Positions 1 to 64,000 of a stretch of 64,000 nt of DNA are shown piece after piece. How positions within the stretch are numbered: position 1 is the first letter of the stretch; each line of letters begins with the position of its first letter. The stretch is from an uncultured Nitrospirales bacterium. Its GTDB lineage: Bacteria > Hydrogenedentota > Hydrogenedentia > Hydrogenedentales > GCA-2746185. The notes below the pieces were generated by a model. It saw only the letters and a program-made list of their open reading frames with translations, was not told the origin of the DNA and searched no databases. Position numbers and translations under genes: made by a program. The stretch covers positions 1,498 to 65,497 of the forward strand of contig CAZUJL010000022.1 of NCBI GenBank assembly GCA_964620045.1, given 5' to 3'.

Positions 1-71
1 GTTCCTCTGTGCCTCTGTGGTTAAAAGGCCTGTCCTTGGAGTAGGCCTCACCGTTCCCCTACAATCCCCGC

Positions 72-1781
72 ATGCGGATGTTCTCCACCGACCACAAAAC
101 CGTCGGCATTCAATACGCCCTCGCCGCGGCGTTTTTCCTGCTCGCCGGCCTCACCATCATCCTCCTCATCCGCTGGCAGCTCGCGTACTCCGGCGAGGCG
201 GTGCCCGTGCTCGGCCGGTTCATCAGCGCCGACAACCCGCACATGCCCGAAGGCAAGATGACGTCGACCTTCTACAACTCGCTCGGCGCGATGCACGGCA
301 CGATCATGGTCTTCCTCGCCGTGGTGCCGATGCTGACCGGCGCGTTCGGCATCTACCTCGTGCCGCTGCAGATCGGCGCGCCGGGCATGGCGTTCCCGCG
401 GCTGACGCTGCTCGGCTTCTGGGCGTATCTGCTCGGCGGGCTCACGATCCTCGCGAGCTTCTTCCTGCCCGATGGCCCCGCGTACTCCGGCTGGACCTCG
501 TATCCGCCGCTGTCCGTCATCGCGCCGGACGGGCAGACCGCGTGGCTCGTCGGAATGCTGTTCGTGATCGCGGCGTCCACCTTCGGCGCGGTGAACATGA
601 TCGCCACGATCATCCAACTCCGCGCGCCGGGACTTTCGTTCATGCGCCTGCCGCTGTTCGTGTGGGCGCAGTTCGTCGCGGCGTTCCTGCTGCTCACGGC
701 CTTCCCCTCGCTCGAGGCCGCGAGCCTGCTCCAGCTCTCCGACCGCCTGCTGGACACCAGCTTCTTCATGCCGAGCGGACTCGTCGTGAGCGGCGAGCAA
801 CTCGAATACACCGGCGGCGGGAGTCCGCTGCTGTGGCAGCACCTCTTCTGGTTCCTCGCGCACCCGGAGGTGTACGTGCTCGTGCTGCCCGCGATCGGCA
901 TCGTGGGCGAAGTGATCAGCAACAACACGCGCCGGCCGATCTGGAGCTATCGTGCGGCGGTCGCCTCCGTGCTCGCCGTTGGGTTCATGTCCTTCCTCGT
1001 GTGGGCGCACCATATGTTCCTCACGGGTATGGGCACGACGATGAACGCGTTTTTCGAGCTCACCACGATGATCGTGTCCGTGCCGTCGGTCGTGCTGCTC
1101 ACCGTCATGGTGGCCTCGCTCTGGGGCGGCGCCATCCGGTTCACCACGCCGATGCTGTACGCGCTCGCCTTCCTGCCGATGTTCGGCCTGGGCGGACTCA
1201 CGGGACTGCCGCTCGGCCTCGCGATGTCGGATATTTACCTGCACGACACCTACTACGTCGTCGGTCACTTCCACTACATCGTCGCGCCGGGCACGATATT
1301 TGCCATCTTCGCAGGCGTGTATCACTGGTTCCCGAAGATCACGGGACGGAAAATGAGCCACCTGCTGGGGCACCTGCACTTCTGGCCGACGCTGCTGTGC
1401 ATGAACGCGATCTTTTTCCCGATGCTGCTGCAGGGTTTCCACGGCGTGTCGCGGCGCTTGTATGACGGCGGGCTGAACTACGCGCACGCGCAAGACGTGC
1501 TGATCCTGAACAAGATCATGTCGCACTCGGCCTTCCTGCTCGCGGCTGTGCAGCTCGTGTTCCTCGCGAACCTCGCGTGGAGCTTCTTCTTCGGGAAGCG
1601 CGTCGAGCACAACCCGTGGGACGCGACGACGCTGGAGTGGACCGCGCCCTCGCCGCCGGTGCGCAGCGGCAACTTCGAGACCGCGCCGGCGGTGTACCGC
1701 GGGCCGTATGAATACAGCGTGCCCGGCGCGGCGCGGGACTTCAGCCCGCAGGCGCAGACCGACGGAGGCGCGCCGGCATGA
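72..1781 (+). CDS. ctaD: cytochrome c oxidase subunit I (haem-copper oxidase catalytic subunit)
   Basis: 569 aa polytopic membrane protein; N-terminal FSTDHKTVGIQY and His-rich motifs (HHMF, GHFHY) typical of CoxI; in-frame stop at 42-44 upstream, so start is 72 or shortly after; overlaps next gene by 4 nt. Confidence 0.9.
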   Translation: MRMFSTDHKTVGIQYALAAAFFLLAGLTIILLIRWQLAYSGEAVPVLGRFISADNPHMPEGKMTSTFYNSLGAMHGTIMVFLAVVPMLTGAFGIYLVPLQIGAPGMAFPRLTLLGFWAYLLGGLTILASFFLPDGPAYSGWTSYPPLSVIAPDGQTAWLVGMLFVIAASTFGAVNMIATIIQLRAPGLSFMRLPLFVWAQFVAAFLLLTAFPSLEAASLLQLSDRLLDTSFFMPSGLVVSGEQLEYTGGGSPLLWQHLFWFLAHPEVYVLVLPAIGIVGEVISNNTRRPIWSYRAAVASVLAVGFMSFLVWAHHMFLTGMGTTMNAFFELTTMIVSVPSVVLLTVMVASLWGGAIRFTTPMLYALAFLPMFGLGGLTGLPLGLAMSDIYLHDTYYVVGHFHYIVAPGTIFAIFAGVYHWFPKITGRKMSHLLGHLHFWPTLLCMNAIFFPMLLQGFHGVSRRLYDGGLNYAHAQDVLILNKIMSHSAFLLAAVQLVFLANLAWSFFFGKRVEHNPWDATTLEWTAPSPPVRSGNFETAPAVYRGPYEYSVPGAARDFSPQAQTDGGAPA

Positions 1782-2650
1782 GGGACCTGCTCGGCTTCCC
1801 GCTGGTCGCCTCAGAACACGGCGGCGCGATGACCAACTTCATCCTCGGCGTGCACGCGATCATGCTGGTCGTGTTTTTCGCCTGGGGCCTATGGTTCGTC
1901 ACCGCGCTCATCCGCTTCCGCGCGACGCGCAACCCGCACGCCGATCATCGCGGCCTGCGCACGCGCCTGCCCTACGCCGCTGCCGCTGCGCTCGCGCTCA
2001 CCGAAGCCGCGCTGCTCTTCGGCGTGTCGCTGCCGTTCTGGCACAAGACGATCGCGGCCGCGCCGGACCCCGCCCGCGAGGATGTATACGTCGTGCGCGT
2101 GATCGGCCAGCAGTTCCAGTGGAACGTGCACTATCCCGGCGCGGACGGCGTCTTCGGGCGCACGAGTCCGGCGCTGGTCGACGACGTGCTAAACCCGCTC
2201 GGTCTCGACAACGACGACCCCGCCTCGGCCGACGACATCACGACGCTGAACCAGTTGCACCTGCCGATCGGCAAGATCGCGCTGATTTATCTCGGCTCGA
2301 AGGACGTGATCCATAGCTTCTTTCTGCCGGAATTCCGCGTGAAGCAGGACGCAATCCCCGGCATGCGCGTGCCGGTGTACTTCACGCCGACGATGACCAG
2401 CGAGGAGTTCCGCGCGAAGATTGGAAATCCCGCGCGCGAGTTTGAGATCGCGTGCGCGCAGCTCTGCGGCATCAACCACTACACGATGCGCGGGTTCGTG
2501 ACCATTGAGACGCAGGAGCAGCTTGATGCGTGGTACGCCGCGCAGCTCGAGCAGAAGAAGGAGTACGCTGCGGACGACTGGTGGGTCGAGGCCGCGCCGG
2601 AAACTCTGCCACCGACGCCGGCGCCCGCCCCGGAACCGCAGCAACCCTGA
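1778..2650 (+). CDS. coxB: cytochrome c oxidase subunit II (CuA cupredoxin subunit)
   Basis: 290 aa; two N-terminal TM helices; DVIHSFFLPEFRVKQDAIPG and CuA ligand pattern CAQLCGINHYTM; no fused cytochrome c domain. Confidence 0.8.
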   Translation: MRDLLGFPLVASEHGGAMTNFILGVHAIMLVVFFAWGLWFVTALIRFRATRNPHADHRGLRTRLPYAAAAALALTEAALLFGVSLPFWHKTIAAAPDPAREDVYVVRVIGQQFQWNVHYPGADGVFGRTSPALVDDVLNPLGLDNDDPASADDITTLNQLHLPIGKIALIYLGSKDVIHSFFLPEFRVKQDAIPGMRVPVYFTPTMTSEEFRAKIGNPAREFEIACAQLCGINHYTMRGFVTIETQEQLDAWYAAQLEQKKEYAADDWWVEAAPETLPPTPAPAPEPQQP

Positions 2651-2662
2651 GCCCACAAGCAA

Positions 2663-2712
2663 GCGGGGCCGGGAATCCCATCGGATGCCCGGCCCCGTTC
2701 GCTACGTTTATG
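2663..2712. terminator. hairpin terminator between convergent coxB and downstream minus-strand operon
   Basis: 10-bp perfect stem cggggccggg / cccggccccg (2663-2672 and 2687-2696) with 14-nt loop, followed by T-containing tract; located between two convergent gene ends. Confidence 0.5.
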
Positions 2713-2750
2713 TCTGCTGGGTTGGACCGTAGTCCCGCCCTCAGTGCGGT

Positions 2751-3764
2751 TCAGTTTCCGTTGGCTGCGCCTTCGGCTGGCTTCGCTTCGGTGGTCGCGG
2801 CCGGCTTGGCGACGAAGCCTTCGACTTCGAAAGGCGCGCTCCACTGCGTCTCGCCCCACACGAGGCGCACGATGCCGCCGTTGGCGGTTTGCTCCAGCTC
2901 AACCTTGAAGGTTTCCGCCGGTTCGGCAGGCTTGCCGGTTTCAAGCGCGACCTCGGCGGCGTCGGCTTCGGGGTTGTGCATCGTGCCCCACACGTCCGAC
3001 TCGCTATTGAAGATCAGGTTCCAGCCGGTGGCGGTCTTGCGCATCCAGAGGCTGTACACGCCGGGGTAGTCCGGCGCGACGTTTTCCTTCTTCACGACGC
3101 CCTGCGCGAACTTCATGTCCACGTCGGTCATCAGCTTCGTCGCGCGGCCGCCGACGAATTCGAACACTTCGCCTTCCTTCACTTCGCTCAGGCGCTTATA
3201 GTCTTCGTCGGCCGTCGCGAGCGGATGAAAGTTGACGCTTACTTTGTCGTCGCCGAAGCGCAGGCGTGCGGAGTTGGCGGCCATGCGACGATTGCGGCTG
3301 CGCGTCTCGCGGATTTCCGCGTCTTCACCGGCGGCAACCACGGCCGTGAACGGCGCGCTGAACAGGCCGCTGTCTTCGGCGAAGGTGCCTTCGAGGCCTT
3401 CGGCCGACGGCGTAGCCGTCACCGTGACCTGAAATTCCTGCTGCCCGAACTTCAGCGGATACTTGAGCACCATGTTGCCGCGCTCGTCGATCGAGACGTC
3501 TTCGATGGCCGTCGGCTCGGGCAACTGCGCCGAATCGATCGTGGCGCCGACTTTGCCTTCGAGATCGACGACAATCATGTTGAAATTCATCTGACGTCCC
3601 ATCATGTCGATGGTGACCGCCCAGTTACTGAGGAAATCCCGGGCTTCCGACGAATCGAGCTTCGTCGGCACCGGATCTTCGGCGACCACGGCGGGCGAAA
3701 CCGCCGCCATCATCGCCATCGCGCACACTGCCACCCATTGCCACCCTTGAAATCCCGCGCGCAT
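2751..3764 (-). CDS. secreted protein with C-terminal DUF2911-like domain (paralogue of 27568..28263)
   Basis: 337 aa, N-terminal signal peptide; C-terminal about 110 aa (ENVAPDYPGVYSLWMRKTATGWNLIFNSESDVWGTM...WGETQWSAPFEV) clearly homologous to the 27568..28263 product (ENVAKGYAGVYSLWIKKTADGWAFVFNQKPDVWGTM...WGAHQWSAKFAI); family name from memory, unverified. Confidence 0.5.
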   Translation of the reverse strand: MRAGFQGWQWVAVCAMAMMAAVSPAVVAEDPVPTKLDSSEARDFLSNWAVTIDMMGRQMNFNMIVVDLEGKVGATIDSAQLPEPTAIEDVSIDERGNMVLKYPLKFGQQEFQVTVTATPSAEGLEGTFAEDSGLFSAPFTAVVAAGEDAEIRETRSRNRRMAANSARLRFGDDKVSVNFHPLATADEDYKRLSEVKEGEVFEFVGGRATKLMTDVDMKFAQGVVKKENVAPDYPGVYSLWMRKTATGWNLIFNSESDVWGTMHNPEADAAEVALETGKPAEPAETFKVELEQTANGGIVRLVWGETQWSAPFEVEGFVAKPAATTEAKPAEGAANGN

Positions 3765-3917
3765 GCTCAGACACCCTCTTTGCGTTCGCCGCTGCGGGCG
3801 AACCCAGTCTGCAAGCCAAGGCCCGGCGCAGCGCCGGGCACGTACCCTTAAAGATTATCGGGAGGGACCCGGTTTATGGCCGAATCCCTCCCCGGAACGC
3901 AACTATACGTCACCGGT

Positions 3918-5171
3918 TCAGTCGCCGGGGAACTGCACATCCTTCTTCGGCGCGACGGTCATCCAGGCAAGGTCCATTTCGTCGGTGGTCGGACCGCCGA
4001 AACGAATCGCTTCGCTGGAGTCGAAGCCCGCGGCCGCGCCGCGTTCGTCGGAGTTGTCGTACCAGAATTCCATTTCGACGCGCGTACCGGCCGGCAGAAT
4101 CTTGTGCTCGGCGTAGTCGTAGCCCGTCTGCCAGTTAAAGTCCCACGCCGGAACGTGCAGAAGCTGTTCCGAGGTGCCATCCGGATAGAACGCGGTGTAC
4201 TTCGCTTCGGTACCGCGCAGGTGCATGTGCGGCAGCATCGAGAGCACGATCGTGTCTTCGTCGAAGGTGTGCGACGCGCCAACTTTCCAGTGCTTCGCGT
4301 GCGGCGGAATTTCAAACGAGCCGTGGGCGACCGGGAAGATATTGACCGGGTGCGTGACTTTCGCGCCCTCGGGGTGGAACTGGAGACCGATCTGCGAGCT
4401 GTCCCACTTGCCCGTGCCCGGGCCGGCTTCCTTGTGATAGTGCATCGCGAAGGTGATCGCGGAGCCCTTCTTGAGCTCGATGCCGTAGCCTTCCGGCCAC
4501 TGCGACTGGTCCGCGCCCGGCGCGTTGCCGCCCAGCATGCCGCGGCTGGTTTCGCCGGCATGTTCCTTGGAGTTCGCGTGACCGATGATATGGTGCACCA
4601 CGTCGCTACCCGGCTTGAATTCAATGCTGCGAATCCAGCGATCGTTCGGAAGCTGCTCTTCGGTGAGCTGCGTGGTGATGTTTTCGTAAAGGTCCTGCAC
4701 CTCGTCCTTCACGAAGAAGGGCTTCGGGAAATCGACGACGAGGTCCGGCTGACCGAAGTTCCAACCCGTCTCCGAGAACTTAATCGGGGCGGGGGCATCC
4801 TGCGGATTGCCGCGCTTGGCACCCTGCTGGACCCAGTCGGTCAAGGTCTTGATCTGTTCGGCGGATAGCGTGCGCTCGTTGCTGAACACGCCGTGGTATT
4901 CCTCGGACGCGTCCCACGGCGGCATCACCTTTTCGTTCACCGCCTTCACCATTGCCTTTGCCCACGGACGAACTTCCTCGTAGGTCATCAGCGACATCGG
5001 CGCGACCATGCCCGAGAGATTGATGCCCGAGGGGCGGTGGCAGGTCTGACATTTTTCCTGCAGGATCGGCAGCACGTCCTTGGTGAACGTGATTTCCGCC
5101 TGCGCGGCGCCCGCGAACGATGCGCCGACCAGCGCAGCGCCCAGAGCGACTTTCTTCGTGAGGTAGTGCAT
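3918..5171 (-). CDS. secreted mono-haem cytochrome c fused to PHM/DBH-like type II copper monooxygenase domain (paralogue 1 of 4)
   Basis: Signal peptide from ATG at 5171 (GGGAGA RBS 6 nt upstream; ORF track extends to 5237); CQTCH haem motif plus MPPW; then VHH ... MHYHKE ... HMHLRGT ... TDEMDLAWM, matching the CuH (H,H,H) and CuM (HxH,M) ligand order and spacing of peptidylglycine alpha-hydroxylating monooxygenase; FNWQ motif shared by all four paralogues. Confidence 0.6.
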   Translation of the reverse strand: MHYLTKKVALGAALVGASFAGAAQAEITFTKDVLPILQEKCQTCHRPSGINLSGMVAPMSLMTYEEVRPWAKAMVKAVNEKVMPPWDASEEYHGVFSNERTLSAEQIKTLTDWVQQGAKRGNPQDAPAPIKFSETGWNFGQPDLVVDFPKPFFVKDEVQDLYENITTQLTEEQLPNDRWIRSIEFKPGSDVVHHIIGHANSKEHAGETSRGMLGGNAPGADQSQWPEGYGIELKKGSAITFAMHYHKEAGPGTGKWDSSQIGLQFHPEGAKVTHPVNIFPVAHGSFEIPPHAKHWKVGASHTFDEDTIVLSMLPHMHLRGTEAKYTAFYPDGTSEQLLHVPAWDFNWQTGYDYAEHKILPAGTRVEMEFWYDNSDERGAAAGFDSSEAIRFGGPTTDEMDLAWMTVAPKKDVQFPGD

Positions 5172-5245
5172 GTAAAATCTCCCGGTGTTCCCACCGCGTT
5201 TGCGCCATCCGCAGCGCATCATGCCCGTATAAACCAAAAGCGCGA

Positions 5246-5641
5246 TCAGTATTCGCTGATCACGCTCATTCGAATCACGTTAGCGCCCTTGGCCGTGTAC
5301 TTGAGTCCTTGGACGGTGACCTTCTTGCCGACATATTCCGCGACGAACTTATTTGCCAATTCCAAATGGGAGGCCGGCGCGTTGTTGCGGTAGACGGCGA
5401 TCCAGACTATGCCGGTCTCGTCTTCGAGAATGCCGACGGGGAATCCTTCCTCGATGCGCGCCTTGTGCGCGGCCACGAGCTCGGGCGTGTAGCCCTGCAT
5501 CGCGTAGGTACCAAGTTCGATAACGTCTCCGACGATGATGCCCTTCTCACCTTTTGGTGCCGCATCCTGCGCGAACACCCATGCACCCGCGGTGAGAGCC
5601 ATCGCCGCACAAACGAACACAATCGCGTACTTGCGCTTCAT
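5246..5641 (-). CDS. small secreted hypothetical protein
   Basis: 131 aa with signal peptide; sits between the monooxygenase paralogue and the giant cytochrome in a same-strand tightly spaced array. Confidence 0.4.
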   Translation of the reverse strand: MKRKYAIVFVCAAMALTAGAWVFAQDAAPKGEKGIIVGDVIELGTYAMQGYTPELVAAHKARIEEGFPVGILEDETGIVWIAVYRNNAPASHLELANKFVAEYVGKKVTVQGLKYTAKGANVIRMSVISEY

Positions 5642-5881
5642 GCCTTCCTCCAGTTACCGGGCCGACCGCCCGGAGTCGCTCCGCGCTCTTCCGGTCATTC
5701 CCGCGCGGATATCTGATAATACGTAAACGCGGGCCTGGCCGTCCACCCCCGGCGGCTGCCGCGAGACTCCGTAACTCGAACCTTTCAAAAGACTTACGGA
5801 ATCGACTGCTTTCGCCGCGGGATTCGGCTTCGATGAGTGAAAACACCACCCAAAGCGTCCGGGTTCCAGCAAAACCCCAGC

Positions 5882-8800
5882 CTACGGCTGTTTTTTCACC
5901 GGAAACAGTGCTTTTATTTCCCGCACATTCCCGGCCAATTCGTCGAATCCTGCCTGCACCCGCGGCGCGTCTGCCGTGTCGCCTGCGCGGTCGATTTTGT
6001 TGACCGTCCGGTTCACGGTGCCCAGCATGTATTTCAGCCGGCCTTTCTGCCGCGGATCGACGCCCGTTGTTTCCGGTTTCGAGAGCGCCGCGACCAGATC
6101 GGCGATATCGAGCGCCGGCTGATAGAGCGTGTACCAATCCTTGGCCGCGATGCGCGCGCGCAGGTCTTCTTGTTTAAGATCGATTAGCGCAAGAATTTCC
6201 GGCGCCGTGGCGGGAATTAGCAGCGGCGGGCGGAAGTGGCTGTGCGTCGGCGGCACCCCCGGAGCACCGGGGACGCCCGGCGTCGCCATGCCGGGCATTC
6301 CGGGCATGGCCGACGCGGACGGCGCACCGCCGGTGTCGACCGTGACCTGATCGAACTCAAAGTCGAAGCGTTTGTCGACACCGCCGAGTTTGACGAGCGC
6401 ATACAAGGTCGACGGCATCTGCGGCGGCACGACGGCCATCAAGTAGTCCGCGCCGGGCCGGATCAACTGGAGTTCGTAGACGTCTTCCGTGACTTCGCCG
6501 GTCTTCTCGTTCAGATGTTCGATGCGCGCAGTGCCGGTGAAGTTGCGCGGATCGATCGGACGGCGGAAGTCGTCGTAGAAATACACGCGGAACTCACCGG
6601 GGCTCGGCATGGTGCCTTCCACGTGGTGGAAGAGATTGTCCGCCATGTGGAATTGACCGCCGTGGATTGGATTGTGGTTCATGTGCGCGACGGCGGTGTT
6701 CAGCGCGATCGCGGGATCGATCGTCACCGCGTCGAAGTTGAACGTGAAGGCTTCGCGCTTGCCGCCGATCCACACGCCGGCCTTCACTTCGAGTGGCGTC
6801 GCCGGAGAAACATACGCCACCAGACTTTCGGGCGATTGTGTGTCCCGACTCATCGGCAGCTTCTTGCCGTCCAGTTCAATTTCCGCCGCGAACAGACCGG
6901 GATCAACGGGATGTTTCCACGCGTCGTAGAAATACAGGCGAAGTTCGCCCGGATGCGGCAAGGCGGCTTCGACGTAATGGAAACCGTCGGCGGAGGGATA
7001 GATTTCAGGACTGCCGTGCGGGCCGAGGACGATGGCCTGTTTCGGGGTTGCGTCGGTGGCCGGGTCCCACGGTTCTTCGCTGATTTCGTCAAACTCGAAC
7101 TCGATCGACTGCTTCCCCGTGCCGATGGCGAGTGTGACACGCGTCTTCATCGGCAATTCAGGATTCACTTTCGCGGCGAGGTACTCCGCGCGCGGCGACG
7201 GCACTACGAGGGCGATCGGCGTTCCCGCGGATGACTGCGGGCTGCCGCCGAGCACTTCGGCCTGCGCCGTGAAACCACGCGGATCGATCGGTTGCAAGTT
7301 GGGACCGTAAAAATACAACCGCAGATCGCCGGGCGCCGGCAACGCGGCTTCGACGCGATACTCGGTGCCTTCGATCGCTTCGAGCCAACCACCGTGCGGC
7401 GGTTCGGTGAAACCCTGCTTGGCGGCCGGGTCTTGTGACGCCGCGGGCGGCGTAGGCCCGTTGAACGTGAAGTCGAAGGCTTCTTCCTCGCCGCCGAGCA
7501 AGACCTTGGCGGTAAGCGTTTGCGGAAACACGGGATCCAGCCAGGCGGAAAGGTGATCGTCGCCGGGCAGGAACTGCGTCAACGGCACACTGCGCGCGCC
7601 GCCGTCCACCAGAAGTTCCGCTTTGAAATTGCGCGGATCGATTGGCGCCATACGGTCGTCATAGATGTACAGCGAGAACGCGCCGGGCCGCGGCATTGTG
7701 CCTTGCACTTGGTGGTAGCCATTCTTCGCGATGCGGATACGCTCCGGCTCCTGCGGCACGTCGATGGTCTCGGCGACCGCCTTGGTGGTTTCCGCGACCG
7801 TGCGGCCACCGCCCAGTGCGTCGACGATTTCACCGCCGATGCCGCCCAGCATGCCGCCGCCTTGTTGCGGCTCCTTGGTCACGACGACGGGCGTGAGCTT
7901 GAGGTGATCGTCGAGCGTGTAGTGGAAGTACATGTACAGCCGCTCGTCGAGATAACCCGGACCGGTCTTCACATCTTTTGGCGGACTGTTCGGATTCGAC
8001 TCGTTCGCCTCGGTGTTGTCGAGGTAGCTCGTCAGCACGAGCCGCGCGCCCTGCGGGGCGGCGACCGGCTCTGCGAAGCGATAACTCGTCGCCCACCGTT
8101 GCTGGTATCTCGGCACCCACGCGAGCGTGCGTTCGATGCCGTCGGGATAGAAGATTTCGATCTTAAGCTGCGTCGCCACGGGCCCCGCATGCGGCTCGAT
8201 GGCGAGCAGGTGCGTGTTCTCGGTGAACACATACTCCACTTTCTTCTGCACTTTCTCGCCCACCTTCACCGCAAACGCGGGCGCTTCGGCGAGACGCGAT
8301 TCGACCATCAAATCGAACTCTTCGTTGGGCGCGGCGAGGAACAGGCCGAGGCGCGTGTTGTCGCGGATTTCCTGCGACCAATCGGCCCACTCGGGGCGGA
8401 CGTATTCGACACGCAGTTCGATGCTCGAGCCTTTGTACAGCTTGCGGCCGGCGGTTTGCGGATACATCACCGGGCCATCGCCCTTCACCCACTGGCCGAG
8501 GAAATGCGGACCGGCGGGCATGGGACGCATGCGCGTGATCTCGCGTTCTTTTTCGGTCGCGTAGGGATCGTAGGCGCCCTTGACCTCCATCTCGATCGCG
8601 GGCGGCTGGAAACCTTCGGGATCGTGGAGCCACGCGGTGACGCGGGCGACGTTTTGCGGATTGCCGACCAGAAATTCGTAGCCGGTGATGTAGGTATCCG
8701 CGGGAACATCGACGGCGATGAGGGCTTCGGCCGAATCGTAGACCTTGTCTTTCGGCACGACGTGGCCCTGCGGCAATGCGACGATCAGACCGGGCGCGCC

Positions 8801-9259
8801 CAGCGACCATGTAGGCTCGGCGAATTCCTCCGGCGGTGGCAGATTGCGGTATGGGCCTTGGGGACCACCGCCGCGAATCCAGGCAATGACCATGTCTTTT
8901 TCTTCGCTCGTTAGCGCGCGCGAGTTTTCGAAATGGCCGAAGCGATCGTCCGCGTTCCAGGGCGGCATGCGGCCGAGCATGATCTCGTCTTCGATCTGGG
9001 CGGCCCATGCGCGTGCGCCGGGCTTTGTATCGGTACCGTAGACCGTTAAGTCCACGTAATCCGGCGCGAGGCCGCCGGGGTGGTGGCAAGGCATGCACTT
9101 CTGGATGAAGATCGGCCGGATGGTCTCGCTCCAGGTAACGTCGGTGGTAATCCTGGTGTGGGCGGAGGCCGGAATCGGCGCGATATACAAGGAAAGGGCT
9201 GCCAAGCCCACTGCGGCGAGGGCGATGGCCGTCAAAATCAGGAATTTCGGTCGTTTCAT
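5882..9259 (-). CDS. large secreted cytochrome c with four internal YFYD repeat domains (about 115 aa each)
   Basis: Start at ATG 9259 (MKRPKFLILTAIAL signal peptide); N-terminal CMPCHHPGG ... MPPW module homologous to the N-terminal module of the four monooxygenase paralogues; four repeats each containing P-x-PGE(L/F)R(L/V)YFYD ... P(I/V)DP(R/G)(N/G)F and ending in F-(D/T)-F-(T/E)-F. Confidence 0.6.
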   Translation of the reverse strand: MKRPKFLILTAIALAAVGLAALSLYIAPIPASAHTRITTDVTWSETIRPIFIQKCMPCHHPGGLAPDYVDLTVYGTDTKPGARAWAAQIEDEIMLGRMPPWNADDRFGHFENSRALTSEEKDMVIAWIRGGGPQGPYRNLPPPEEFAEPTWSLGAPGLIVALPQGHVVPKDKVYDSAEALIAVDVPADTYITGYEFLVGNPQNVARVTAWLHDPEGFQPPAIEMEVKGAYDPYATEKEREITRMRPMPAGPHFLGQWVKGDGPVMYPQTAGRKLYKGSSIELRVEYVRPEWADWSQEIRDNTRLGLFLAAPNEEFDLMVESRLAEAPAFAVKVGEKVQKKVEYVFTENTHLLAIEPHAGPVATQLKIEIFYPDGIERTLAWVPRYQQRWATSYRFAEPVAAPQGARLVLTSYLDNTEANESNPNSPPKDVKTGPGYLDERLYMYFHYTLDDHLKLTPVVVTKEPQQGGGMLGGIGGEIVDALGGGRTVAETTKAVAETIDVPQEPERIRIAKNGYHQVQGTMPRPGAFSLYIYDDRMAPIDPRNFKAELLVDGGARSVPLTQFLPGDDHLSAWLDPVFPQTLTAKVLLGGEEEAFDFTFNGPTPPAASQDPAAKQGFTEPPHGGWLEAIEGTEYRVEAALPAPGDLRLYFYGPNLQPIDPRGFTAQAEVLGGSPQSSAGTPIALVVPSPRAEYLAAKVNPELPMKTRVTLAIGTGKQSIEFEFDEISEEPWDPATDATPKQAIVLGPHGSPEIYPSADGFHYVEAALPHPGELRLYFYDAWKHPVDPGLFAAEIELDGKKLPMSRDTQSPESLVAYVSPATPLEVKAGVWIGGKREAFTFNFDAVTIDPAIALNTAVAHMNHNPIHGGQFHMADNLFHHVEGTMPSPGEFRVYFYDDFRRPIDPRNFTGTARIEHLNEKTGEVTEDVYELQLIRPGADYLMAVVPPQMPSTLYALVKLGGVDKRFDFEFDQVTVDTGGAPSASAMPGMPGMATPGVPGAPGVPPTHSHFRPPLLIPATAPEILALIDLKQEDLRARIAAKDWYTLYQPALDIADLVAALSKPETTGVDPRQKGRLKYMLGTVNRTVNKIDRAGDTADAPRVQAGFDELAGNVREIKALFPVKKQP

Positions 9260-9354
9260 TACTGCATTTCCCCGGTTTCCAATTGGATCTGAACCCAAAT
9301 ATACGGGTCGGGGTTCCCGAAATTCATGTTTCGCCGCGCGGGGCGGCCAGATTG

Positions 9355-11379
9355 CTAGACCTTGGCGAGTTCGGCTTCCTCGGCCTGCTCGAAGGGTTCC
9401 TCGGCGATCATGCTGCCGATGCAGACGTAGCGCGTGGGGTTGCCGCCGGAGGAAGTGATCAAGCGGGTGCCGCCGCGGGGGACTTCTTCGTTGGGCATCG
9501 TGATGTAGGCTGGATCGGTGTAGAACTTGGCCTTGTTCTCGAAGCAGCCCTCGACCGTGATGCGGTGGCCGGCGGAATCGCCGGCTTCGATCCGCATCTG
9601 GTACTGCTTCCAGACCACGTCGCGCGCGGCATCGAAGTCTTTCTGCAGGCGGTCCGATTCATCTTTGTATTTTTTGGCGGCCATGAGGCGCTTTTCGATC
9701 GTCCGTGTCATCAGGGTGACGAAGGGCGTGTCGATGCGCTTCTTGAGCCGTTCGCTGGCGCCGCGTTCACCGGCTTTCTTGAGCAGGCGCTGGAGCGTGA
9801 GCACGCGGGAGCGGCCTTGGGCCTCTTCGATCAGTTCCTTCGCCTCGATCGACTTACGAATGTTCTCGCGGCCGAGGCGAATGGTCTCTTCCAGCGCGAT
9901 GAATTCCTGCCGCCAGTGCTGGAGTTTTTCACCGATGTCGGCCAATGCGGAACTCATCAGCTTCCGGTTTCCGCGCACGCCGCGCAGGCGCTTCCGCGAT
10001 TCGGCGACTTGATCGTAGGATTCCGTCAGCGTTGCGTCGTTTGGTTGCTCGCTGATGATTTGCTTCATTTCGCCGTCGAGCCGATCGAAGAAATCCGGTT
10101 CGGCCGCGGCCTCTTCCTCTTCGCCGGTGCCGTCGATCTTGGCTTCGGCTTCCGCGTACAGCGCGCGCAGGCCGAGCAGCACGCGGTTCAAAACATCCAA
10201 GCGCCGTTGCGCGGAGAGCACATCGCCGGCCATCTGACCCGCGGCATCGCCGGCGAGGATGTAGGTCAGCGCGGTTTCGGCGGCGTCTTCGGCTTCTTTC
10301 AGCACGAGTTGAAGTTGCTGGCGAGCGCATTGCAGTTCGGCGCGCGTGCGGAGTGCGCGCGTGACGTCGATCGTCATCTGCTTGCCGGGATTCTCGCCGT
10401 AATCCTTGCACGAAAGGCTGCGGCGGAAGACGATGTCGAGCGTGGCATCGGGCAAGGATCGGAACATGGCGGACTCAACCCGCAGCGACGAGTGCATCTC
10501 GCCCGCTTCGATGCATTCGGCGACCTTAATCGTCGGCGCGAGGAAGCGGCAGCGCGAGGCGCGCTCGCTGACTTTGATCGTGTTGCCGGCGAATACCAGC
10601 TTGGTGCCCGCGGCACGGCGGCAGTGCACCCAGCCGCGCTTGGCGACGATCATGGAGCCGTCGACGATATTGCGCGCGCGCACGTCGCCATTGCGGCTGA
10701 TCACGACGCCGGAGATGTTTTCGAGCACTTCGCAGGTGCCGCTGACGGCGACACGGCCGATGACGAAGCCGTCGACGACGCAGGCGCCGTCCTCGACGAC
10801 GAGCGTGGTGTTTTGCGGCACGTCGCCGAGCACGCGGACGTGGCCGCTGTGTACCATCACGGGCCCGCGCGAGGGGAGTTCCACGCCGGCGATGACGCGC
10901 ACTTCGCGCGCTTGCGCGGCGAGGATGTCTTGCGCGCGGATGACGAGGAAGCGCGCGGACAAGGCGGGCGTGCCGACGACGGCGGGCATGCCGGCGCGGC
11001 GTGCGGCGATGCGGGCGCGGCGTGGCGCGATCGCGCGGCGCACACGCTCGAAGGTAACGGGATTTTGTGCGGCGTGCGCGAACCCGTGAACTGCTTCGAG
11101 CAGATCGAGTTCGTCGCGGCTCATTTTGTCGACTTCGTCTCTTTCGAGACGGTCGATTAGTTCGCGCAACAGTGTTTGGCTGCGGCGGCCTTCGGAGTTC
11201 GGCTTTGCGTGATCGGAGGCGGAGAGCCAGCGCTCAAGGCGGCCTGGTAATTTTTCGATACCCTCGAGGGGTTCTTTGTCGGCGCCGCCATTGGAAAGCC
11301 ACACTTGGCAGAGGGCCGCGTCCTGGATACCGAGCAGGGCGAGCGCCTCGTCGTCCATCGACAAGACGTGCTCCACCAA
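9355..11379 (-). CDS. FapA/DUF342-like protein (beta-helix plus long coiled coil)
   Basis: 674 aa; central region of short V/G-rich repeats (VIAGVELPSRGPVMVHSGHVRVLGDV...VVEDGACVVDGFVIGRVAVSGTCEVLEN) suggestive of a beta-helix, followed by a long Glu/Arg/Leu-rich coiled coil; resemblance to the FapA family is from memory. Confidence 0.35.
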   Translation of the reverse strand: MVEHVLSMDDEALALLGIQDAALCQVWLSNGGADKEPLEGIEKLPGRLERWLSASDHAKPNSEGRRSQTLLRELIDRLERDEVDKMSRDELDLLEAVHGFAHAAQNPVTFERVRRAIAPRRARIAARRAGMPAVVGTPALSARFLVIRAQDILAAQAREVRVIAGVELPSRGPVMVHSGHVRVLGDVPQNTTLVVEDGACVVDGFVIGRVAVSGTCEVLENISGVVISRNGDVRARNIVDGSMIVAKRGWVHCRRAAGTKLVFAGNTIKVSERASRCRFLAPTIKVAECIEAGEMHSSLRVESAMFRSLPDATLDIVFRRSLSCKDYGENPGKQMTIDVTRALRTRAELQCARQQLQLVLKEAEDAAETALTYILAGDAAGQMAGDVLSAQRRLDVLNRVLLGLRALYAEAEAKIDGTGEEEEAAAEPDFFDRLDGEMKQIISEQPNDATLTESYDQVAESRKRLRGVRGNRKLMSSALADIGEKLQHWRQEFIALEETIRLGRENIRKSIEAKELIEEAQGRSRVLTLQRLLKKAGERGASERLKKRIDTPFVTLMTRTIEKRLMAAKKYKDESDRLQKDFDAARDVVWKQYQMRIEAGDSAGHRITVEGCFENKAKFYTDPAYITMPNEEVPRGGTRLITSSGGNPTRYVCIGSMIAEEPFEQAEEAELAKV

Positions 11380-11508
11380 TCGGCGAATGTTGTCGCGCGG
11401 TGCGATGACGAGCCCCCTTGAACGGTCGCGGAATATTCCGTCACCCGTTCCCCCTTGATTACTAACCTATTGTGCGGTAAATCGGGTTGCGTCGCAAGAG
11501 AAATCTGG

Positions 11509-12420
11509 TCAGATTAGTTTGATGGCCTTCAGACGGCTCCGCAAATCCCGCTTTTCTATGGCGGTCATTTCTCGCTGCGGTGGGCGGACGAAACCGGTCT
11601 CGTGGCCGAGCAGGCGGACCGCCTCTTTGTAGGTGGAAATCATGGCGCCGCCGCCGAGCGCGGTGCAGACTGCGTTCAGCTTGTGCTGCGTGGCGAGCGC
11701 GCGGTCGAGTTTGCCTTTCTTCACGTCGTCGTAAATCGAGAGGAAGAGCTCGGGGGTGACGTTGGCCGTCAGCGCAACCGAACCGGCGGCCCCGGTGAGG
11801 TAAGCCTGATACGAGAACTCGTCGGCGCCGTTGATCACGACGAAGCCTTTGGGTGCGCCGGCGATTACCTTGGTGAGGTGGCCGATGTCGCCGCTGCTGT
11901 CCTTCATGCCGACGATGCAGTCGAAGTCATTCGCGAGGCGGTGGATCAGCGCGGGCGACATGGTGTTGCCGGTGTAGCGCGGGATGTTGTAGAGCATCTG
12001 CGGCATTTCGGGGACGGCCTTGGCGACGTGCGCGAAGTGGCCGTAGAGCGATTCGTCGTCGTAGCGGTAGAAGCCGGGCGCGTAGATGGCGGCGGCGTGT
12101 GCGCCGATTTCGTGCGCGTGGCGCGTGAGGTCGATGGTCTGCGGCACGTCGAGGCAGCCGGTCTGCACGACGACTTTAATTTGGCGGCCGACGGCGTCCA
12201 TATATACGCAGGCGAGTTGCTTGCGCTCTTCGGCGGACATCAGCAGGCCTTCGCCGCTGGAGCCGGCCATGAAAATGCCGTGCACGCCTTTCTTCGCGAG
12301 GGTTTCGGCCCAGGCGGCGGCTTTGTCGAAATCGATCTCGGTGCCGCCCTTCTTAAACGGGGTCAGAATTGCGGGCAGAATCCCCTCAAGCTTGAACTTC
12401 ATTGCGCGCACATCCTCCAC
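11509..12420 (-). CDS. dihydrodipicolinate synthase / N-acetylneuraminate lyase family (class I aldolase) protein
   Basis: 303 aa (alternative start at Met7, 12402); TPF ... GVHGIFMAGSSGEG ... and Schiff-base lysine context GMKDSSGD typical of the DapA/NAL family. Confidence 0.75.
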   Translation of the reverse strand: MEDVRAMKFKLEGILPAILTPFKKGGTEIDFDKAAAWAETLAKKGVHGIFMAGSSGEGLLMSAEERKQLACVYMDAVGRQIKVVVQTGCLDVPQTIDLTRHAHEIGAHAAAIYAPGFYRYDDESLYGHFAHVAKAVPEMPQMLYNIPRYTGNTMSPALIHRLANDFDCIVGMKDSSGDIGHLTKVIAGAPKGFVVINGADEFSYQAYLTGAAGSVALTANVTPELFLSIYDDVKKGKLDRALATQHKLNAVCTALGGGAMISTYKEAVRLLGHETGFVRPPQREMTAIEKRDLRSRLKAIKLI

Positions 12421-12482
12421 GGAGAGCCAAGAGGGTACGATCTGGTACCGTAACCCGTCAACATTTTACGGTTCACAGAACG

Positions 12483-13076
12483 ATGGCAGAACGCTTCCTC
12501 ACACATTCGACACCGGCGCTCATCGCGGCGAACGCCGTCGCGATCGTGGTGGCCACGGTCGGCGGCTGGTCGCTGGGCGACTTGTTCCGGCTATACCTCA
12601 TTGAGCTTGTGGCGGTCGGCGTGATCACGCTGGGCCAGATCCACCGCGCGAGCAAACCCGGCGCATTCGCGAAGTCGCAGGGCTATCTATTGATCTTTTT
12701 TGTTGCACACTACGGCAGCTTCTGCGTCTTTTACCTCGCGCTGCTACCGCGGATTGTGGCTGATTTTGGAGCGGTCGCGGTGAATTTCTGGATCGTGGTG
12801 ATCGTGCCGGCCGTCGCGTTCGCCGTCGCGCATGCTGTGTCGTTCGTAAGCGATTATCTCCCGCGCGAAGCGTCGCGGATATCCAGCCTGCAGGCGATGG
12901 CGCTGCCGTATGCGCGCGAGCTTCCGGTGCATGTTCCGTTGATTCTCGCGGCGGCGTTTCTGTCCGGCGTCATTCCCGCGCACCAGGCGGCAATTGGGTT
13001 CGCGCTTGGGAAAACGGCCATCGATGTGTTCGCGCACATCACGCTGCACCGGCGGTTGACGGCTTACGCGACGTGA
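12483..13076 (+). CDS. hypothetical integral membrane protein
   Basis: About 5 predicted TM segments; start placed at MAERFL (ORF track begins 12402); no recognisable motif. Confidence 0.3.
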   Translation: MAERFLTHSTPALIAANAVAIVVATVGGWSLGDLFRLYLIELVAVGVITLGQIHRASKPGAFAKSQGYLLIFFVAHYGSFCVFYLALLPRIVADFGAVAVNFWIVVIVPAVAFAVAHAVSFVSDYLPREASRISSLQAMALPYARELPVHVPLILAAAFLSGVIPAHQAAIGFALGKTAIDVFAHITLHRRLTAYAT

Positions 13077-13244
13077 ATGATCCCGCGCTGCGTGTCCCTT
13101 CATATCCCTCTATATAGCTGACCGCTCGTTGCACTCGCTGGAAACACTGGTTGCGGGACAAGGGGTCAAGCGGCGGGACGCCGCTTCCACATTAGGGGCG
13201 CGAAACAAGGGGTTTTGAAATTCTGGTTTTGCGAAGTTCAGATA

Positions 13245-15227
13245 TTAAGGCGCAGTTACGCCGATTCGGGCGATGCCGTTGACGGATTGGATTGTCATGG
13301 CTTTGTCGATGGTTGGGGTTTCGGCAGATTCGGCATCGGCGGTGTCACCCTTGATGTTGATGGTGCCGCCAGAATCTATAAGGGTGATCACCTCGGTCAA
13401 TGTATTGAAGGGGTGAGTTTCGATCCCGGCTTCGGGCCCAATCGCGGCGAAGTCGATCCACATGATGTCGGTGGGCGGGAAACTGGCGGCGTTTAGAACG
13501 CCGGTGCCGGCAGCGACCTCTCCACCGTCTCCGAAGCCATCGCCGTCGGTATCGAATAACAGCGGGTTGATGCCGAAAACGCTTTCGACCAGATTGCTGA
13601 GGCCGTCGCCGTCGTAGTCGTTTTGGCCGTCGGCGACTCCGTCTGGACTATTCGCGCCGTTGTTGCCGGTGGTGTCGCCGAGGAAGGCATCAAAGGGATT
13701 TTGGACTCCGGGCGTACCCGGATCGAGGTCTACTGATTCTACGGCATCGGATACGCCATCACCATCGGTGTCGGTTTCAGAAGGTGCGCCGAAACTTGAT
13801 GCGCTGATGGGGTTGTAGCCGAAAGTGAACTCGTCTTCGTTGTTCATGCCGTCGTTGTCCCAATCGTTCCAGCCGTCGATGAGGCTGTCGGACGCGGTGA
13901 CGAAGTTGTCGGAGGTGGAGTCGGCGTTTGATGGGTTGAAGGGGTTTTGCGTTCCGGAAATTGCGGAGTCGAGATCGCGGGTTTCGTCATTGTCGGCAAT
14001 GCGATCGTTGTCGGTGTCCGGGCCACGACCGACGCCGGATAGAATTACTGTCCTTGTACCTGACGAGGCCCCGCTGTAAGGAATGCTTAGAGAAGCCGTT
14101 CGAAGGCCAGAAGCAGATGGCTCGAATCGAACTACGATGTTGCGAACAGATCGTCCGGCGACTGTTCCACTGCTACCTCCACTGAGTATGGCGAAATCAC
14201 TTGCGTGGGTTCCGGAGATGCCAATAGAAGAGACCGACAGGGAACCTATCTGCAAATTCGCAAAAACAACTGTACGTTGTTGACCTAATGAGCTGGGGCT
14301 CGCAGCAGGAAAAACAACAACCTGTGGCGCCAGTGGCGAATTGACTTGCCAACCCAAGTCCCTCATTACAGGAACGCTGAGATCAAGATCGTTAAAGAAG
14401 GCGAACCCGGGCACCGTTTTTTGCATAAGCAAAACCGGTGAATGAGCTGTATGCCAATGATGAACAACTTGTTGCAAATCAGGATGAGTGTGAACCATGG
14501 GAAGAGTACCGAAATCCGTGGAGATTACCCCGGGGCCACCATGAGCGCCGGCAAACGGTGCTGTTGTGGTTCCTCCAAAAAAGATATCACCCAGTTGCAT
14601 GGCGTCAAGGCGAAAGCCGCCATTTGTAGCCGGGCTAGAGGTTACAAATGAATCAAAAATACTTCCATCATCTGCGAAGCCAACAAATAGTCGTTGATCG
14701 TAAATGCTTGGAATGTTTCCTCCAAACAGTCCGTTGGACGTAGTCACTCTCGAACGAAATCCAAAACTATGCCCGAGCTCATGTAGCGCAACAGTCACGA
14801 AATTAGTCAAGCTAAAATCACCAGCGCCATCGAGTTTAAAATAAAAATTTTCTCCAGTATGAAATCGGACACGGGCATGGTAGCCGATATAGTCACCCGT
14901 ACTTGGGGTATAGTTTTCGTCGTCTATTTGACTCGCCAAAGCCGCTGGATATCCTATATCTGGCAAGCCATTGATAGTCAGAAACTCCTGTGTGGGCCGA
15001 CCTTCCCCTGGAGGAGAATCGATGGCAGATAAATCCTCAAACGAGGCGTGAATTTTAATAGGAATCGTTCCTTCCAACGACCGCTCCCATATTTTCATCG
15101 CATGTTCGAAAGCTATTTTCGCCTCATCTGGAAATGGGCCGAAATAGTCTGCAGACATAACAGCCTGTCCACTGACTGGAACACAAATCAGGAGCGAGAG
15201 CACGAAGCTGAGGTGCCTTACAAACAT
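13245..15227 (-). CDS. secreted zinc metalloprotease (HExxH) with C-terminal thrombospondin type-3-like calcium-binding repeats
   Basis: Signal peptide; VALHELGHSFGF zincin motif; C-terminal Asp-rich repeats DTDGDGVSDAVE, DYDGDGLSNLVE, DTDGDGFGDGGE; 5' catalytic-domain portion of the gene lies in the low-GC patch. Confidence 0.6.
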   Translation of the reverse strand: MFVRHLSFVLSLLICVPVSGQAVMSADYFGPFPDEAKIAFEHAMKIWERSLEGTIPIKIHASFEDLSAIDSPPGEGRPTQEFLTINGLPDIGYPAALASQIDDENYTPSTGDYIGYHARVRFHTGENFYFKLDGAGDFSLTNFVTVALHELGHSFGFRSRVTTSNGLFGGNIPSIYDQRLFVGFADDGSIFDSFVTSSPATNGGFRLDAMQLGDIFFGGTTTAPFAGAHGGPGVISTDFGTLPMVHTHPDLQQVVHHWHTAHSPVLLMQKTVPGFAFFNDLDLSVPVMRDLGWQVNSPLAPQVVVFPAASPSSLGQQRTVVFANLQIGSLSVSSIGISGTHASDFAILSGGSSGTVAGRSVRNIVVRFEPSASGLRTASLSIPYSGASSGTRTVILSGVGRGPDTDNDRIADNDETRDLDSAISGTQNPFNPSNADSTSDNFVTASDSLIDGWNDWDNDGMNNEDEFTFGYNPISASSFGAPSETDTDGDGVSDAVESVDLDPGTPGVQNPFDAFLGDTTGNNGANSPDGVADGQNDYDGDGLSNLVESVFGINPLLFDTDGDGFGDGGEVAAGTGVLNAASFPPTDIMWIDFAAIGPEAGIETHPFNTLTEVITLIDSGGTINIKGDTADAESAETPTIDKAMTIQSVNGIARIGVTAP

Positions 15228-15241
15228 AGGAAATCCTTGGA

Positions 15242-16954
15242 CTATTGTTCCAATGACGGCAATGCAACGGCACCGTTTGGACGAACCAAAAAGCGTTCGT
15301 GAGCATGCTGAACTGGTGTAACGCGATAACCCCGCAACGGAAGGGCGGGACTGCCACTTACATCTACATATGGCCAGAACAAACCGGACTCACTTTTTGA
15401 GTCTGATACCAACCGGCCTTCGCGATCCGTGGTAGCGATCACTTCACTCAACGGCAATGTGCGTTGCAGGTAGATTGATTTGTCGCCTCGCCGTACAATC
15501 CAGATGATTCCAAGTTGTGGCTGGTCGGTTTGTTTTGGCATGACATAGGATCCATCGGATAGTTCGATGAGCCAACCAATCGTTCCGTCTGGTTTTATAA
15601 GAGGCTGTCTCGCTCTTGCGGATATTGGAAATACCACTTCATCGGCAGGAACGGGCCTTACGCCTTGCGCGTCTCGATACGGCCATATGTCATATTCGAA
15701 AGGCAGTGTTTGGTGCTCGGATTCTTCGAGATCGACAATGCCTGTGGATCGAATCGAGGCATATCGGCCGTTCTCCAATTTGCCACTGTGCTCAAGAACA
15801 AGCTCGTTGTCATCTAAATAAGAAACCAGATAATGAGCGTCGCCGACTTGAACGGTGTCGCGAATACCAACAAGTTCCCCATGTTTTCCTAAATATGCTC
15901 TTGAAAGCAGGTAATTTCGGCTCCAAGAGAGACTGATGATCCCAGGATGCAAGCGCGTTGGCGTTTGCGACATGTATCGTCCGGCGTTCATCCATTTAGC
16001 GACAGGCCGAGGCGGCAAGGCTGCTCCAACTTCGCTAAGACTGGCTACGGCGAAAGCAATGCGGCTCTGTTGGCATGTAGGTTCCACTTCATCCACTAGT
16101 GGCGAGTTGGTGAGGTTGCGTAGATTCATTCCAGCGACGGACGTCGAGTAGATGTCGAAATCGCCAGCGCGATCTGACGCAAACAGGACCGACTGGCCAT
16201 CTGGAGACCAGACTGGATCCCTGTCTTCACCTGGATGATCTGTGATTTGCGTTATCTCGCCCGTAGAAGGATTCAGAATATAGATATCGCCGAAGCCGAG
16301 TGTGTTTCCACGTGCAACAATACGAGTTCCGTCTGGTGACCATGCGGGTTGAGTTAGGAAAACAGATCTCTTTATGGAAATTGGTGTCAGCCCCTCTTTA
16401 TTTGCGTGTGAAAGAACATATGCTCGTTTGCGTTCTTCCATTGATATAGTGAGGGAGGAAACAATCAGCTCAGAAGTCGTTGGGGAAATGGCTGGATCAA
16501 ACACCGGGATTGATGCACTCACCATCAGTAATGGAGCACCACTCGTCAAACTCTGACCCATTACCACTGCATCACGTATGCTTTTGCCCATGGACACGAA
16601 GGCTATACCTCCTCCATCCGGTGTCCAGACGGGCTTTATCTCGTTACTTTCGGCATCTTTCGTAAAACGGCGGTTGTCCGATCCGTCTATGTTCATCAGC
16701 CATATGTCGAAGCCACGGCCATCGTCGCGGGCGTAGGCGATTTGTTTGCCATCGGGGGACCAGGCAGGTTGCTGTACGATGGATTTTCCGTCGGTGAGGC
16801 GGACGCGATTGGTGCCGTCGTCGTTCATGGTGTAGATGTCGTAAACGTACATTTGCTGCGCGGCGGCGAGTTGCGCGAGTTGGGCGTGGGCGCGCGGCAA
16901 CAACGTAGCGGACGCCAGAATCACAAGCGGAAACAAGGATTTGCATAGTCGCAC
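15242..16954 (-). CDS. secreted TolB-like beta-propeller (PD40 repeat) protein with uncharacterised C-terminal domain
   Basis: Signal peptide; repeated WSPDG motifs (PAWSPDGKQIAY, VWTPDGGGIAF, PAWSPDGTRIV, PVWSPDGQSVLFASDRAGDFDIY); C-terminal about 270 aa with no recognised motif, encoded in the low-GC patch. Confidence 0.55.
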   Translation of the reverse strand: MRLCKSLFPLVILASATLLPRAHAQLAQLAAAQQMYVYDIYTMNDDGTNRVRLTDGKSIVQQPAWSPDGKQIAYARDDGRGFDIWLMNIDGSDNRRFTKDAESNEIKPVWTPDGGGIAFVSMGKSIRDAVVMGQSLTSGAPLLMVSASIPVFDPAISPTTSELIVSSLTISMEERKRAYVLSHANKEGLTPISIKRSVFLTQPAWSPDGTRIVARGNTLGFGDIYILNPSTGEITQITDHPGEDRDPVWSPDGQSVLFASDRAGDFDIYSTSVAGMNLRNLTNSPLVDEVEPTCQQSRIAFAVASLSEVGAALPPRPVAKWMNAGRYMSQTPTRLHPGIISLSWSRNYLLSRAYLGKHGELVGIRDTVQVGDAHYLVSYLDDNELVLEHSGKLENGRYASIRSTGIVDLEESEHQTLPFEYDIWPYRDAQGVRPVPADEVVFPISARARQPLIKPDGTIGWLIELSDGSYVMPKQTDQPQLGIIWIVRRGDKSIYLQRTLPLSEVIATTDREGRLVSDSKSESGLFWPYVDVSGSPALPLRGYRVTPVQHAHERFLVRPNGAVALPSLEQ

Positions 16955-17193
16955 GATATTGCCCCCTACCTGTACTACATTAGTGATCAGTTATTCAGAA
17001 ATGTCAAGGTGATGGTTAGAATATCCGTTACACGCGGAGGGTTGCAGATTTGGCGGGGCGGTAGTTTCGTGCTAAGTTCTTAGCGTGTCGACGTTTATAC
17101 GATGGAATGGGCGGCCATTTGTAACCCTTTCGGGGGAATTGCTCACTATTTGTACAGAGTGGCATGCGTTGAGCCGTTTAGGCCGAGGCGGTC

Positions 17194-17754
17194 GTGGATT
17201 CGGTTAGTGGCGAGGACCGCCGGGACATTGAGGCGAGCCTGCGCGGCGATGAGCGCGCGTATGCCCGGCTGGTGGATCGTTACCAAAGTTTAATCGCAGC
17301 GCAGATGTGGCGTTTCACGCGCGATCCTGTAGTTGTAGAGGAGCTCGTGCAGGAGGCGTTTGTCGAGTGTTACCTCGGCTTGGCGAAGTTTCGCGGGCAG
17401 TCGCCGTTTTTGCATTGGATTCGGCGGATCGCGACGCGGGTCGGGTATCGGCATTGGAAGATCAAGGCGCGCGACAAGCGCAAAGAAGATGCGTTGGCGC
17501 AGGAGCCGCGGCCGGACGTGCAAGCGCCGGCGGACCCGGCGCCGGCGGAAGCGGCCGCGTGGTTGCAAGGGATCTTGGCGCAGTTGCCGCCGGAAGATCG
17601 GTTGGTGCTGACGCTGCACTATTTTGAAGATTTGGATATGAACGGCATCGCGCAGCGGATGGGTTGGACGCGATCGCTGGCGAAAGTGCGCGCGTTTCGG
17701 GCGCGGAAGCGCCTGCGCGCGCTGTTGAAGGAGGCAGGGTATGACGAATTTTGA
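17194..17754 (+). CDS. ECF-type RNA polymerase sigma factor (sigma-70 family)
   Basis: 186 aa, GTG start; region 2 (YARLVDRYQSLIAAQMWRFTRD ... EELVQEAFV) and region 4 HTH (LTLHYFEDLDMNGIAQRMGWTRSLAKVRAFRARKRLR); preceded by an AT-rich intergenic region. Confidence 0.8.
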   Translation: MDSVSGEDRRDIEASLRGDERAYARLVDRYQSLIAAQMWRFTRDPVVVEELVQEAFVECYLGLAKFRGQSPFLHWIRRIATRVGYRHWKIKARDKRKEDALAQEPRPDVQAPADPAPAEAAAWLQGILAQLPPEDRLVLTLHYFEDLDMNGIAQRMGWTRSLAKVRAFRARKRLRALLKEAGYDEF

Positions 17755-18025
17755 TTCACACGATACGCAATCGCGCGATCCGTTGGCGTCGATTGCGGCG
17801 CGCGCGCGATTGGAGCCGGCGCCGGCGGTCGATGTGACGGCGGCGGTGTTGCGCCGTCTGCGCGTGGTCTCGGCGGCGGATGCGGTCGAGCGGCCGATGC
17901 TGTGGCTGGCGGCGGGCGCGTTTACGGCCGCGGCGATCATCATGTTCTTCGCGATGCCGTACATCAGCGGCGCGCTGGATCCGTTGACGGAATTCATGGC
18001 CGAAGGGACCTCGACGGTTATCTAA
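17741..18025 (+). CDS. putative anti-sigma factor (small single-pass membrane protein)
   Basis: 94 aa; overlaps the sigma factor gene by 14 nt; one TM segment (MLWLAAGAFTAAAIIMFFAMPYI); assignment by genomic context only. Confidence 0.4.
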   Translation: MTNFDSHDTQSRDPLASIAARARLEPAPAVDVTAAVLRRLRVVSAADAVERPMLWLAAGAFTAAAIIMFFAMPYISGALDPLTEFMAEGTSTVI

Positions 18026-18031
18026 GGCCGC

Positions 18032-18610
18032 ATGAGCAACGACGTCTCCCAACAGACCGCGCCGGAAGGCGCACTGCCGATGCCGCGCCGTTCCCGCATG
18101 AAGGCCTTTATGCTGGGGACGGTGTTGCTGCTTAGCGGCGTGGTGATTGGCAGCGGGCTTACATTGATCGGATTGAACCGCCGCGCGCAGGAGTTTCGCC
18201 AGCGGCCGGACATGTTTTCGAACCGCATTCTGTCGAAGATGGAAACGGATCTGGAACTGACCAAGGAACAGAAGTCGGAACTCAGCAAGATTTTCAAAGC
18301 GGCGCGCGAAGATCTCGACGACGTGCGCCGCCAGCATCGCGTTCAGGCACAGGCGTTCTTCCGCGATTTCCACGATCAGGTTGCGCAAGTGTTGACTGTG
18401 AAGCAGCAGGGTCAGTGGGAAGAATGGTGGAAGCGCGCGAGAGAGCGTGCGTTCCAGGAACGCGGCGGTCCCGGTGGTCCGAGCGGACAGGCTGGTCCCG
18501 GCGGACAAGGCGGGAAGCCGAAGCCGGAGAATCAAAAAGAAGGCGGGAAGCCTGAAAAGGCACCGCCACCGCCGAACGATCAGGCTCCTCCCCCGCCGCC
18601 GGAACAATAG
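18032..18610 (+). CDS. periplasmic LTXXQ-motif (Spy/CpxP/ZraP-like) stress protein with Pro/Gly-rich tail
   Basis: TM/signal segment, then LELTKEQKSELSKIF (LTXXQ motif) and helical Arg/Gln-rich region; C-terminal GGPGGPSGQAGPGGQGGKPKPE low-complexity tail. Confidence 0.5.
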   Translation: MSNDVSQQTAPEGALPMPRRSRMKAFMLGTVLLLSGVVIGSGLTLIGLNRRAQEFRQRPDMFSNRILSKMETDLELTKEQKSELSKIFKAAREDLDDVRRQHRVQAQAFFRDFHDQVAQVLTVKQQGQWEEWWKRARERAFQERGGPGGPSGQAGPGGQGGKPKPENQKEGGKPEKAPPPPNDQAPPPPPEQ

Positions 18611-18613
18611 CGC

Positions 18614-19450
18614 GTGCGTGTTCTGATCGCGGGCTGCGGGTACGTAGGGTGCGGATTGGGCGAGCGGCTTGCGCGCGAGGGGCATACCGTAGTCGGCCTG
18701 CGACGCGACCCCTCCGGTTTGCCTTCGTCGATCACTCCGTGTGCCGCTGATCTTTCTGAACCAGATTCCCTGCGCACGTTGCCGGGGCCCTTCGAGGTTG
18801 TTTTTTATACCGCCGGATCCTCGGGGCACACGGACGACGCGTATCGCACGGCGTATGTCGCTGGATTGCGGAATGTGTTGGACGCGATCGGTCAACAAAC
18901 CACACCACCGAAGCGCGTGATCTTTACGTCGTCGACGGCGGTGTATGCGCAGACGGATGGCGGCTGGGTCGATGAGGATTCGCCCACGGTGCCGGACGGC
19001 TTCAGCGGGCGACGCATGCTGGAGGCGGAACTACTGCTTGCGGCGAGTTCACTCGAAACGATCGCGGTGCGCCTGGGCGGGATTTATGGTCCGGGGCGCA
19101 CTGGGTTGATTGATCGCGTGCGGCGCGGCGAGGCGCGGCGCGAAAAAGATCGCGTGCGCTACATCAATCTGATTCATCTCGAAGATATTGTCGGTTCGCT
19201 TGTTCATTTGATGACTATCGATCGGCCGCAACGCGTGTATCTCGGTGTCGACGACGAGCCGCAGGAATACAACGCGCTCGTCGAATGGCTGGCGGCGCGG
19301 CTGGGCGTGCCTCCTCCCCCATTTTCAGACGAACCACAAACGCGCGGCCGCGCGGCGCACAACCGGCGCTGCTCAAACCGGCGACTGCGCGAGAGTGGGT
19401 ATGCATTCACGAAAAGCAGTGCCCGTATTGGGTACGCCGCGTTGCTTTAA
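18614..19450 (+). CDS. NAD(P)-binding epimerase/dehydratase-family (atypical SDR) protein
   Basis: GTG start; N-terminal Rossmann motif MRVLIAGCGYVGCGLG; about 278 aa; last gene of the sigma-factor operon. Confidence 0.6.
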   Translation: MRVLIAGCGYVGCGLGERLAREGHTVVGLRRDPSGLPSSITPCAADLSEPDSLRTLPGPFEVVFYTAGSSGHTDDAYRTAYVAGLRNVLDAIGQQTTPPKRVIFTSSTAVYAQTDGGWVDEDSPTVPDGFSGRRMLEAELLLAASSLETIAVRLGGIYGPGRTGLIDRVRRGEARREKDRVRYINLIHLEDIVGSLVHLMTIDRPQRVYLGVDDEPQEYNALVEWLAARLGVPPPPFSDEPQTRGRAAHNRRCSNRRLRESGYAFTKSSARIGYAALL

Positions 19451-19607
19451 TTCAGGGCAACAAAAACCGACGCCCCTGTCGAAATTATCGCCGATACGCA
19501 TTTCCGGCACTTGACTAAATTTGCTCGGCGGTCCAGAGTGGTCGGGGTAGTACATAGGTATAGAACAGTGATCCGCCTTCGATGAAGGGGAACTTGGGAG
19601 ACCTACT

Positions 19608-20957
19608 GTGAAGCTGCGATCCACGATGGGATGGTGTGCGGGATTTGCCGCGCTGACGGTGACGATCGGCGCGTGGGCGGCGGATGCTCCCGACGGCGCG
19701 CGGAAGATCACGTTTACGAAAGACATCCTGCCGATTCTCCAGGAGAACTGCCAGGAATGTCACCGGCCGGGCGGCGACACGGTCGCGGGCGTGGGCGCGC
19801 CGATGGCGTTGATCACGTACGACGAAGTGCGGCCGTGGGCGAAGGCGATGGCCGAGAAAGTGACGGCGAAGGAAATGCCGCCGTGGGACGCGACGGACGC
19901 GACGCACGGACTATTCGTCAACGAGCGCAGCCTGTCGGCGGAGCAGATCGATACATTCGTGAAGTGGGCGGCGAGTGGCGCGGCTCGCGGCAACCCGAGC
20001 GATGCGCCGCCGGTGAAAGAATTGGCGGACAACGACGGCTGGGTGATGGGCAAGCCCGATCTTGAAGTTTATTTGGAAGACCCGTATTGGGTGAAAGACG
20101 AGATTGTCGACATTCAACCGATGTTCCAGATCAAGATTACGAAAGAGATGCTGCCGGAGCCGCGCTGGATTCAGGCGGCGGAGTGCCGCCCGGCGACGTC
20201 GATGGTGCATCACACGTTCAGCACCGTAACGGCGCCCGCGGTGGAAGGGCATCCGGAGGAAATGTTTGCGCTGGTGTCCGCGGCGGCGGGTGAAGATCCG
20301 CAGCAGTTCCCGGACGGTTTCGGCAATCTGCTGCGGCCGGGTTCGGTGGTGAATATTTCGATGCACTACCACAAGGAGCCGGGACCGGGCACGGGCAAGT
20401 GGGACCGCTCGGGCGTGGGCATCAAGTTTTATCCGAAGGGCCGCGAGATTGAGCACAAGGTGAACTGGGGCCCGATCGGCGACAACGGCATCGGGAACGC
20501 GGGCTTCGAAGTGCCGCCGAATCACGCGAGCTGGCCGGTGGGCTGGAGCGGAACCTTTGATGACGACACGCTGCTGCTGTCGCTGCACCCGCACATGCAT
20601 TACCGCGGCAAGAGCATGACGTACACGGCGTATTACCCCGACGGCACGACCGAAATGCTGCTCGACGTTGACCGGTATAACTTCGCGTGGCAGACGATTT
20701 ACTTCTATAAACAACCGAAGCTCATTCCGGCGGGTACGCGCATTGACGCGATCGCGGTGTTTGATAATTCGGAAAGCGCGAAGGCCGCGTGGCCGGAGAT
20801 CGATACCTCGCAGCCGGTGCGGTTCGGCGAGGCGTCGACGGACGAGATGATGATCCCGTATGTGTCGTGGACGCATGCTGACCCGGTTGCGGGGCAGGCG
20901 TATCGCGACAAGAACATGGCGCACCGCAAGCGGGTGCTGACGGAAGGCGTGGAGTAA
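19608..20957 (+). CDS. secreted mono-haem cytochrome c fused to PHM/DBH-like copper monooxygenase domain (paralogue 2 of 4)
   Basis: GTG start with GGGAGA RBS 6 nt upstream (alternative ATG 19626); CQECH plus MPPW; MVHH ... MHYHKEPGPGTGKWD ... HPHMHYRGK ... FAWQ ... STDEMMIPY. Confidence 0.6.
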   Translation: MKLRSTMGWCAGFAALTVTIGAWAADAPDGARKITFTKDILPILQENCQECHRPGGDTVAGVGAPMALITYDEVRPWAKAMAEKVTAKEMPPWDATDATHGLFVNERSLSAEQIDTFVKWAASGAARGNPSDAPPVKELADNDGWVMGKPDLEVYLEDPYWVKDEIVDIQPMFQIKITKEMLPEPRWIQAAECRPATSMVHHTFSTVTAPAVEGHPEEMFALVSAAAGEDPQQFPDGFGNLLRPGSVVNISMHYHKEPGPGTGKWDRSGVGIKFYPKGREIEHKVNWGPIGDNGIGNAGFEVPPNHASWPVGWSGTFDDDTLLLSLHPHMHYRGKSMTYTAYYPDGTTEMLLDVDRYNFAWQTIYFYKQPKLIPAGTRIDAIAVFDNSESAKAAWPEIDTSQPVRFGEASTDEMMIPYVSWTHADPVAGQAYRDKNMAHRKRVLTEGVE

Positions 20958-20980
20958 GGTTGCTGGTCAACGAGAATTAC

Positions 20981-21013
20981 GCGGCAAACCTTCGCGGTTT
21001 GCCGCGTTTTTTG
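20981..21013 (+). terminator. intrinsic terminator
   Basis: Stem gcggcaaacc / ggtttgccgc with 5-nt loop, followed by gttttttg; 24 nt after the stop of the preceding gene. Confidence 0.65.
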
Positions 21014-21108
21014 TCCGTACACTCGGATTGAATGCGGATGGGTGTTGATACCGGCCGGAAGGTCGCGATATCGTGTTGCGGCTGAGTTCTGGAGGTCATT
21101 CCCGGTCT

Positions 21109-21855
21109 ATGAAGTACGCGATGTTGTTCGTGTGCGCGGCGAGTTACATTTTGTCAGGCGCGGCGGTGGCGGCCGAGCCGCGTCAGCCCGGCGAGAATGC
21201 CGAGGCGGCGGCGGTGAAGAATCCGCACGAGGCGAATGAGCAGTCGATTCAACAGGGTAAGCTGCAGTATGAGCGCTACTGCGTGACGTGCCACGCGCTG
21301 GACGGATCGGGCAAGACGGACATGACGGAGATGCTCGATGTGCCGCCGCAGACCTTTGCGGACAACGAGTGGAAGTATGGCAAGACCGATGGCGAGCTGT
21401 TCAGCGTAATCAAGGATGGCGGCCAGAACGGCATGCAGGGTTTCGTCGGCAAGATTCCCGACGATCGGATTTGGCACGTGATTAATTATATCCGGACTTT
21501 TTCGAAGGCGGGTGAAGGCGACGCGGGCGCGGCGGTGGCGGAAACGGACGTGCCGGAGAACCCGATCGCGACGTCACCGGAATCGGTGGCGCTGGGCAAG
21601 CAGTACTACGCTCGATTCTGTGTGAAGTGCCACGGATTGAATGGCCGGGGCGATACGGAGATGCGCGAATTTTTGAGCACGCATCCGAGTGATTTTACGG
21701 ATGGCGAGTGGAAGTACGGCAACAAGGACGGCAATATTTTTAACGTCATCAAGAACGGCACCGAATACGACATGACGGCCTTTAAAGACACCGTGGACGA
21801 CGAGAAAATCTGGCACATGGTGAATTATCTTCGGAGCTTCGAAAAGAAAAAATAG
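21109..21855 (+). CDS. secreted dihaem c-type cytochrome
   Basis: Start at ATG 21109 (GGAGGT RBS upstream); signal peptide; two CxxCH motifs (CVTCH, CVKCH), each followed by a repeated module ending WH(V/M)(I/V)NY(I/L)R(T/S)F. Confidence 0.8.
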
Positions 21856-21886
21856 CGCTTCGGGGCGCTGGCGGAGGACAGACACG

Positions 21887-23839
21887 ATGAGCGGAAAGCG
21901 CACGGAAAAACAATCCAAGCCATCGAGCGAAAGCCGGCGTGACTTCATCAAAACCGCGGCGCTCGGCGCGGGTCTGTCGGCATTGGCGGGCGGCGCCGCA
22001 AAAGCAGCCACTCCAGAAACGGGCGACCACGCAATCTCGCGTCCGCAACAGTTCACGGACCTGGCGTCGGTGCCACCACCGGATGATTTTGCGTTTCCCG
22101 CGTCGGGCGCGCAGATTTTTGCCGAGGCGTGCAAGAAAGAGGGACTGGCGGCGCTGTTCTGCTGCCCCGGCAACTACAGCATCATCAGCGCGCTGGCGAA
22201 TGCCGGCATCCCGAGTTTCGGCGGGCGCACCGAGGGTCCGATGTGCTCGGCGGCGGATGCGTTTATCCGCGTGACGGGCGAGATCGCCGCGGCCTCGGGC
22301 ACGGAAGGTCCCGGATTCACGAACATGATTTGCGCGATTGCGGCGGCGAACTCCTGCCGCACGCCGTTGCTGGTGCTGGCGAGCAACATGTCGCTGCGCG
22401 GCGATGACACCGAGCGCAACTTGCAGCGCGGCTACCAACAACCGACGACCGAGGGCATCAAGAAGTACGGCAAGCGCATTGTGACGAAAGAGCGCGTGCA
22501 CGAATACGCGGGCTATGCGTTCCGCCAACTGAAGACGGGGGTGCCGGGACCGGTCCATCTGGATTTCGTGGAAGAAGCCGCGGGACGCGAATCGACGATC
22601 GAGAGCGCCGCGGATCTGGACGCGTACTGGGGACTTGAGCAATACCGGACGATGGCGCGGCCGCATCCGGATCCGAAAGAGATTGATCGCGCGCTCGATT
22701 TGATTAAGCAGGCGCAACGTCCGCTCATTGTCGCGAGCACGGGCGTGTTCTACAGCAAGGCGTGGGACGCGCTGAAGGCGTTTGCGGAAAAGGCGCAGAT
22801 TCCCGTGGCGGAATCCGGCCCGACCCGCGGGCATTTCTCGGACGGTCACCCACTCTCGGCGAGCACGGCGCCGACGGCGATTTACAGCGTGGATTTGGCC
22901 ATCTTCGTCGGGCAGTACTGCATGCCGAGCGTGGGCGAGTATCCGTTTGACGTGAACTGCAAATACATTCGCATCGAGCCGGAGGGCCGCGACATTGGCC
23001 GCAACATTCCGATCGATGTGGGTATCGTGAGCTGCGAGAAGGCCGCGCTCGAAGCGCTGGCGGACAAGTGCCCCGCGATGAAGCACGATGCGTGGGTGGC
23101 GGAAGTGGCCGCGGCGCGCGAGGCGTTTGAAAAAGAAAACGACGAGCACTATGCGCTCGGCAAGGGCTACACGGATGCCGTGCACCCGGCCGTGATCGCT
23201 ACGGAACTCGCGAACTTCCTCTACAAGGGAAAACTGCCGCCCGATCAGACAACCGTGGTGTCGGGTGGGTTCGGCATTGCAAAGTACACGCGGCGGCGGC
23301 TGCGCGCGTTCCGTCCGGGCCAGATCTGCAACGGCGCCTATCAGTACGGATCGATCGGGCCGGACGTGGGCTATACCTTTGGCGTGGGCGTGGCGAAAGA
23401 CCTGGGCGTCGGCGTGCAGAAGCCGTATCAGGGCGGGCCGGTGGTGGCGGTCACGGGTGACGCGGGCTTTGCCTATTCCGCGTTTGAGATCGACACGATG
23501 GCGAAGTATCGAATTCCGGGCATCGTGATCGTGTACAACAACAATGCGTGGGGCACGTGGGCGGGGTATTCGAAGATGCCGCGTGCCGGCCACATCCATC
23601 TGTTCCAGGAAAACCTGCGGTACGACAAGGTGGCCGAGGGTCTGGGCGGACACGGCGAATATGTGACGTCGCCGGATCAGTTCACGCCGGCGCTGGAGCG
23701 GTGCTGGCAGATCGCGGTGAGCGAGCGTAAGCCGTGCGTGATCAACTGTCAGGCGAAAAAGGAATTCTGGATCGCGCGCGAGTACGCACCGGGCATGCTG
23801 GGCCAGGTCGAGCCGGGCGCAATGTCCTACAACCACTAG
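21887..23839 (+). CDS. Tat-exported thiamine-diphosphate-dependent enzyme (acetolactate synthase / pyruvate oxidase / oxalyl-CoA decarboxylase superfamily)
   Basis: Twin-arginine motif [19 protein letters not shown]; N-terminal pyrimidine-binding domain (FCCPGN ... [33 protein letters not shown]) and C-terminal ThDP motif [33 protein letters not shown]. Confidence 0.75.
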
Positions 23840-23902
23840 CTTACTTTCTTTTCGACTTACTTTCTTTTCGAGAAAAGGAAGTAAGCAAAGAAAAGCCGTT
23901 GT

Positions 23903-23935
23903 GGGTGGCGCGAATGCGCCACCCATTTAATTTTG
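23903..23935 (+). terminator. intrinsic terminator after the ThDP enzyme gene
   Basis: Stem gggtggcgc / gcgccaccc with loop gaat, followed by atttaattttg; preceded at 23839-23893 by a 15-nt tandem direct repeat (cttactttcttttcg x2) that can also pair with the downstream gaaaaggaagtaag. Confidence 0.5.
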
Positions 23936-23962
23936 TGATGGGGATTTGCGAGTACGATTCTT

Positions 23963-24469
23963 ATGGCTGCGAAGACAAAGCGGACAGCAAAAACTAAACC
24001 TGCGAAAGATTATGTGGGCGTGGTGCGGGAGTTGTTGGCGCCGCTTGCGCAGCGCGGGGTCATCCGCAGTCTGGATGAGCGCACTGTTCGCGGGAAGACT
24101 GAGTTCCGGTTCATGTGGCTGCTGGATCGGCGATTCACGATGGTGTTCGATCCGGAGAACGGGAAAATCACGTTGAAGGATTTGTTGCCGAACGTTTCGG
24201 TGAAGTCGGATGTGGCGGAGGCCGTGCGCGGATGGGTCGCGGGTCGCGCCGAGAAGTCGCTGCCTCCCCACCGCCGTCTCGATCCCGCCAAAATTACCGC
24301 GCAGGTGTCCGTGCGCGGCGACATGCTGAGCATCGCGTTCGACGTGAAACGCAACCAGTACGCCTACGCCGTGCCCAAGGTGCTGAACTTCTGTAACGAA
24401 CTTTTTGGGCACCTCAGCATGTACCAGGTCCAATATATGTGGGCGCACATGGGTTTGCCGGAAGAGTAG
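23963..24469 (+). CDS. hypothetical protein
   Basis: 168 aa, Lys-rich N-terminus, no recognisable motif. Confidence 0.3.
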   Translation: MAAKTKRTAKTKPAKDYVGVVRELLAPLAQRGVIRSLDERTVRGKTEFRFMWLLDRRFTMVFDPENGKITLKDLLPNVSVKSDVAEAVRGWVAGRAEKSLPPHRRLDPAKITAQVSVRGDMLSIAFDVKRNQYAYAVPKVLNFCNELFGHLSMYQVQYMWAHMGLPEE

Positions 24470-24487
24470 TGAGCGGCGGGCGAGTCA

Positions 24488-24575
24488 GCCGTCCCTACGG
24501 GACTGATTGGGTGATGCGGGCATGGACCCCGGCGTTGAAACGCCGGGCTACTATCATCTGCCCCTCCGGGGCAAT
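24488..24575. repeat. structured intergenic repeat element, copy A (three hairpins)
   Basis: Shares cgtccctacgggact (hairpin gtccc-tac-gggac) and a terminal gcccctc(c/t)ggggc hairpin with a second copy at 41470-41558, at nearly identical spacing (69 vs 71 nt); the central hairpin differs in sequence but not in structure (ccccggcg-ttgaaa-cgccgggc here). Confidence 0.5.
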
Positions 24576-24808
24576 AAGCCCTGTGTATTTGCCAAGCCTC
24601 GGAAACGCCCTATTCACAAATGCTAAATATGCCGATTTTAGACAACCAATACCCGTGAATGTATTTCGTGGCTTTTCGCAATTTGCGGACTATGGCTCCC
24701 GTGCTATTATCGCCGGGTTAGAGGTTTATGTAGCTGCGGGAGCTCTGCGCGGAGCCGTATCGTTTTACGACGTAACGGTTTGTCACGCGCATTTCGGAGG
24801 GCGGGCAC

Positions 24809-26131
24809 GTGATGGGTTGGCAAGCGCGACAATGGTGCGGCGCGGCAGCGGCCGCGATGGCGATTTCGGCGTCGTGGGCACACGCGGATGCGCCGGCCTC
24901 GGTAACTTTCAGCAAAGACGTCCTCCCGATCTTCCAAAAAAATTGCCAGGACTGCCATCGCCCCTCCGGCGCGAATTTGTCGGGCATGGTGGCGCCGATG
25001 TCACTCACCTCGTACGAAGAAGCGCGTCCTTGGGCGAAGGCAATTGTCACCGCGGTGACCACCAAAAAAATGCCGCCGTGGTTTGCGTCAGCGGAACAAC
25101 ACGGCCAGTTCGAACTCGAGCGCGGCCTTACGCAGGACGAGATCGACACGATCGTGAAATGGGCTGAAACGGGTGCGAAACGCGGCAACCCGGAAGACGC
25201 GCCTGCACCGCTTGAGTTCCCGTCGTCTGAGGGTTGGGTGATGGGCGAACCGGATATTGTGATTCCTCTTCCGGAGCCGTATTGGGTTGCGGACGAAGTC
25301 GAGGATATTCAGCCGAGCTTCGATCTGATCTTGACCGAAGACATGCTTTCCGAAGACAAGTGGGTGAAGTGGATCGAATTCCGGCCGGGCTGCAAGATCA
25401 TTCACCACGGCGGCGCGAGCACACAGCCGCTGGGCCCCGACGGCAAGCCGGTGGTCGATCCGATCAGCGGCGGCAAGCTGATCGGCACGGCGCAGGGCGA
25501 TGGTCCGGATGTGTGGCCGGAAGGTTTCGGCAAACTCGTGCGCAAGGGTTCGCGCTTCAGCTTCAACATTCACTACAACAAAGAACCGGGGCCGGGCACG
25601 GGCGTGTGGGACCGGTCGATGATCGCGATCAAGTGGCAGACGACGCCGGTGAAACATGTGGTGCGTTCGGCGGGCGTGAGCTCGCGCGGCTGGGAAATTC
25701 CGCCGCACACGGCGGACTGGACGGTCGGCGCGGCGAAGACCTTTGACGAAGACGCGTACATCATCAACATGATGCCGCACATGCACTGGCGCGGGACGAA
25801 GGCGAAGTATGAGCTGGTGTATCCCGATGGCAAGCGCGAGACGCTGCTGGATGTGCCGGGCTACAACTTCGCGTGGCAATTGACCTACACGTACAAAGAG
25901 CCGAAGTTTGCGCCCGCGGGCAGCCGGCTTGAAGTGACGATGGTGTATGACAACTCGGACGGCAATGCGTTCATCAAGGATCCGGAGCGTCCGATCAGCT
26001 TTGGGTCGATGACCAAGGACGAGATGAATATCGGCTGGACGGAGTACGCGAATGCCGCGCCGATTCATGACATTTTGAACCACGACTTTGGCGTCGAGGG
26101 AACCGGCGTCGAAGATTTGGATCCGGAATGA
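24809..26131 (+). CDS. secreted mono-haem cytochrome c fused to PHM/DBH-like copper monooxygenase domain (paralogue 3 of 4)
   Basis: GGAGGG RBS; CQDCH plus MPPW; KIIHH ... NIHYNKEPGPGTGVWD ... MPHMHWRGTK ... FAWQ ... MTKDEMNIGW; overlaps paralogue 4 by 4 nt (ATGA). Confidence 0.6.
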   Translation: MMGWQARQWCGAAAAAMAISASWAHADAPASVTFSKDVLPIFQKNCQDCHRPSGANLSGMVAPMSLTSYEEARPWAKAIVTAVTTKKMPPWFASAEQHGQFELERGLTQDEIDTIVKWAETGAKRGNPEDAPAPLEFPSSEGWVMGEPDIVIPLPEPYWVADEVEDIQPSFDLILTEDMLSEDKWVKWIEFRPGCKIIHHGGASTQPLGPDGKPVVDPISGGKLIGTAQGDGPDVWPEGFGKLVRKGSRFSFNIHYNKEPGPGTGVWDRSMIAIKWQTTPVKHVVRSAGVSSRGWEIPPHTADWTVGAAKTFDEDAYIINMMPHMHWRGTKAKYELVYPDGKRETLLDVPGYNFAWQLTYTYKEPKFAPAGSRLEVTMVYDNSDGNAFIKDPERPISFGSMTKDEMNIGWTEYANAAPIHDILNHDFGVEGTGVEDLDPE

Positions 26132-27453
26132 GCAACGGCTTTTTGCCGCAGGGAGATTTGGGAATGGTGCTACGGTTTGGTGTGGCGGGTGTGCTCGCGG
26201 CGGGCGCGATTTGTGCCGGCGCGGCGGCAGACGAGAAGGTCACGTTCACGAAAGACGTGCTTCCGATTCTGCAAGAGAACTGCGTGAAGTGTCACCGGCC
26301 CGGCGGCGACAACATTGCCGGCATGGTGGCGCCGATGTCGCTGATGACGTACGACGAAGTGCGTCCGTGGGCGAAGGCGGTGGCGAAGGCGGTAACCGAG
26401 AAGAAGATGCCGCCGTGGTTCACGACCGAGCAGTTCCACGGCATTTTCGAGAACGAGCGCGTGCTGAGCGAGCAGGAAGTGCAAACGATTGTTTCCTGGG
26501 CGAGCAGCGGCGCGGCGCGCGGCAATCCGCAGGATGCGCCGGCCCCGGTGGTGTTTGAAGACACGGGCGGCTGGCTGACGGGTACGCCGGACCTCGTGGT
26601 GAAAATGCCGGAGCCGTACTTCGTGAAGGACGACGTGGAAGACATCTACGTCAATTTTGTGACCGACCCGATTTCCGAAGCGGACCTGCCGAAGGACCGC
26701 TGGCTGCGCGCGATTGAGTGGCGCGGACAGAGCGAAGTCGTGCATCACATTGTGGGCGGCGCGAGCGTGAAAGACGCGAACGGCGACCAGCTTTACTACG
26801 AACTCGGCTCCATTGCGCCGGGCGAAGAGGGCATGCTGTTCCCCGAGGGCCACGGCAAACTGTTGCCGAAGGGATCGAAGGTCCATTTCCAGATGCACTA
26901 CCACAAGGAAAGCGGACCGGGGACGGGCACGTGGGACCAGTCGATGGTCTCGTTCCGCTTCTGGGACGAAGAGAAGGACCCGAAGATCCAGTACGCGATG
27001 GCGCGCTCGGGCATTTCGAACCACACGTTTGAGATTCCGCCGAACCACGAAGCGTGGCCGGTGGGCGCGGCGATCACGTTTGACGAAGACACGACGATCC
27101 ACGCGCTGCACCCGCACATGCACCTGCGCGGGAAGGACGCGCGGTACATCGCCTACTACCCCGACGGCTCGCAGGAAGAGTTGCTGTGGGTGCCGAATTT
27201 CGACTTCAACTGGCAATTGGACTACACGTACGCCGAGCCGAAGAAAGTGCCGGCGGGTACGCGCGTGGAATTCACGGCGCACTACGACAACTCGCCGGAC
27301 AATATCTACAACCCGGACCCGACCATTTCGATGGCGTGGGGCGGGCCGACGACGATGGAAATGATGATTGGGTATATCGCCTTCTGCAATACGGAACCGA
27401 GCGATAACCCCATGCCGGCGGCGCGCAAGGCGACGGGCGAAGCCTCGGAGTGA
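26128..27453 (+). CDS. secreted mono-haem cytochrome c fused to PHM/DBH-like copper monooxygenase domain (paralogue 4 of 4)
   Basis: Translationally coupled to paralogue 3 (alternative ATG 26164); CVKCH plus MPPW; EVVHH ... QMHYHKESGPGTGTWD ... HPHMHLRGKD ... FNWQ ... TTMEMMIGY. Confidence 0.6.
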   Translation: MSNGFLPQGDLGMVLRFGVAGVLAAGAICAGAAADEKVTFTKDVLPILQENCVKCHRPGGDNIAGMVAPMSLMTYDEVRPWAKAVAKAVTEKKMPPWFTTEQFHGIFENERVLSEQEVQTIVSWASSGAARGNPQDAPAPVVFEDTGGWLTGTPDLVVKMPEPYFVKDDVEDIYVNFVTDPISEADLPKDRWLRAIEWRGQSEVVHHIVGGASVKDANGDQLYYELGSIAPGEEGMLFPEGHGKLLPKGSKVHFQMHYHKESGPGTGTWDQSMVSFRFWDEEKDPKIQYAMARSGISNHTFEIPPNHEAWPVGAAITFDEDTTIHALHPHMHLRGKDARYIAYYPDGSQEELLWVPNFDFNWQLDYTYAEPKKVPAGTRVEFTAHYDNSPDNIYNPDPTISMAWGGPTTMEMMIGYIAFCNTEPSDNPMPAARKATGEASE

Positions 27454-27477
27454 ACCTACGGTGAATCGTTAAGTCTG

Positions 27478-27513
27478 GCCCCGGAATCCAATGTGGTTCC
27501 GGGGCTTTCGTTT
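27478..27513 (+). terminator. intrinsic terminator
   Basis: Stem gccccggaa / ttccggggc, 10-nt loop, followed by tttcgttt; 25 nt after the paralogue 4 stop. Confidence 0.55.
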
Positions 27514-27567
27514 GGTAGAGTGGCAACGTTTCCTATTCCAGTGGCGCGAAGCCACGCGGCTGCGCAA

Positions 27568-28263
27568 ATGAGGACATTCGACATGACGAATACGCGGAAG
27601 GTGTGGGCGATCGTGGGCGCGGTGCTGCTGTGCGTGGAAGCACAGGTTTGTTTCGCGCAACAACAACCGGCGCAGACGACGACTCCGCCGGCGGACGTGG
27701 CGGCGGGCGGCGAGGATGCGCCGCTGGAAGGCGCGAGCAATGCCGCGGGCGGAACTGCGGAGGCACAAGCGCGCGCGCGACGTCGCATGCAAACCACGAC
27801 GACGGCGGCGCTGAAGATCGGCGACAAGAACATCAGCATGCTGGCGGCGATCCTGAAAGCGGACGCGCCGGACTATGCGTTGATCGACAAACTTAAAGAA
27901 GGCGACGTGCTGCAGATTACGCGCAGCCAGGCGATCAAGTTGAAGACCGATTTGCCGCTCACCTTCGGCGATGTGACGCTGAAAACCGAGAACGTCGCGA
28001 AGGGTTATGCCGGCGTGTACAGCTTGTGGATCAAGAAGACCGCGGACGGCTGGGCGTTTGTGTTCAACCAGAAGCCGGACGTATGGGGCACGATGTATGA
28101 CGCGGCCGCGAATGTTGGCGAGGTGAAGGTTGAACATGGCGCGCCGGAAAAGACCGACGAAGGCCTGAAGTTTGCGATCGAGCAGCAGGGCACGGACGGC
28201 GGTACGATCAAAATCTCGTGGGGCGCGCACCAGTGGTCCGCCAAGTTCGCCATCGCCCAGTGA
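27568..28263 (+). CDS. secreted protein with DUF2911-like domain (paralogue of 2751..3764)
   Basis: Start moved to MRTFDMTNTRK (27568) because the ORF-track start at 27493 overlaps the upstream terminator; signal peptide; C-terminal domain homologous to the 2751..3764 product; 3' end overlaps the PQQ dehydrogenase gene. Confidence 0.5.
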   Translation: MRTFDMTNTRKVWAIVGAVLLCVEAQVCFAQQQPAQTTTPPADVAAGGEDAPLEGASNAAGGTAEAQARARRRMQTTTTAALKIGDKNISMLAAILKADAPDYALIDKLKEGDVLQITRSQAIKLKTDLPLTFGDVTLKTENVAKGYAGVYSLWIKKTADGWAFVFNQKPDVWGTMYDAAANVGEVKVEHGAPEKTDEGLKFAIEQQGTDGGTIKISWGAHQWSAKFAIAQ

Positions 28264-30281
28264 GCCGCCTCGGGATCGTTTGCACGGTACTCCTCGCCTG
28301 CTTCGCGGGCGCCACGGTGGCGTTTGCGGAAGGCTACGACACCTCCGCGGGCGAATGGCCCACCTACGGCGGCGACCTGTATAGCCACAAGTATTCGCCG
28401 CTGGACCAGATCAACGGGGAGAACTTCTCCAAGCTGCAGGTCGTGTGGCGGTGGAAATCCGCCGACGAATGGATCAGCAAAACGGTATCCGGCGGCGAAT
28501 GGTGGTCGAAGTCCACGCCGGTGTTCGACGACTTACAAAAAGACAATCCCAACCGCTGGCGCGGCGGGCTTGTGCCCCGGCTTGCGGGATTCAAGGCGAC
28601 GCCGCTGATGGTGGGCGGCAAGTTGTACGTCACGACCGCGCTGTACCAAGCGGCGGCGATCGACGCGAAGACCGGCGAGACGCTGTGGGTCTTCAATCCG
28701 AAGAGCTACGAAACCGGCACGCCGACGATGAGCATCTATTGGAACCATCGCGGGGCGGCGTATTGGACGGACGGCACAGACGAGCGCATTTTCTGGGGCA
28801 CGGGCGACGCGTATCTGTGGTGCGTGGATGCGAAGACCGGGCGGCCGTGCGCGGATTTCGGCGACGGCGGCCGCGTGGACATTGCGAAGGATGTGCCGCG
28901 CGCGGAGCGCGACAAGCGCGACTATTTGAACGCGCTGCTGTACTCGTGCGCCTCTCCCCCACTCGTGGTGAACAACGTTGTGATCACGGGGCAGTCGATC
29001 GCCGATCGCCGCGTAGTGAAGGAAGCGCCGCCGGGCTATGTGCGCGGTTGGGATGCGAAGACCGGCGCGTTGAAGTGGACGTTCAACAGCGTGCCGCAGG
29101 CGGGCGAGTTCGGCAACGAGACCTGGGAAAACGGCTCGGCCGAATACTCCGGCAATTCGAATGTGTGGACGCAGATGAGCGCCGACCCGGAACTCGGGCT
29201 GGTGTATTTGCCGACGGGCACGCCGACGAACGACTTTTACGGCGGGCATCGCCTGGGCGATAACCTGTTTGCCGAATGCGTGATCGCGGTGAACGTCGAG
29301 ACCGGCGAGCGCGTGTGGCATTTCCAGACCGTGCACCATGGCCTGTGGGACTACGACAATCCCGCGGCGCCGAACCTTGTGGATATCGTCGTGGACGGCA
29401 AGCCGATCAAGGCCGTCGCGCAGGTGACGAAGCAAGGGTTTGTATTTGCGTTCGATCGCGCGACCGGCAAGCCCATCTGGCCAATTGAAGAGAAGCCGGT
29501 GATTACGGAATCAAACATTCCAGGCGAGCGCCCGGCGGCGACGCAGCCGATGCCGACGAAACCGCTTGCGTTCGAATACCAGGGCGTGAAAGAAGACGAC
29601 CTGATCGACTTTACGCCGGAGCTGCACCAGTTGGCGCTGGACATTGTGAAGGAGTACACGATCGGGCCGCTGTTTACGCCGCCGATGCTGGGCAAGGCGA
29701 CGATCATGCGACCGGGTCTCGGCGGTGGCGCGAACTGGACCGGCGCGGCGGTGGATCCGGAGACGGGCGTCTTGTATGTGCCGTCGGTGGCTGGATACTC
29801 GGTCGTGCATTTCTTCACGCCGGGCGCGGACGTAAACGGGAACCTCGACTATACGCACGGCGCGCGCGGCGGACTGGCGCAGGGCCCCAAGGGCCTGCCG
29901 CTATTCAAACCGCCGTACTCGCGCGTGACGGCGATCGATATGAACACGGGCGAGCACCTGTGGTGGGTGCCGACGGGCAATGGTGACAACGTGCGGAACC
30001 ATCCGGACTTGAAGGCGCTGAACCTGCCGCCGGTGGGTGGCGATGGCGAGACCGGGCCGCTGCTGACGAAGACGGTGCTTGTGATCGGCCTTGCGCCGAC
30101 CGAAGGCGCGCCGACGCTGACCGCGTACGACAAGAAAACCGGCGCGGTGCTGGGTTCAGTCGAGCTGCCCGGCAAACCGGTGAGCACGCCGATGACGTAT
30201 CTCTACGACGGCAAGCAATACATCGCGCTCACCTGCGGCGGAGCGACGCCGGAATTGGTCGCGCTCGCGCTTCCTGAATAG
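28261..30281 (+). CDS. soluble periplasmic PQQ-dependent dehydrogenase (eight-bladed quinoprotein propeller)
   Basis: GTG start at 28261 gives signal peptide VSRLGIVCTVLLACFAGATVAFA (ORF track starts 28218); WPTYGGDLYSHKYSPLDQINGENFSKLQVVWRW N-terminal signature; repeated DAKTG-x-x-W motifs; HHGLWDYD motif as in quinoprotein glucose/alcohol dehydrogenases. Confidence 0.75.
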
Positions 30282-30320
30282 ATCGACAAATCAAAGTCCG
30301 TTCACAGGGGTTTTAATCTC

Positions 30321-31139
30321 ATGACCAGCCCTATCCCTGACTTTTCGGCGTGCAGGGAGCGTATTGACAGGGCAAATAGCAAAGCCCAATTCGTTATAGA
30401 TCAATGGAAATCTCTTCACGAGAACAACCGACCAAAAACATCTCTCAAAGACAAGGGTGACGGACGACATATCATCTGCGTAACATCTCCCAGCATTCCG
30501 TCTAGCCTCGCGCTCGAATTGGGCGAAGTTCTCTATCAAATTCGCGCTGCACTAGATAATGCCGTTTACGCCAGTTGCGTTTGTGATTGCACCAACGACT
30601 TTACCAAGTACGAAAGAGACATTGGATTTCCTGTTTGTGCTACACCCAAATCTTTCAAAGATCGCGTTGAGCACAAATGTTTGGATAAGAAGCGCATTCA
30701 GATTCTTCGAACTATACAACCGTTTTACACCGACAATATGCCGAACGAATTTAAGTTCAGGTGTTACTCTTGGGCCTTTCATGTTCTTAACGAGTGGGCC
30801 AAAATCGATAGGCATCGACGATTGCATGTTCTCACTGCAGCATTCTTTGACCCATCGATAAGCTTTACATTCGGAAAACAGGTTGTCATTGCTAACCCAA
30901 CGCTCTACAAAATTCAGTTTCTGGAAGGTGAAACCGACATAGGGGAATTGACCATCATCAATCCACATGGCACCCCGACGACCATGGATACGGAAACAAA
31001 CTCGATATTCGATATCGAGATTGGGATCAAGGAGCCTCCTTTGCCCTTGGTTCAAGAAGACACGTTGACTCACCGTCTCAACACAATCTTCGAGGCGTCA
31101 AGAGCCATTATCCAAGCCTTTCAAGAAAGCTATTCGTAA
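30321..31139 (+). CDS. hypothetical protein encoded in a low-GC island
   Basis: 272 aa, Cys-containing, no recognisable motif; local GC about 40-45% against about 67% background. Confidence 0.4.
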   Translation: MTSPIPDFSACRERIDRANSKAQFVIDQWKSLHENNRPKTSLKDKGDGRHIICVTSPSIPSSLALELGEVLYQIRAALDNAVYASCVCDCTNDFTKYERDIGFPVCATPKSFKDRVEHKCLDKKRIQILRTIQPFYTDNMPNEFKFRCYSWAFHVLNEWAKIDRHRRLHVLTAAFFDPSISFTFGKQVVIANPTLYKIQFLEGETDIGELTIINPHGTPTTMDTETNSIFDIEIGIKEPPLPLVQEDTLTHRLNTIFEASRAIIQAFQESYS

Positions 31140-31590
31140 AACCAAATCTACATACATTCGCGCAGCGTAACTTCGGACAATCTAGGCAAAAGTCACGCAT
31201 ACAATTCCTCAAAAACCCCTTATTTTTCGCTGAATTCATTCCTCTATCGGATCGCCGAAAGTGTGGTTTTATACGCCTCGGATCGCTATATGTAGTGATC
31301 TGGCAAGAAGAATTTTCAATTCGTAGAAAATAATCGTTGACATGCACAATATGTTGTGTTATAAAGGTCGCGGTGTCAGGGGGTGACACAGCAGGGGGAC
31401 CGGACGGCGTTCACATCTCTCCACAGCCCAGCAGCGTGGACGCACCAACGGACGGTAATTGGCTCTGCAACGAGTTTGACGGAACGCGGTGACCGCAGCC
31501 CACCCGCCCCGTCGTTTGTAGCTCGGACCCGTGCCTAGCGCCAGGTATACGGAGTTACACCCATAGACACACCCCGCAATGTACGGGCGG

Positions 31591-31632
31591 TGGGTTTCGA
31601 CCCACCGCCCCGTCTCTTTTTAGGGCGCAGGA
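31591..31632 (+). terminator. strong intrinsic terminator-like hairpin with no upstream ORF
   Basis: Perfect 11-bp stem gggcggtgggt / acccaccgccc with loop ttcg, followed by cgtctcttttt; nearest upstream plus-strand CDS ends 450 nt away. Confidence 0.5.
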
Positions 31633-31725
31633 TTGAACTCCCGCGAGGGGGTGTATAGACTACGGCCCTTCCAGTGGGCCGCATTTCGCGGGTTTTTTCT
31701 TAATTTTTGGGCCTTGTCCTCATTC

Positions 31726-32862
31726 ATGAAAATTTTTGTTCCGAGAGAGACCTTTCCGGGCGAAACCCGGGTGGCGCTGCTTCCCGCGACGGTCAAAAAG
31801 CTCGTGGGCGTCGGCGCGGAGGTATCCATTGAGCCCGGCCTTGGGCGCATCATCGGGATTGAGGATGCGGCGTACACCGAGGTGGGCGCGACGCTGAGCG
31901 ATGCCACCGCGGGCCTGGGCAACGCGGACATCGTGGTGCGCCTGCGCCGGCCGGCGGCCGGTGATATCGCGCAGATGCGCGAGGGCGCCGTGGTTGTTGG
32001 CCTGCTCGACCCCTTCACGAATGCGGACGGGCTGCGCGCGCTGGCCGCGCGGAAGATCTCCGCGATTTCGATGGAAATGATTCCGCGCACGACGCTGGCG
32101 CAGAAAATGGACGTGCTCAGCTCGCAGGCAAACCTGGCGGGGTATGTGGCCGTGATTCTGGCGGCCGAGCGGCTGGATAAAGTGCTGCCGATGATGATGA
32201 CGCCGGCGGGCACGATCTCGCCGTCGAAGGTGTTCATCATCGGCGTCGGCGTGGCGGGTCTGCAGGCGATCGCGACGGCGCGGCGGCTTGGCGCGCGCGT
32301 GGAAGCATTCGACACGCGGCCGGTGGTGGAAGAACAGGTGCAATCGCTCGGCGCGAAGTTCGTGAAGATTGATCTCGGCGAGACCGGCCAGACGGCGCAG
32401 GGCTACGCCAAAGAACTCACGCCGGAACAGCAGGCCATGCAGCGCGCGGGCATGGCAAAGGCGTGCGCGCAGGCGGATATTGTGATCACGACGGCGCAGT
32501 TGTTCGGCAAACCCGCGCCGCGATTGGTGACGGCGGAGATGATCGCCGGCATGAAGCCGGGCAGCGTGGTCGTGGACCTCGCGGTCGAGAGCGGTGGCAA
32601 TGTCGAAGGCTCGAAGCTCGACGAAGAAGTGCTTGTGAACGGCGTGCGCATCATCGGCCTTGGAAATCTTCCGGGGCATGTGGCGTCGGTGGCGAGCCAG
32701 ATGTACTCCGCGAACGTCGGCAGCTTGATCGAACATTTCTGGGACAAGACCGAGAAGCGCCTGCAGCTCAAGCTGGACGACGACATCATGAAGGGCGCGC
32801 TGGTGACGCACGGCGGCGAAATCGTGAATCCGATGCTGAAGGAACGCGTGGGCGCGGCCTGA
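31726..32862 (+). CDS. pntAA: NAD(P) transhydrogenase alpha subunit, part 1 (dI domain; alanine-dehydrogenase-like fold)
   Basis: Start at MKIFVPRETFPGETRVALLP (ORF track begins 31633); SAISMEMIPRTTLAQKMDVLSSQANLAGY ... VFIIGVGVAGLQAIATARRLGARVEAFDTRP closely matches PntA dI; no pntAB or pntB follows in this window. Confidence 0.75.
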   Translation: MKIFVPRETFPGETRVALLPATVKKLVGVGAEVSIEPGLGRIIGIEDAAYTEVGATLSDATAGLGNADIVVRLRRPAAGDIAQMREGAVVVGLLDPFTNADGLRALAARKISAISMEMIPRTTLAQKMDVLSSQANLAGYVAVILAAERLDKVLPMMMTPAGTISPSKVFIIGVGVAGLQAIATARRLGARVEAFDTRPVVEEQVQSLGAKFVKIDLGETGQTAQGYAKELTPEQQAMQRAGMAKACAQADIVITTAQLFGKPAPRLVTAEMIAGMKPGSVVVDLAVESGGNVEGSKLDEEVLVNGVRIIGLGNLPGHVASVASQMYSANVGSLIEHFWDKTEKRLQLKLDDDIMKGALVTHGGEIVNPMLKERVGAA

Positions 32863-32890
32863 ACTACAGGGCGACCACGGGGGGTCGCCC

Positions 32891-34120
32891 CTACTTGTTT
32901 GGCGTGTCGTCGGTACCCAGGTCGATCGCATCTTCGTCGAACAGTTCCGCCAGGGCCTGCGGCGAAGGTTCATCCGTGTGCGGTTCCTTCGGCGGCATCA
33001 GGGCGCGCAGTTCGCGCAACTCTCCGTAACACAACAGGACATCGCCCTCGCGCACGAGTTCGTCGCCTTTCGGGTTCGGAATGACCGCGCTCTTACGCGT
33101 AATGCTCATGACGTGAATGTTGCGCGCGGTGAGGTCGGTCTCGCGCAAGGCCTTGTTTGTGATCTGCGGGATATTGCGCACGGCGAATTCGGCGATGCCG
33201 TAGCCGCCGGTGAGGCGCAGGCGCTGGCGCAGATCGACTTCCGGCACGAGCACCTGCTGCTGGATGTCTTCGATGATCGCGCCCGCGATATCGGTCTGCG
33301 TGGTTTTTTCGATGCCTTCGAGACCGGGCGACGAGTTCACCTCGAGCACGCGCGGACCTTCGGTCGATTCGAGCATATCCACACCGGCCAGACGCAGGCC
33401 CATGATCTGCGTGGCGCGGATGGCGGTGGCCTCGTACGCGGGATCGAGTTGCACGGGCTCGGCCGTACCGCCGCGGTGCATGTTGCTGCGGAACTCGCCG
33501 GCCATGGCCTTGCGGCGCATCGCGGCGACGACCTTGTCCCCCACCACCAGCGCGCGGATGTCGCGCCCCCCACTTTCCTGCACGAACTTCTGGATGAGCA
33601 CGTTCTGCCGCGCGAGTTGGAGCGTCTGGATGATGGCCTCGGCCATTTTGGTGGTCTCGGCGAGGATGACGCCGATCCCTTGTGTGCCTTCGAGCACCTT
33701 GATGATTACGGGCGGGCCGCCGAGGCGATCGATCGCGGCGAGGATTTCGTCGCGGTCACGCACGAAGGCGGTCGCGGGCAGGCCGACGTCGTATTTGCTG
33801 AGCACCTGCATGGCGCGGAGCTTGTCGCGCGAGCGCGCGATGGCGAGCGCGGGGTTGATGGTGTAGATGCCCATCTGCTCGAACTGCTGCACGAGGGCGA
33901 GACCGAAGAAGGTGATGGACGCGCCGATGCGCGGGATGATGGCGTCGATGTGCGGCAGGCTGCGGTGGCGATAAAACAGTCCCGGCTTCTGGTGCTCGAT
34001 CATGATGGAAAATTTCAGCGTATCGAGCACGCGGATTTCGTGGCCGCGCTGACGGGCGGCCTCGCGCAGACGCTTCACGCTGTACGAACGCGGGTTTCGG
34101 CTTAGGATGGCGATTCTCAT
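32891..34120 (-). CDS. rimK: RimK-family ATP-grasp ligase with C-terminal TrkA-C-like extension
   Basis: N-terminal 300 aa match RimK (MRIAILSRNP...SYSVKRL ... ATP-grasp); extra 110-aa C-terminal domain (VRNIPQITNKALRETDLTARNIHVMSITRKSAVIPNPKGDELVREGDVLLCYGELREL) resembles an RCK/TrkA-C fold. Confidence 0.8.
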   Translation of the reverse strand: MRIAILSRNPRSYSVKRLREAARQRGHEIRVLDTLKFSIMIEHQKPGLFYRHRSLPHIDAIIPRIGASITFFGLALVQQFEQMGIYTINPALAIARSRDKLRAMQVLSKYDVGLPATAFVRDRDEILAAIDRLGGPPVIIKVLEGTQGIGVILAETTKMAEAIIQTLQLARQNVLIQKFVQESGGRDIRALVVGDKVVAAMRRKAMAGEFRSNMHRGGTAEPVQLDPAYEATAIRATQIMGLRLAGVDMLESTEGPRVLEVNSSPGLEGIEKTTQTDIAGAIIEDIQQQVLVPEVDLRQRLRLTGGYGIAEFAVRNIPQITNKALRETDLTARNIHVMSITRKSAVIPNPKGDELVREGDVLLCYGELRELRALMPPKEPHTDEPSPQALAELFDEDAIDLGTDDTPNK

Positions 34121-34123
34121 GGC

Positions 34124-34618
34124 TTATCTCTTGCGTTTGGTGAGTTTGCGGAGTTTTTTCTTGGGCGCGTGGACGCTGCGGTGCGAGACGTCCACGAGAA
34201 AATCATTGTCGAGCGCTTCGCGGCCGATCAACATGCGATAAATCATACGCTCGCGCGAGATGAGCGAGATTTCGATGTTTTTCTCGATCGGCCCGATGCG
34301 CACTTTTGTTTTGACGAAGCAGCGTTCCGTGAAATGGCCGGTGCTGCTGCGCACATTGGCCCAGCGGGAGACGCGCGCGGTGACGCTTTTGCGCCGGTGC
34401 GAGTTTCGGCGCGAGAGGACCACGTCGAACCGCACGTGGTTTTCGGGCAAATGCTCGAGGTTTTCGACATGCAGCGCGCTCGTGCGCGCGCCGGTATCCA
34501 CTTTGGCGTTCAACGCGCGGATGCCCCAGGAAACGAAGTCCACGGGCTCCGACCAGCCGATGACGACACGATCATCGCCTTTGCCGTTGCTTTCGTTTTC
34601 GGTGGCGGCTTTCTTCAC
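34124..34618 (-). CDS. RimK-associated retropepsin-like aspartic protease-family protein (putative ATP-dependent zinc protease family)
   Basis: 164 aa; VDTGARTSALH (D-T-G motif); immediately upstream of and co-oriented with rimK, the usual arrangement for this family. Confidence 0.6.
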   Translation of the reverse strand: MKKAATENESNGKGDDRVVIGWSEPVDFVSWGIRALNAKVDTGARTSALHVENLEHLPENHVRFDVVLSRRNSHRRKSVTARVSRWANVRSSTGHFTERCFVKTKVRIGPIEKNIEISLISRERMIYRMLIGREALDNDFLVDVSHRSVHAPKKKLRKLTKRKR

Positions 34619-34666
34619 GCGGCAATGTCCCCGATACGCGGGAGAATACCACAGGGCAGGACGCGC

Positions 34667-36106
34667 TCAGCGCTCGCCGGGCGCGTTGCGATAATCCAGC
34701 GGCGGCTTTTGATCGCGCTCGAGCATCGGCGCGTATTTCAGGTGCGCGGTGCGTTGCTCGAGTTCGGCCTTGGCCTTGGCGATCGCGTCGGCGTCGTGCG
34801 CGAGGTCCCACGCGGTTGCGGCGAGCGTGCGCGCGGCGAATTCCATGCCCTGGCGGCCGATGGTGGTGCCGCCGGCGGCGGTGGCCTGCCACGAATGCGC
34901 GGGCGTGCCCGGCACCCAGCAGGCGGTGCGGAAGCCGACCGTGGGGACGACCCACGATACATCGCCGACGTCGGTGGAGCCTTTGTTCACGTCGCCTTCG
35001 CGCGCGAAGACCTGGCCGATGGTGTGCAACGCGACCGGCGCGTCGAGTGTTTTTTGGATGGTCTCGGCGAAGGCGCGCTCTTCGTCGTTGTAAGTGATGC
35101 TGACCAGCTCGCGCATGTTGCGCAGCGTGACGTCGGTGAGCGCGTCGTTCGGAAGAATGTTGTAGGTGCCGCCGAGATTCTCGACTTCGAGCCGCGTCTC
35201 GGTGGCCATCGCGCCCGCCTGCGCGCAGAGCAGCAGGCGGCGAAAGAGATCGTATACGACGGCGGCGTCGGGATGGCGCACGTAGTAATAGGCCTCCGCG
35301 AAATCCGGCACGACGTTCGGCGCTTCGCCGCCGGCGGTGATCACGTGGTGGATGCGCGTGTAGTCCGGCGTGTGTTCGCGCAGCAGTTCGGAGGCGTGCA
35401 CCATGAGTTCGACGGCGTCGAGCGCGGAACGGCCCTGCTCCGGCGCGCCGGCGGCATGGGCGCTTTTGCCATAGAACCGGAATTTTGCGGAGATGCGCGC
35501 CATGTTGGTCGGATCGCCGGCGGTGTTGCGATCGCTTGGGTGCCAGTGCAGCACGACGTCGCAATCCGCGAACAAACCCGCGCGCACCATGAACACCTTG
35601 GCGGCGCCGCCTTCCTCGGCGGGCGTGCCGTAAAAGCGGATCGTGCCGGGAAGTTCGCCGGCTTTTACTTGGTCGGCGAGCGCGAGCGCGGCGAGCATTG
35701 AGGCGACGCCAAACAGGTGATGTCCGCACCCTTGGCCGTAGCCCGTTCCGGGGCGGGGCGTCTGCACGGGGACGGCTTCCTGTGCGAGACCAGGCAGCGC
35801 GTCGAACTCGCCGAGGATTCCGATGACGGGGTGGCCGGAACCGATGGTGGCGGTGAAGGCGGTGGGAATGTCGGCGACGCCGCGCTCCAGCGTGAAGCCG
35901 GCGGATTCGAGTGTGCTTGCGAGGAGCGCGGAGGATTTTATTTCCTGATAGCCCGGCTCGGCCCAGTCCCAGATTTTCAGCGCGGACTGCCAGCCTTCTT
36001 CGAGACGCGCGTCGATTGCCGTGTTCAGCGCATTTTTATCGGCCTGCGCCAGCGCGGGCGCAGCCAAGATCAGCATGATGAGCAAACGATAAACAAACTG
36101 GATCAT
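34667..36106 (-). CDS. secreted M20-family metallopeptidase / amidohydrolase (AbgB-like)
   Basis: Signal peptide; 479 aa; GHPVIGILGEFDALPG ... GHHLFG ... dimerisation-domain pattern typical of M20D aminoacylase/AbgB proteins. Confidence 0.7.
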   Translation of the reverse strand: MIQFVYRLLIMLILAAPALAQADKNALNTAIDARLEEGWQSALKIWDWAEPGYQEIKSSALLASTLESAGFTLERGVADIPTAFTATIGSGHPVIGILGEFDALPGLAQEAVPVQTPRPGTGYGQGCGHHLFGVASMLAALALADQVKAGELPGTIRFYGTPAEEGGAAKVFMVRAGLFADCDVVLHWHPSDRNTAGDPTNMARISAKFRFYGKSAHAAGAPEQGRSALDAVELMVHASELLREHTPDYTRIHHVITAGGEAPNVVPDFAEAYYYVRHPDAAVVYDLFRRLLLCAQAGAMATETRLEVENLGGTYNILPNDALTDVTLRNMRELVSITYNDEERAFAETIQKTLDAPVALHTIGQVFAREGDVNKGSTDVGDVSWVVPTVGFRTACWVPGTPAHSWQATAAGGTTIGRQGMEFAARTLAATAWDLAHDADAIAKAKAELEQRTAHLKYAPMLERDQKPPLDYRNAPGER

Positions 36107-36175
36107 TGAAGACCTTTCCTAATTCGCATTGAAAAACTATAGCAAACGGAACACGGCAGCATTTAAAGCGGCGGA

Positions 36176-36198
36176 ATTTCACGAAAGCCTCGTGAAAT
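36176..36198. promoter_or_regulatory. candidate operator: 9-bp perfect inverted repeat in divergent intergenic region
   Basis: atttcacga-aagcc-tcgtgaaat between the divergent M20 peptidase gene (start 36106) and the DtxR-like regulator gene (start 36293); a TTAGGTTGA half-site-like sequence lies 30 nt downstream. Confidence 0.35.
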
Positions 36199-36292
36199 GT
36201 TTAACCGCAGTCAACTTAGGTTGATTACCTTCCAGGCTTCCACTAGAATGACGTTGCTGTGTTTCTGCGGGCACAGCGCGTGGGAGGCACGC

Positions 36293-36883
36293 ATGACGAA
36301 AAGTATCAACGATTCCGCGTACTGGCGCGAGTTCGAAAAAAACGAGCTCACCCATTCCGCGGCGCACTATTTGATGGCGATCGACGCACTGCGCGAGGAG
36401 CTTGGCTACGCGCGCGTGACGGACGTGGCGGAAAAGCTCGAAGTGTCGCGCGGCGCGGCGTCGATGTTCATCACCCAGCTCAAGAAGCGCGGCTGGGTGA
36501 AGGAAGATCCGAACCGTTTTCTGTTGCTCACCGATCGCGGCGACGCGGTGGTGAATCTGGTCGAGCATAACTTCCGCATCGTGTCCCGCTTCTTCCAGGA
36601 TTTCCTGCAAGTCGACAAGGACACGGCCTTTGGAGACGCCTGCAAAATTGAGCATCTGCTGAGCCTGGAAACGGGCAAGCGCATGCTGGGGCTGATGCAC
36701 TTCATCGAGAGCAATCCCAAGCTCAAGGCGCAGATGGACGAAGTTCTTGCCTCCGGCAAGAACCAGCGCGAAGACATCGACGGTTGCCCCATCTGCGACG
36801 GCACGATGGAAGCCGAGCCCGTGGAGCCGACGCCCGCGCACCGCAGCGGCGGCCGCTCGCGCACGACGAAGGCCAAGCAGTAA
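36293..36883 (+). CDS. DtxR/MntR-family metal-dependent transcriptional regulator with C-terminal Cys-x-x-Cys extension
   Basis: ATG 36293 with GGGAGG RBS; HYLMAIDALREELGYARVTDVAEKLEVSRGAASMFITQLKKRGWV winged-helix typical of DtxR/MntR; C-terminal GCPICDG. Confidence 0.6.
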   Translation: MTKSINDSAYWREFEKNELTHSAAHYLMAIDALREELGYARVTDVAEKLEVSRGAASMFITQLKKRGWVKEDPNRFLLLTDRGDAVVNLVEHNFRIVSRFFQDFLQVDKDTAFGDACKIEHLLSLETGKRMLGLMHFIESNPKLKAQMDEVLASGKNQREDIDGCPICDGTMEAEPVEPTPAHRSGGRSRTTKAKQ

Positions 36884-36970
36884 CACCTGCGCCGCTTCCG
36901 AGAAGGCTGCTATGCTAGGGGTTTGGCCGCGCCCTGCGCGGACCTATTCATCCGGGAGGCATCGCACGCC

Positions 36971-38242
36971 ATGTCTGATTTGTCATCGCTGGGCCGCCGC
37001 AATTTTCTGAAGACGGGCGTGGCTGCGGCCGGCGCGGCGGCGTTGAGCGCGAAGAGTTATGCGCGCGTGATCGGCGCGAATGATCGCTTGAATGCGGGGA
37101 TGATTGGCTGCGGCGGGATGGCGGGCAGCCACCTTGGCACGCTGCTGGCGCTGAATCTGGAAGACAACGTGTCGGTGCGCGTGGCGTGCGACGTGAATCC
37201 TGAGCGCGCGGCGTCATTCCGCGATCGCATTGTGTCCTCCGGCCAGGAAGCGCGGGCGTCCAACCACTACCAGGACGTGCTGGCGGATCCGGAGATCGAC
37301 TATGTCGTGATCGCGACACCGGAGCACACGCACCATTACCTCGCGATGGCGTCGCTCGAAGCCGGCAAGCATGTCTATTGCGAGAAGCCGTTGTGCTACG
37401 ACATCCGCGAGGCTAAGGAAGTCGTCGCAAAGGCGGCGTCGACCGGATTGAAGTTGCAGGTGGGTGTGCAGGGCATGGCGGACGACAGCTATTCGTCGGC
37501 GCAGGACGCGATCCGCGCGGGGAAAATCGGCAAGGTCGTGCAGGCACAGATCGACTACGTGCGCAATCATGAGCCGGGCCGCGGACCGTGGCGCCGCGCG
37601 GACGTTACCGATGCGACGCCGATGCCGCAGGGACTTGATTGGGAAGCCTGGCTGTATCCACGTGCGCCGCGCGCGTGGGAACCGCACCACTACTTCGAGT
37701 GGCGGTGCTACCGCGACTACTCGGGCGGCATCGCGACGGATCTATTTGTGCACCGCGTGACGCGTATTATTCGCGCGTGTGGACTGAGCTTCCCTTCGCG
37801 CGCGATCGGCATGGGCGGGATTTACACATGGGACGACGGCCGCGATCTGCCGGACAGCATGGAGATGCTGCTGGAGTATCCGGCGGTGGCGGGCATCACG
37901 GACGGCATGACGGTGCATCTGCTGGGCACGATGGCGAACGAAAAACAGAACCCGCACTGCATTCGCGGCAAGGACGGCACGCTGACCTTCACACCGACGG
38001 GCTGGGAGATTGCGCTGGAGAAGGGCGGCCGCGTGATCGAGCAGCACAAGAAAACCGGCGGCGAGGATTTGGTGCCGCACCACAAAAACCACCATGCGTC
38101 CATCCGCACCGGCGCGCCGCTGAACTGCCCGCCGGAGCTCGGCTTGTACGGTGTGGTGGCGTCGCGCATGGGCAATCTGGCGTGGTTCCAGCGCAAATTG
38201 GTGGCATGGGACGCGGATAAGCAGACGGTGGTGGCGTCTTAA
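36971..38242 (+). CDS. Tat-exported Gfo/Idh/MocA-family NAD(P)-dependent oxidoreductase
   Basis: Twin-arginine signal GRRNFLKTGVAAAGAAAL; Rossmann LNAGMIGCGGMAGSH; EKPL motif (CEKPLCYD). Confidence 0.7.
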   Translation: MSDLSSLGRRNFLKTGVAAAGAAALSAKSYARVIGANDRLNAGMIGCGGMAGSHLGTLLALNLEDNVSVRVACDVNPERAASFRDRIVSSGQEARASNHYQDVLADPEIDYVVIATPEHTHHYLAMASLEAGKHVYCEKPLCYDIREAKEVVAKAASTGLKLQVGVQGMADDSYSSAQDAIRAGKIGKVVQAQIDYVRNHEPGRGPWRRADVTDATPMPQGLDWEAWLYPRAPRAWEPHHYFEWRCYRDYSGGIATDLFVHRVTRIIRACGLSFPSRAIGMGGIYTWDDGRDLPDSMEMLLEYPAVAGITDGMTVHLLGTMANEKQNPHCIRGKDGTLTFTPTGWEIALEKGGRVIEQHKKTGGEDLVPHHKNHHASIRTGAPLNCPPELGLYGVVASRMGNLAWFQRKLVAWDADKQTVVAS

Positions 38243-38388
38243 TCCGCTCCGAAAACGCCTCGATCCGCTTACAAATGCGTTGTTTGGCAACTAGATATTA
38301 ATATGACAACGTAAGCGGACGTTTAGTATACTAAACGCCTCGTATACCTTCGTTAACCATTTCCCTTATGTTGCAAGGAGCTTGAGGC

Positions 38389-39366
38389 ATGTCTTCCCGT
38401 TCTGCATCCGGCCGTCGTGGCGGCTTCACTCTCATCGAGTTGCTGGTTGTGATCGCGATCATCGGCATCTTGGCCTCGATTCTGTTGCCGGCGCTGGCGC
38501 GGGCCCGCGAGGCGGCGCGCCGCGCGAGCTGCGCGAACAATCTGAAGCAGATCGGGTTGTCGCTGAAGATGTACGCGAGCGAGACGCGCGGCGAGCGCTT
38601 CCCGCGGCTGCAGGGTACGAATTGCGAGCCGGAGATTCTGCCGTCGTACAACTGGATGTTCGATGTGCAGACGGTGTACCCGGAGTATTTGCCGGATCTG
38701 AACGTGATGGTGTGCCCGAGCGCGCTGGGCGGCGCGGATGCCGTTGCGCGGTGGGACAAGGGCGAGAACTACAATCCGAATTGGGAAGAAGCGTCGAACC
38801 CCGTGCTGGGCGTCTCCAATGACGGCAAGGTGACCGGGTGCGAAGTGCTGGCGGAGCCGTATTTCTACTACGGGTGGACGCTGTACCGCAGCCAGTTCCA
38901 GACCGAAGAGGACGTCGAGATCCTTGAGGAAGCGCTGCACTTTGAGTTTGAAGAAGAAGTGGAAGACGAAGCGATGATCACGAACGACATCGACGAGTTG
39001 AAGGAATTCCTCGACGAAGACATGCACCTCGAAACCTCGGAGGGCGTGATTGAACCGATCGACGGGAAGGACCATCTGCTGCGCTTGCGCGAAGGCATTG
39101 AGCGCATCTTCATTACCGACATCAACAACCCGGGCGCGTCGGCGCAGGCGGCCTCGGATATTGTGGTGATGCACGACTCGATCGAAGAAAACCCCAACGA
39201 CTTTAACCATGTGCCGGGCGGCGTGAATGTGCTGTACCTTGACGGCCACGTGAACTTTGAGAAGTGGGTGCCGAACGGCGCCGGCAACTACGGCGCGCCG
39301 TTCCCCGTGAATGCGGCGGCGCTGGAGCTGCACGAAATCGGCGAAGGCGAAGAAGAGGAAGAATAA
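38389..39366 (+). CDS. prepilin-type N-terminal cleavage/methylation domain protein (pilin-like with H-x-DGH C-terminus)
   Basis: [25 protein letters not shown] prepilin signal; C-terminal [16 protein letters not shown]; acidic Glu-rich tail. Confidence 0.7.
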
Positions 39367-39417
39367 GGCCTCGCGGTTGACGGTTTTTCCGGTCTCTGGT
39401 AGCCTTTTGGCGGGAGA

Positions 39418-39720
39418 TTGGCTGTGATTCGTCGCGAATATCGGCGATGGGTGCTGTTTGCCGCGCTATTGCTCGCAGTGGGCTTTGCGCACGGCGCGGT
39501 GCCGCATTCGCACGATTCCGGCGATCCTGGCCATGGGCCGGCCCCCTGCTCCATTTGCGCGAGCGGCTCGGCCTATTTCGTCGCGGCGTCCGCCCCGACG
39601 GCCTCCCTCCTGCCGCCGCCCGCGGCGCCGGTGCTTGTCCTCTCCGAGGTCGCGCCGGATTGCGCCGCGCCGGATGCGCCTTGGTCTCCGCGCGCGCCTC
39701 CATCTGAAGTCCTCAGCTAA
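39418..39720 (+). CDS. hypothetical small membrane protein, His/Cys-rich
   Basis: 100 aa; one TM segment, then HGAVPHSHDSGDPGHGPAPCSICASG; only ORF-level support. Confidence 0.25.
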   Translation: MAVIRREYRRWVLFAALLLAVGFAHGAVPHSHDSGDPGHGPAPCSICASGSAYFVAASAPTASLLPPPAAPVLVLSEVAPDCAAPDAPWSPRAPPSEVLS

Positions 39721-39840
39721 CTCCATCCCGTTCCAAAACCGCTGACGCCCGGTGTGTGTGCACACACGGGCCGGCTGGCCGTAACTCCGGCGCATTGCGT
39801 CGCCGCGCGGCCCAGCCTGGACTTCAACAGGAGCCATACC

Positions 39841-40809
39841 ATGAACACAAGACGCCCGAGCCGTGGGTTTACGTTAATTGAATTGCTGGTGGTCATCGCG
39901 ATCATCGGGATACTTGCCGCTATTCTTTTGCCGGCGCTGGCGCGGGCACGCGAGGCGGCGCGCCGCGCGAGTTGCGCGAACAACCTGAAGCAGATCGGAT
40001 TGTCCCTGAAGATGTATGCGAGTGAGACACAGGGCGAGCGCTTTCCGCATATCAAGACGACCAATTGCTTTCCGGAAATCCACGAGACGTATGTGTGGAT
40101 GTTCGATGTGCAAGCGATGTACCCCGAGTATCTGCCGGACCTGAACGCGCTGGTGTGCCCCAGTTCGTTTGGCGGCGCGGATGCGGTCGCGCGGTGGGAC
40201 GAGGGCGATCAGGAAAGCCCCGAGTGGGAGGAAGTGAACAATCCGCCGCTGGGTGTGTCGCACGACGGCATTGTGACCGGGTGCGAGGTGGTCGACCATC
40301 CGTATTACTACTACGGCTGGGCGTTCCATCGGGATATGTTCAAGAGCACGACGGACTTTACGACGCTGGAAGATGTGCTGGTGTTTGAGTTCAACGAGGA
40401 GTACAAGCCGGCGTTCGACGTGGACAATTACGAGGCCGTGCGGCAGTTTGTCGACAGCGATCTGGAACTGGAAACGGCGCCGGATACCTTCGGAGAGATT
40501 GATGGTCGCGACTACATCGCGCGGTTGCGCGAAGGCATTGAGCGCATCTTTATCACGGACATCAATAATCCAGGGGCATCGGCACAGGCGCAGTCGAATA
40601 TTGTGGTAATGCACGATGCGATTTCGCCGGAGCCGGAGCATTTCAACCATGTGCCCGGCGGCACGAATGTGTTGTACCTAGATGGGCACGTGGATTTTAC
40701 GAAATGGATTCCCTCGCCGGAGAGCCTGGGCGGGCCGTTCCCGGTGAACGGGGCGGGGTTGATCCTGCACGAAGTGCCGGAGGAACTGGCGGGCACGCAC
40801 ACGCATTAA
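39841..40809 (+). CDS. prepilin-type pilin-like protein (tandem paralogue of 38389..39366)
   Basis: ATG 39841 ([62 protein letters not shown], near-identical to the upstream paralogue); C-terminal [16 protein letters not shown]. Confidence 0.7.
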
Positions 40810-40860
40810 CGGTTTGCGCGCGCCGGGGTGCGCGGTGCATCCCGGCGCGTTTAGCGCGGC

Positions 40861-41445
40861 GTGTGCGATGTGCTATCGTACTTGGACTGCGGGACTCATC
40901 TTGTGAGCGAAACCCTACCCAACGAGAACGTGCGGCCGATCGTCATTCGTATTCTGGCGATCAGCGCGGCGGCGTTTCTGTTTTTGCTGTGGTTGCTGTA
41001 TTTCAAGGGGCCGTCGGACTCGAGCGGGCATAGTTTGTCGTTCTTGCCGGCGGTGAATGCGACGCTGAACGGGCTTGCGGCGGCGTGCATCACGGCGGGC
41101 GTGATCGCGATCAAGAGCGGGCGCAAGCGGCTGCACATGACGCTGATGATCACGGCGGTGTCGCTGTCGATCGTGTTTCTGGTCAGCTACATCACGTACC
41201 ACAATCTGCACGGCGACACGAAGTTTGTGACGCACGGCACGATTCGCACCGTGTACTTCTTCATCCTGATTTCGCATATAGCGTGCACGGTGTTTGCGTT
41301 ACCGTTGATCATGAGCGCGGTGTTCTTCGCGATCACGAAACGGTTTGAGCTGCACAAGCGCGTGGTGAAGTACACCGTGCCGTTGTGGCTGTACGTCTCG
41401 ATTACGGGCGTGGCGATTTACTTCCTGCTGAAGGCGAATTCCTGA
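40861..41445 (+). CDS. DUF420-like (CtaM-like) four-TM membrane protein
   Basis: LNATLNGLAAACITAGVIAIK ... SYITYHNLHG ... IRTVYFFILISHIACTVFALPL ... VPLWLYVSITGVAIY resembles the DUF420 family, which is linked to aa3-oxidase function in Bacillus; family identity from memory. Confidence 0.45.
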   Translation: MCDVLSYLDCGTHLVSETLPNENVRPIVIRILAISAAAFLFLLWLLYFKGPSDSSGHSLSFLPAVNATLNGLAAACITAGVIAIKSGRKRLHMTLMITAVSLSIVFLVSYITYHNLHGDTKFVTHGTIRTVYFFILISHIACTVFALPLIMSAVFFAITKRFELHKRVVKYTVPLWLYVSITGVAIYFLLKANS

Positions 41446-41469
41446 CGCCGCGTATCGACCGCGTTTCTG

Positions 41470-41558
41470 TCGTCCCTACGGGACTTGATGCCGAGGTCGC
41501 TATCGGCATACCCACCGCTGAAGCGGTGGGCTAAATTCTGTCGCCCCTCTGGGGCTCA
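41470..41558. repeat. structured intergenic repeat element, copy B (three hairpins)
   Basis: cgtccctacgggact ... cccaccgc-tgaa-gcggtggg ... gcccctctggggc; same architecture and spacing as copy A at 24488-24575; followed at 41581-41619 by a 16-nt direct repeat containing the 12-bp palindrome gcaatgcattgc. Confidence 0.5.
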
Positions 41559-41649
41559 CCGTCGGTGCAATTTCTCGAGTTGCAATGCATTGCGTTTAGA
41601 GTAGCAATGCGTTGCGTTTCGAAGAATATGTAGTATCGGTTTGCGAGAC

Positions 41650-42222
41650 TTAGCCTTTTAACTTCTGAATCATCTCGGCGACGCGTTTGCCGATGGCTTC
41701 CACGCTGGCCTGCTGCTGGGCATCCTTGAGTTTGGGGCCGTCGAAGGCTTCGTGCGCCTTCATGACGGCGACCTGATCCGGCAGCACGAGCGTCTGGATA
41801 TTTCCCAGGATCGAGCGTACGGTCACGAGGCCGCGCAGGCCGCCGAGCGCGCCGGGCGACGCGCTCATGAGTCCGGCTACTTTGCCGACGTAGGCCTCCA
41901 ACGGCTTCTCGGCCCCTTCGCGGCGCGAGGCCCAGTCGATCGCGTTTTTCAGGAGCGGCGTGATTGAACTGTTGTACTCCGGCGCGGAGATCAGGAAGCC
42001 GTCGTGCGACTTCATGAGTTCCTTAAAGGTCTTCGCATTCGGCGGGAGGCCACTGCGTGCTTCGTCGTCTTCGTTGTACAGCGGCAAGGGTAAGGCATTC
42101 CAATCGACGAGCGTTACCGTGGCGCCGGCGTTGCGCGCGCCGTCGGCGGCGATTTTCACAAGGCGCGTGTTAAACGAATCGAGCCGGGCGCTGCCGGAGA
42201 ACGCGAGAATTTTCGGGGTCAT
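41650..42222 (-). CDS. NADPH-dependent FMN reductase-family flavoprotein
   Basis: 190 aa; MTPKILAFSGSARLDSFNTRL ... FLISAPEYNSSITPLLKNAIDW typical of NADPH-dependent FMN reductases. Confidence 0.75.
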   Translation of the reverse strand: MTPKILAFSGSARLDSFNTRLVKIAADGARNAGATVTLVDWNALPLPLYNEDDEARSGLPPNAKTFKELMKSHDGFLISAPEYNSSITPLLKNAIDWASRREGAEKPLEAYVGKVAGLMSASPGALGGLRGLVTVRSILGNIQTLVLPDQVAVMKAHEAFDGPKLKDAQQQASVEAIGKRVAEMIQKLKG

Positions 42223-42243
42223 GCGGGTGATTTCCTCTTCGTT

Positions 42244-43035
42244 TTACTGCGTGATGATCTGCGGCTGACCGTCGGGCACGCAGAGATACTGATCGAAATC
42301 CGTGTAACCGATGCCGCGCAGGAAGTCTTCGTCGATGAGGGCCTCGCCGTTGGATTTATCGGGATGCTGCACGATTTCCCAGGTGGCATCGGCCAGGATA
42401 TCGGCCTTGCGCCAGAGGGTCGGATCGCCGAGCTTCCAGTTGATCGTGGCGAAGGACTCGATGAGCGTCTTCGGCCAGAGGGCGGTCGCACGGATGTTGT
42501 ACTCGCCGAATTCCTGCGGCAGGCCGTGCGCGATCATCGTCATGCCGAATTTGCTGATGCAATAGCCGATGTGGCTGGGGAGCATCCGCAGATCGATCGG
42601 CGGCGACATGAGTACGACGTGGCCGGACTTTTGCGCCTTCATCGCGGGCAGAAAGGCCGTGGTGACGGCGAAGGAGCCGCGCGCGTTCACGTCCATCATC
42701 AGGTCGAAGCGCTTCATGGGCGTTTCGTCCATGGGCTTCCACCAGAGCGCGCCGGCGTTGTTGATCACGACGTCAACCCGGCCGAATTTTTCGAGCGTGG
42801 CCTTGGCCGCTTGTTCGACGCTTTGCAGATCGGTCACGTCGCAGCGAACCGGGAAGGCCTCGGTGCCGTGGCGGGAAATTTCGTCGGCCGCGCTGAAGAT
42901 CGTGCCGGGGAGCTTCGGGTTTTCCTCGGTGCTTTTCGCCGCGACGACAATGTCGTAGCCTTCGCGCGCGAAACGATGCGCGCAGGCCTTGCCGATGCCG
43001 CGGGACGCGCCGGTGATGAATGCCACTTTTCTCAT
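42244..43035 (-). CDS. short-chain dehydrogenase/reductase (SDR)
   Basis: Start MRKVAFITGASRGIGKA at 43035 (the ORF-track 535-aa frame runs through from the upstream gene); NNAG ... catalytic YxxxK (YCISK). Confidence 0.75.
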   Translation of the reverse strand: MRKVAFITGASRGIGKACAHRFAREGYDIVVAAKSTEENPKLPGTIFSAADEISRHGTEAFPVRCDVTDLQSVEQAAKATLEKFGRVDVVINNAGALWWKPMDETPMKRFDLMMDVNARGSFAVTTAFLPAMKAQKSGHVVLMSPPIDLRMLPSHIGYCISKFGMTMIAHGLPQEFGEYNIRATALWPKTLIESFATINWKLGDPTLWRKADILADATWEIVQHPDKSNGEALIDEDFLRGIGYTDFDQYLCVPDGQPQIITQ

Positions 43036-43919
43036 TGCGTTGCCTCCTTCGGCGCAGCGGCCGGGGCTTTGGACTGCATCGCGGCGGCGACCTTGGCGAT
43101 CGCCGCGCGCACATCGGCTTCGGCGTTCCACGGCACCCAGTGGCTCTTGCCGTCCAGCCGCATCACGTCCACGATGGTACCAGCCGGGAACTCGCGACGC
43201 ATGTAGTCTACATTCGAATGCGGCACCAATATATCGTCTGGCGCGTGCACGATCACGATCGGACAATGCAGTTCCTTGAGGCGCGGCTGCATGGCTTCGA
43301 GTTCGGCCTTCATCGGCCGGAGTTCGCGGTCGGAATTCCGCAGAAAATACGGGACCATATAGGGAACAAAGGCGAAACCCACCACGTGCTGGTACCACGC
43401 GATTTTTTCCAGAGACGGGTCGAGGGAGCCGGAGAGGATGACGAGGCCGCCGACGCGATCGGGGTATTGCAGGGCGGCCTCGACGATGATGGGACCGCCG
43501 AGCGAGTGGCCGACGAGAATCGTGCCGCGGCCGCCGCGGTTTACGAGCAGCGGTTCGAGGCACTGCGCCTGTTCTTCCATCGTGTAGACCGGCTTGCGCG
43601 GCGTTGTGTGCCCGAAGCCGGGTCGATCGACCGAGACGGAGTCGAAGCCCGCGATGGGCGACGTGAGGTAATCCTCGAAGGCGGTGGCGTCGCCCGGCGT
43701 GCCGTGGACGTACAGAATGCGCGGCAACTGATTGGCGTCGGGCATGGGCGCGGCGATGTAGCTCATCGTGAAACCGTTGGACGACGGCACGGTGCCGCGG
43801 ATGAGGCCGGCGTTTTCCATCGGCAACACGAAGGCGTCGTATACGCGGCATGAGGCAAATTCGAGCACAAGCAGGACGATGAGCGTGATGCCGAGGATGC
43901 GGAAAATCTTACGGCGCAT
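43032..43919 (-). CDS. alpha/beta-fold hydrolase
   Basis: N-terminal TM anchor; nucleophile elbow GHSLGG; overlaps SDR gene start by 4 nt. Confidence 0.65.
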   Translation of the reverse strand: MRRKIFRILGITLIVLLVLEFASCRVYDAFVLPMENAGLIRGTVPSSNGFTMSYIAAPMPDANQLPRILYVHGTPGDATAFEDYLTSPIAGFDSVSVDRPGFGHTTPRKPVYTMEEQAQCLEPLLVNRGGRGTILVGHSLGGPIIVEAALQYPDRVGGLVILSGSLDPSLEKIAWYQHVVGFAFVPYMVPYFLRNSDRELRPMKAELEAMQPRLKELHCPIVIVHAPDDILVPHSNVDYMRREFPAGTIVDVMRLDGKSHWVPWNAEADVRAAIAKVAAAMQSKAPAAAPKEATQ

Positions 43920-43925
43920 AACGGG

Positions 43926-44750
43926 TCAACCGGTGCCGAGCTCCGTGAGGCCGAGCACCTGTTCGCGCGCCTGCGCGGCGAGGACTTTGCGGTCGGTCTC
44001 GCCTGGCGGGATGGGCTCGCCGAACACGACCACCACGCTGACGCCGCGCAGCCCAAGCACGCGCCAGAGGTGCGGCACGAGCGTGTGATCGTCGCGCCAA
44101 TAGGCGATGTCTTCCGTGAGCGAGGCGTTCGGCGCGGTCACGCCCCAACGCAGACCCACGGGCAGCAGCGGCACGGCGCGATTGATGGCGGGCTGCACGA
44201 GAGAGGCGTGAAACGGCATGACGCGATCGCCGGCGCTGGTGGTGCCTTCCAAGAACACGCAGACCGGCACGCCGGCATCGAAACGTTCGCCGATTTTTTC
44301 GTTGACGGCGGCGACGCTGCGGCGATCGGCGCGCGCAATGCCGATGTGTTCGGAAGTGTTGAACAAGTGCCCGATGATGGGCCAATGCACGACGTCCGCT
44401 TTGGAGACGAACATCGTTGCGGTGACGGCACCGACGGCCATGATGTCGAGATAACTGATGTGGTTCGGCGTGAGCAGCACGGCCTGGTGCGGCGGCATGC
44501 CGGCGGAGGTGACGGAGATGCCGCCGATCCGCGCGATGCCCACGAGCCAGCGGTGGGTGTACTCCGCGGCGAAGCGACGGCGTTCAGCTGGGTCGCGCGT
44601 GGAGAAACGCGCGCGCAGGTGGATGAGGTGCGAGTAGAGCGTCCAACCGCCGATGAGAAAGAGTCGCCACGCGGACAGCGCGTGGTTGATGCGGGCGCGC
44701 GGCATGGTTTCTTCACTGCCGTCCGCGTGCGCGGGCGTGGTTGCACTCAT
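43926..44750 (-). CDS. lysophospholipid/lyso-aminolipid acyltransferase (PlsC family; OlsA-like)
   Basis: NHISYLD (HxxxxD acyltransferase motif) and FLEGTTS (FPEGTRS-like); overlaps the upstream GNAT gene by 4 nt. Confidence 0.7.
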   Translation of the reverse strand: MSATTPAHADGSEETMPRARINHALSAWRLFLIGGWTLYSHLIHLRARFSTRDPAERRRFAAEYTHRWLVGIARIGGISVTSAGMPPHQAVLLTPNHISYLDIMAVGAVTATMFVSKADVVHWPIIGHLFNTSEHIGIARADRRSVAAVNEKIGERFDAGVPVCVFLEGTTSAGDRVMPFHASLVQPAINRAVPLLPVGLRWGVTAPNASLTEDIAYWRDDHTLVPHLWRVLGLRGVSVVVVFGEPIPPGETDRKVLAAQAREQVLGLTELGTG

Positions 44751-45589
44751 TCGATCACGTCCAACCGCGAGAGCGCGACGCCCTTGCCGTCCATCTGGAT
44801 CAGGAAATCGACCGTGCCGAATTCGCGGTCGATTGCGGGTTCGGAGACAACGAGCGCGCCGAGTTTCAGGTAGGTGCGGAAGAGTTTTGGGATTTTAAGC
44901 GCCGGACCGAGCTTCGGATCGTGCTCGCGCGCGGCGTCGCCACAGGAGCGATCCGGTTGCGCCCGTAGCCAGAGATCCGGGTGCAGGCATTTCGCCTCGC
45001 GCAGGGTCTTCAGCGCACGCCAGCCGTCGTCGGGGTCCTGCGTGGTCAGCGAGCAGCAGCCGAAGAGGTAGCGCAGGTTGTGCGCGTTCATGTAGGCGCC
45101 GATGCCGAGCCACATGGCGATCATCGCCCGGAAATTGCGGTGATCGGCGGCGAGACAGGCGCGTCCGACTTCGACGCTTTCTTCCAGGAACGGCGCCATT
45201 GGCGCGAGATCGTATTGCTCGGCCGAGTAAATGCCGCCGTTGCGCGAGGCTTCGCCGGCGGATTGCAGGCGGTAGGTGCCGACGATGCGCCCGGTTTGTT
45301 GCTCCATGAGGACGAGGTGCGTCATTTGATCGTCGTAACGATCTGCGTCGAGCCCGGTTTCCATGGAGGATGCGAGGCCTTCTTCGAGTTCGATATTGAA
45401 CACAAGAAAGCGCAAGCGCTGGGCGGCTTCGACGCACTTCGTGGAATTGGCGAACCCGGCGACGTAGCGATCGGTGTCGCCGTGCGGCAGCGCGAGAAAA
45501 TCTACCGTGCCCCAGCGATCGCGGAAGTCTGCGGCACCTTCGAACGGCGCGCGCGTCAGCGCCTGATCACCGTGTTCGACCCGTGCCAT
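44747..45589 (-). CDS. GNAT-fold N-acyltransferase of the OlsB/hemolysin-like family
   Basis: 280 aa; family size, and translational coupling to a PlsC-type acyltransferase, mirror the olsB-olsA ornithine-lipid operon; assignment relies partly on context. Confidence 0.5.
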   Translation of the reverse strand: MARVEHGDQALTRAPFEGAADFRDRWGTVDFLALPHGDTDRYVAGFANSTKCVEAAQRLRFLVFNIELEEGLASSMETGLDADRYDDQMTHLVLMEQQTGRIVGTYRLQSAGEASRNGGIYSAEQYDLAPMAPFLEESVEVGRACLAADHRNFRAMIAMWLGIGAYMNAHNLRYLFGCCSLTTQDPDDGWRALKTLREAKCLHPDLWLRAQPDRSCGDAAREHDPKLGPALKIPKLFRTYLKLGALVVSEPAIDREFGTVDFLIQMDGKGVALSRLDVIE

Positions 45590-45603
45590 GGTGTGGCCTC
45601 GAT

Positions 45604-47253
45604 TTACCCCGCGATGGGGTAGTTCCGCGACAAACGCCGATAGAGTAACACATCTTTAATGAACTGTAACGGACCCAGCGGCGCGTGGCCCGCGCGACGA
45701 TTCGCGTCGCCGATCACGAACAACACCTTGTACTGGTCGAACAACGTGCGGTAGGCGTCGAGCAGGCGCGCTTCGGGGTCCCAAATGTGCGTGGCCTCGG
45801 CGCCCGCGCCGTTCACTTCCACAATCATGAATCCCTCGCCCCGCTGCAAAGATTCAACGTCGCGGAAGCGGATGTCGAACCGGCCGAAGAAAAAGCGCGG
45901 CAGGCCGTGGGCGATCTCGTCTATTCGGGCCGAGAGCGCGGGCGTCAGCAGGTGCAGGCCGTCGCGGAAAATGCAGCCCTGAGCGTGGTTTCCGGCAAAG
46001 ACCAGCGGGAAGCGCTCGCCGATGGTGAGGACGCGATCGAGCGAGGCGGCGTGGCGTTTGAAATAGACTTCGGAGACGAGCTTTGCGCGATCGTCCGCTT
46101 CGATCAGCTCGCGCAGCGTGCGTTCACCGTCGCCGACGACGAAGGGAAACTCCTTGAGCGTCACCGAGACGATGCGACCGCGCTGCTCGGAGGGCAAGCG
46201 GTAATACATCAGGCCGACTTCGTGCTTGAAGGGCGCGAGCGTCTGCAACACGATTGTGATGCCGCGCGGCATGGTTTCAAAATACGCGCGCAGATCGTGT
46301 GCGGTGTAAATCGGCCGCACACCGGCGCCGCGCTGGCCCTGATCGGGTTTCGCGACGATCGGCAGGACGAGCCCGGCAGCGGAAACCACGGCGAGTGCGG
46401 CTTCGACGTGTTCGTCGAGCGAACCTTGCGCGGTGAAGTGATACGTCGTGTGTGGCGCGAACCAGCGGCGCTCGGATTCGGGGACGAGATCGAGGATCTG
46501 GCTTTTTGATTCGCGGATCATGCCGCCGGAGTAGATGGAGGGGTTGACGGCGGTGGGCAGCGTGAGGCTGCGGAAACGAACAGCGAGCCAGAAGTAATAG
46601 AGTCCGACCGGGATGTAAAACAAGAAGGGATGCCAGAACTCGAACATCGACGCGGGGGCTTCTTCGGCGGTGACGCTTGCGGGGTCCTCGGCCATGCGTT
46701 TGTACGAGCGGCGCTGGATAAGGATGACGACGACGATGAGCGCGGCGCCGACGGCCCATTTCAGCTCGCCGAGCAGCGGAAGAATCGCGCGCCCGAGATA
46801 CACGATCGACGTGACCGCGGTGAACGTCCACAACATGGACGCGAAGATGGCACAGGGAAGGTAGCGCTTGAGGCTGGCGCGCGCCATGCCGACGGCGAGG
46901 TTCGCGGGCAGGCGCAGGCCGGGCACGAAACGCGAGACCATGATCGCGGTGAACATATTGTCGTCGAACCACACGCGCATGCGCTCGAGGCGGTGCTTGG
47001 ACACGAGCTTACGCTTGACGATCCACGGCTCCAGGTAGCGTCCGGCGACGTAGAGCAGCCAGTCCCCCACGCCGATGCCGATACAGAGGCCGGCGATCGC
47101 GGTTTCGTAGAGCATCTGATCGTCGGCGACGAGCAAAGCGCACGCGATCAGTGTCGGGTCTTCCAGCACGAAGGTGCACAGCATGATGACGATGACTTGC
47201 AGAAAGGGATCGCTGGAGAGCGCGCGCAGGGCGGAATCGAAATAGGCTTCCAC
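45604..47253 (-). CDS. membrane protein: DedA/VTT-type N-terminal domain fused to a C-terminal ATP-grasp-like domain
   Basis: GTG 47253 (1 nt after the upstream stop) or ATG 47186; N-terminal TM region with FVPGLRLP DedA-like motif; C-terminal 330 aa with PIVAKPDQGQRGAGVRPI resembling the ATP-grasp nucleotide-binding loop. Confidence 0.45.
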   Translation of the reverse strand: MEAYFDSALRALSSDPFLQVIVIMLCTFVLEDPTLIACALLVADDQMLYETAIAGLCIGIGVGDWLLYVAGRYLEPWIVKRKLVSKHRLERMRVWFDDNMFTAIMVSRFVPGLRLPANLAVGMARASLKRYLPCAIFASMLWTFTAVTSIVYLGRAILPLLGELKWAVGAALIVVVILIQRRSYKRMAEDPASVTAEEAPASMFEFWHPFLFYIPVGLYYFWLAVRFRSLTLPTAVNPSIYSGGMIRESKSQILDLVPESERRWFAPHTTYHFTAQGSLDEHVEAALAVVSAAGLVLPIVAKPDQGQRGAGVRPIYTAHDLRAYFETMPRGITIVLQTLAPFKHEVGLMYYRLPSEQRGRIVSVTLKEFPFVVGDGERTLRELIEADDRAKLVSEVYFKRHAASLDRVLTIGERFPLVFAGNHAQGCIFRDGLHLLTPALSARIDEIAHGLPRFFFGRFDIRFRDVESLQRGEGFMIVEVNGAGAEATHIWDPEARLLDAYRTLFDQYKVLFVIGDANRRAGHAPLGPLQFIKDVLLYRRLSRNYPIAG

Positions 47254-47254
47254 G

Positions 47255-48019
47255 TCAGCGCGCCTGGGCCGGCGCCGCAAGCAGACGCAGCGAGCAATGC
47301 GTGGCGGCGTCGCGCGTTTCGGGCGTGGGCGTCGGCCAGTAGCGCAGCTCGACCCGGCCCGGGTTCGCATGCACACGCGCCTGCGTGATGCTGCGCGTGG
47401 CGGACCATTCGCGCCGCATCAAGGGCGAGCGTTCCGCGTGGCCGGCTTCCTGGAGCAAATGAAACGCCGGCAGGGTGTCGATGTGCGCAGCGCCGTCCGC
47501 GATCCAGCGATTGAACCGTTCCTCGCGCCAGCGCACGACTTCGGCGCTGTCCCAACCCGAGGACGAGCGCACCAGCCATGGATCGCGATTCGTAATCGTG
47601 GTGAGCGAACCTTTGCCGAGCCATTCACAGATCAATGTTTGATCCAGTGACGCGACGAGCAAGGTGAACGATGGATACTGCGCGGCGTCCAGTTCCGATT
47701 TAATCCAGTGCTGCGCAGCATCGCCATCGCCGGCGGCGAGCACGGCGGGAACGATTTCGCCGCGCGTGCGATAGCGGCCCGTCGTATCCGGCAGCAGGCT
47801 TTCGCCGGGCTGATAGGCGTTCATAATGCAGGCGACCACGCCGCAGGCGTTGGCCCCCATCCAGGTGCCGCCTTTTTCGCTGTCGATGGGCGCGACCCAA
47901 TCGCCGTTGGCGGCCGCGTGCAGTTCAGGCTTTCGTTCCGGCGCGCGGGAATAAGCCTCGTCGCGGTTCATCGTCGCGGTGAACCCGGAGCCGGTGCGTT
48001 GGATGGTCACCGTACACAT
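47255..48019 (-). CDS. NRDE/TANGO2-family protein
   Basis: MCTVTIQRTG start (Cys2) and MNRDEAYSRAP (NRDE motif) as in the PF05742 family. Confidence 0.55.
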   Translation of the reverse strand: MCTVTIQRTGSGFTATMNRDEAYSRAPERKPELHAAANGDWVAPIDSEKGGTWMGANACGVVACIMNAYQPGESLLPDTTGRYRTRGEIVPAVLAAGDGDAAQHWIKSELDAAQYPSFTLLVASLDQTLICEWLGKGSLTTITNRDPWLVRSSSGWDSAEVVRWREERFNRWIADGAAHIDTLPAFHLLQEAGHAERSPLMRREWSATRSITQARVHANPGRVELRYWPTPTPETRDAATHCSLRLLAAPAQAR

Positions 48020-48040
48020 CGAATAAAACCGCCTGCGAGG

Positions 48041-48565
48041 TTAGCGGACCGCCGTCTGCCGGAAGGCGGCCGTCGAAAAGGCCAGCGCGAGGTCTTCGGG
48101 AAGGTCGACCCCCTGTTCGCGACAGAGATTTCGGACCACGGCGAGATGGTGGATCGTGTGGCTCGACAGAAACACAAGTTCACGCTCGACCGTCGATTCC
48201 AGGGTGCTCGGCTCGCTGTCGAGCGCGGCCGTCTGGCGCACGGTGATGCGCTGGCGCAACTGGTCTGGGGTCAGCGTCGAAAGGGTGCGGCAAACGTTCG
48301 CCAGGGCCTCGCGAAAACAGGCCGGATCGCGCTCGATGGATTCATCGCGATCGCGCGCGTCGTAATCCACCACGCCATCGCCCAGTCCGCGCAAGAAGCA
48401 GATGAAGTGTTCGGCGGCGTGCCGCAGGTGCGCGCCGATGGGCGAGCGTCCCGGTGCGGCGGTGGCAAACATCTCGAAGGAAATGGCGTCGACAATCCGT
48501 TCACATCTGCCGCAGGCATCGATACATCCGCGAACTGCGGGACTGACAGACGGTGTCATTTGCAT
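48041..48565 (-). CDS. DinB/YfiT-like (DinB_2 superfamily) putative metal-dependent protein
   Basis: Start at MQMTP (48565; ORF track to 48700); His triad context HLRHAAEHF ... HTIHHLA. Confidence 0.4.
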   Translation of the reverse strand: MQMTPSVSPAVRGCIDACGRCERIVDAISFEMFATAAPGRSPIGAHLRHAAEHFICFLRGLGDGVVDYDARDRDESIERDPACFREALANVCRTLSTLTPDQLRQRITVRQTAALDSEPSTLESTVERELVFLSSHTIHHLAVVRNLCREQGVDLPEDLALAFSTAAFRQTAVR

Positions 48566-48799
48566 ACGAGAATCGGTTCTCCCCGAACGAATGCGCAGCA
48601 CACGGCAGGAGTCTAGCACCGCCGATTTATGCCGAACAATCCGCACAATTTCCGCAGTGCGCGGGGTCTGCGCGACGGTTGAATAACCCCTGGGTCGCAT
48701 CCGTCTAATCTTGTACCGGGCTGCAGCCTGTATGTTAGACTGTCGGCCCTGAAACCGGGTTGAGCAGCCACGTTTAGCGTGGTAAAGGAAAGGTTACTC

Positions 48800-49465
48800 A
48801 TGCGAATTCTCACTGCGGCGGCCCTGCTGTTGCTGCCGATGGCCCCTGTTGCGATGGCGGACGACGCCAAGGTCGAACTGAAGATCGAGCTTCCGGAACC
48901 CTATTTCGGCGGCACGCCGTTGGACTATTTTGGGCCGAATCTTGAGGAACCGGATTACAAGCCGCGGGCGCCGTTCATGGTGCCGGACGGCACGACGAAT
49001 GTGGCCAAGGGCAAGACGGTGACCAGCCAGGCGGCGCCGAGCTTCGGCAAGCTGGAAATGCTGGTTGACGGCGACAAATCTTATAAAGACGAGAGCTTGT
49101 TGGGCCTTGAGCGCGGCCTGCAGTGGGTGCAGGTCGACCTTGGTTCGATGAACGCGCTGTATGCGTTGCTGCTGTGGCACTTCCACCAGGGCGATCGCGT
49201 GTACTTCGACGTGATCGTGCAGGTGGCGGACGACGCCGAGTTCACGAAGAACGTGCGCACGGTGTTCAACAACGACCATGACGACACCTCGGGCCTGAAG
49301 CTGGGCGCGGGCACGAACAAGGAATACATCGAGACCTACAAGGGCAAGCTGGTGGATCTCGGCGGCGTGAAGGCGCGCGCGATCCGTTTCTATAGCAAGG
49401 GCAACACGACGGACGACTTCAACCACTACGTCGAAGCCGAAGTGTTCGGCAAGGCCGCCGAGTAA
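48800..49465 (+). CDS. secreted discoidin (F5/8 type C)-like domain protein
   Basis: ATG 48800 with AAGGAAAGG RBS; signal peptide; WVQVDLGSMNALYALLLWH ... ARAIRFY pattern reminiscent of discoidin domains. Confidence 0.4.
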   Translation: MRILTAAALLLLPMAPVAMADDAKVELKIELPEPYFGGTPLDYFGPNLEEPDYKPRAPFMVPDGTTNVAKGKTVTSQAAPSFGKLEMLVDGDKSYKDESLLGLERGLQWVQVDLGSMNALYALLLWHFHQGDRVYFDVIVQVADDAEFTKNVRTVFNNDHDDTSGLKLGAGTNKEYIETYKGKLVDLGGVKARAIRFYSKGNTTDDFNHYVEAEVFGKAAE

Positions 49466-49489
49466 CCTATCCACGAGGTACATCGCCGG

Positions 49490-51115
49490 GTGAGCCGGTC
49501 TTCCCGAAAGCGCGGCGCGCGGACGGGCACCGCCATTCTTTTGCTACTCATCGCGGGCGCAGCGCTCGCGGTGCGCAGCCTCGATCTTGAGCTGCGTCCG
49601 GTCCATGGCGACGAAGCCAACCAGGCGTACAAGACCGGGAAGCTGCTCGAGACCGGCAAGTACGTCTACGATCCGCACGATCACCACGGACCTACGCTCT
49701 ATTATTTAGCGTTGGTGCCGCTGGCCGCGTCCGGCGCGCACACGATGGCGGACGCCGAAACGTGGATGCTGCGCGCGGTGCCGGTGGCGTTCAGCGTCGC
49801 GACGCTGCTGCTGTTCATTCCCTTGCGCAACGCGTTGCCGCCGGGCGGCGCACTGTGCGCGGCGCTGCTGCTCGCCTTCTCCCCCGCGTTTACTTTTTAT
49901 GCGCGCTACTACATTCAGGAAACGCTGCTGGTCTTTTTCACGCTGTCGGTGATCGTGTTCGGCTGGAAGTACGCGCAGCTTCCGGGACGCCTGAACGCGA
50001 TTGGCGTGATGGTGTCGCTGTGTTTGATGCATGCGACGAAAGAAACGGCCGTGCTGGCGTGGGCGGCGATGGGTTTTGCATTGGTGGTCACGCTGCTGTG
50101 GCGTTACGGCGTCCGTGAATCGATCGAGCGCGTGAAAAACACGGTGCGTCCGCGCGATTTTCTGGCGGGATTCATCGTCGCGCTGATCATTTCGGTGGTG
50201 TTGTTTAGCGCCTTCTTCACGCACTGGCGCGGGCCGCTGGACAGCATTCTCACGTATCGCAACTACCTCACGCGTGCGGGCGGCGCGGGGATTCACGACA
50301 AGCCGTGGTACTACTACCTCTCGTTGCTGGCATACACGCATCGCGGACCGGGGCCGGTGTGGAGCGAAGGGGCGGTGCTGGTGTTGGGCGTGATTGGCAT
50401 TGTGATCGCGGCGTGGCGCTTGCCGAATCTTCCGCGCGATACGGATGAATACGGCGATCCGTGGCTACTGCGATTCTTCGCGATCTATACGATCGTGCTC
50501 GCGATGATGTACGCGGCGGTGCCGTATAAAACGCCGTGGTCGCTGCTGAGTTTTTATTTTGGCGTGATCGTGCTGGCCGGCGTGGCGGTGGCCTATGGCA
50601 TTGCGCTGGCCCCGCCGGCGTGGCGGCGTAGCGCGGTGGTTACGGCGTTTGTACTCGTGCTGGCGCACCTCGGGCTGCAGTCCTGGCGCGCAGAGACGAC
50701 CTACGCGGCGGATGTGCGCAATCCTTGGGTATACGCGCACACATCGACGAACCTCGCGGAACTCGCGAAACGCATCGACGAGATCGCGGCGGTGGGGCAT
50801 GGCGCAGACACGACAATTCAGGTGATCCAGCCGGACAACGATTACTGGCCGCTGCCGTGGTATCTGCGGCGCTACGCGAAAACCGGCTACTGGAATACGA
50901 TGCCGGCGAACCTTGATGCGGACATTATTGTGTCCAGCCCGCGCATCGGCAACGACCTTCGCGGGCGGCTGGGCGAAGCTTATTTCGGGCCGTCCATGTA
51001 TAGCCTGCGGCCGGCGGTGCTGCGGGAATTGTACGTGCGCAAGGAGCTGTGGGACGCGTTTATGGCGAAGCGGGCGGCGGAATCGACAAGCGGCGAGACG
51101 CCGCTTCCACATTAA
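49490..51115 (+). CDS. GT-C superfamily membrane glycosyltransferase (ArnT/PMT-like, polyprenyl-phosphate-sugar dependent)
   Basis: 541 aa, more than 10 TM; early periplasmic-loop acidic motif VHGDEANQ; architecture typical of ArnT/GT39/GT83 enzymes. Confidence 0.6.
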   Translation: MSRSSRKRGARTGTAILLLLIAGAALAVRSLDLELRPVHGDEANQAYKTGKLLETGKYVYDPHDHHGPTLYYLALVPLAASGAHTMADAETWMLRAVPVAFSVATLLLFIPLRNALPPGGALCAALLLAFSPAFTFYARYYIQETLLVFFTLSVIVFGWKYAQLPGRLNAIGVMVSLCLMHATKETAVLAWAAMGFALVVTLLWRYGVRESIERVKNTVRPRDFLAGFIVALIISVVLFSAFFTHWRGPLDSILTYRNYLTRAGGAGIHDKPWYYYLSLLAYTHRGPGPVWSEGAVLVLGVIGIVIAAWRLPNLPRDTDEYGDPWLLRFFAIYTIVLAMMYAAVPYKTPWSLLSFYFGVIVLAGVAVAYGIALAPPAWRRSAVVTAFVLVLAHLGLQSWRAETTYAADVRNPWVYAHTSTNLAELAKRIDEIAAVGHGADTTIQVIQPDNDYWPLPWYLRRYAKTGYWNTMPANLDADIIVSSPRIGNDLRGRLGEAYFGPSMYSLRPAVLRELYVRKELWDAFMAKRAAESTSGETPLPH

Positions 51116-51168
51116 CCACTTTTAGCTCGCATCGGGTATTGTCAGCAGGTCGACAGGAGGTATTTGCC

Positions 51169-51990
51169 ATGCGCCAACGCGGTCCGTATTTGTGTCAGAT
51201 TTTCGGAATTGCGGCGCTGGTGTATTACGGATTTTTTGCGCACGCGCAGATCACGGGCGAATCGGCGACGACGCCGCGCATTCAGGATCGCGTCTATCAC
51301 TGCGCCGAAGCGAAGGCCGATCTCCCCTATTCTGTGTTTGTGCCGAGCACGTATGACGGCAGCAAGGCGTATCCGCTGATCGTGGCGCTGCACGGACTCG
51401 GTAGTTCCTCGGACCAAATCATCCGCTACCGCGGCATGACGGATTTGGCGGAGCACCACGGCTACATCGTCATTGCGCCGATGGGCTACAACAACCACGG
51501 GTGGTACGGCAGCCTTGGGCCGGGCAAGAACCGCTTCTCGGAACGTTTTGCGAATGGTGTGCCGGATCCCGAGAACCTCGGCGAGTTGAGCGAGAAAGAT
51601 GTATTCAACGTGCTCGACATCGCGAAGAAGGAATTTAAGATCGATCCGAACCGCATTTACCTGATGGGCCATTCAATGGGCGGCGGCGGGACGTTGTACC
51701 TCGGCATGAAGCACAAGGAAATCTGGGCGGGGCTGGGCGCGATTGCGCCGGCGATTTACTCGAACCCGAACCAGCTCAGCGACATCGCCACGATGCCGAT
51801 TATCGTCGTGCAGGGCGATGCGGACCGGCTCGTGCGCGTGGAAGCGACGCGGCGCTGGACGGAGAAAATGGCCGAACTCGGCATGCCGCACGAGTACATT
51901 GAAGTGGCGGGCGGCGATCATGTGCGCGTGGCGCCGCAGCACCTGCCGGATATCTTCGCGTTCTTCAACGAGCACGCGCGCAGCGAGTAG
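51169..51990 (+). CDS. secreted alpha/beta hydrolase (esterase/lipase, PHB-depolymerase-like family)
   Basis: ATG 51169 with AGGAGG RBS; signal peptide; GHSMGG nucleophile elbow. Confidence 0.6.
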   Translation: MRQRGPYLCQIFGIAALVYYGFFAHAQITGESATTPRIQDRVYHCAEAKADLPYSVFVPSTYDGSKAYPLIVALHGLGSSSDQIIRYRGMTDLAEHHGYIVIAPMGYNNHGWYGSLGPGKNRFSERFANGVPDPENLGELSEKDVFNVLDIAKKEFKIDPNRIYLMGHSMGGGGTLYLGMKHKEIWAGLGAIAPAIYSNPNQLSDIATMPIIVVQGDADRLVRVEATRRWTEKMAELGMPHEYIEVAGGDHVRVAPQHLPDIFAFFNEHARSE

Positions 51991-52722
51991 TCAGCGGCGC
52001 GTGTAGGCCCCCGCCCATGCGCGCAGACGAATGCGCAGCACTTCGGCGAACATCATCAGCGAATCGTGCACGGCGCGCACGCGCGTATCGGTCGAGTTAA
52101 TCCAGCGGACGGGCACTTCTTCGGTCTTCAGATTATGCAGGCGCGCGATCACGAGCATCTCGCAGTCGGAGCCGAAGCCGTCGATCGTGAGCCGCGGAAA
52201 GATGATGTCGCGGGCGCGGGCCGTGAAGGCCTTGAAGCCGCACTGCGTGTCTCGGAACTCGGTGAGCCCCAGGCTACGCAGCAGCACGTTGTAGGCGCGG
52301 CCCATCATGCGGCGATACTTCGGCTGCGGCGTTTCCACGCGCGCGCCGGGTGCGGCACGCGAGCCGATCACGACCTCGGCGCCCTGATCGAGGTGCGGCC
52401 AGAGCTTTTCGATCTCGTCGATGGGTGTCGAGCCGTCCGCGTCGTACACGAGCACGACTTCCCCCGTGGAGCGCGCGGCGCCGAGGCGCATGGCGTGGCC
52501 TTTGCCCCGGTTCCAGGGCGACTCGATGATTTTGACCTCGGGAAAACGCCCGCGGACGGCCTCGGCGGTGCCGTCCGTGCTGCCGTCGTCCACCACGATC
52601 ACCTCGGTGGGATAGGCCTGCGCGCGGAAATAGGCCTGCGCTTTGTCGAGGGTCACGAGTACGCGGACGGCCTCGTTAAAGGCCGGAATGACGAGCGAAA
52701 GGCGTGGGGTGACGATGGTCAT
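51991..52722 (-). CDS. GT2-family polyprenyl-phosphate glycosyltransferase (DPM1/ArnC-like)
   Basis: Start MTIVTPRLSLVIPAFNE at 52722 (ORF track to 52914); VVDDGSTDGT ... DAD motif (YDADGS). Confidence 0.7.
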   Translation of the reverse strand: MTIVTPRLSLVIPAFNEAVRVLVTLDKAQAYFRAQAYPTEVIVVDDGSTDGTAEAVRGRFPEVKIIESPWNRGKGHAMRLGAARSTGEVVLVYDADGSTPIDEIEKLWPHLDQGAEVVIGSRAAPGARVETPQPKYRRMMGRAYNVLLRSLGLTEFRDTQCGFKAFTARARDIIFPRLTIDGFGSDCEMLVIARLHNLKTEEVPVRWINSTDTRVRAVHDSLMMFAEVLRIRLRAWAGAYTRR

Positions 52723-52877
52723 GCTGGATGGGCGGCGCGGCGCTGGGCGTGGGAATGCGCTCGATCCCCCGCGAGTGGCACGGCCCGCCTGCGCGCCGGT
52801 TTGCCAGACTGTACCAAAAGGGGCGCGCGCCGGCCAACCCACGGACCCCATTGCCAGCAAGGGCGGAGCGCTATAGA

Positions 52878-53573
52878 ATGCTGTCCATGGGAGACGCTCC
52901 CGCCGGAGGACCACGGATGGTGGACGAAACGGATACCGCGCGCGCGGACGAGCGTATTCAACCTCGCCGACAACCGGTGCAGGCGCGAAGCCGCGAACGT
53001 GTGGAGAAAATCCTGGACGCGGCGGTGCAACTGCTGATCGAAGAAGGCTACGACGCCGTCAAGACCAATGCCATCGCCCGCCGCGCGGATGTCTCCATCG
53101 GATCCGTTTACCAGTTTTTCCCCAACCGCTTCGCCATCTTCGGCGCACTCGCGGAACGCTACCGCGAAAAAATTGCGCACTCGCTTGAGAGTCATTTGAA
53201 AGTCGGACCGGACCGCTCGTGGGACGTGGCGCTGGCGGACACGGTCGATACGCTGGCGGCGATGTGGCGGACGGACTGGGCCTTCCACTCCGTGTGGCTC
53301 GCGATCCAGAACACAGCGGAGCTGCGCGATTCGCGCGAGCAGTATCGCAATGTGCTGCTGCGCGAAACGCTTACGGCGTTTCTGCGGACCATTCTTCCGC
53401 ATGCGTCGGAGGCGGAGATCACGACGATCGGCCGCGTGACGCTGGAATCGAGCAACATCATGTTGGACTTGTCGATGCGCGTGGCGCCGCAGGATGAGCA
53501 GATGATCGCGGAATTGAAGCTGATGCTGCACAGCTATATTCAGGCGCACGTGAACGCGGGCGGACGGGCCTAG
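52878..53573 (+). CDS. TetR-family transcriptional regulator
   Basis: HTH RERVEKILDAAVQLLIEEGYDAVKTNAIARRADVSIGSVYQFFPNR; divergent from the GT2 gene. Confidence 0.7.
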   Translation: MLSMGDAPAGGPRMVDETDTARADERIQPRRQPVQARSRERVEKILDAAVQLLIEEGYDAVKTNAIARRADVSIGSVYQFFPNRFAIFGALAERYREKIAHSLESHLKVGPDRSWDVALADTVDTLAAMWRTDWAFHSVWLAIQNTAELRDSREQYRNVLLRETLTAFLRTILPHASEAEITTIGRVTLESSNIMLDLSMRVAPQDEQMIAELKLMLHSYIQAHVNAGGRA

Positions 53574-53914
53574 GCCGCGGGCACGAAGGTAATCACGCCG
53601 AATACCATTGCTGATATCAGCAATACAGAAATAAACAGACCGAAGTAGCCTATCGCCAGGCCGAAAGTGGCCATTCCCTCGTTTGAGTACGCCCCCGGTG
53701 TCTTCTGAAATGCGCGCCGGGCGAGGTGTCCCGCGATGATCGCGGGGATGAAGCACAGGAACACGTAGGCGCCGCCGGGGACCCATTTTCCGAGGATCAA
53801 TCCCGCCAGCGACATGACGGAGGCCACGAAACTTACCGTGGCCGCGCGGTTCATGCGCAGCGGGGCCTGCGCCGGTTGCGCAGCGCGCAGCAGGACGTTT
53901 GATTGATCGTCCAT
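53570..53914 (-). CDS. small membrane protein (DUF4190-like)
   Basis: 114 aa, two or three TM helices, Gly-rich. Confidence 0.3.
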   Translation of the reverse strand: MDDQSNVLLRAAQPAQAPLRMNRAATVSFVASVMSLAGLILGKWVPGGAYVFLCFIPAIIAGHLARRAFQKTPGAYSNEGMATFGLAIGYFGLFISVLLISAMVFGVITFVPAA

Positions 53915-53938
53915 GCTGCGCGCTCCTTACTGGTTTGG

Positions 53939-56584
53939 TTAGGACGCCGTCTCCGTCGCGCGAGCAGCCTTGCGACGGCGCGGGGCCTTGCCGGCTTCGA
54001 TGCGCGCGCCACGGCGCTTGTCGATGAAGTTCTGCCACGCCAACACGACCGGGGAGGCGATGTAGATCGAGGAGTAGGTACCCACCACGATGCCAATGAT
54101 CATCGCGAGCGAGAAGGGTTTAAGCTCGTCGCCACCGAAGAAGAACAGCACGATCAACACGAACATGGTCGTGGTCGATGTGAGTAGCGTTCGGCTTAGT
54201 GTGCGGTTGATGCTGATGTTCAGGCCTTCGAGGAAGGACATGCCGCGCGACTTGTTCAGCGCCATGTCTTCGCGCACGCGGTCGAACACGACGATCGTGT
54301 CGTTCAGCGAGTAGCCGATGATGGTAAGCAAGGCGGCGATCACGGGGATCGTGACCTGCTGGCCGAGGGCCGACATGAGGCCGATCACGATGAGCACGTC
54401 GTGCGCCATGGCGACGACGGCGCCGAGCGCGAACTTCCATTCGAACCGGAACCACAGGTAGAGAATGATGAAGAGCAGCGCGTAGAGCATGGTGTTCACA
54501 GCGTCGAGGCGGAGCTGCTTGCCGACGGCCGGGCCGACGGACTCGACCGACAGGAGCTTTACTTCATCGTCGAGTTTCGGGCTGGACGGGTTGGCGCTGA
54601 GCGGCAACAGGGCCTGCTGCAGGTGCACGGCGACGCTGGTGTTTTCGCTGTCGCCTTCGCCAAGCGATTCCGCCTGCCCTACGCGGATGATGAAGGTGTT
54701 GGCATTCCCCTGGCCACCTTCGGTGTAGCGCTGGACGATCGGCTCCGCGAAACCGGCGGCGACAATGCGATCACGCACCTCGCCGTCGACGATCTCCTTG
54801 CCATCAGGCGCACTGATTTCCACGCGGGCGTTGGTACCCGTGCGGAAGTCGACGCCGAAGTTGTCGTCGCCGCGGAAGGCGAAGATCGCGATGCTGATGA
54901 TCGTGGCGATGATGCTGGCCGTGACCGCGATGCGGCGCTTGCCCATGAAATCGAGCCGCGGCTCGAGCGGGATAAGCTCGGTGAACTTGAACTTGTTGAT
55001 GATCTGGCGCTCGGAGACGAACTCCATCAGCGCGCGCGTGAAGACCAGCGCAGCGATCAGCGTGGAGACGACACCGACGGCCAGCGCGATGGCGAAGCCC
55101 TGGATGGCGCCCGTGCCAAACTGCAACAACACACCGGCCGCGATGAGCGTGGTGACGTTGGAGTCGAGAATCGCGGAGGCCGCGTTCTGGAAACCCGATT
55201 GGATGCAGTTGGCGAAGGACTTGCCCAATAACTGCTCTTCGCGAACACGCTCATAAATAAGCACGTTGGAGTCCACGGCCATACCGATCGTGAGCACCAG
55301 ACCGGCGATACCGGGCAGGGTCAGCGTGATGTCGAAGTAGGCGAAGGCCGCGAGAATGAGCAAGCCGTTGAACGCGAGAGAGAGCACTGCGATCACGCCG
55401 GCGAAGCGGTACCACGCGATCACGGAGATGACGACGAGCGTGAGCCCGATGACGGAAGCGTACACGCCCTTGCTGACGGCTTCCTGACCGATCGAGGCGC
55501 CGACGATCGCTGTGTACTCTTCTTTCACTTTCACCGGAAGCGAACCGGAGTTCAGCGAGATCGCGAGATCCTTGGATTCGTCGGCCGAGAACGTGCCTTC
55601 GATGACGCCGCTGCCGTAAATGCGCTGGTTGATGGTCGGCGCGGAGACGACGTTGCCGTCGAGCACGATCGCCATCTGGCGCTTGATGTTTTCTTCCGTG
55701 AGTTTCGCGAACTGATTGGCGGCTTCGCCATCGAATTGGAACGCGATGAGCCAGTTGCCCGGGCTGCGCGTGTCGGTTTGCGGGGAAGCGGACTTGATGC
55801 CTTCGCCGGACATTTCCTCGACGCGGTTCAGGACATACACTTCGCGGCGTGTGGTCTTTTCCCACGCCTTCGGGGACGGACCGAACGCGATATCGAGATT
55901 TGCGGGGATGACGTTTGCGGCGCGCGCGTCGTCCACCACTTTCTTCACGAGTTCGTAGTTTGCTTCTTCGACTTCGACGATAGAGCCCGATTGCGCGCTC
56001 GGCGCATCGAGGAAGGGGACAAAGCCGTTCTTCGAGAAAGCGTCGACCGCCTTGATGACTTCGCGGGTTTCGTCCGGACCGCTGACGAGATGGAAGCCGA
56101 GGTGGGCCGTGCGGGTAATCAGGTCGCGGGCGCGCTGCGTGTCTTTTTCGCCGGGGAGCTGGATTTGGACCTGGTTGGTGCCGAGCGTCTGGATCAGCGG
56201 CTCGGTGGCTTCAAACTCGCTGATGCGGTTCGTGACGCGTTGCAAGACAAGTTGTTGCACGTCGGTTTCTAGCAGGCCGCGCGCCTTCATTTCTTCGGTG
56301 AAGTCGAAGCCGATCACCATCAGCACGCCGCCCTGAAGGTCGAGGCCGAGGTTGATCACCATGTCGCGATTGAACTGCGACCATTTTTTAAAGCCGTGCG
56401 CCGCGCGCTCAAACGGGCCGGCGCCTTCGCGGCGCAGCTCGATGTCTTCCGTGCGCCAACGCTCGATGCGGCTTTTCTGTTCGGCTTCGTCGAGCCGATA
56501 CCAGCCGATGGTGGGGAACAGATTGACCGCCGCGACAACGATCAGCGCGATGATCAGCAAGGTACGTCCAAGGTGCTTCTGCAT
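53939..56584 (-). CDS. secDF: protein translocase subunit SecDF (fused)
   Basis: 881 aa; N-terminal MQKHLGRTLLIIALIVVAAV TM; large periplasmic domains and two 6-TM bundles typical of fused SecD-SecF. Confidence 0.85.
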   Translation of the reverse strand: MQKHLGRTLLIIALIVVAAVNLFPTIGWYRLDEAEQKSRIERWRTEDIELRREGAGPFERAAHGFKKWSQFNRDMVINLGLDLQGGVLMVIGFDFTEEMKARGLLETDVQQLVLQRVTNRISEFEATEPLIQTLGTNQVQIQLPGEKDTQRARDLITRTAHLGFHLVSGPDETREVIKAVDAFSKNGFVPFLDAPSAQSGSIVEVEEANYELVKKVVDDARAANVIPANLDIAFGPSPKAWEKTTRREVYVLNRVEEMSGEGIKSASPQTDTRSPGNWLIAFQFDGEAANQFAKLTEENIKRQMAIVLDGNVVSAPTINQRIYGSGVIEGTFSADESKDLAISLNSGSLPVKVKEEYTAIVGASIGQEAVSKGVYASVIGLTLVVISVIAWYRFAGVIAVLSLAFNGLLILAAFAYFDITLTLPGIAGLVLTIGMAVDSNVLIYERVREEQLLGKSFANCIQSGFQNAASAILDSNVTTLIAAGVLLQFGTGAIQGFAIALAVGVVSTLIAALVFTRALMEFVSERQIINKFKFTELIPLEPRLDFMGKRRIAVTASIIATIISIAIFAFRGDDNFGVDFRTGTNARVEISAPDGKEIVDGEVRDRIVAAGFAEPIVQRYTEGGQGNANTFIIRVGQAESLGEGDSENTSVAVHLQQALLPLSANPSSPKLDDEVKLLSVESVGPAVGKQLRLDAVNTMLYALLFIILYLWFRFEWKFALGAVVAMAHDVLIVIGLMSALGQQVTIPVIAALLTIIGYSLNDTIVVFDRVREDMALNKSRGMSFLEGLNISINRTLSRTLLTSTTTMFVLIVLFFFGGDELKPFSLAMIIGIVVGTYSSIYIASPVVLAWQNFIDKRRGARIEAGKAPRRRKAARATETAS

Positions 56585-56632
56585 GAATGACTCCCGTCTA
56601 TATGGAGAAGGATGCTGCCATCCTTCGCGGTG

Positions 56633-56986
56633 TTACTTCTTTGCGGTTTCCTGGGTTGCTTGCTCGCGAATGACCTGAGCGATGGCGCTGCGGACAAACT
56701 CGATCTTGGTGACCGGGTCGTCGCTGACTTTCAGCACCACCGATTTGTCGGACGTTCCGACCACGGTGCCGCAGATGCCGCCCGTGGTGATGACCTGATC
56801 GCCTTTGGCCAGGCTGTCGAGCATCTGCCGGCGATCTTTTTCGCGCTTCTGGTTCGGGCGCAGCACGAAGAAATACATGACGCCGAACATGATCAGCAGG
56901 AACGGGAACATCGACATCAGACCGCCCGCGGGGGGCGCTGCCGTGCCGGAACCCGCCGGTGGCGCAGCGGTTTCCTGCGCGTACAT
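56633..56986 (-). CDS. yajC: preprotein translocase subunit YajC
   Basis: FPFLLIMFGVMYFFVLRPNQKREKDRRQML ... GDQVITTGGICGTVVG typical YajC; start at MYAQE (ORF track to 57028). Confidence 0.75.
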   Translation of the reverse strand: MYAQETAAPPAGSGTAAPPAGGLMSMFPFLLIMFGVMYFFVLRPNQKREKDRRQMLDSLAKGDQVITTGGICGTVVGTSDKSVVLKVSDDPVTKIEFVRSAIAQVIREQATQETAKK

Positions 56987-56993
56987 CAACAGA

Positions 56994-58160
56994 TCAATCC
57001 ACACGAGACACGAACTCCTCAGGGCCATCGCCTTCGTTTGCCGGGATGGGCGCGCCGCGGTAAGCGGCGAGAAAGGCGCGTCTGAATTCAGCGAAGCAGC
57101 CTTCGAGAATCGCCCGGCGGCATTTGGTCGCTAACTCTAACATAAAGAACAGGTTGTGTAAAGTATTCAGCTGCAGCGCGAGGATCTCTCCCGCGCGGAA
57201 AAGATGGTGCAAATACGCGGGTGTGTAGCGCTGCGTGACGGGCGTCGGGAAGTCGGGATCGAGACAGCCGAAGTCGTCGCGGAAGCGCGCGTTCTTGATG
57301 TTCGCCTTGCCGCGGGACGTGAAGAGCGAGCCGTTGCGCGCGTTGCGCGTCGGCATCACGCAGTCGAACATGTCCACGCCGCGCGCGATGGCTTCGACGA
57401 GGTCATCGGGCGCACCGACGCCCATCAGATAGCGCGGGGAATTCACGGGCAAGCGTGGCGCGACCCAATCGACCGCGCGCAGCATGTCGTCCTTGCCCTC
57501 CCCCACGCTGACGCCGCCGATGGCATAACCGGGGAAACCCATGGCGACAGTGGCGTCGGCGCTTTCCCGGCGCAGATCCTCGAAAATGCTGCCCTGCACG
57601 ATGCCGAAGAGGGACTGCGTGCCGGTGGTTGTTTCTTCCCAGCGCCGCTTGCAGCGTTCGGCCCAGCGCAGCGTCATTCGCATTGATTTGGCGGCGGTAT
57701 CGTGATCGACGGGGTAGCTGGTGCATTCGTCGAGGCACATGATGATGTCGGCACCGATCGCGCGCTGGACGTCCATCGCAATCTCAGGCGACATGAAATG
57801 GCGCGAGCCGTCGAGGTGGCTCTGGAAATGCGCGCCTTCCTCGGTAATTTTGGCGAACTGCGCGAGGCTAAATATCTGGAAGCCGCCGGAGTCGGTGAGG
57901 ATGGGCTTGTCCCAGCGCATGAATTTATGCAGGCCGCCGGCCTTCTGGATGATTTCCGTGCCGGGACGCAGATACAGGTGGTAGGCGTTGCCGAGGATGA
58001 TCTGCGCGCCGATGCCGGGGAGATCCTCGGTGTTCATCGCCTTCACGGCGCCCTGCGTGCCGACGGGCATGAAGATTGGGGTCAGCACTTCGCCGTGCGG
58101 TAGCGCGAGACGGCCAGCACGGGCGCCGGTGGGGTCGGTGGCTTCGAGGGTGAAGTTCAT
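56994..58160 (-). CDS. tgt: tRNA-guanine transglycosylase (queuine tRNA-ribosyltransferase)
   Basis: LALPHGEVLTPIFMPVGTQGAVK ... DSGGFQ ... zinc-site Cys/His cluster; 388 aa. Confidence 0.85.
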   Translation of the reverse strand: MNFTLEATDPTGARAGRLALPHGEVLTPIFMPVGTQGAVKAMNTEDLPGIGAQIILGNAYHLYLRPGTEIIQKAGGLHKFMRWDKPILTDSGGFQIFSLAQFAKITEEGAHFQSHLDGSRHFMSPEIAMDVQRAIGADIIMCLDECTSYPVDHDTAAKSMRMTLRWAERCKRRWEETTTGTQSLFGIVQGSIFEDLRRESADATVAMGFPGYAIGGVSVGEGKDDMLRAVDWVAPRLPVNSPRYLMGVGAPDDLVEAIARGVDMFDCVMPTRNARNGSLFTSRGKANIKNARFRDDFGCLDPDFPTPVTQRYTPAYLHHLFRAGEILALQLNTLHNLFFMLELATKCRRAILEGCFAEFRRAFLAAYRGAPIPANEGDGPEEFVSRVD

Positions 58161-58554
58161 GGATTAGAAATCGGCGTCGGGTGATTAGTTTGAAGGGACG
58201 TAAAGGACGAAAAAGACCTAAAGGAAAATGTGACGGAAAGCCGTGAAAAGTCTGGGATATTTGTCAGACTTTGTGCATATATATTTCGCGATTTAATAGT
58301 TTTTATTGATTTTTGCTTTCTTGGGAATCCCGTGGTACAGTTCGTCTGGTCAACGCCGAATGTGGCGTTTCTCCTTCCGCGGGGGCCCGGGATAACCTCA
58401 GTCCCGGGTCCCTTAATCTTTACATTTCGGCCTTCCAACGGAAGGCCGTTCTTATTTTTGGCCAATGGACGCCATGGACAATTTGGACGGGATGGACAAT
58501 GGGCCGGGCGGCCACGGGGGGCCGCCCCTACTGTTATATGGCGTAGTTCGAGAG

Positions 58555-59955
58555 TCATTTTCCGATGCAGAAGCTGCCGAAGATGTGCTCGAGCACGTCG
58601 TCGGGGGTGGTTTCGCCGGTGATTTCGCCCAAGCTGCGCAGGGCGTCATCCAATTCGAGTCCGAGGAACTCCGGGGACTGGCCGAAGCCGGATTCGACCC
58701 GGCGGACGGCTTCCAAGGCGCGGCGCAGGCTTTCCTTCTGGTGCGTGCGCGTGAGGAGGGCCTGATCGGGGGCGATGGCCGCGCCGCCGAGGAGCAATTT
58801 GGCGAGGATGGCTTCGAGTTCGGGCAGGCCTTGGCCGGTCAGGGCGGAAGTTAGGATCGTGGCGCTGATGGGGATGTCCGGGGGCAGGTTCATTGAGGCG
58901 CGCCAATCCGGAGATTGGCGTTCCCGGGAATCTACTTTGTTGATGACGTACAGCATGGGCGTTTCGGTTTGCGCGAGTTCGCGCGCGAGCGATTCGTCTT
59001 CGGGGACGAGTCCGGTTTCGGCGTCGACCACGAGCAGGATGAGTGCGGCTTCGCGCAGCGCTTCGCGCGCGCGCTCGACACCGATGCGTTCGACTTCGTC
59101 GTCGGTGTCCCGCAGGCCGGCCATGTCGGTGAGGCGGACGGCGATGCCTTGCACGAGGATAGTCTCCTGAATCAGATCGCGCGTGGTGCCGGGGCGCGCG
59201 GTGACGATGGCGCGCGACTCGCGCAACAGCGCGTTGAACAGGCTCGACTTCCCCACGTTCGGACGTCCGGCGATCGCGACGGCGGCACCTTCACGGAGCA
59301 GGCGGCCGGCGTCGGCGGTGGCGAGCAGCGATTCCATGCGCGTGCGGGCGTTTGCAACGGCGCGACGCAACTCGGGCGTGATGGTTTCAGGGACGTCTTG
59401 ATCCGGGAAATCGATCGCGGCTTCGACATGCGACTTCGCGAGCACGAGCGCCTCGCGGATGGAATGCAATTCTTTCGACAACACGCCGCGTGAAGCTGCG
59501 GACGCCGCGAGCAGCGCGGCACGGCCTTGCGCGCGAATGCGATCAATCACGGCTTCAGCTTGCACGAGATCGATGCGGCCGTTCAGGAACGCGCGGCGCG
59601 TGAATTCGCCGGGCGCGGCCAATCGCGCGCCGGAACGCAGCACGAGATCGAGCACGGCGTGCAACGGTGCGGCACCGCCGTGGCAATTTATTTCGACGAC
59701 ATCTTCGCGCGTGTAGCTGTGCGGCGCGCGCATGACGTGGATGAGGACTTCATCCACGACCGCGCCGGTGTCGCGGATTTCGCCGTAATATACCTGCCGC
59801 GCGCCGTCGCCGAGGCGTCGGCCGGATGCGGAAACGAAAAGCCGTCCCGCGATGGGGACGGCCTCCGAACCACTGATGCGGACGATGCCAATCCCGCCCT
59901 CGCCGGGGGGAGTGGCGATCGCCGCGATCGTATCTTCACTCGTCTTCGTCGTCAC
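58555..59955 (-). CDS. mnmE: tRNA modification GTPase MnmE (TrmE)
   Basis: GTG 59955 giving [28 protein letters not shown]; G-domain motifs ([19 protein letters not shown]); C-terminal CIGK; ORF-track upstream extension is a low-complexity read-through. Confidence 0.8.
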
Positions 59956-61339
59956 TGTTGGACTTGTCGTCGCCGCCCTTGCCTTCTTCGTCGTCGGCGT
60001 AGGCCTTGAAGTCCGGATCGTCATCGTACTCATCCGGCTCGAAGCCTTGGCCCTTCTTTTCGTTGCCCTCGTCATCGCCGCTATCGGACTCATCGTCCGG
60101 GGCGTCCTCGGCGGTCTGCGCGGCGCGCGCGCCGGATTCGTCGGAGAGCGCAATCACCACCCGGCGGTGCAGGCTGTTACCAAGGCTGAAGGTGCGCACG
60201 TCGGGATCTTTTTCGAGCGCGAGGTGCACAATGCGGCGCTCCTGCGGATCGAGCGGTTTGAGGCGCAGCGCGCGGCCGCTGGTTTTCACTTTTTCGGCCA
60301 TCTTGCGCGCCATGTCTTCGAGCTGTTCCTTGCGGCGCTTGCGGTAGCCTTCGATGTCGATCAGGATGCGATCGACCGTGTCTTTTTCGTCGCCGCTCAC
60401 GAAGATGCGGTTGATCAGGAACTGCAGGGCTTCGAGATTTTTGCCCTTGCGGCCGATCAGCATGCCACCGTGCTCGGTCTTCACATCGAGCACAACGTTG
60501 TCGTCTTCGTTCAGGTAGCTGCTGACTTCGCCCGGCATGCTCATCTTTTCGAGCAACTCGGCCAACAATGCCGCTGCGGACTTACCCAGCGCCTCCGCGG
60601 CTTCCTTGTCGATCGGCGTGGTGCGTTCGCGGCGCGGACGCGGCTTGGACGGCGCCTGCGGGACGCGCGGCTCGCGGCGTGGGCCGCGGTTGTCGCGATC
60701 ACCGTGCGGACGTCCGCCGCGATCGTTGCGCGGGCCCCGGTTGTCGCGACGCGGGCCGCGGTTGTCGCGGCCACCTTCACGGCCTTGACGGCGATCACCA
60801 CCGCCGCCACCGCCGCGGTTGTCCCGGCGCGGGCCGCGATTGTCGCGGTTACCGCGATCCTCACGCGGGCCACGGTCTTCACGATTCCCGCGATCTTCAC
60901 GGGGACCGCGATCGAAATTACCACCGCCCTGCGGGCGCGGCTGACGCGAGATGGGGCCCGCGGGACGCACCAGGTGCGGTTGTGTGCGCGGCTGCATGTT
61001 GCCGGGCTGGCCGCCACGCTGTTGTTGTCCACCGGGGCCACGCTTCGGGCCGCGGCGGCGGGTCTGCGTGCGGGTGGGTTGGCGGCTGGTTTCGAGATGG
61101 CTTTCAACGCCGGCGCGGTTGCCGATGTTGTCGTCCTCGTCTTCCTCCGCCACGACACCGCCGGAAAGGTGCGGAGCCTTTACGCGGACCTGCACGTCGC
61201 GCGAACCGAGACCGAGAAAGCCCTTGCTGCCTTCGTCGACGATCTCGATTTGGACTTCATCCAGCTCGCAACCGAGCTGGTCGAGCGCCATTTGAATGGC
61301 CTCTTTTCTGGTCTTTGCGGTTGTTTCAACGATACGCAT
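59936..61339 (-). CDS. jag: Jag/KhpB-family RNA-binding protein (Jag-N, KH and R3H domains) with long Arg/Gly/Asp-rich disordered insert and acidic C-terminal tail
   Basis: N-terminal [41 protein letters not shown]; KH/R3H region [14 protein letters not shown] ... [13 protein letters not shown]; about 150-aa (GPRxDNRG)n insert; C-terminal Asp/Glu-rich tail of about 55 aa. Confidence 0.7.
60660..60910. repeat. degenerate tandem nucleotide repeat encoding the Jag RG/DR-rich insert
   Basis: Repeated units resembling cgcgggccgcggttgtcgcg across about 250 nt. Confidence 0.5.
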
Positions 61340-61472
61340 TCCTTGCCTTACCTCCTGCGGTCCCGGCGATTTCCGGCCGGCCGCGTGTGTGGGCCGTTGA
61401 TGATCACCGGCGCGTCGAGACGGGCCATCGGTGGGTCCGCTCCGGCAAGTACACGCGGGCGGCGATCATCGA

Positions 61473-63422
61473 TCACTTTTTCTTGCGATTTTTCTTTTCG
61501 GCCCGGGCCATCTCCCGTTTGCGCTGTTGAGCGCGGTCATAAAAATGCTGCGGCTTTTTCCGGCGTACGACCGGTGCCGCCACTTTCTCGGGTTGCGGTT
61601 TCTTGCCATTGCCATCTTCGGGGCCGTCGGCGAGCACGGGCACGAGCGGCGCAATCGGCGGCCCGCCGATGCGCGTGTGGCGCACGAGCCAGTTCTGCGC
61701 GATGCCGAGGACGGTGCTGGTGAGCACGTAGAGATTCAGACCGGCGGCGAAGGGATACGAGAAGGCGGCAAAGATGATCGGCATGAGGTTCATGACCATC
61801 TTCTGTTCCGGCGATTGCATTGGTCCGGAGGTCGGCGTGAGCTTCATGCTGATGAGCATGGAGCCGCCGATCAGGATCGGCAGGATGTTGAAGTGGCTCA
61901 GCGCATCACCGAAAAACGGCAAGCCGCGCAGGAAGGAAATCTGGAACAGGCTGTCGGGTTGCGAGAGGTCCTTCACCCACAGGAAGTCCGCGCCGCGAAT
62001 TTCGAACGTGTTCCACAGCATGCGGTAGAGGGCGATGAACACGGGCATCTGCAGGAGCAAGGGCAAGCAGCCCGCAAGCGGATTGATCTTCCGTTCGCGG
62101 TAGATGAGCATCATCTGCTTCTGGAATTCCTGCGGATTGTCCTTGTACTTCTCCTTGATCGCCTGCATCTCGGGCTGGAGCGCCTGCATCTTTTTCATGC
62201 TGCGCATCGACTTGATGGTGAGCGGGAAAACCACCATGCGGACGAGCACCGTGAGCAAAATGATCGCGACGCCGTAGTTTGGAATGAAGCTGTGCCACCA
62301 GTTCAGGTTGCGCAGGAGCTGCTTGGCGAACCAGTCCATCAAGTCGCTGACGGTGTCGCCGAACCATCCGCCGGGCGGGAAGAACCGCAGCGCGGTCGAC
62401 AAGGTCGGCCAGGCTTCCTGCAGTTCGCCGAGGTGCATCGGCCCGAGGTAAAGGCGGTAGTCGGTGCGGCTGGTTTCGGACGGCGCCAGCGTCATCGATG
62501 GCTGCGAGAGGCCAAACTGGAAGGCCTGCGGCAGGCCGTTGATCCAGGCGTCGTTCGTCATCGCGCCATCGCCGGCAGGTTTGAGCGCGACCATGAAGTA
62601 CTTGCTCTTGTATCCGATCCAGTCGACGGACGGCACGCGCTTGTCTTGCGGTTTGCCATCGGCGCCCACGGGAAGTTCCGCGGTCTTAAAAATTTGCGTC
62701 GCCGCATCCCGGCGCCACACGAGCGTGGGCGGGAACTGATTGCCTTCGTGTTGCACGACGAGGCCGGGGCCCCAGGTGAGCATGTAGGCGGGGGTCTGAT
62801 CGAGGCCGAGACGACGCGGCGCGGCTTCGAGGTTTTGATATTCGACGTGCACTTCGACGACGTGGCGATCGGTGCTAAGGCGAAACCGCTTCTGCACGCG
62901 CGCGGCGCCGGGGAGATCGAGATTAAACGTGATGCCGCGGCTGTCACCATCGGGAATCGCGTCGAAGCGGCGCGCATCGAGCTGCTGGCCGAGTTCCGGG
63001 TCCGTGAAGCGCAGGCCGAGCGGATACATCACTTGCGTGTCGGGCGTGGCGGCGGCCGCTTGCGGCACCAACTGGATTGATTCATCGCCGTTTTCGCCGA
63101 GCAATACCGAGGCGCGTTTGAGCCGGGCGCCGATCTTGGTGAACACAAGTTCGAGATCGTTATCGCGAATGATTACTTCGTCGTCGGGGCTGGGCTCGGC
63201 GGGCACCGGCGGCAGAAACGGCCAGGCGCTTTCCGTTTCACCGGCAGCAGTCGGGGCAGCATCGGCGGCAGGAGCCGCGGCGGTTCCGGCGGTGGTGTTG
63301 GCCGCGGTCGAAGTGGTGGCTTGTTGGGGCGCGGCGGGCTTTGGCTTTGGGGCAAAATACGTGAACCAGCCCCAGAGCAGCAGCAACATGACGACGAGGG
63401 CGATCGTTTGTCGCCGCGCCAT
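61473..63422 (-). CDS. yidC: membrane protein insertase YidC
   Basis: Start at MARRQTIALVVML (63422); large periplasmic domain; conserved C-terminal 5-TM core (NYGVAIILLTVLVRMVVFPLTIKSMRSMKKMQALQPEMQAIKEKY); Lys/Arg-rich C-terminal tail. Confidence 0.85.
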   Translation of the reverse strand: MARRQTIALVVMLLLLWGWFTYFAPKPKPAAPQQATTSTAANTTAGTAAAPAADAAPTAAGETESAWPFLPPVPAEPSPDDEVIIRDNDLELVFTKIGARLKRASVLLGENGDESIQLVPQAAAATPDTQVMYPLGLRFTDPELGQQLDARRFDAIPDGDSRGITFNLDLPGAARVQKRFRLSTDRHVVEVHVEYQNLEAAPRRLGLDQTPAYMLTWGPGLVVQHEGNQFPPTLVWRRDAATQIFKTAELPVGADGKPQDKRVPSVDWIGYKSKYFMVALKPAGDGAMTNDAWINGLPQAFQFGLSQPSMTLAPSETSRTDYRLYLGPMHLGELQEAWPTLSTALRFFPPGGWFGDTVSDLMDWFAKQLLRNLNWWHSFIPNYGVAIILLTVLVRMVVFPLTIKSMRSMKKMQALQPEMQAIKEKYKDNPQEFQKQMMLIYRERKINPLAGCLPLLLQMPVFIALYRMLWNTFEIRGADFLWVKDLSQPDSLFQISFLRGLPFFGDALSHFNILPILIGGSMLISMKLTPTSGPMQSPEQKMVMNLMPIIFAAFSYPFAAGLNLYVLTSTVLGIAQNWLVRHTRIGGPPIAPLVPVLADGPEDGNGKKPQPEKVAAPVVRRKKPQHFYDRAQQRKREMARAEKKNRKKK

Positions 63423-63519
63423 GTCCTTGTCTTGATCGTCGTTCAGCATCGCACCGCACACCACGTAGAGCGTGGCCAATCATCCGGAATGTGGTGTGCA
63501 GACGCGGCGGGCGCGACGT

Positions 63520-63765
63520 TCACGGGACCGGGTCGTATCCGCCCTTCGAGAAGGGCTGGCAGCGCAGGATGCGGTATACGGCAAGCCATGCGCCACGGAT
63601 CGGTCCGTGTTTTTCAATCGCCTCAATCGCGTACTGCGAACAGGAGGGCGTGAACCGGCAACTAGGCCCCGCGACGGCCAACAGCACCGGCGAAAGGAAC
63701 ATTTGGTACACGCGCACTGCGCCGATCAGCAGCTTGCTCATCCCTTTGATGAGCAAATTACTCAC
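63520..63765 (-). CDS. yidD: membrane protein insertion efficiency factor YidD
   Basis: [19 protein letters not shown] motif; 81 aa; overlaps rnpA 3' end. Confidence 0.7.
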
Positions 63766-64000
63766 CGAACGCGCCTCCCTGGCGGAACAACCGGCGCAGC
63801 GCCTCGCGACTTTCGTCGTAGGTCAATGCAGCGGCCGCGGGTTTGGCCACGACGACCATCCGCATTCCTTCGCGGAGCGCGGCACGTTCGTGACGATACA
63901 CCTCGCGGATGAATCGCTTAACCCGGTTGCGAATGACAGCGCCGCCTACTTTGCGGGACACCGCCAATCCCAATTTCCGCCCTTGCCCCTCGGCCACATA
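63758..64000 (-). CDS. rnpA: RNase P protein component (partial, runs off the window edge)
   Basis: [27 protein letters not shown] motif; N-terminus lies beyond position 64000. Confidence 0.7.

Follow-up and report, generated by a model that had tools for sequence, protein, structure and literature searches.

Two Acido-Lenti-1 copies in a Hydrogenedentota contig and the probable REP-like nature of a repeat that flanks a Y1/HUH gene

Two three-hairpin copies and their orthologous sites

The window analyzed here, a 64-kb stretch of a contig from an uncultured bacterium of the Hydrogenedentota, contains two copies of a three-hairpin element, both on the plus strand. As the original prediction had reported, each lies just 3' of a plus-strand gene; both were placed here in the sense orientation, 14-19 nt past the stop codon. 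Specifically, copy A (24484-24575, +) begins 14 nt 3' of the stop codon of an ORF encoding a 168-aa protein with no Pfam match (23963-24469, +), while copy B (41465-41558, +) follows a DUF420 gene (40861-41445, +; 180 aa in the public gene call) and precedes a convergent gene encoding an NADPH-dependent FMN reductase (41650-42222, -). Genes of the DUF1559/N_methyl type are also recognized in the window, and the window sequence is identical in contigs from two public sequencing runs.

The predicted architecture was recovered in both copies. Hairpin 1 occupies 24491-24503 in copy A (stem 24491-24495/24499-24503) and 41472-41484 in copy B (stem 41472-41476/41480-41484), in each case within the 15-mer CGTCCCTACGGGACT, which is present exactly at 24490-24504 and 41471-41485. 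Hairpin 2 forms a strong stem in both copies despite its differing sequence, at 24528-24547 (CCCGGCGT/ACGCCGGG) and at 41511-41530 (CCCACCGC/GCGGTGGG), and is followed by CTA; the terminal hairpin 3, GCCCCTC(C/T)GGGGC, is located at 24560-24572 and 41543-41555. Hairpins 1 and 3 are 69 nt apart in copy A and 71 nt apart in copy B, as measured previously. Folding places a fourth, non-conserved hairpin in the spacer of copy B (41488-41509), and both strands of the copies fold equally well as single-stranded DNA.

Searches with the 15-mer allowing up to three mismatches returned matches at chance level, at least two being found in 37 of 100 shuffled sequences, and covariance models were therefore used instead. 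A full-length covariance model, R1, built from 56 full units, scores copy A at 78.9 bits (E = 1.6e-15) and copy B at 79.4 bits (E = 1.2e-15), while the opposite strand of both copies reaches only about 15 bits. With its filters off, the same model detected no third copy, even a degenerate one, in the 64-kb window.

Comparison with related contigs demonstrates that orthologous sites exist without the element. At the site of copy B, alignment to relatives defines a window-lineage insertion of 208 nt (41443-41650) between the convergent DUF420 and FMN-reductase stop codons. In the relatives (loci L210, L208/L209, and L211), in which the FMN reductase is 95, 88, and 86% identical, respectively, the two stop codons overlap (AATTCC-TAG-CC), and in a fourth relative, at 85% identity, the gene map gives a spacer of 10 nt. 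The insertion consists of the 94-nt element together with 22 nt to its left and 92 nt to its right, both extras lying outside the family consensus, and the alignment reveals no target duplication beyond one ambiguous T. Because the element accounts for just 94 of the 208 nt, the mobile unit, or the event that introduced it, was not simply the element. The right-hand portion includes the previously noted 16-nt direct repeat, GCAATGC(A/G)TTGCGTTT, found at 41582-41597 and 41604-41619 (+). Its two copies start 22 nt apart within 41582-41619 and are the sole two matches in the window. A perfect palindrome of 12 bp lies within the first copy; the pair lies outside the full-length model match and is not part of the family consensus.

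Similarly, the intergenic region that holds copy A measures 339 nt in the window as compared to 171-201 nt in two relatives with the same gene order (L125 and L126), in which the counterpart of the 168-aa protein is 68-73% identical and the downstream gene has a conserved leader. Model R1 finds no element at this site in either relative, and the part specific to the window spans 24470-24690. The flanks of these relatives fail to align, so the ends of the copy A insertion are undefined; in two further relatives (L124 and L127) the gene order differs at this site. The two copies in the window are best read as solo insertions just after stop codons.

Membership in the Acido-Lenti-1 family and extent of the unit

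Both copies belong to the Rfam family RF01687 (Acido-Lenti-1). Specifically, copy B matches at 41511-41556 with 56.7 bits (E = 4e-10) and copy A at 24528-24573 with 43.2 bits (E = 1.8e-6), relative to a gathering score of 37 bits in Rfam release 15, and both matches span model positions 1-46, which comprise hairpins 2 and 3 and the GGCUA linker from end to end. Apart from these copies, a relaxed Rfam search of the window returned one sub-threshold, chance-level match (Six3os1_5). The Acido-Lenti-1 motif was described by Weinberg et al. (2010), who, from its covariation, rated it as a likely RNA (PMC2864571). The Rfam seed includes dozens of copies from a single Lentisphaera assembly (NZ_ABCK), often arranged in tandem with periods of 74, approximately 110-115, and approximately 195-200 nt. 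It also draws on NC_008009, NC_005027 (a planctomycete), and NC_009483, which we take to be Koribacter versatilis, Rhodopirellula baltica, and a Geobacter, respectively.

Hairpin 1 falls outside the 46-nt Rfam model, yet it is a general and covarying part of the family, representing a second hairpin-3 module located approximately 24 nt upstream. The evidence for this comes from a scan of one genome per species with a search pattern tied to hairpin 3 and to the foot of hairpin 2, such that the region upstream was left unbiased. The scan yielded at least 120 loci across many phyla, those among the loci listed including Planctomycetota, Acidobacteriota, Thermodesulfobacteriota/Deltaproteobacteria, Verrucomicrobia, Chloroflexia, Ignavibacteria, Binatus, and others. 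A perfect 5-bp hairpin 1, located 20-29 nt 5' of hairpin 2, was found in 70 of the 99 copies in which hairpin 2 could be located. Hairpin 1 resembles hairpin 3 (tCG-YCCCT-NC-GGGR-CT), and the similarity extends about 8 nt further 5'. The complete unit therefore consists of a hairpin module, a variable spacer of about 23 nt, an 8-bp hairpin with GGGCTA, 9 nt, and another hairpin module. Relative to this unit the Rfam model ends short, leaving hairpin 1 out, and the range of organisms observed here is far broader than Acidobacteria and Lentisphaerae.

In the 120 loci listed together with the window, 180 copies were detected by the full-length model. Among the loci listed there are 82 singlets, 35 head-to-head inverted doublets, 2 tail-to-tail doublets, and a few to several tandem groups. 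Each singlet is a complete unit, its hairpin-1 and hairpin-3 modules sharing one strand; in the head-to-head doublets the 5' ends mostly lie 3-38 nt apart, and tandem arrays have periods of 72, 107, and 129 nt. Neighbors in tandem arrays share a hairpin module, which explains a period of 72-74 nt. The copies lie mainly between genes: with a crude GC3-based gene caller, on which the orientation counts given below also depend, 11 of 128 clusters fall inside called genes. The idea that hairpin 1 is a pre-existing target hairpin behind which a 74-nt unit inserts was considered because it would explain the hairpin-sharing arrays. At copy B it is ruled out by the empty sites of the relatives, which are without any hairpin, meaning that hairpin 1 came with the insertion.

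The helices of the element covary. In the element-anchored set, hairpins 1 and 2 both do so; in hairpin 1, C-G occurs 29 times and U-A 25 times at one pair, and C-G 50 times and U-A 4 times at another. In a second set, chosen by protein as described below and in which ascertainment did not fix hairpin 3, covariation extends to all three helices, with double changes in 17 of 18 pairs and 97.7% of cells paired as compared to at most 52% in slid controls. The claim of a structure-preserving difference between the middle hairpins of the window copies is thus correct at the level of the family, where covariation is real, but the difference is not a compensatory change in place between those two copies. 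Rather, each middle hairpin type recurs in other organisms: the 23-mer of copy A is found in L040 and L048 (Acidobacteriota MAGs), L158, L197, and L205, and twice in L165, a locus at which a Y1 gene has the element on both sides, while the 23-mer of copy B is found in L023 and L079. The difference therefore reflects two sub-families within one genome, a situation similar to that of the REP types of E. coli.

The original prediction had named covariance modeling as a check, and had named as its own counter-case that these two copies would be the only ones and would lack support from covariation. The modeling gave both copies approximately 79 bits (E ~1e-15) and revealed covariation in the family, and with at least 120 other loci and covarying helices the counter-case is clearly contradicted. 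A chance likeness between GC-rich, terminator-like hairpins, for which the behavior of the 15-mer alone could be cited, is likewise refuted by the RF01687 scores, by the E-values of the full-length model, and by the hundreds of homologous copies found elsewhere.

A Y1/HUH gene between inverted copies

At locus L035, a 150-aa ORF lies exactly between a (-) and a (+) copy of the element, and a homologue is present in L109. Both proteins match Pfam Y1_Tnp (PF01797; E = 2.8e-25 and 9.3e-21, respectively) and both pass the NCBIfam transpos_IS200 (IS200/IS605) model, NF033573, which has a cut-off of 55 and for which the scores obtained were 70.4, 61.8, and 55.1 bits. They are not recognized as RAYT-type proteins: with the NCBIfam REP_Tyr_transpos model (NF047646; cut-off 80), for which the scores obtained were 24.9 and 21.5 bits, L035 reaches 24.9 bits and L109 gives no match, and the tyrosine motif is Y---Q--HH. 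Searches by tblastn identified further Y1 copies, all of which adjoin elements, namely an intact gene in L082, frameshifted or fragmentary genes in L112 and L101, and a gene cut by the contig end in L099. Thus, Y1 genes lie between inverted copies in L035, L082, L109, and L112 and beside copies in L099 and L101. The frameshifted genes of L112 and L101 retain intact flanks, and at L109 an identical gene fragment recurs at a distance of 230 nt. The tnpB gene is absent, and tblastn found no Y1 gene in the 64-kb window.

The associated proteins are 147-150 aa in length with a conserved C-terminal tail, and carry the motifs DHVH, WQ, and YIGNQEEHH in L035, DHVH, WQ, and YIARQEEHH in L082, and WQ and YIENQEKHH in L099, L109 being a motif variant with NHVY. 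Judged by length and motifs (DHVH, WQ, YI.NQE.HH, 147-150 aa, C-terminal tail), the protein fits TnpA-Y1 subclass 1.2, for which a median length of 148 aa and the motifs DH[IV]H, WQ, and YIKNQKEHH have been reported (Quentin et al., 2018; PMC6006769). In that study, subclass 1.2 was characterized as low-copy, not IS-like, without associated REPs, and of no known role, with copies in one genome being only 36% identical to one another (Quentin et al., 2018; PMC6006769). In contrast, Acido-Lenti-1 copies flank the relatives identified here, which come from Acidobacteriota, Planctomycetota, and other MAGs, in 74 of 80 loci.

This last figure derives from a reverse test, conducted because the first loci had been picked by the element itself, in which JGI metagenome contigs were searched with the Y1 protein alone. 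The element was detected (E ≤ 2e-4) in 74 of the 80 loci so obtained (43-66% identity). Of 76 evaluable loci, 61 have a (-) copy no more than 150 nt upstream of the gene; a (+) copy at most that far downstream is seen in 51 of 72, and the two occur together in 42 of 68. The median gaps, from the upstream copy to the start codon and from the stop codon to the downstream copy, are approximately 8 nt. The Rfam RF01687 model confirms the flanking copies above its gathering score, with 42 matches in 20 loci. Copies within one locus are 74% identical as compared to 55% between loci, and in locus L138 the inverted homology continues approximately 11 nt past hairpin 3.

Relation to known systems and competing explanations

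Extragenic palindromic repeats associated with a Y1/HUH gene are well known in the form of REP and REPIN sequences and their RAYT (TnpA-REP) proteins, which together constitute REPtrons (Nunvar et al., 2010; Bertels and Rainey, 2011; Ton-Hoang et al., 2012; reviewed in PMC6006769 and PMC3733652). The element described here resembles these systems in having many dispersed extragenic copies, in forming clusters and arrays, in the dominance of head-to-head inverted doublets (35 as compared to 2 tail-to-tail among the loci listed), and in a preference for the 3' ends of genes. As in REPtrons, inverted copies lie on either side of a Y1/HUH gene and are cognate to their own locus. Several differences are equally evident: the protein carries Y---Q--HH, unlike the class 2 RAYT proteins with Y..NP; the 5' GT[AG]G tag of REPs is lacking, hairpins 1 and 3 being preceded by the consensus t-C-G (uuCuguCG); and the unit is a composite of three hairpins and about 90 nt, whereas a REP is a single palindrome of 20-40 nt. 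The original prediction had left open a choice between a REP/MITE-like family and a selected RNA structure. The REP-like half of that alternative is borne out by the wide distribution, the doublets and arrays, the Y1 flanking, and the empty orthologous sites; the RNA half is opposed by the lack of an orientation bias, by G·U pairs being rarer than A·C, and by the lack of promoters and terminators at the copies, all considered below.

A closely related concept is that of the TIRtrons, described by Di Nocera et al. (2013; PMC3733652) as RAYT-like (TIRYT) genes with longer inverted repeats that belong to moderately abundant dispersed families, with examples reported in Acidobacteria, K. versatilis among them. 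The concept of a RAYT-like gene between inverted repeats of a dispersed family is the same as that proposed here. The identification of the Y1 gene as an acidobacterial TIRYT is nevertheless ruled out, since the acidobacterial TIRYT proteins in the published alignment carry Y..NP (for example aba 1552, 'Y IAK NPV') and hence, compared by protein motif, belong to a different Y1 branch. The CGTC-tagged REPs of the same authors (Di Nocera et al., 2013) are excluded on stem, loop, and tail: those have an unpaired CGTC, an 8-9-bp stem starting with A/T, a 4-5-nt loop, and a CCA-like tail, whereas in the window copies hairpin 1 does begin with CGTC, though with the GTC paired, and has a 5-bp G/C-rich stem, a 3-nt loop, and a CT tail. 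The literature consulted on Acido-Lenti-1 makes no link to transposases, and no later work joining subclass 1.2 to Acido-Lenti-1 was found within the literature searched. The motif itself is therefore known, while the hairpin 1 extension, the REP-like behavior, and the gene partner appear, within that literature, to be new.

IS200/IS605 elements and PATEs, their derivatives without a gene, present a further point of comparison. Both IS200/IS605 and REP systems favor the lagging-strand template. The enzyme family is the same, both the HUH and the Y motifs of a Y1 transposase being present, and a singlet has similar same-strand hairpins at its two ends, which resemble the left and right ends of IS608. 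Here, however, the gene lies between two whole inverted elements and not between hairpins 1 and 3 of one, so that its flanks are on opposite strands. It may be asked whether the complete locus is instead an autonomous IS of the ordinary kind, bounded by terminal inverted repeats and with the transposase gene inside, of which the doublets are internally deleted MITEs and the singlets broken halves. The bracketing of the gene by inverted copies, the homology beyond hairpin 3 in L138, the likeness of doublets to the gene-plus-flanks unit minus its gene, the match to the NCBIfam IS200/IS605 model, and the second gene fragment of L109 all speak for such an element. We nonetheless regard it as improbable: IS200/IS605 Y1/HUH transposases use same-strand hairpins at both ends and not inverted repeats (PMC6006769), and the low copy number of subclass 1.2 and the 36% identity of its copies within a genome are unlike those of an IS. 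Moreover, singlets are not halves but complete units with both modules on the same strand, hairpin-sharing tandem arrays are not predicted by a transposon with terminal inverted repeats, and the frameshifted genes of L112 and L101 keep intact flanks. With respect to MITEs, the terminal modules are direct and not inverted, and copy B shows no duplication beyond the ambiguous T.

Two explanations place the function of the element in RNA, and the same observations bear upon both. In one, which corresponds to the typing of the family in Rfam as Gene; sRNA, each copy is a trans-acting small RNA gene giving a structured RNA of about 50-90 nt that acts elsewhere. That typing and the published rating as a likely RNA (PMC2864571) favor it, as do the strong covariation of the hairpins and a strand-specific sequence signal (79 vs. 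15 bits), but covariation is expected equally for hairpins in single-stranded DNA. Scans of the window found neither a sigma-70-like promoter at either copy nor an intrinsic terminator at hairpin 3 of either copy, which has no T-run; the one match that overlaps copy A (24567-24583) is formed by the 3' arm of hairpin 3 together with sequence further downstream, and its tail is weak. The stems contain 37 G·T pairs as compared to 81 A·C mismatches on the Rfam strand, the proposed RNA strand, which is the opposite of what is expected for an RNA on that strand, and the deficit of G·T holds even though the search model favors G·U. Added to this are the many copies per genome in the form of inverted doublets and arrays, the lack of the element at orthologous sites of close relatives, and a tight and oriented flanking of Y1 genes for which an sRNA offers no rationale. 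A small RNA gene is on these grounds very improbable, and the sequence evidence, namely orientation, A·C excess, and the promoter and terminator scans, argues against the sRNA typing.

In the other explanation, the element acts primarily in cis within the 3'-UTR and is selected at these loci for that role, being transcribed with the upstream gene so that its GC-rich hairpins hold off 3' exonucleases or cause transcription to pause or end. The sense placement of both window copies shortly after stop codons fits such a role, and E. coli REPs are known to stabilize upstream mRNA (reviewed in PMC3733652). Singlets are also found more commonly between convergent genes (13) and in tandem-gene spacers (34) than between divergent genes (4), among the loci listed and according to the crude gene calls. 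Within the tandem-gene spacers, however, 20 singlets are antisense and 14 sense. A canonical terminator-like hairpin with a T-run does occur nearby in this genome, at 23901-23936, whereas hairpin 3 has no U-tract. The orthologous genes of relatives manage without the element, and a simple hairpin role leaves the conserved unpaired GGGCTA and tCG...CT unexplained. A 3'-UTR function is thus unlikely to be the reason for the existence of the element, and is best viewed as an incidental effect that the repeat may have.

The explanation that we favor, and consider likely, is that the element is a REP- or REPtron-like DNA repeat that flanks a Y1/HUH gene of subclass 1.2, and that the window copies are solo insertions of it. 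Counted against this explanation are that the window itself is without a Y1 gene and that the copy B insertion is larger than the element; the sense position of both copies 14-19 nt after stop codons fits a 3'-UTR role as well. On this explanation, the home of the element would be a REPtron-like locus, in which inverted copies, one or more, surround a gene for an IS200-like Y1/HUH single-strand-DNA endonuclease of about 150 aa, and the singlets, head-to-head doublets, and hairpin-sharing arrays would be non-autonomous derivatives of this arrangement. The TnpA protein of IS608 and the TnpA-REP protein of E. coli bind single-stranded hairpins and cut and rejoin DNA near the feet of those hairpins. 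By analogy, the Y1 protein may bind the hairpins in single-stranded DNA and may cut and rejoin near their feet, a reaction that could spread or rearrange copies, while effects on host genes, such as the provision of 3'-end hairpins to upstream mRNAs, would be secondary. With somewhat less assurance, we propose as more likely than not that Acido-Lenti-1 is not an sRNA but the missing DNA partner of subclass 1.2, equivalent to a REP, the two forming a new type of REPtron found in at least six phyla, whose unit is the composite of three hairpins and about 90 nt with terminal modules on one strand. A·C mismatches being about twice as numerous as G·T pairs further suggests that the strand read in single-stranded form would be the complement of the Rfam strand.

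For the window, the result is a modest one: two solo insertions after stop codons, of which the one containing copy B has separated two genes whose stop codons overlap in relatives. For the family, it amounts to a moderately interesting re-interpretation. If correct, an Rfam sRNA family would need to be re-typed and its model extended in the 5' direction, and it would be misleading to annotate such sites as small-RNA genes in genomes of Acidobacteriota, Planctomycetota, Verrucomicrobiota, and related MAGs. A Y1/HUH subclass without a known function would gain a concrete DNA substrate. Furthermore, the idea underlying REP and RAYT, that of a domesticated single-strand transposase tending hairpin repeats, would reach a different branch of the protein family, and would extend both to a more complex repeat unit and to phyla in which REP-like systems have barely been described.

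Sequences accompanying the two copies in the window

A canonical terminator-like hairpin, GGGTGGCGC-GAAT-GCGCCACCC followed by TTAATTTT, is located after the TPP-enzyme gene (23901-23936); the organism therefore does use signals made up of a hairpin and a T-run, and the Acido-Lenti-1 element is without them. The spacer that separates hairpin 1 from hairpin 2 in copy B additionally carries a 7-bp hairpin (41488-41509; ATGCCGA...TCGGCAT) that is missing from both copy A and the family consensus. The 208-nt segment that contains copy B, which is absent from relatives, also harbors two copies, 22 nt apart, of the direct repeat GCAATGC(A/G)TTGCGTTT (41582-41597 and 41604-41619), the first of which includes a perfect 12-bp palindrome and for which no further matches were found in the window. 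The paired repeats look like a dimer-binding site, yet they are positioned between two convergent stop codons.

Downstream of copy A, conservation with the orthologous loci L125 and L126, relatives that share the gene order around copy A, is seen in the leader (24690-24808) of the 440-aa gene, though not in the remainder of the spacer. The conserved blocks occur in the order TATGGCTCCCGTGCTATTAT...GGGTTAGAGGTT...GCTGCGGGAGC...TTTGTCAC.CGC, and the leader includes a possible pairing between GGCTCCCG and CGGGAGC. This leader may represent a promoter, an operator, or a 5'-UTR structure of the gene pair, which is without a Pfam match. Elsewhere in the window, two adjacent genes (38389-39366 and 39754-40809) each pair an N-terminal methylation motif with DUF1559, as is typical for Planctomycetota and their relatives.

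Decay, duplication and insertion at related loci

Among loci outside the window, the Y1 transposase genes of L112 (4831-5290) and L101 (1784-2070) are frameshifted or fragmentary and the elements flanking them are intact, the same pattern as that reported for REPtrons, in which the gene decays and the repeats persist. In L109, two copies of the Y1 gene (2-115 and 344-967), identical across the visible 38 aa, are each accompanied by a minus-strand element on the same side, with a spacing of ~925 nt; gene and element are here duplicated together in tandem.

In some copies of the element a second short repeat, CCCTTCGACT(T/G)CGCTCAGGGCAGGCTC, is nested within the loop of hairpin 1 or hairpin 2 (L015, ~3450-3490; L016, ~930-980; L089, ~4050-4100; L103, ~3790-3830), and different loop insertions are found in other copies (L005 and L081). 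Insertions appear to be tolerated, or attracted, by the hairpin loops of the element.

Strand asymmetry of the element stems

Across all loci in alignments A3 and A6 of element copies, the stems contain 81 A·C mismatches versus 37 G·T pairs on the strand modelled by RF01687, and wobble-compatible pairs therefore accumulate on the complementary strand. Such asymmetry could be a sign of the strand that is read single-stranded, or of a strand-biased mutation pattern.

Follow-up and report, generated by a model that had tools for sequence, protein, structure and literature searches.

A conserved operon that joins an OlsB/OlsA-type pair with a membrane ATP-grasp protein and a TANGO2 relative suggests an extra step in bacterial aminolipid chemistry

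Aminolipids substitute for phospholipids under stress in many bacteria, and several steps of their chemistry lack a gene. In the Sinorhizobium meliloti-type OlsB/OlsA pathway, an Acetyltransf_5 GNAT is followed by a PlsC protein with an HX4D motif, and the ornithine/lysine-lipid synthase OlsF combines both chemistries in one protein. Relatives of OlsB and OlsF make glutamine, glycine and lysine lipids; aminolipids with Ser-Gly and Orn-Ser-Gly head groups are known as well, for which a recent review names no extending enzyme, and an enzyme activity that uses ATP to transfer taurine to the carboxyl group of ornithine lipid has been described without an assigned gene or sequence (PMC12971839). 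This taurine transfer, which forms cerilipin, has been without a gene for about 50 years (PMC12971839). Singulisphaera acidiphila, a planctomycete with solved ornithine-lipid genetics, employs OlsH/OlsI and is without OlsB and OlsF (PMC12493201).

Here we analyzed a 64,000-nucleotide stretch of DNA from an uncultured Nitrospirales bacterium (the window, always meant at its full length), in which a GNAT and a PlsC protein are encoded in the same order as in the S. meliloti-type pathway, as two proteins where OlsF is one. Unlike anything described for OlsB and OlsA, this pair is embedded in an operon with DinB, TANGO2, DedA/ATP-grasp and hydrolase genes. The co-occurrence of a predicted membrane ATP-dependent ligase and a TANGO2 relative in this operon suggests an extra step in aminolipid chemistry. 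Our searches of the literature on DedA/ATP-grasp, on DedA with ornithine lipid, on TANGO2 with aminolipids and on a cerilipin gene found no description of the module. The eight-gene operon is conserved, and it is without an earlier study in the literature searched.

An OlsB/OlsA-type pair within an eight-gene operon

The OlsB/OlsA-like pair forms the middle of a minus-strand operon of eight genes (48565-41650; Table 1) and is not an autonomous unit. Intergenic gaps amount, in operon order, to 21, 1, 14, -4, 6, -4 and 21 nt, the GNAT gene starting 14 nt past the ATP-grasp stop. Both negative values are ATGA overlaps, one between the OlsB-like and OlsA-like genes and one between the hydrolase and SDR genes. 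The operon boundaries are not informed by a promoter and terminator scan of positions 41300-49000, because its counts were not above those of shuffled sequences.

Table 1. Features of the operon in the window, listed in operon order
Feature	Position	Strand	Basis
DinB/YfiT-fold protein, 174 aa, first operon gene	48041..48565	-	Pfam DinB_2, E 3.3e-6
TANGO2/NRDE-family protein, 254 aa, putative Cys N-terminal-nucleophile amidase/acyltransferase	47255..48019	-	Pfam TANGO2
DedA/VTT membrane domain, N-terminal ~200 residues of 549-aa fusion	46657..47253	-	Pfam VTT_dom
ATP-grasp ligase unit, residues ~200-549 of fusion	45604..46656	-	PDB profile matches and Foldseek
OlsB-like GNAT N-acyltransferase, 280 aa	44747..45589	-	Pfam Acetyltransf_5
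OlsA-like PlsC O-acyltransferase, 274 aa	43926..44750	-	Pfam Acyltransferase PF01553, E 3.6e-19
Membrane-anchored α/β-hydrolase, 295 aa	43032..43919	-	Pfam Abhydrolase_1, E 9.2e-21
SDR oxidoreductase (PRK08278 type), 263 aa	42244..43035	-	NCBIfam NF006133, 295 bits vs cut-off 250
NADPH-dependent FMN reductase, 190 aa, last operon gene	41650..42222	-	Pfam FMN_red, E 3.3e-40

A preliminary description of this DNA had placed a GNAT reading frame at 45589-44747 and a PlsC-family frame with HxxxxD and FxEGTxS motifs at 44750-43926 of the minus strand, coupled by a 4-nt overlap. Both frames lie exactly there; the overlap is visible at the junction ATCGAATGAGTGCA, at which the start codon (ATG) of the PlsC gene overlaps the stop codon (TGA) of the GNAT gene, and the motifs were located as HISYLD (residues 97-102, window 44462-44445) and FLEGTTS (residues 166-172, window 44255-44235). 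The α/β-hydrolase (43919-43032) and SDR (43035-42244) that it listed next on the same strand were also confirmed. It had named the pair, the hydrolase and the SDR, but it missed the upstream DedA/ATP-grasp, TANGO2 and DinB genes as well as the membership of the hydrolase in their module.

Assignment of the GNAT by profile search, which had been proposed as a check on its identity, gave Acetyltransf_5 (PF13444, residues 59-160, E 6.5e-27, 94.7 bits against a cut-off of 22.4), and among curated families OlsB is the best match (NF052554, E 1.2e-38, 133 bits, model positions 7-245 of 256), while the OlsF model reached only 85 bits. For the PlsC protein, the best curated family is OlsA, ahead of generic 1-acylglycerol-3-phosphate acyltransferase (73 bits), in agreement with the suggested order of OlsB followed by OlsA. 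Both proteins stay below the NCBIfam equivalog cut-offs, the GNAT with 133 versus 350 bits (NF052554) and 121 versus 320 bits (NF052555), the PlsC protein with 122 and 100 bits versus 300 (NF052553 and NF052552). After calibration, we dropped these cut-offs as a membership criterion because likely OlsB homologues of three non-alphaproteobacterial genera fail them too: the OlsB models are narrow, being passed by the Sinorhizobium (511) and Paracoccus (445) proteins and failed by those of Ralstonia (174), Kitasatospora (143) and Acinetobacter baumannii (77), which are likely OlsB homologues by sequence.

The GNAT falls outside the canonical OlsB clade, into a separate window clade that was recovered in 96% of 200 bootstraps of a distance (neighbor-joining) tree with a small reference set. 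This clade holds 28 sequences, every one of them encoded beside an ATP-grasp gene in the loci sampled. Identity is 22-30% to a canonical OlsB/OlsF comparison group made up of five canonical-type OlsB homologues (Sinorhizobium, Paracoccus, Ralstonia, Kitasatospora and Acinetobacter), the sequences of loci L063 and L076, and five OlsF C-terminal domains, and a sequence search of the GNAT against the PDB found no solved relative. Given this position apart from the canonical OlsBs, the ornithine specificity that had been suggested for the enzyme is unsupported.

The order of GNAT followed by PlsC recurs in 25 related loci from several phyla, often with the 4-nt overlap kept, and the pairing is therefore far beyond chance. 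Judged by their sequences, the two proteins are a real OlsB/OlsA-type pair, predicted to serve the synthesis of an amino-acid-headed membrane lipid. We also considered that the GNAT could produce a soluble N-acyl amino acid signal, in the manner of FeeM/NAS-like enzymes, instead of a membrane lipid, a reading to which its weak matches to FeeM (E 1.1e-3) and autoinducer synthase (E 8.2e-3) point. These matches are marginal and below the Pfam cut-offs, however, whereas the OlsB match is near full length, translation of the GNAT is coupled to that of a PlsC O-acyltransferase and its partners are membrane-bound, so that a signaling product appears extremely improbable. A grouping with non-lipid N-acyltransferases, which according to the preliminary description would have spoken against its reading, was not found, as the GNAT groups with lipid N-acyltransferases.

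The DedA/ATP-grasp fusion and its partner proteins

The protein encoded directly upstream of the pair fuses a DedA domain to an ATP-grasp unit. Its true start is the GTG at 47253, one base past the TANGO2 stop (TGAcGTG junction), and a 100% identical 549-aa protein (P0121) has been called with this same start. The DedA domain matches PF09335 (VTT_dom; E 6.1e-16, 59.5 bits against a cut-off of 33.9), with weak NCBIfam matches to UptA and DedA. The ATP-grasp unit opens with a conserved hydrophobic helix (residues 209-227), and residues 201-549 gave no Pfam match even at E<=1; two distant relatives weakly match RimK (24 bits) or ATP-grasp_3. A profile search against the PDB retrieved the G-domains of cyanophycin synthetases 2 and 1 (E 1e-6 to 8e-5), then Ddl, and a Foldseek search with the AF2 model (pLDDT 84) returned CphA2 (8.4e-9), CphA1 (2e-8) and then many structures of the D-Ala-D-Ala ligase Ddl. 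K302 (in AKPD), R458, D460, E479 and N481 are invariant in 35 homologues, and the KP and E-I-N segments align with CphA2. We take R458, D460, E479 and N481 to be equivalent to R255, D257, E270 and N272 of DdlB. This is a genuine ATP-grasp unit and probably an active one.

This unit has its fold, its conserved Lys and its Mg-ligand residues in common with the cyanophycin synthetase G-domain, RimK and Ddl, enzymes in which a carboxylate is activated by ATP before an amine is added. The window protein differs from them by its identity of only 17-20%, its lack of a Pfam match and its fusion to DedA, and the usual N-terminal subdomain appears in the model to be replaced by the hydrophobic helix and a short conserved segment. 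Some records annotate homologues as peptidoglycan Ddl. We rejected this annotation in view of the gene context, the fusion to DedA, an identity of 10-20% and the lack of the N-terminal subdomain.

In humans, deficiency of TANGO2 is a metabolic disease of severe course. The TANGO2/NRDE-family protein of the operon, which itself starts with MCT, matches PF05742 (E 4.7e-15) and the human TANGO2 chains 8sv7/9bwa (E 1.3e-5). An MCT start is found in 25 of 26 cluster homologues, in which C2 and N18-R19-D20-E21 are at least 90% conserved; their human equivalents Cys2, Asn25 and Asp27 are the proposed catalytic residues (PMC13044924). TANGO2 has been argued to be either a Cys-Ntn hydrolase acting on a fatty-acid derivative of more than 500 Da or an acyl-CoA binder (PMC13044924, PMC11867700), and Cys-Ntn enzymes cleave amides other than peptides, for example those of ceramides, N-acylethanolamines and bile-salt conjugates (PMC13044924).

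The α/β-hydrolase has a hydrophobic helix at its N-terminus and GHSLG as its nucleophile elbow, and its homologues adjoin the ATP-grasp gene in 26 of 79 loci. Among the best 150 of roughly 1700 representative clusters, it is fused to DedA and ATP-grasp in about 27-33, of which 27 were confirmed by BLAST. Single proteins found elsewhere combine ABH+DedA+ATP-grasp, and TANGO2+ABH+DedA+ATP-grasp (1121 and 1130 aa). By joining hydrolase, TANGO2, DedA and ATP-grasp, such fusion proteins tie these neighbors into one pathway; the downstream hydrolase belongs with the DedA/ATP-grasp module and is no casual neighbor.

With its start at the ATG at 48565, the DinB-like protein has a length that matches its homologues. 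Its AF2 model (pLDDT 94) has YfiT, DinB, BstA and mycothiol S-transferase as best Foldseek matches, H46, H49, H53, D69, H136, H139 and H140 are conserved in 47 cluster homologues, and the gene adjoins the ATP-grasp gene in 47 of 79 loci. The last two operon genes are confined to close relatives: among the genome loci, the SDR is retained only in the closest ones (L001, L002, L031 and L049), and the FMN reductase is syntenic only in the last three of these (L002, L031 and L049). In Salinivibrio, an SDR that is 25% identical to the one in the window precedes the module.

Distribution and genomic context

Relatives of the DedA/ATP-grasp gene occur in 318 species genomes from many phyla. An aminolipid N-acyltransferase is encoded within 6 kb of the ATP-grasp gene in 57 of 79 fetched loci and in 36 of the 43 full-flank loci, i.e., those with at least 3 kb on either side of that gene. 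In Hydrogenedentota, Sumerlaeota and Burkholderiales, the linked enzyme is OlsB-like and accompanied by a PlsC protein; a bifunctional OlsF-like synthase of full length takes its place in Acidobacteriota, Desulfobulbaceae and Vibrio aquimaris (351-355 bits with the NCBIfam OlsF model for three scanned loci of Acidobacteriota; the others were assigned by BLAST or tblastn similarity to these). OlsF-like genes replace OlsB and OlsA directly downstream of DedA/ATP-grasp in 11 loci, and in V. aquimaris they lie within the same cluster. Since the synthase is OlsB-type or OlsF-type by lineage, the linkage between ATP-grasp and aminolipid genes survives a swap of synthase architecture. In the reverse test, the full six-gene core was present on two of three long contigs that carry the GNAT subfamily. 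The core of DinB-like, TANGO2/NRDE, DedA/ATP-grasp and membrane α/β-hydrolase proteins travels with aminolipid synthases across phyla.

The closest genome loci are labeled mostly Hydrogenedentota, besides two Nitrospirales and one Rhodothermaeota MAG (two contigs, L031 and L053). The link to Planctomycetota drawn in the preliminary description is unsupported by this pattern and by the use of OlsH/OlsI in the planctomycete with solved genetics. Cultured, tractable carriers of the module include Paracoccus denitrificans PD1222 (WP_011751140), Vibrio aquimaris, Salinivibrio, Azospirillum and Ideonella alba; in P. denitrificans, hydrolase and VTT genes adjoin that of WP_011751140. As a side observation, primer sequences for V. 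cholerae VCA0647-0649 (PMC12186959) were compared by eye with the N-termini of the V. aquimaris TANGO2, YHS and DoxX proteins, a comparison from which only an agreement in size, about 1.7 kb, is left. A cell-death phenotype of V. cholerae under quorum-sensing control requires vca0646, a proven ornithine-lipid synthase, together with vca0647, and would bear on this cluster if VCA0649, VCA0648 and VCA0647 were NRDE, YHS and DoxX proteins.

In five loci from four phyla, a group-II PLP decarboxylase is added, the best solved relative of which is cysteine sulfinic acid decarboxylase (E 1.9e-84). Enzymes of this type yield hypotaurine, beta-alanine or GABA. The module is found without a nearby N-acyltransferase in 7 of the 43 full-flank loci, and also in Paracoccus, Salinivibrio, Azospirillum and Komagataeibacter, so that its substrate in such carriers may be a different lipid, or an aminolipid whose synthesis genes lie elsewhere.

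These distributions bear on the simplest reading of the operon, in which a plain OlsB/OlsA pair would make unmodified ornithine lipid and the flanking stress genes would be unrelated, merely co-transcribed or co-regulated. The curated best matches of the pair would fit, as would the fact that ornithine heads such lipids more often than any other group (PMC12971839) and the carriers whose module lies away from any N-acyltransferase, but an N-acyltransferase of either architecture accompanies the module in the large majority of full-flank loci from many phyla, the operon junctions are tight or overlapping, all sampled members of the GNAT clade lie beside the ATP-grasp gene, and the hydrolase that follows OlsA is fused to DedA and ATP-grasp in other organisms. 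We consider this reading unlikely.

A different role for the ATP-grasp protein, as an N-acylating enzyme analogous to OlsH, would see it convert a free fatty acid or 3-hydroxy fatty acid into an acyl phosphate and join it to an amino acid or amine, with the hydrolase as an OlsI-like O-acyltransferase in a parallel, ATP-driven or salvage route to aminolipids. In most loci, the OlsB/OlsA or OlsF genes present would make such an enzyme redundant, and the nearest ATP-grasp relatives use amino-acid or peptide carboxylates, not fatty acids. Although the trio of ATP-grasp, hydrolase and DedA does occur without GNAT or PlsC in Paracoccus, Myxococcota and the fusion-protein loci L092 and L093, and an ATP-dependent ligase and an α/β-hydrolase acyltransferase are also partners in the planctomycete OlsH/OlsI pathway (PMC12493201), we regard this role as quite unlikely.

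Partners of a redox or thiol type also recur around the module, namely the DinB/YfiT fold, YHS, DoxX, peroxiredoxin, ferric reductase with Rieske, SDR and FMN reductase; YHS, DoxX, PLP decarboxylase and ferric reductase with Rieske are absent within the window. Together with the thiol S-transferases in the DinB/YfiT fold and the hydrolysis of non-peptide amides by Cys-Ntn enzymes (PMC13044924), the recurrence of YHS, DoxX, peroxiredoxin and Rieske partners would suit a function in lipid turnover or remodeling. TANGO2 would then cleave the amide and the hydrolase the ester, while ATP-grasp and DinB would handle the freed head group at the membrane, perhaps by way of thiol or redox reactions. 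This is very unlikely in our view, as degradative genes upstream of the synthase in one tight operon are unusual and degradation needs no ATP-consuming ligase.

A proposed head-group modification and its relation to known systems

We think it rather probable that the OlsB/OlsA-type pair builds an acyloxyacyl aminolipid and that the ATP-grasp protein of the core modifies its head group at the expense of ATP. As the protein families suggest, the GNAT would move a 3-hydroxyacyl chain from acyl-ACP to the alpha-amino group of an amino acid, and the PlsC protein would esterify a second acyl chain onto the 3-hydroxyl to give the acyloxyacyl aminolipid. The cytoplasmic ATP-grasp domain, presumably held at the membrane by the DedA domain and the conserved hydrophobic helix, would activate a carboxylate as acyl phosphate and form an amide on the lipid head group; most plausibly, it would couple the free alpha-carboxylate of the aminolipid to an amine or a second amino acid. 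Editing of the amide-linked acyl chain would fall to the TANGO2-type Cys-Ntn enzyme and that of the ester-linked chain to the α/β-hydrolase, and the DedA domain may translocate the product.

The redox- and thiol-type partners (DinB/YfiT, YHS, DoxX, ferric reductase with Rieske, SDR and FMN reductase) fit nowhere in this ligation model and count against it, and the adjacency of core and aminolipid synthases could reflect co-regulation only. We hold it as a tentative possibility that the DinB/TANGO2/α/β-hydrolase/DedA/ATP-grasp set is an unrecognized, widespread machine that extends or remodels the head groups of acyloxyacyl aminolipids.

A membrane ATP-grasp protein tied genetically to aminolipid synthases offers a concrete, directly testable candidate class for the gene-less steps of aminolipid chemistry. 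If such a head-group machine exists, the protein would represent the kind of ATP-dependent amine:aminolipid ligase that has long been sought for the formation of cerilipin or lipodipeptides. The presence of a bacterial TANGO2 in a cluster for N-acyl-amino-acid lipids, sometimes even fused into it, suggests specific substrates to try, and if it acts on the N-acyl amide of such lipids, genomic context would for the first time point to the class of native TANGO2 substrates. The fusion itself, if read correctly, would add to MprF a second case of a lipid-modifying enzyme joined to a domain of a lipid-transporter family, and would provide a functional handle on a DedA protein.

Among the known systems, OlsH/OlsI resembles the window in placing an ATP-dependent ligase and an α/β-hydrolase in an aminolipid operon (PMC12493201). 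OlsH, however, is a GH3/ANL-type adenylating enzyme and not an ATP-grasp, none of the eight operon proteins has a GH3 Pfam match, and the window operon keeps OlsB and OlsA. MprF compares with the fusion by analogy only: in both, a cytoplasmic head-group-modifying enzyme is joined to a membrane domain of a lipid-transporter family, but the folds are unrelated, MprF draws on aminoacyl-tRNA and not on ATP, and the window DedA domain is a putative transporter. By analogy, the formation of cerilipin in Gluconobacter cerinus, in which ATP drives the formation of an amide at the carboxyl group of an acyloxyacyl aminolipid, would be the type of reaction expected of the window ATP-grasp. The parallel extends to the cysteine-sulfinate-decarboxylase-like gene that joins the cluster in five loci and to the ATP-grasp homologues in Acetobacteraceae, of which the one in Komagataeibacter does not lie beside an aminolipid synthase.

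The acyltransferase pair and its operon

The OlsB/OlsA-type acyltransferase pair sits midway along a minus-strand operon of eight closely spaced genes (see table), which are separated by 21, 1, 14, -4, 6, -4 and 21 nt. Both minus-strand reading frames, their four-base overlap, the PlsC motifs and the downstream α/β-hydrolase and SDR genes of the preliminary description were confirmed: at the junction ATCGAATGAGTG, the PlsC start codon shares four bases with the GNAT stop, and the PlsC protein carries HX4D as HISYLD (residues 97-102) and the EGT block as FLEGTTS (residues 166-172).

Features of the operon and its surroundings
Feature	Position	Strand	Remarks
DinB-like	48565-48041	minus	confident DinB/YfiT fold, conserved histidines
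TANGO2/NRDE	48019-47255	minus	
DedA (VTT) + C-terminal domain	47253-45604	minus	549 aa
GNAT, Acetyltransf_5 type	45589-44747	minus	280 aa; PF13444, E 6.5e-27
PlsC-type acyltransferase	44750-43926	minus	274 aa; PF01553, E 3.6e-19
α/β-hydrolase	43919-43032	minus	N-terminal membrane helix
SDR	43035-42244	minus	joined to α/β-hydrolase by second ATGA overlap
FMN reductase	42222-41650	minus	
Secreted protein, divergent neighbour	48779-49465	plus	228 aa
Multi-pass membrane protein, divergent neighbour	49490-51115	plus	541 aa
Tandem paralogue	38389-39366	plus	prepilin-type N-terminal methylation motif
Tandem paralogue	39754-40809	plus	prepilin-type N-terminal methylation motif
Acido-Lenti-1 RNA motif (Rfam)	41511-41556	plus	56.7 bits (gathering score 37)
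Acido-Lenti-1 RNA motif (Rfam)	24528-24573	plus	43.2 bits (gathering score 37)

The OlsB/OlsA-type identity of the pair was borne out by the NCBIfam ranking. Two OlsB equivalogs matched the GNAT nearly full length with 133 and 121 bits, ahead of OlsF with 85 bits; for the PlsC protein, generic AGPAT ranked below two OlsA equivalogs, which scored 122 and 100 bits. Acetyltransf_5/OlsB was the best assignment of the GNAT, which did not group with non-lipid N-acyltransferases; its matches to FeeM and autoinducer synthases were marginal, and a soluble signal as the product is scarcely credible. All GNAT and PlsC scores lie below the NCBIfam equivalog cut-offs of 300-350 bits, which we calibrated by scoring OlsB homologues from other genera. 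The best OlsB scores were 511 bits for Sinorhizobium, 445 for Paracoccus, 174 for Ralstonia, 143 for a Kitasatospora homologue that adjoins a PlsC gene and 77 for Acinetobacter baumannii, next to 133 for the window GNAT. The low scores of the Ralstonia, Kitasatospora and A. baumannii homologues indicate that the cut-offs mark out alphaproteobacterial orthologues, not function.

The preliminary description had named an ornithine or other aminolipid as the candidate product. Specificity for ornithine could not be upheld, since a neighbour-joining tree groups the GNAT with 27 relatives in a clade of their own (96% bootstrap), separate from canonical OlsBs and OlsF C-terminal domains (22-30% identity), and since OlsB/OlsF relatives also make glutamine, glycine and lysine lipids (PMC12971839). 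As judged from its sequence, the pair is a divergent OlsB/OlsA member that has not been reported before.

The closest labelled loci in a search of contigs, with one genome per species, carry the label Candidatus Hydrogenedentales (76% identity in the ATP-grasp protein, flanking genes likewise syntenic). Eight more Hydrogenedentota MAGs followed with 48-55% identity in this protein, while two Nitrospirales-labelled MAGs reached 69% and one Rhodothermaeota-labelled MAG 77%; the cluster is also present in some Planctomycetota MAGs (locus L030 and Phycisphaeraceae fusion proteins). The prominence of ornithine-derived lipids in Planctomycetota, earlier put forward in support of the pair's function, therefore carries no weight: the closest loci are mostly labelled Hydrogenedentota, and Singulisphaera acidiphila, the only planctomycete with solved ornithine-lipid genetics, has neither OlsB nor OlsF and relies instead on the GH3-like OlsH together with the α/β-hydrolase OlsI (PMC12493201). 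The tandem paralogues, whose methylation motif was read by eye, resemble DUF1559 proteins in their translations and were probably behind the earlier Planctomycetota reading.

Several further features were observed around the operon. The two divergent neighbours, whose syntenic counterparts in related contigs are annotated as F5/8 type C and PMT glycosyltransferase, are kept with the operon in L001, L080 and L095. The higher-scoring Acido-Lenti-1 copy falls between the last operon gene and a plus-strand gene (40861-41445) that converges on it. G+C content is lower in 14001-16000 (0.494) and 30001-32000 (0.532) than elsewhere (~0.62), with a flattened GC skew; these stretches may be islands or RNA genes.

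The DedA/ATP-grasp module

The most notable result lies outside the coordinates of the pair. No Pfam family matched the last 350 residues of the DedA protein, even at E<=1, and a profile of 35 homologues matched cyanophycin synthetases 2 and 1 in their ATP-grasp G-domains (E 1e-6 to 8e-5), as well as D-Ala-D-Ala ligases. Foldseek gave the same ranking (E 8e-9) for an AlphaFold model of this region (pLDDT 84). K302 (in AKPD), R458, D460, E479 and N481, which we take to be equivalent to DdlB residues, are invariant among the homologues; active ATP-grasp ligases show this pattern of Lys, Arg and Mg ligands. Ahead of the domain lies a conserved hydrophobic helix (residues 209-227); according to the model, the usual N-terminal subdomain appears to be reduced to a stump. 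Relatives are named only "VTT domain-containing protein", "DedA family protein", "hypothetical protein" or "D-alanine--D-alanine ligase" in the databases; we judge the last annotation wrong.

At least 1375 members of the family are present in a set of proteins clustered at 90%, and a threshold of E<=1e-30 gives 1699 representative clusters. Of the species genomes scanned, 318 encode relatives; they come from Hydrogenedentota, Sumerlaeota, Acidobacteriota, Myxococcota, Desulfobacterota, Bdellovibrionota, Lentisphaerales, Planctomycetota, Burkholderiales and Sphingomonadales. Among the best 150 of the 1699 clusters, 102 are DedA+ATP-grasp proteins and 12 ATP-grasp alone; 31 are proteins of 800-1030 aa, 25 of them with a BLAST-confirmed α/β-hydrolase ahead of DedA+ATP-grasp, and two (1121 and 1130 aa) unite TANGO2, α/β-hydrolase, DedA and ATP-grasp in a single polypeptide. 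These fusions place TANGO2, hydrolase, DedA and ligase in what is probably one functional unit, and the window hydrolase downstream of OlsA therefore belongs to the module. Cys2 and the NRDE motif, the residues proposed to be catalytic in human TANGO2 (PMC13044924), are retained in the TANGO2 homologue, as they are in 25 of 26 homologues from such clusters.

Cultured carriers include Vibrio aquimaris (L084, NZ_CP045351.1, 7971-13663), with same-strand genes for DedA, ATP-grasp, DinB, TANGO2, YHS, DoxX and an OlsF-like protein, Salinivibrio kushneri (SDR, VTT, ATP-grasp annotated as D-Ala-D-Ala ligase, DinB, NRDE) and Paracoccus denitrificans PD1222 (ATP-grasp, α/β-hydrolase, VTT protein). The fusion occurs in Azospirillum, ATP-grasp alone on Komagataeibacter plasmids, and Ideonella alba and Blastomonas natatoria are ATP-grasp carriers too. 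On the K. medellinensis plasmid pGXY010 (L082, 6136-9068), the stand-alone homologue is divergent to a class I SAM methyltransferase and an "iron-containing redox enzyme family protein", with no aminolipid synthase within 8 kb.

Within 6 kb of the ATP-grasp gene at 79 fetched loci, we counted OlsB-like GNATs at 46, DinB-like genes at 47, TANGO2 and α/β-hydrolase at 26 each and PlsC at 25. An OlsF-like bifunctional synthase was found at 11 loci, where it replaces the OlsB+OlsA pair directly downstream of the ATP-grasp gene (10 loci) or directly upstream (L023); the three such genes scanned against NCBIfam scored 351-355 bits across the full OlsF model. An aminolipid N-acyltransferase of either architecture is present at 36 of the 43 loci (84%) whose flanks extend for 3 kb or more in both directions. 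The link thus survives a change of synthase architecture, and no other observation argues as strongly for a role of the ligase in the aminolipid pathway. Conversely, the ATP-grasp gene adjoins the GNAT gene in every member of the GNAT clade, and two of three long contigs with clade members carry the complete DinB-TANGO2-DedA/ATP-grasp-GNAT-PlsC-hydrolase set. A plain OlsBA operon is unlikely beside this conserved neighbourhood.

Other genes recur at these loci. A secreted YHS-domain protein (PGAP: YHS domain-containing (seleno)protein; 22/79) and a DoxX-like membrane protein (20/79) are paired and travel with the module, mostly in Burkholderiales and also in Myxococcota, Sumerlaeota, Bdellovibrionota and Vibrio. 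A membrane fusion of ferric-reductase-like and Rieske domains and an unannotated protein of 255-270 aa, neither found in the window, recur just upstream of the module's DinB gene (L092 3253-5222; L093 3766-5518; 8-10 genome loci, e.g. L007, L015, L022, L026, L040, L041). At L094 (4248-7577), a 558-aa Acetyltransf_1/Acetyltransf_3 protein holds the DedA/ATP-grasp position directly upstream of a GNAT, 55% identical to that of the window, and a PlsC.

Candidate chemistry

ATP-grasp enzymes convert a carboxylate into an acyl phosphate, whose acceptor is an amine and in rarer cases a hydroxyl or thiol; Cys-Ntn enzymes act on non-peptide amides, whose acyl groups they release by hydrolysis or transfer, and DedA proteins have been linked to lipid transport. 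From family knowledge, the GNAT would N-acylate an amino acid with a 3-hydroxyacyl chain, which the PlsC enzyme would then O-acylate. We infer that the ATP-grasp ligase acts on this aminolipid at the cytoplasmic face, where its most economical target would be the sole free carboxylate of the acyloxyacyl lipid, and that it would form an amide there with an amine or a second amino acid.

Carboxylate ligation is favoured by a group-II PLP decarboxylase gene beside the ATP-grasp gene at five of the 79 loci, from four phyla (L023 9701-11116; L040 6074-7513; L041, L050, L076), whose closest solved relatives, cysteine sulfinic acid decarboxylase (E 1.9e-84), GADL1 and GAD, make hypotaurine or taurine, beta-alanine or GABA. 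It is also favoured by the ATP-dependent transfer of taurine to the ornithine-lipid carboxyl (cerilipin), known biochemically without an identified gene (PMC12971839), for which our literature search found no later identification, and by dipeptide- and tripeptide-headed aminolipids, for which the same review names no extension enzyme (PMC12971839).

Against it stand the 7 of 43 full-flank loci, and likewise the Paracoccus, Salinivibrio and Komagataeibacter modules, that are without a neighbouring synthase. The redox- or thiol-flavoured partners (DinB/YfiT, YHS, DoxX, ferric-reductase+Rieske, SDR, FMN reductase) are unexplained and weigh against it as well. That the ATP-grasp domain is itself an N-acylating ligase in the manner of OlsH is distinctly improbable, with a separate N-acyltransferase beside it at most loci, and a turnover system, as the hydrolase and TANGO2 components might suggest, is a highly improbable reading of a module so often joined to a synthase.

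Relation to known aminolipid systems

Strong gene-cluster evidence marks the operon as a whole as a new variant, in which a conserved, uncharacterised ATP-grasp/DedA/TANGO2/DinB/hydrolase module is coupled to aminolipid synthesis, with a chemistry that we infer. In the searchable literature, we found neither the DedA/ATP-grasp fusion nor its association with aminolipid synthases described, nor any mention of aminolipid clusters that contain TANGO2 homologues. The questions opened by the module are directly testable.

A parallel may exist in Vibrio cholerae, where the proven ornithine-lipid synthase VCA0646 is encoded last in the four-gene operon vca0649-0646 (PMC12186959). This operon is activated by HapR, and overexpression of vca0646 and vca0647 leads to cell death, according to a preprint that calls the functions of all four proteins unknown (10.1101/2024.09.23.614608). 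In size and position, the ~1.7 kb of vca0649-0647 correspond to the TANGO2, YHS and DoxX genes upstream of the OlsF-like gene of Vibrio aquimaris.

Follow-up and report, generated by a model that had tools for sequence, protein, structure and literature searches.

A DedA-type membrane domain fused to an ATP-grasp ligase and linked to aminolipid synthesis genes: a candidate for lipid head-group amidation

What might a protein do that carries a lipid-transporter-like membrane domain at one end and an ATP-using ligase at the other, and that is encoded beside genes for the synthesis of amino-acid lipids? The question is raised by a gene on the reverse strand (45604-47253) of a 64,000-nucleotide stretch of DNA from an uncultured bacterium of the Hydrogenedentota, which at its full length is referred to here as the window. 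An initial annotation had read this gene as a DedA-type membrane domain fused to an ATP-grasp-like ligase domain, and had raised the possibility of ATP-dependent amidation of a lipid head group. The longest possible open reading frame at the locus extends to 47376 and would encode 590 amino acids. This start is ruled out, as it overlaps the 3' end of the upstream TANGO2 gene and homologs begin instead at a GTG codon located 1 nt past the TGA stop of TANGO2. The 549-aa protein that starts with this GTG and ends at the stop codon at 45604-45606 is preferred because the GTG position is the start of 32 out of 32 aligned homologs, and because several independent public contigs carry an identical 549-aa gene call and protein. 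A whole-database search recovered 1375 homologous proteins at E ≤ 0.001, and the 120 of these that were listed cover 97-100% of the query with lengths of 541-572 aa. The gene in the window does combine, in a single protein, a lipid-transporter-like membrane domain with a ligase that uses ATP, and its near full-length homologs, together with the architectures described below, show that the fusion is genuine and conserved. Scans of the operon for promoters and terminators gave no signal above shuffled background, and tRNA and Rfam scans returned nothing relevant to the fusion gene.

The N-terminal part of the protein (residues 1-190; 46684-47253, reverse strand) is assigned to the DedA/VTT membrane domain by Pfam, by invariant alignment columns and by a helical bundle in the AlphaFold2 (AF2) model. 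The Pfam model VTT_dom (PF09335) matches residues 52-149 with 60.6 bits against a cut-off of 33.9, and the FVPGLRLP signature that had led to the original assignment is found at residues 109-116, within the motif SRFVPGLRLP. In an alignment of 33 sequences, R108, P111, G112 and R114 of this motif are invariant, giving the conserved RF.PG.R pattern, and E31, D32, D64, R108 and R114 are the invariant charged residues embedded in the membrane part of the domain. The protein stays below the NCBIfam equivalog cut-offs for UptA and the E. coli-type DedA proteins (33.6 vs 250 for NF052604, 21.2 vs 300 for NF052605 and 25.4 vs 236 for PRK10847). The DedA domain is followed by an acidic linker of low model confidence (residues 189-197) and a hydrophobic juxtamembrane helix (approximately residues 204-228), both delineated by pLDDT, secondary structure and conservation (46570-46683, reverse strand). 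This helix carries the conserved motif FEFW(H/P)P..LFY.PV..YY.WLA. The same helix opens the stand-alone forms of the ATP-grasp protein, being kept in the 49 such forms among the 150 best representatives of the family, and in one relative (P0454) it comes straight after a soluble DinB-like domain. It probably anchors the protein to the membrane in a monotopic or interfacial manner.

The rest of the protein (residues 229-549; 45607-46569, reverse strand) was delineated as the ligase domain by motifs, profile search, the AF2 model and Foldseek. The nucleotide-binding pattern noticed in the initial annotation, PIVAKPDQGQRGAGVRPI, comprises residues 298-315. Within it, V300-A-K302-P303-D-x-G306-x-R308-G309-x-G311-V312 is invariant in the 33 sequences and represents the ATP-binding lysine strand and the glycine-rich loop; this segment aligns to VAVKPVAGHKGIGV of the cyanophycin synthetase CphA2. 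Also invariant in the 33 sequences, which come from several phyla, are R458, D460, E479 and N481, corresponding to the catalytic arginine, the Mg2+-binding acidic residue and the E-x-N motif, with VEINGAG of the fusion protein aligned with IIEINAAPG of CphA2. Apart from the elements V300-K302-P303, R458/D460, E479-x-N481 and AEATHIWD, there is a family-specific motif, LPTAANPSIYSGG.I.ESKS.IL, and the domain carries many invariant polar residues in the same alignment. Pfam ATP-grasp models (e.g., ATP-grasp_3, RimK, Dala_Dala_lig_C) gave no match to the window protein at E ≤ 0.01, and a relative (P0457) scores 20.1 bits with ATP-grasp_3, under the cut-off of 23.2. A Foldseek search of the AF2 model (mean pLDDT 85.8) against the PDB returned 237 matches at E ≤ 0.001 (best E 6.8e-9, probability 1.00), the best 50 of which are all ATP-grasp proteins (CphA1/2, GshAB, Ddl, biotin carboxylase and CPS) with cyanophycin synthetases first. 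Sequence searches of the PDB also led to CphA2 (8fxh; E 5e-5 with the single sequence and 7e-7 with a profile), the profile match spanning residues 283-485 from the VAKP strand to the E-I-N motif. Weak NCBIfam matches to cyanophycin synthetase (21.5 bits vs 850 for TIGR02068 and 20.5 vs 877 for PRK14016) stay below the equivalog cut-offs and cover the ATP-grasp segment only, with DedA and membrane helices found N-terminal to it instead. Soluble ATP-grasp ligases typically have an N-terminal substrate domain; the AF2 model shows it in reduced form, with a membrane helix ahead of it. From the model, the Foldseek matches, the CphA2 profile and the invariant residues, the C-terminal ~320 residues are confidently predicted to adopt an ATP-grasp fold with intact catalytic motifs, as had been proposed.

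The fusion gene belongs to a tight eight-gene operon with intergenic gaps of -4 to 21 nt, in the order DinB/YfiT-like, TANGO2, fusion, OlsB-like, OlsA-like, α/β-hydrolase, short-chain dehydrogenase (SDR) and FMN reductase, all on the reverse strand. The first gene (48041-48565) encodes a DinB/YfiT-fold protein of 174 aa (Pfam DinB_2, 28 bits; AF2 pLDDT 94.6), for which alignments show invariant His residues and the motifs Y-D-x-R and R-E...H..HH. As a sequence-profile search with this protein against the PDB found no match, its fold is assigned from AF2 and Foldseek only, the latter matching YfiT (1rxq) and DR0053 (6iz2). A DinB-like gene is present in 50 out of 82 loci. It is followed by a TANGO2/NRDE homolog of 254 aa (47255-48019; Pfam TANGO2, 56.9 bits), whose N-terminal Met-Cys and NRDE motif make it a putative Cys N-terminal-nucleophile (Ntn) hydrolase, the Ntn assignment coming from the paper on the human TANGO2 structure. 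Its coupling to the fusion gene had been suspected earlier and is borne out both by the single intervening nucleotide and by its fusion to the same polypeptide in other organisms.

On the other side of the fusion gene lie the two acyltransferase genes that the initial annotation had called aminolipid acyltransferases, and both are indeed present. They encode an OlsB-like N-acyltransferase of the GNAT type (280 aa; 44747-45589; Pfam Acetyltransf_5, 94.7 bits) and an OlsA-like O-acyltransferase of the PlsC type (274 aa; 43926-44750; Pfam Acyltransferase, 69.3 bits), the latter gene having a 4-nt overlap with the stop of the former. At the level of NCBIfam equivalogs, both remain below the cut-offs (133.4 vs 350 bits for the OlsB-like and 121.7 vs 300 for the OlsA-like protein), and so do all of the cluster-linked OlsB/OlsF proteins from eight other loci. 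With the Pfam family level reached and the equivalog level not, they are described here as aminolipid-synthase-like and no amino-acid specificity is assigned. The next gene (43032-43919) encodes a 295-aa S33-like α/β-hydrolase, identified by Pfam, with a hydrophobic N-terminal segment resembling a signal anchor or that of a lipoprotein; it is predicted to face the periplasm. It might conceivably be an O-acyltransferase of the OlsI type, but the use of acyl-ACP is unlikely because of the predicted periplasmic location. An SDR of 263 aa (42244-43035) overlaps the stop of the hydrolase gene by 4 nt; in the closest relatives, as well as in Salinivibrio, the module likewise has an SDR at its side. 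The last co-directional gene, 21 nt downstream of the SDR, encodes an NADPH-dependent FMN reductase of 190 aa (41650-42222), and is a putative module member only.

The combination of the two domains was unfamiliar to the initial annotation. Rather than being rare, it represents a large unannotated family that extends over many bacterial phyla. It comprises 1088 clusters when grouped at 50% identity (E ≤ 1e-30), occurs in 318 species genomes, and has only "VTT domain-containing", "DedA family" and "hypothetical" as public names. Among the best 150 cluster representatives, the DedA-ATP-grasp fusion is the commonest architecture with 84 members, while 49 are stand-alone ATP-grasp proteins. The DedA and ATP-grasp parts are encoded by separate genes in Burkholderiales, Sphingomonadales, Paracoccus and Vibrionaceae. 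In Burkholderiales, the split halves are true adjacent genes, with about one third in the same frame as expected by chance, and in Ideonella alba they share an ATGA overlap. Longer fusions also occur naturally: a hydrolase is fused N-terminally to the DedA-ATP-grasp protein in P0438, P0442, P0457, P0497, P0498 and P0510, TANGO2, hydrolase, DedA and ATP-grasp form one polypeptide in P0460, and P0454 is a DinB-ATP-grasp fusion. These fusions tie the module together. Cultured and tractable bacteria are found among the carriers, and experiments are therefore feasible; examples are Paracoccus denitrificans PD1222 (PDEN_RS24485, RS25810 and RS24475), Salinivibrio (S. kushneri, O4598_RS15180-15165), Azospirillum, Ideonella alba 3Y2 and Blastomonas natatoria DSM 3183. 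A tblastn search located homologs in Acetobacteraceae (Komagataeibacter) on a plasmid, adjoining no module gene, and a search with the stand-alone homolog of a sphingomonad returned, among the matches listed, only sphingomonad-like and unnamed proteins. Literature searches on DedA in combination with ATP-grasp, olsB, ornithine lipid or aminolipid yielded nothing relevant, and the system is not described in the literature searched.

How closely is the family associated with aminolipid synthesis? Ornithine-lipid synthase genes are estimated to be present in about half of all bacteria, and co-occurrence within a genome therefore means little; only adjacency is informative. The adjacency statistics are based on 79 loci kept out of 318, and percentages were calculated from the 43 with complete flanks. 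In 36 of these 43 loci (84%), the DedA/ATP-grasp gene has an OlsB- or OlsF-type gene no more than 5 kb away, a strongly positive answer to the question of olsB co-occurrence that the initial annotation had posed. DinB (60%), hydrolase (44%) and TANGO2 (35%) genes are found within the same distance. The linked loci belong to Hydrogenedentota, Sumerlaeota, Acidobacteriota, Desulfobacterota, Burkholderiales and others, and the linkage holds for both types of synthase, the two-gene OlsBA and the fused OlsF. The Burkholderiales cluster has OlsB and the hydrolase and no OlsA. OlsB or OlsF was not found in the flanks examined of the modules of Paracoccus denitrificans, Salinivibrio and Azospirillum, nor in 7 of the 43 complete loci. 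In the window, the OlsB-like, DinB-like, TANGO2 and α/β-hydrolase genes are all part of the operon, and the functional unit is larger than had first been seen, including the DinB/YfiT-like protein, TANGO2, the α/β-hydrolase and often the SDR. Genes for YHS, DoxX, MsrB, redoxin and NDH-2-like proteins recur near proteobacterial loci; they are sporadic and absent from the window. These recurrent YHS, DoxX and redox neighbors hint at a stress or thiol-related function outside the model proposed here.

As the family usually adjoins genes for the synthesis of amino-acid lipids, it is a candidate for head-group-extending enzymes. The reading that we favor, and to which we would give about an even chance, is by analogy that the protein forms an amide bond on the head group of an aminolipid at the expense of ATP, on the cytoplasmic side of the membrane, and that this is coupled to flipping by the DedA domain. 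The fusion protein would be a bifunctional inner-membrane protein with its cytoplasmic ATP-grasp domain held at the membrane surface by the hydrophobic helix. This domain would spend ATP to convert a carboxylate into an acyl-phosphate, which would then be joined to an amine. Its best Foldseek relatives (cyanophycin synthetase, GshAB and Ddl) all activate the α-carboxylate of an amino acid or peptide. The likeliest substrate would be the amino-acid lipid, in its acyloxyacyl (or lyso) form, that the neighboring OlsB/OlsA enzymes synthesize, because its free α-carboxylate resembles a peptide C-terminus, the type of substrate used by the closest structural relatives. The reaction would lengthen the head group of the aminolipid by an amino acid or an amine, of the kind seen in ornithine-taurine or Ser-Gly lipids, and the fused DedA domain would then carry substrate or product across the bilayer. 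The partners, namely the cytoplasmic TANGO2 Cys-Ntn amidase-like protein, the DinB/YfiT metalloprotein and the periplasm-facing α/β-hydrolase, would presumably trim, remodel or recycle the lipid. The lipid substrate, the carboxylate that is activated, the identity of the amine and the flipping by DedA are all what we infer, the substrate being proposed from gene context and by analogy. Transfer of taurine to the carboxyl group of ornithine lipid is ATP-dependent, and the 2024-2026 reviews give no gene for it. Glycine lipid is the precursor of Ser-Gly lipid, a pathway in which the reviews name only GlsB and GlsA, and Orn-Ser-Gly lipids exist as well. Amidation of an aminolipid head group, as initially suggested, fits all of the evidence, and becomes more concrete given the known ATP-dependent ligation of taurine to ornithine lipid.

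The ATP-grasp domain could also act on a different carboxylate. Ester formation is within the reach of VanA-type ATP-grasp ligases, and the domain might activate a fatty acid for lipid repair, making an acyl-phosphate and attaching it through an amide or ester bond to a lyso-aminolipid or to the free amine of the lipid. DedA would meanwhile retrieve what the periplasmic hydrolase sets free, lyso-lipid or fatty acid, in an aminolipid salvage resembling LplT-Aas. The periplasm-facing α/β-hydrolase and the Ntn amidase-like TANGO2 could yield the lyso-lipids and free fatty acids needed, Burkholderiales have OlsB and the hydrolase without OlsA, the O-acyltransferase of the OlsH/OlsI pathway is an α/β-hydrolase, and ATP-grasp enzymes of Legionella are cited as N-acylating histidine with fatty acids. 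We nevertheless consider fatty-acid activation unlikely: the nearest relatives in structure and sequence (CphA, GshAB and Ddl) use amino-acid or peptide α-carboxylates rather than fatty acids, OlsA or OlsF is already encoded for O-acylation in the window and at many loci, and the many invariant polar residues seem better suited to a pocket that receives a polar head group than to one for an acyl chain. A lipid of the envelope other than an aminolipid (PG, PE, undecaprenyl phosphate or a lipid A precursor) could be the substrate as well, with the adjacency to ols genes reflecting co-regulation under envelope or phosphate stress. This is rather unlikely in our view, even though UptA, an undecaprenyl-phosphate transporter, is the best NCBIfam match of the DedA type (far under its cut-off), the modules of Paracoccus, Salinivibrio and Azospirillum have no adjacent OlsB/OlsF, and a review describes ornithine-lipid genes as stress-induced. 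Co-regulation alone explains poorly why the adjacency persists over distant phyla and two non-orthologous synthase architectures. Furthermore, PG, PE and undecaprenyl phosphate have no carboxylate, so that only amine-acceptor chemistry would be possible.

A lipid need not be the substrate at all. The ATP-grasp domain would then make a soluble small molecule, such as a dipeptide or amino-acid conjugate that is possibly thiol-related, to be N-acylated by OlsB as a head-group precursor or exported by DedA. Ergothioneine synthesis follows the same logic of a ligase, a DinB-domain enzyme and an Ntn hydrolase. Glutathione and D-Ala-D-Ala ligases are among the fold relatives of the domain, the DinB/YfiT fold includes the bacillithiol and mycothiol S-transferases, and the YHS, DoxX, MsrB, redoxin and NDH-2-like genes recur near proteobacterial loci. 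Against this, the ATP-grasp domain is always membrane-anchored, even without the DedA fusion, the N-terminal substrate domain of soluble ligases is reduced and has a membrane helix before it, DedA proteins have been linked to the transport of lipids and not of small molecules, and the redox neighbors are sporadic with none in the window, which makes a soluble product quite improbable. Finally, the occurrence of the two halves as separate genes in Burkholderiales, Sphingomonadales, Paracoccus and Vibrionaceae could suggest that the fusion is an artefact of assembly or annotation, or the ATP-grasp domain might be a catalytically dead regulatory module. There is hardly any room for this view: a chance reading frame or a frameshift artefact is ruled out, and the reading effectively refuted, by the identical 549-aa protein on several independent contigs, the near full-length homologs and the 84 fusions among 150 representatives, while all catalytic residues of the ATP-grasp domain are invariant.

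With aminolipid head-group amidation as the preferred reading, a wider proposal can be made, which as a whole is doubtful and is put forward tentatively. The DinB/YfiT protein, TANGO2, the α/β-hydrolase, DedA and ATP-grasp might together be an unrecognized machine that builds, flips and remodels amide-extended aminolipids, in which the ATP-grasp domain would be the enzyme class that amidates the carboxyl group of ornithine lipid (as in cerilipin and, by analogy, in Ser-Gly and Orn-Ser-Gly lipids), DedA the first candidate for an aminolipid flippase, and bacterial TANGO2 an enzyme acting on N-acyl-amino-acid lipids. A membrane-anchored ATP-grasp protein that is genetically locked to OlsBA/OlsF is a concrete candidate for the class of amidating enzymes of the taurine or Ser-Gly type. 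To our knowledge, the substrates of only a few DedA members are known, and the fusion of a DedA domain with an enzyme linked to aminolipids gives a lead to such a substrate. In the 2026 review on ornithine lipids, the terms "transport", "flip" and "translocat" are absent. Human TANGO2 is a disease gene, and a 2026 crystal structure suggests that it is a Cys-Ntn hydrolase acting on fatty-acid derivatives. Bacterial TANGO2 is here translationally coupled, and elsewhere fused, to lipid enzymes and a VTT domain. If the wider proposal is true, the substrates of human TANGO2 and of the VTT proteins TMEM41B and VMP1 could be approached by experiment in a bacterial model.

Among known systems, the G domain of cyanophycin synthetase (CphA1/CphA2; PDB 7ta5, 8fxh, 7lg5 and 7wac) is the best match in both sequence profile and fold. 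The two proteins share the VxKP strand, the Gly-rich loop and the D/E-x-N Mg site, and the chemistry of CphA, in which a peptide-like α-carboxylate is converted to an acyl-phosphate and joined to an amino acid, is the chemistry proposed for the window protein. Sequence identity is only 18-21%, however, and the rest of cyanophycin synthetase, which has a Mur-ligase domain and an N domain, is unmatched. Unlike CphA, the window protein is membrane-anchored and DedA-fused, and no polymer primer is implied. Members of the DedA/VTT family have been implicated in proton-coupled lipid flipping or scrambling. The RF.PG.R motif and the charged membrane residues are common to the window protein and the DedA/VTT proteins (E. 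coli YqjA/DedA, B. subtilis UptA and the eukaryotic TMEM41B/VMP1), whereas the C-terminal enzyme domain sets it apart from the characterized ones, none of which is described in the searched literature as fused to a ligase. In the synthesis of cerilipin by Gluconobacter cerinus, taurine is joined as an amide to the α-carboxyl group of ornithine lipid in an ATP-dependent manner, the very reaction class expected of an ATP-grasp enzyme beside olsBA. The Acetobacteraceae homolog in Komagataeibacter is found without the module context.

Two further systems resemble the window protein by analogy. In LplT-Aas, an MFS transporter works with an adenylate-forming enzyme on lyso-PE through an acyl-AMP/ACP intermediate, the two being fused in some bacteria. 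The likeness lies in a lipid flippase coupled to an ATP-dependent acyl-activating enzyme, although different protein families are used and the intermediate is acyl-AMP/ACP rather than the acyl-phosphate expected here. MprF is a lysyl-phosphatidylglycerol synthase fused to a flippase, and it uses aminoacyl-tRNA to make an ester on PG. The folds of MprF and the window protein are unrelated and the latter would use ATP directly and make an amide, so the parallel is one of logic and not of homology. In both, a cytoplasmic head-group-modifying enzyme and a membrane domain that translocates the modified lipid would be combined in one polypeptide, and in each case a membrane lipid would receive a group of the amino-acid type.

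The gene that joins a DedA domain to an ATP-grasp domain (window 45604-47253, minus strand) is an intact open reading frame of 549 codons. A single nucleotide separates its GTG start from the TGA that ends the gene upstream (...cgcTGAcGTGgaagcc...), the spacing that the initial annotation had reported for a candidate start. The longest open reading frame, starting at 47376 (590 aa), was discarded because 32 of 32 aligned homologues begin at the GTG position, public assemblies hold a 549-aa gene call that is 100% identical, and several independent contigs carry this protein flanked by the same genes. The recurrence also upholds the earlier claim that both domains belong to a single gene.

The gene is part of an operon of eight co-directional genes on the minus strand with spacings of -4 to 21 nt. 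By family search, these encode a DinB/YfiT-like protein (48565-48041), a TANGO2/NRDE protein (48019-47255), the fusion (47253-45604), an OlsB-like GNAT (45589-44747), an OlsA-like PlsC acyltransferase (44750-43926), an α/β-hydrolase (43919-43032), an SDR (43035-42244) and an FMN reductase (42222-41650). Scans for consensus promoters and terminators scored no better than shuffled sequence. The module's OlsB-, OlsA- and OlsF-like proteins, tested in the window (44747-45589 and 43926-44750) and at relatives' loci L002, L013, L021, L023, L027, L076, L077 and L081, all fall well short of NCBIfam equivalog thresholds (e.g., 133 vs 350, 418 vs 620) and may be distinct subfamilies with other amino-acid specificity. 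The Acido-Lenti-1 RNA motif (Rfam RF01687; gathering score 37) occurs twice, at 41511-41556 (+) and 24528-24573 (+), with 56.7 and 43.2 bits; one copy lies on the strand opposite the operon, about 95 nt past the 3' end of its last gene. A protein at 39754-40809 (+) with the prepilin-type N-terminal methylation motif FTLIELLVV is presumably DUF1559-like, a family abundant in Planctomycetota-like genomes. GC content drops at 14001-16000 (0.494) and 30001-32000 (0.532), vs about 0.62 elsewhere; the first of these stretches carries genes for two large proteins that look secreted, one an Asp/Gly-rich repeat protein (13245-15227) and the other (15242-16954) β-propeller-like as judged by eye only.

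The DedA assignment of the N-terminal half was borne out by Pfam, with VTT_dom matching residues 52-149 (60.6 bits vs a cut-off of 33.9), and the quoted FVPGLRLP motif lies at residues 109-116. No other Pfam match was found at E<=0.01, and NCBIfam gave only sub-threshold matches, namely UptA and DedA in the N-terminal half, with cyanophycin synthetase at residues 284-389. The C-terminal domain, read as ATP-grasp from a motif (PIVAKPDQGQRGAGVRPI, found at residues 298-315), was checked in three independent ways. Against PDB sequences, the single-sequence query matched cyanophycin synthetase 2 (8fxh) at E 5e-5, and a profile from 33 homologues improved this to E 7e-7 over profile positions 283-485, from the VAKP strand through the E-I-N motif. 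An AlphaFold2 model built from the alignment (mean pLDDT 85.8) gave 237 Foldseek matches in the PDB at E<=0.001, of which the best 50 are ATP-grasp enzymes without exception, including cyanophycin synthetases 1 and 2, GshAB, D-Ala-D-Ala/D-Ala-D-Lac ligases, biotin carboxylase and carbamoyl-phosphate synthetase. Sequence search and structure prediction agree with the proposed fold. Since the catalytic signature (K302; G306/R308/G309/G311 of the Gly-rich loop; R458 and D460; E479-x-N481) is invariant in the alignment, the domain is, to judge from its residues, an active-looking ATP-grasp ligase missed by curated family models.

Between the two domains are an acidic linker (residues 189-197, poorly predicted in the model) and a strongly conserved hydrophobic helix, FEFW(P/H)P..LFY.PV..YY.WLAL, followed by the family-specific motif LPTAANPSIYSGG.I.ESKS.IL. 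In the relative P0454, a soluble DinB-like domain joined to ATP-grasp runs directly into this helix, and other transmembrane segments are absent. A monotopic or interfacial anchor is therefore likelier than a helix that spans the membrane fully, and would keep ATP-grasp on the cytoplasmic side.

A whole-database search returned 1375 homologues of the fusion protein at E<=0.001, the best 120 being nearly full-length and all named 'VTT domain-containing protein', 'DedA family protein' or 'membrane protein DedA'. When the C-terminal 350 residues were run exhaustively by phmmer against 1.84 billion cluster representatives, 2780 matched at E<=1e-3 (1088 at E<=1e-30). Among the best 150 representatives, 84 have DedA plus ATP-grasp, 49 the helix and ATP-grasp only, 5 a partial DedA domain, and 12 are longer. 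Stand-alone ATP-grasp forms are annotated 'hypothetical protein' or 'D-alanine--D-alanine ligase', the latter probably wrongly. Scanning one genome per GTDB species revealed relatives in 318 species; the 79 loci retained are labelled Hydrogenedentota, Sumerlaeota, Nitrospirales, Acidobacteriota, Myxococcota, Desulfobacterota, Planctomycetota, Lentisphaerales, Burkholderiales, Sphingomonadales and others. The nearest genome-resolved relative is a Hydrogenedentales MAG (76% identity), and Komagataeibacter plasmids carry ATP-grasp homologues (38% identity over 96% of the domain) apart from other module genes; Komagataeibacter belongs to the Acetobacteraceae, as does Gluconobacter cerinus. In the literature searched, DedA proteins were not linked with ATP-grasp domains, ornithine lipids or aminolipids. 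The family, widespread and unannotated, combines known parts in a new way: it is a membrane-anchored ATP-grasp ligase, usually DedA-fused, within a conserved aminolipid-associated module that includes TANGO2.

The longer fused members are decisive in defining the module. Six proteins (P0438, P0442, P0457, P0497, P0498 and P0510) unite α/β-hydrolase, DedA and ATP-grasp, with DinB-like and TANGO2 genes upstream in the P0438 locus, and P0460 (1121 aa; L083 1790-5155) is a TANGO2-hydrolase-DedA-ATP-grasp protein whose locus has DinB upstream and an OlsF gene in divergent orientation. A TMEM164-family gene (PF14808; L083 7436-8209) directly adjoins that OlsF gene. P0373 (773 aa) adds to ATP-grasp a domain of about 400 aa of no known family, found in sphingomonads as a separate gene between those for DedA and ATP-grasp; its product of about 418 aa (L080 6695-7951; L063; L074) has no Pfam match. 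In P0460, a transmembrane segment after an Arg-rich stretch divides TANGO2 from hydrolase, and the separate hydrolase begins with positive charge and then a single hydrophobic segment; the hydrolase is therefore predicted to be extracytoplasmic and TANGO2 cytoplasmic.

Window neighbours were used as queries against the ORFs of relatives' loci. The order DinB-TANGO2-fusion-OlsB-OlsA-hydrolase(-SDR) is kept in Hydrogenedentota, Sumerlaeota, 'Nitrospirales' MAGs and some Acidobacteriota. Elsewhere (many Acidobacteriota, one Desulfobulbaceae MAG and one Geobacter genome), an OlsF-type bifunctional synthase of about 610-670 aa (Acyltransf_2 + Acetyltransf_5) replaces OlsB/OlsA. In Burkholderiales, DedA and ATP-grasp are two adjoining, often overlapping genes (by ATGA in Ideonella alba), with the hydrolase upstream, an OlsB-like gene divergent and DinB downstream. 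At the 43 loci flanked by 3 kb or more on each side, a search within 5 kb found genes for OlsB/OlsF in 36 (84%), which answers the co-occurrence check proposed earlier, DinB-like in 26 (60%), α/β-hydrolase in 19 (44%), OlsA in 16 (37%) and TANGO2 in 15 (35%). Such synthase genes usually number one or two per genome of several megabases, by our own estimate. The 84% adjacency, with two synthase architectures, is strong evidence that the fusion and the aminolipid synthases share one pathway. A rival holds that another envelope lipid is the target and that co-regulation alone accounts for the adjacency. It draws on modules lacking an adjoining OlsB/OlsF: Paracoccus denitrificans PD1222 plasmid 1 (L088 8911-11602; PDEN_RS24485, ATP-grasp, 'hypothetical'; RS25810, hydrolase; RS24475, VTT), Salinivibrio kushneri (L090 6535-10435; SDR-DedA/VTT-ATP-grasp-DinB-NRDE, the ATP-grasp gene annotated 'D-Ala-D-Ala ligase') and the fused form in Azospirillum. 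These cases weaken an obligate aminolipid link but do not abolish it.

DinB-like proteins are the most constant ATP-grasp partner after OlsB/F (50 of 82 loci). The window's own (48041-48565, minus strand) has invariant His, Y-D-x-R and R-E...H..HH motifs, and its model (pLDDT 94.6) is a DinB/YfiT four-helix bundle with YfiT (1rxq) and DR0053 (6iz2) as top Foldseek matches and mycothiol and bacillithiol S-transferases lower in the list. Proteins of this fold that have been characterised act as thiol S-transferases or hydrolases. Beside the module at L057-L082 (Burkholderiales, Sphingomonadales, Geobacter, Myxococcota; e.g., L081 2957-3352, 7524-7976), secreted YHS-domain proteins are repeatedly encoded (26 loci), as are DoxX-like membrane proteins (25 loci), with occasional MsrB, di-haem peroxidase, NDH-2-like and AhpC/redoxin genes; the window has none of these, and a redox or metal-stress connection may exist. 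The DinB/YfiT fold and the YHS, DoxX, MsrB, redoxin and NDH-2 neighbours suggest that the ATP-grasp enzyme could instead make a soluble product, either a dipeptide or a thiol-type compound. A further rival, activation of fatty acids for salvage or re-acylation, is suggested by the hydrolase partners, clusters without OlsA and an acyl-histidine precedent in Legionella.

Human TANGO2 is a disease gene. The homologue here (47255-48019, minus strand), which is predicted to be translationally coupled to the fusion gene, has a Met-Cys N-terminus and the NRDE motif. A 2026 crystal-structure paper argued for a Cys N-terminal-nucleophile hydrolase activity of human TANGO2 on fatty-acid derivatives, its substrate unknown; for the bacterial protein, gene context suggests N-acyl-amino-acid lipids as candidates.

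The closest relatives of the catalytic domain all phosphorylate an amino-acid or peptide α-carboxylate and then add an amine, and an N-acyl amino-acid lipid would offer a carboxylate of exactly this kind on the membrane surface to which the enzyme is anchored. An ATP-dependent amide bond would lengthen the aminolipid head group, and the DedA domain would translocate substrate or product. This full scheme has about an even chance of being right; an active ligase with some role in an aminolipid pathway is considerably more probable, and within the limits of computation the initial annotation is supported. PD1222 and Salinivibrio are cultured, genetically tractable carriers of the module, and through cultured hosts three outstanding questions come within reach of experiment. 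Head-group amide extension is favoured because of the relatives' chemistry and of precedents that still lack genes: a 2026 ornithine-lipid review describes taurine transfer to the ornithine-lipid carboxyl (cerilipin) as ATP-dependent with the gene unknown, glycine lipid serves as an intermediate on the way to Ser-Gly lipid, and lipids of the Orn-Ser-Gly type occur as well. MprF, also a fusion protein, has the same design as that proposed here, but its folds are different.
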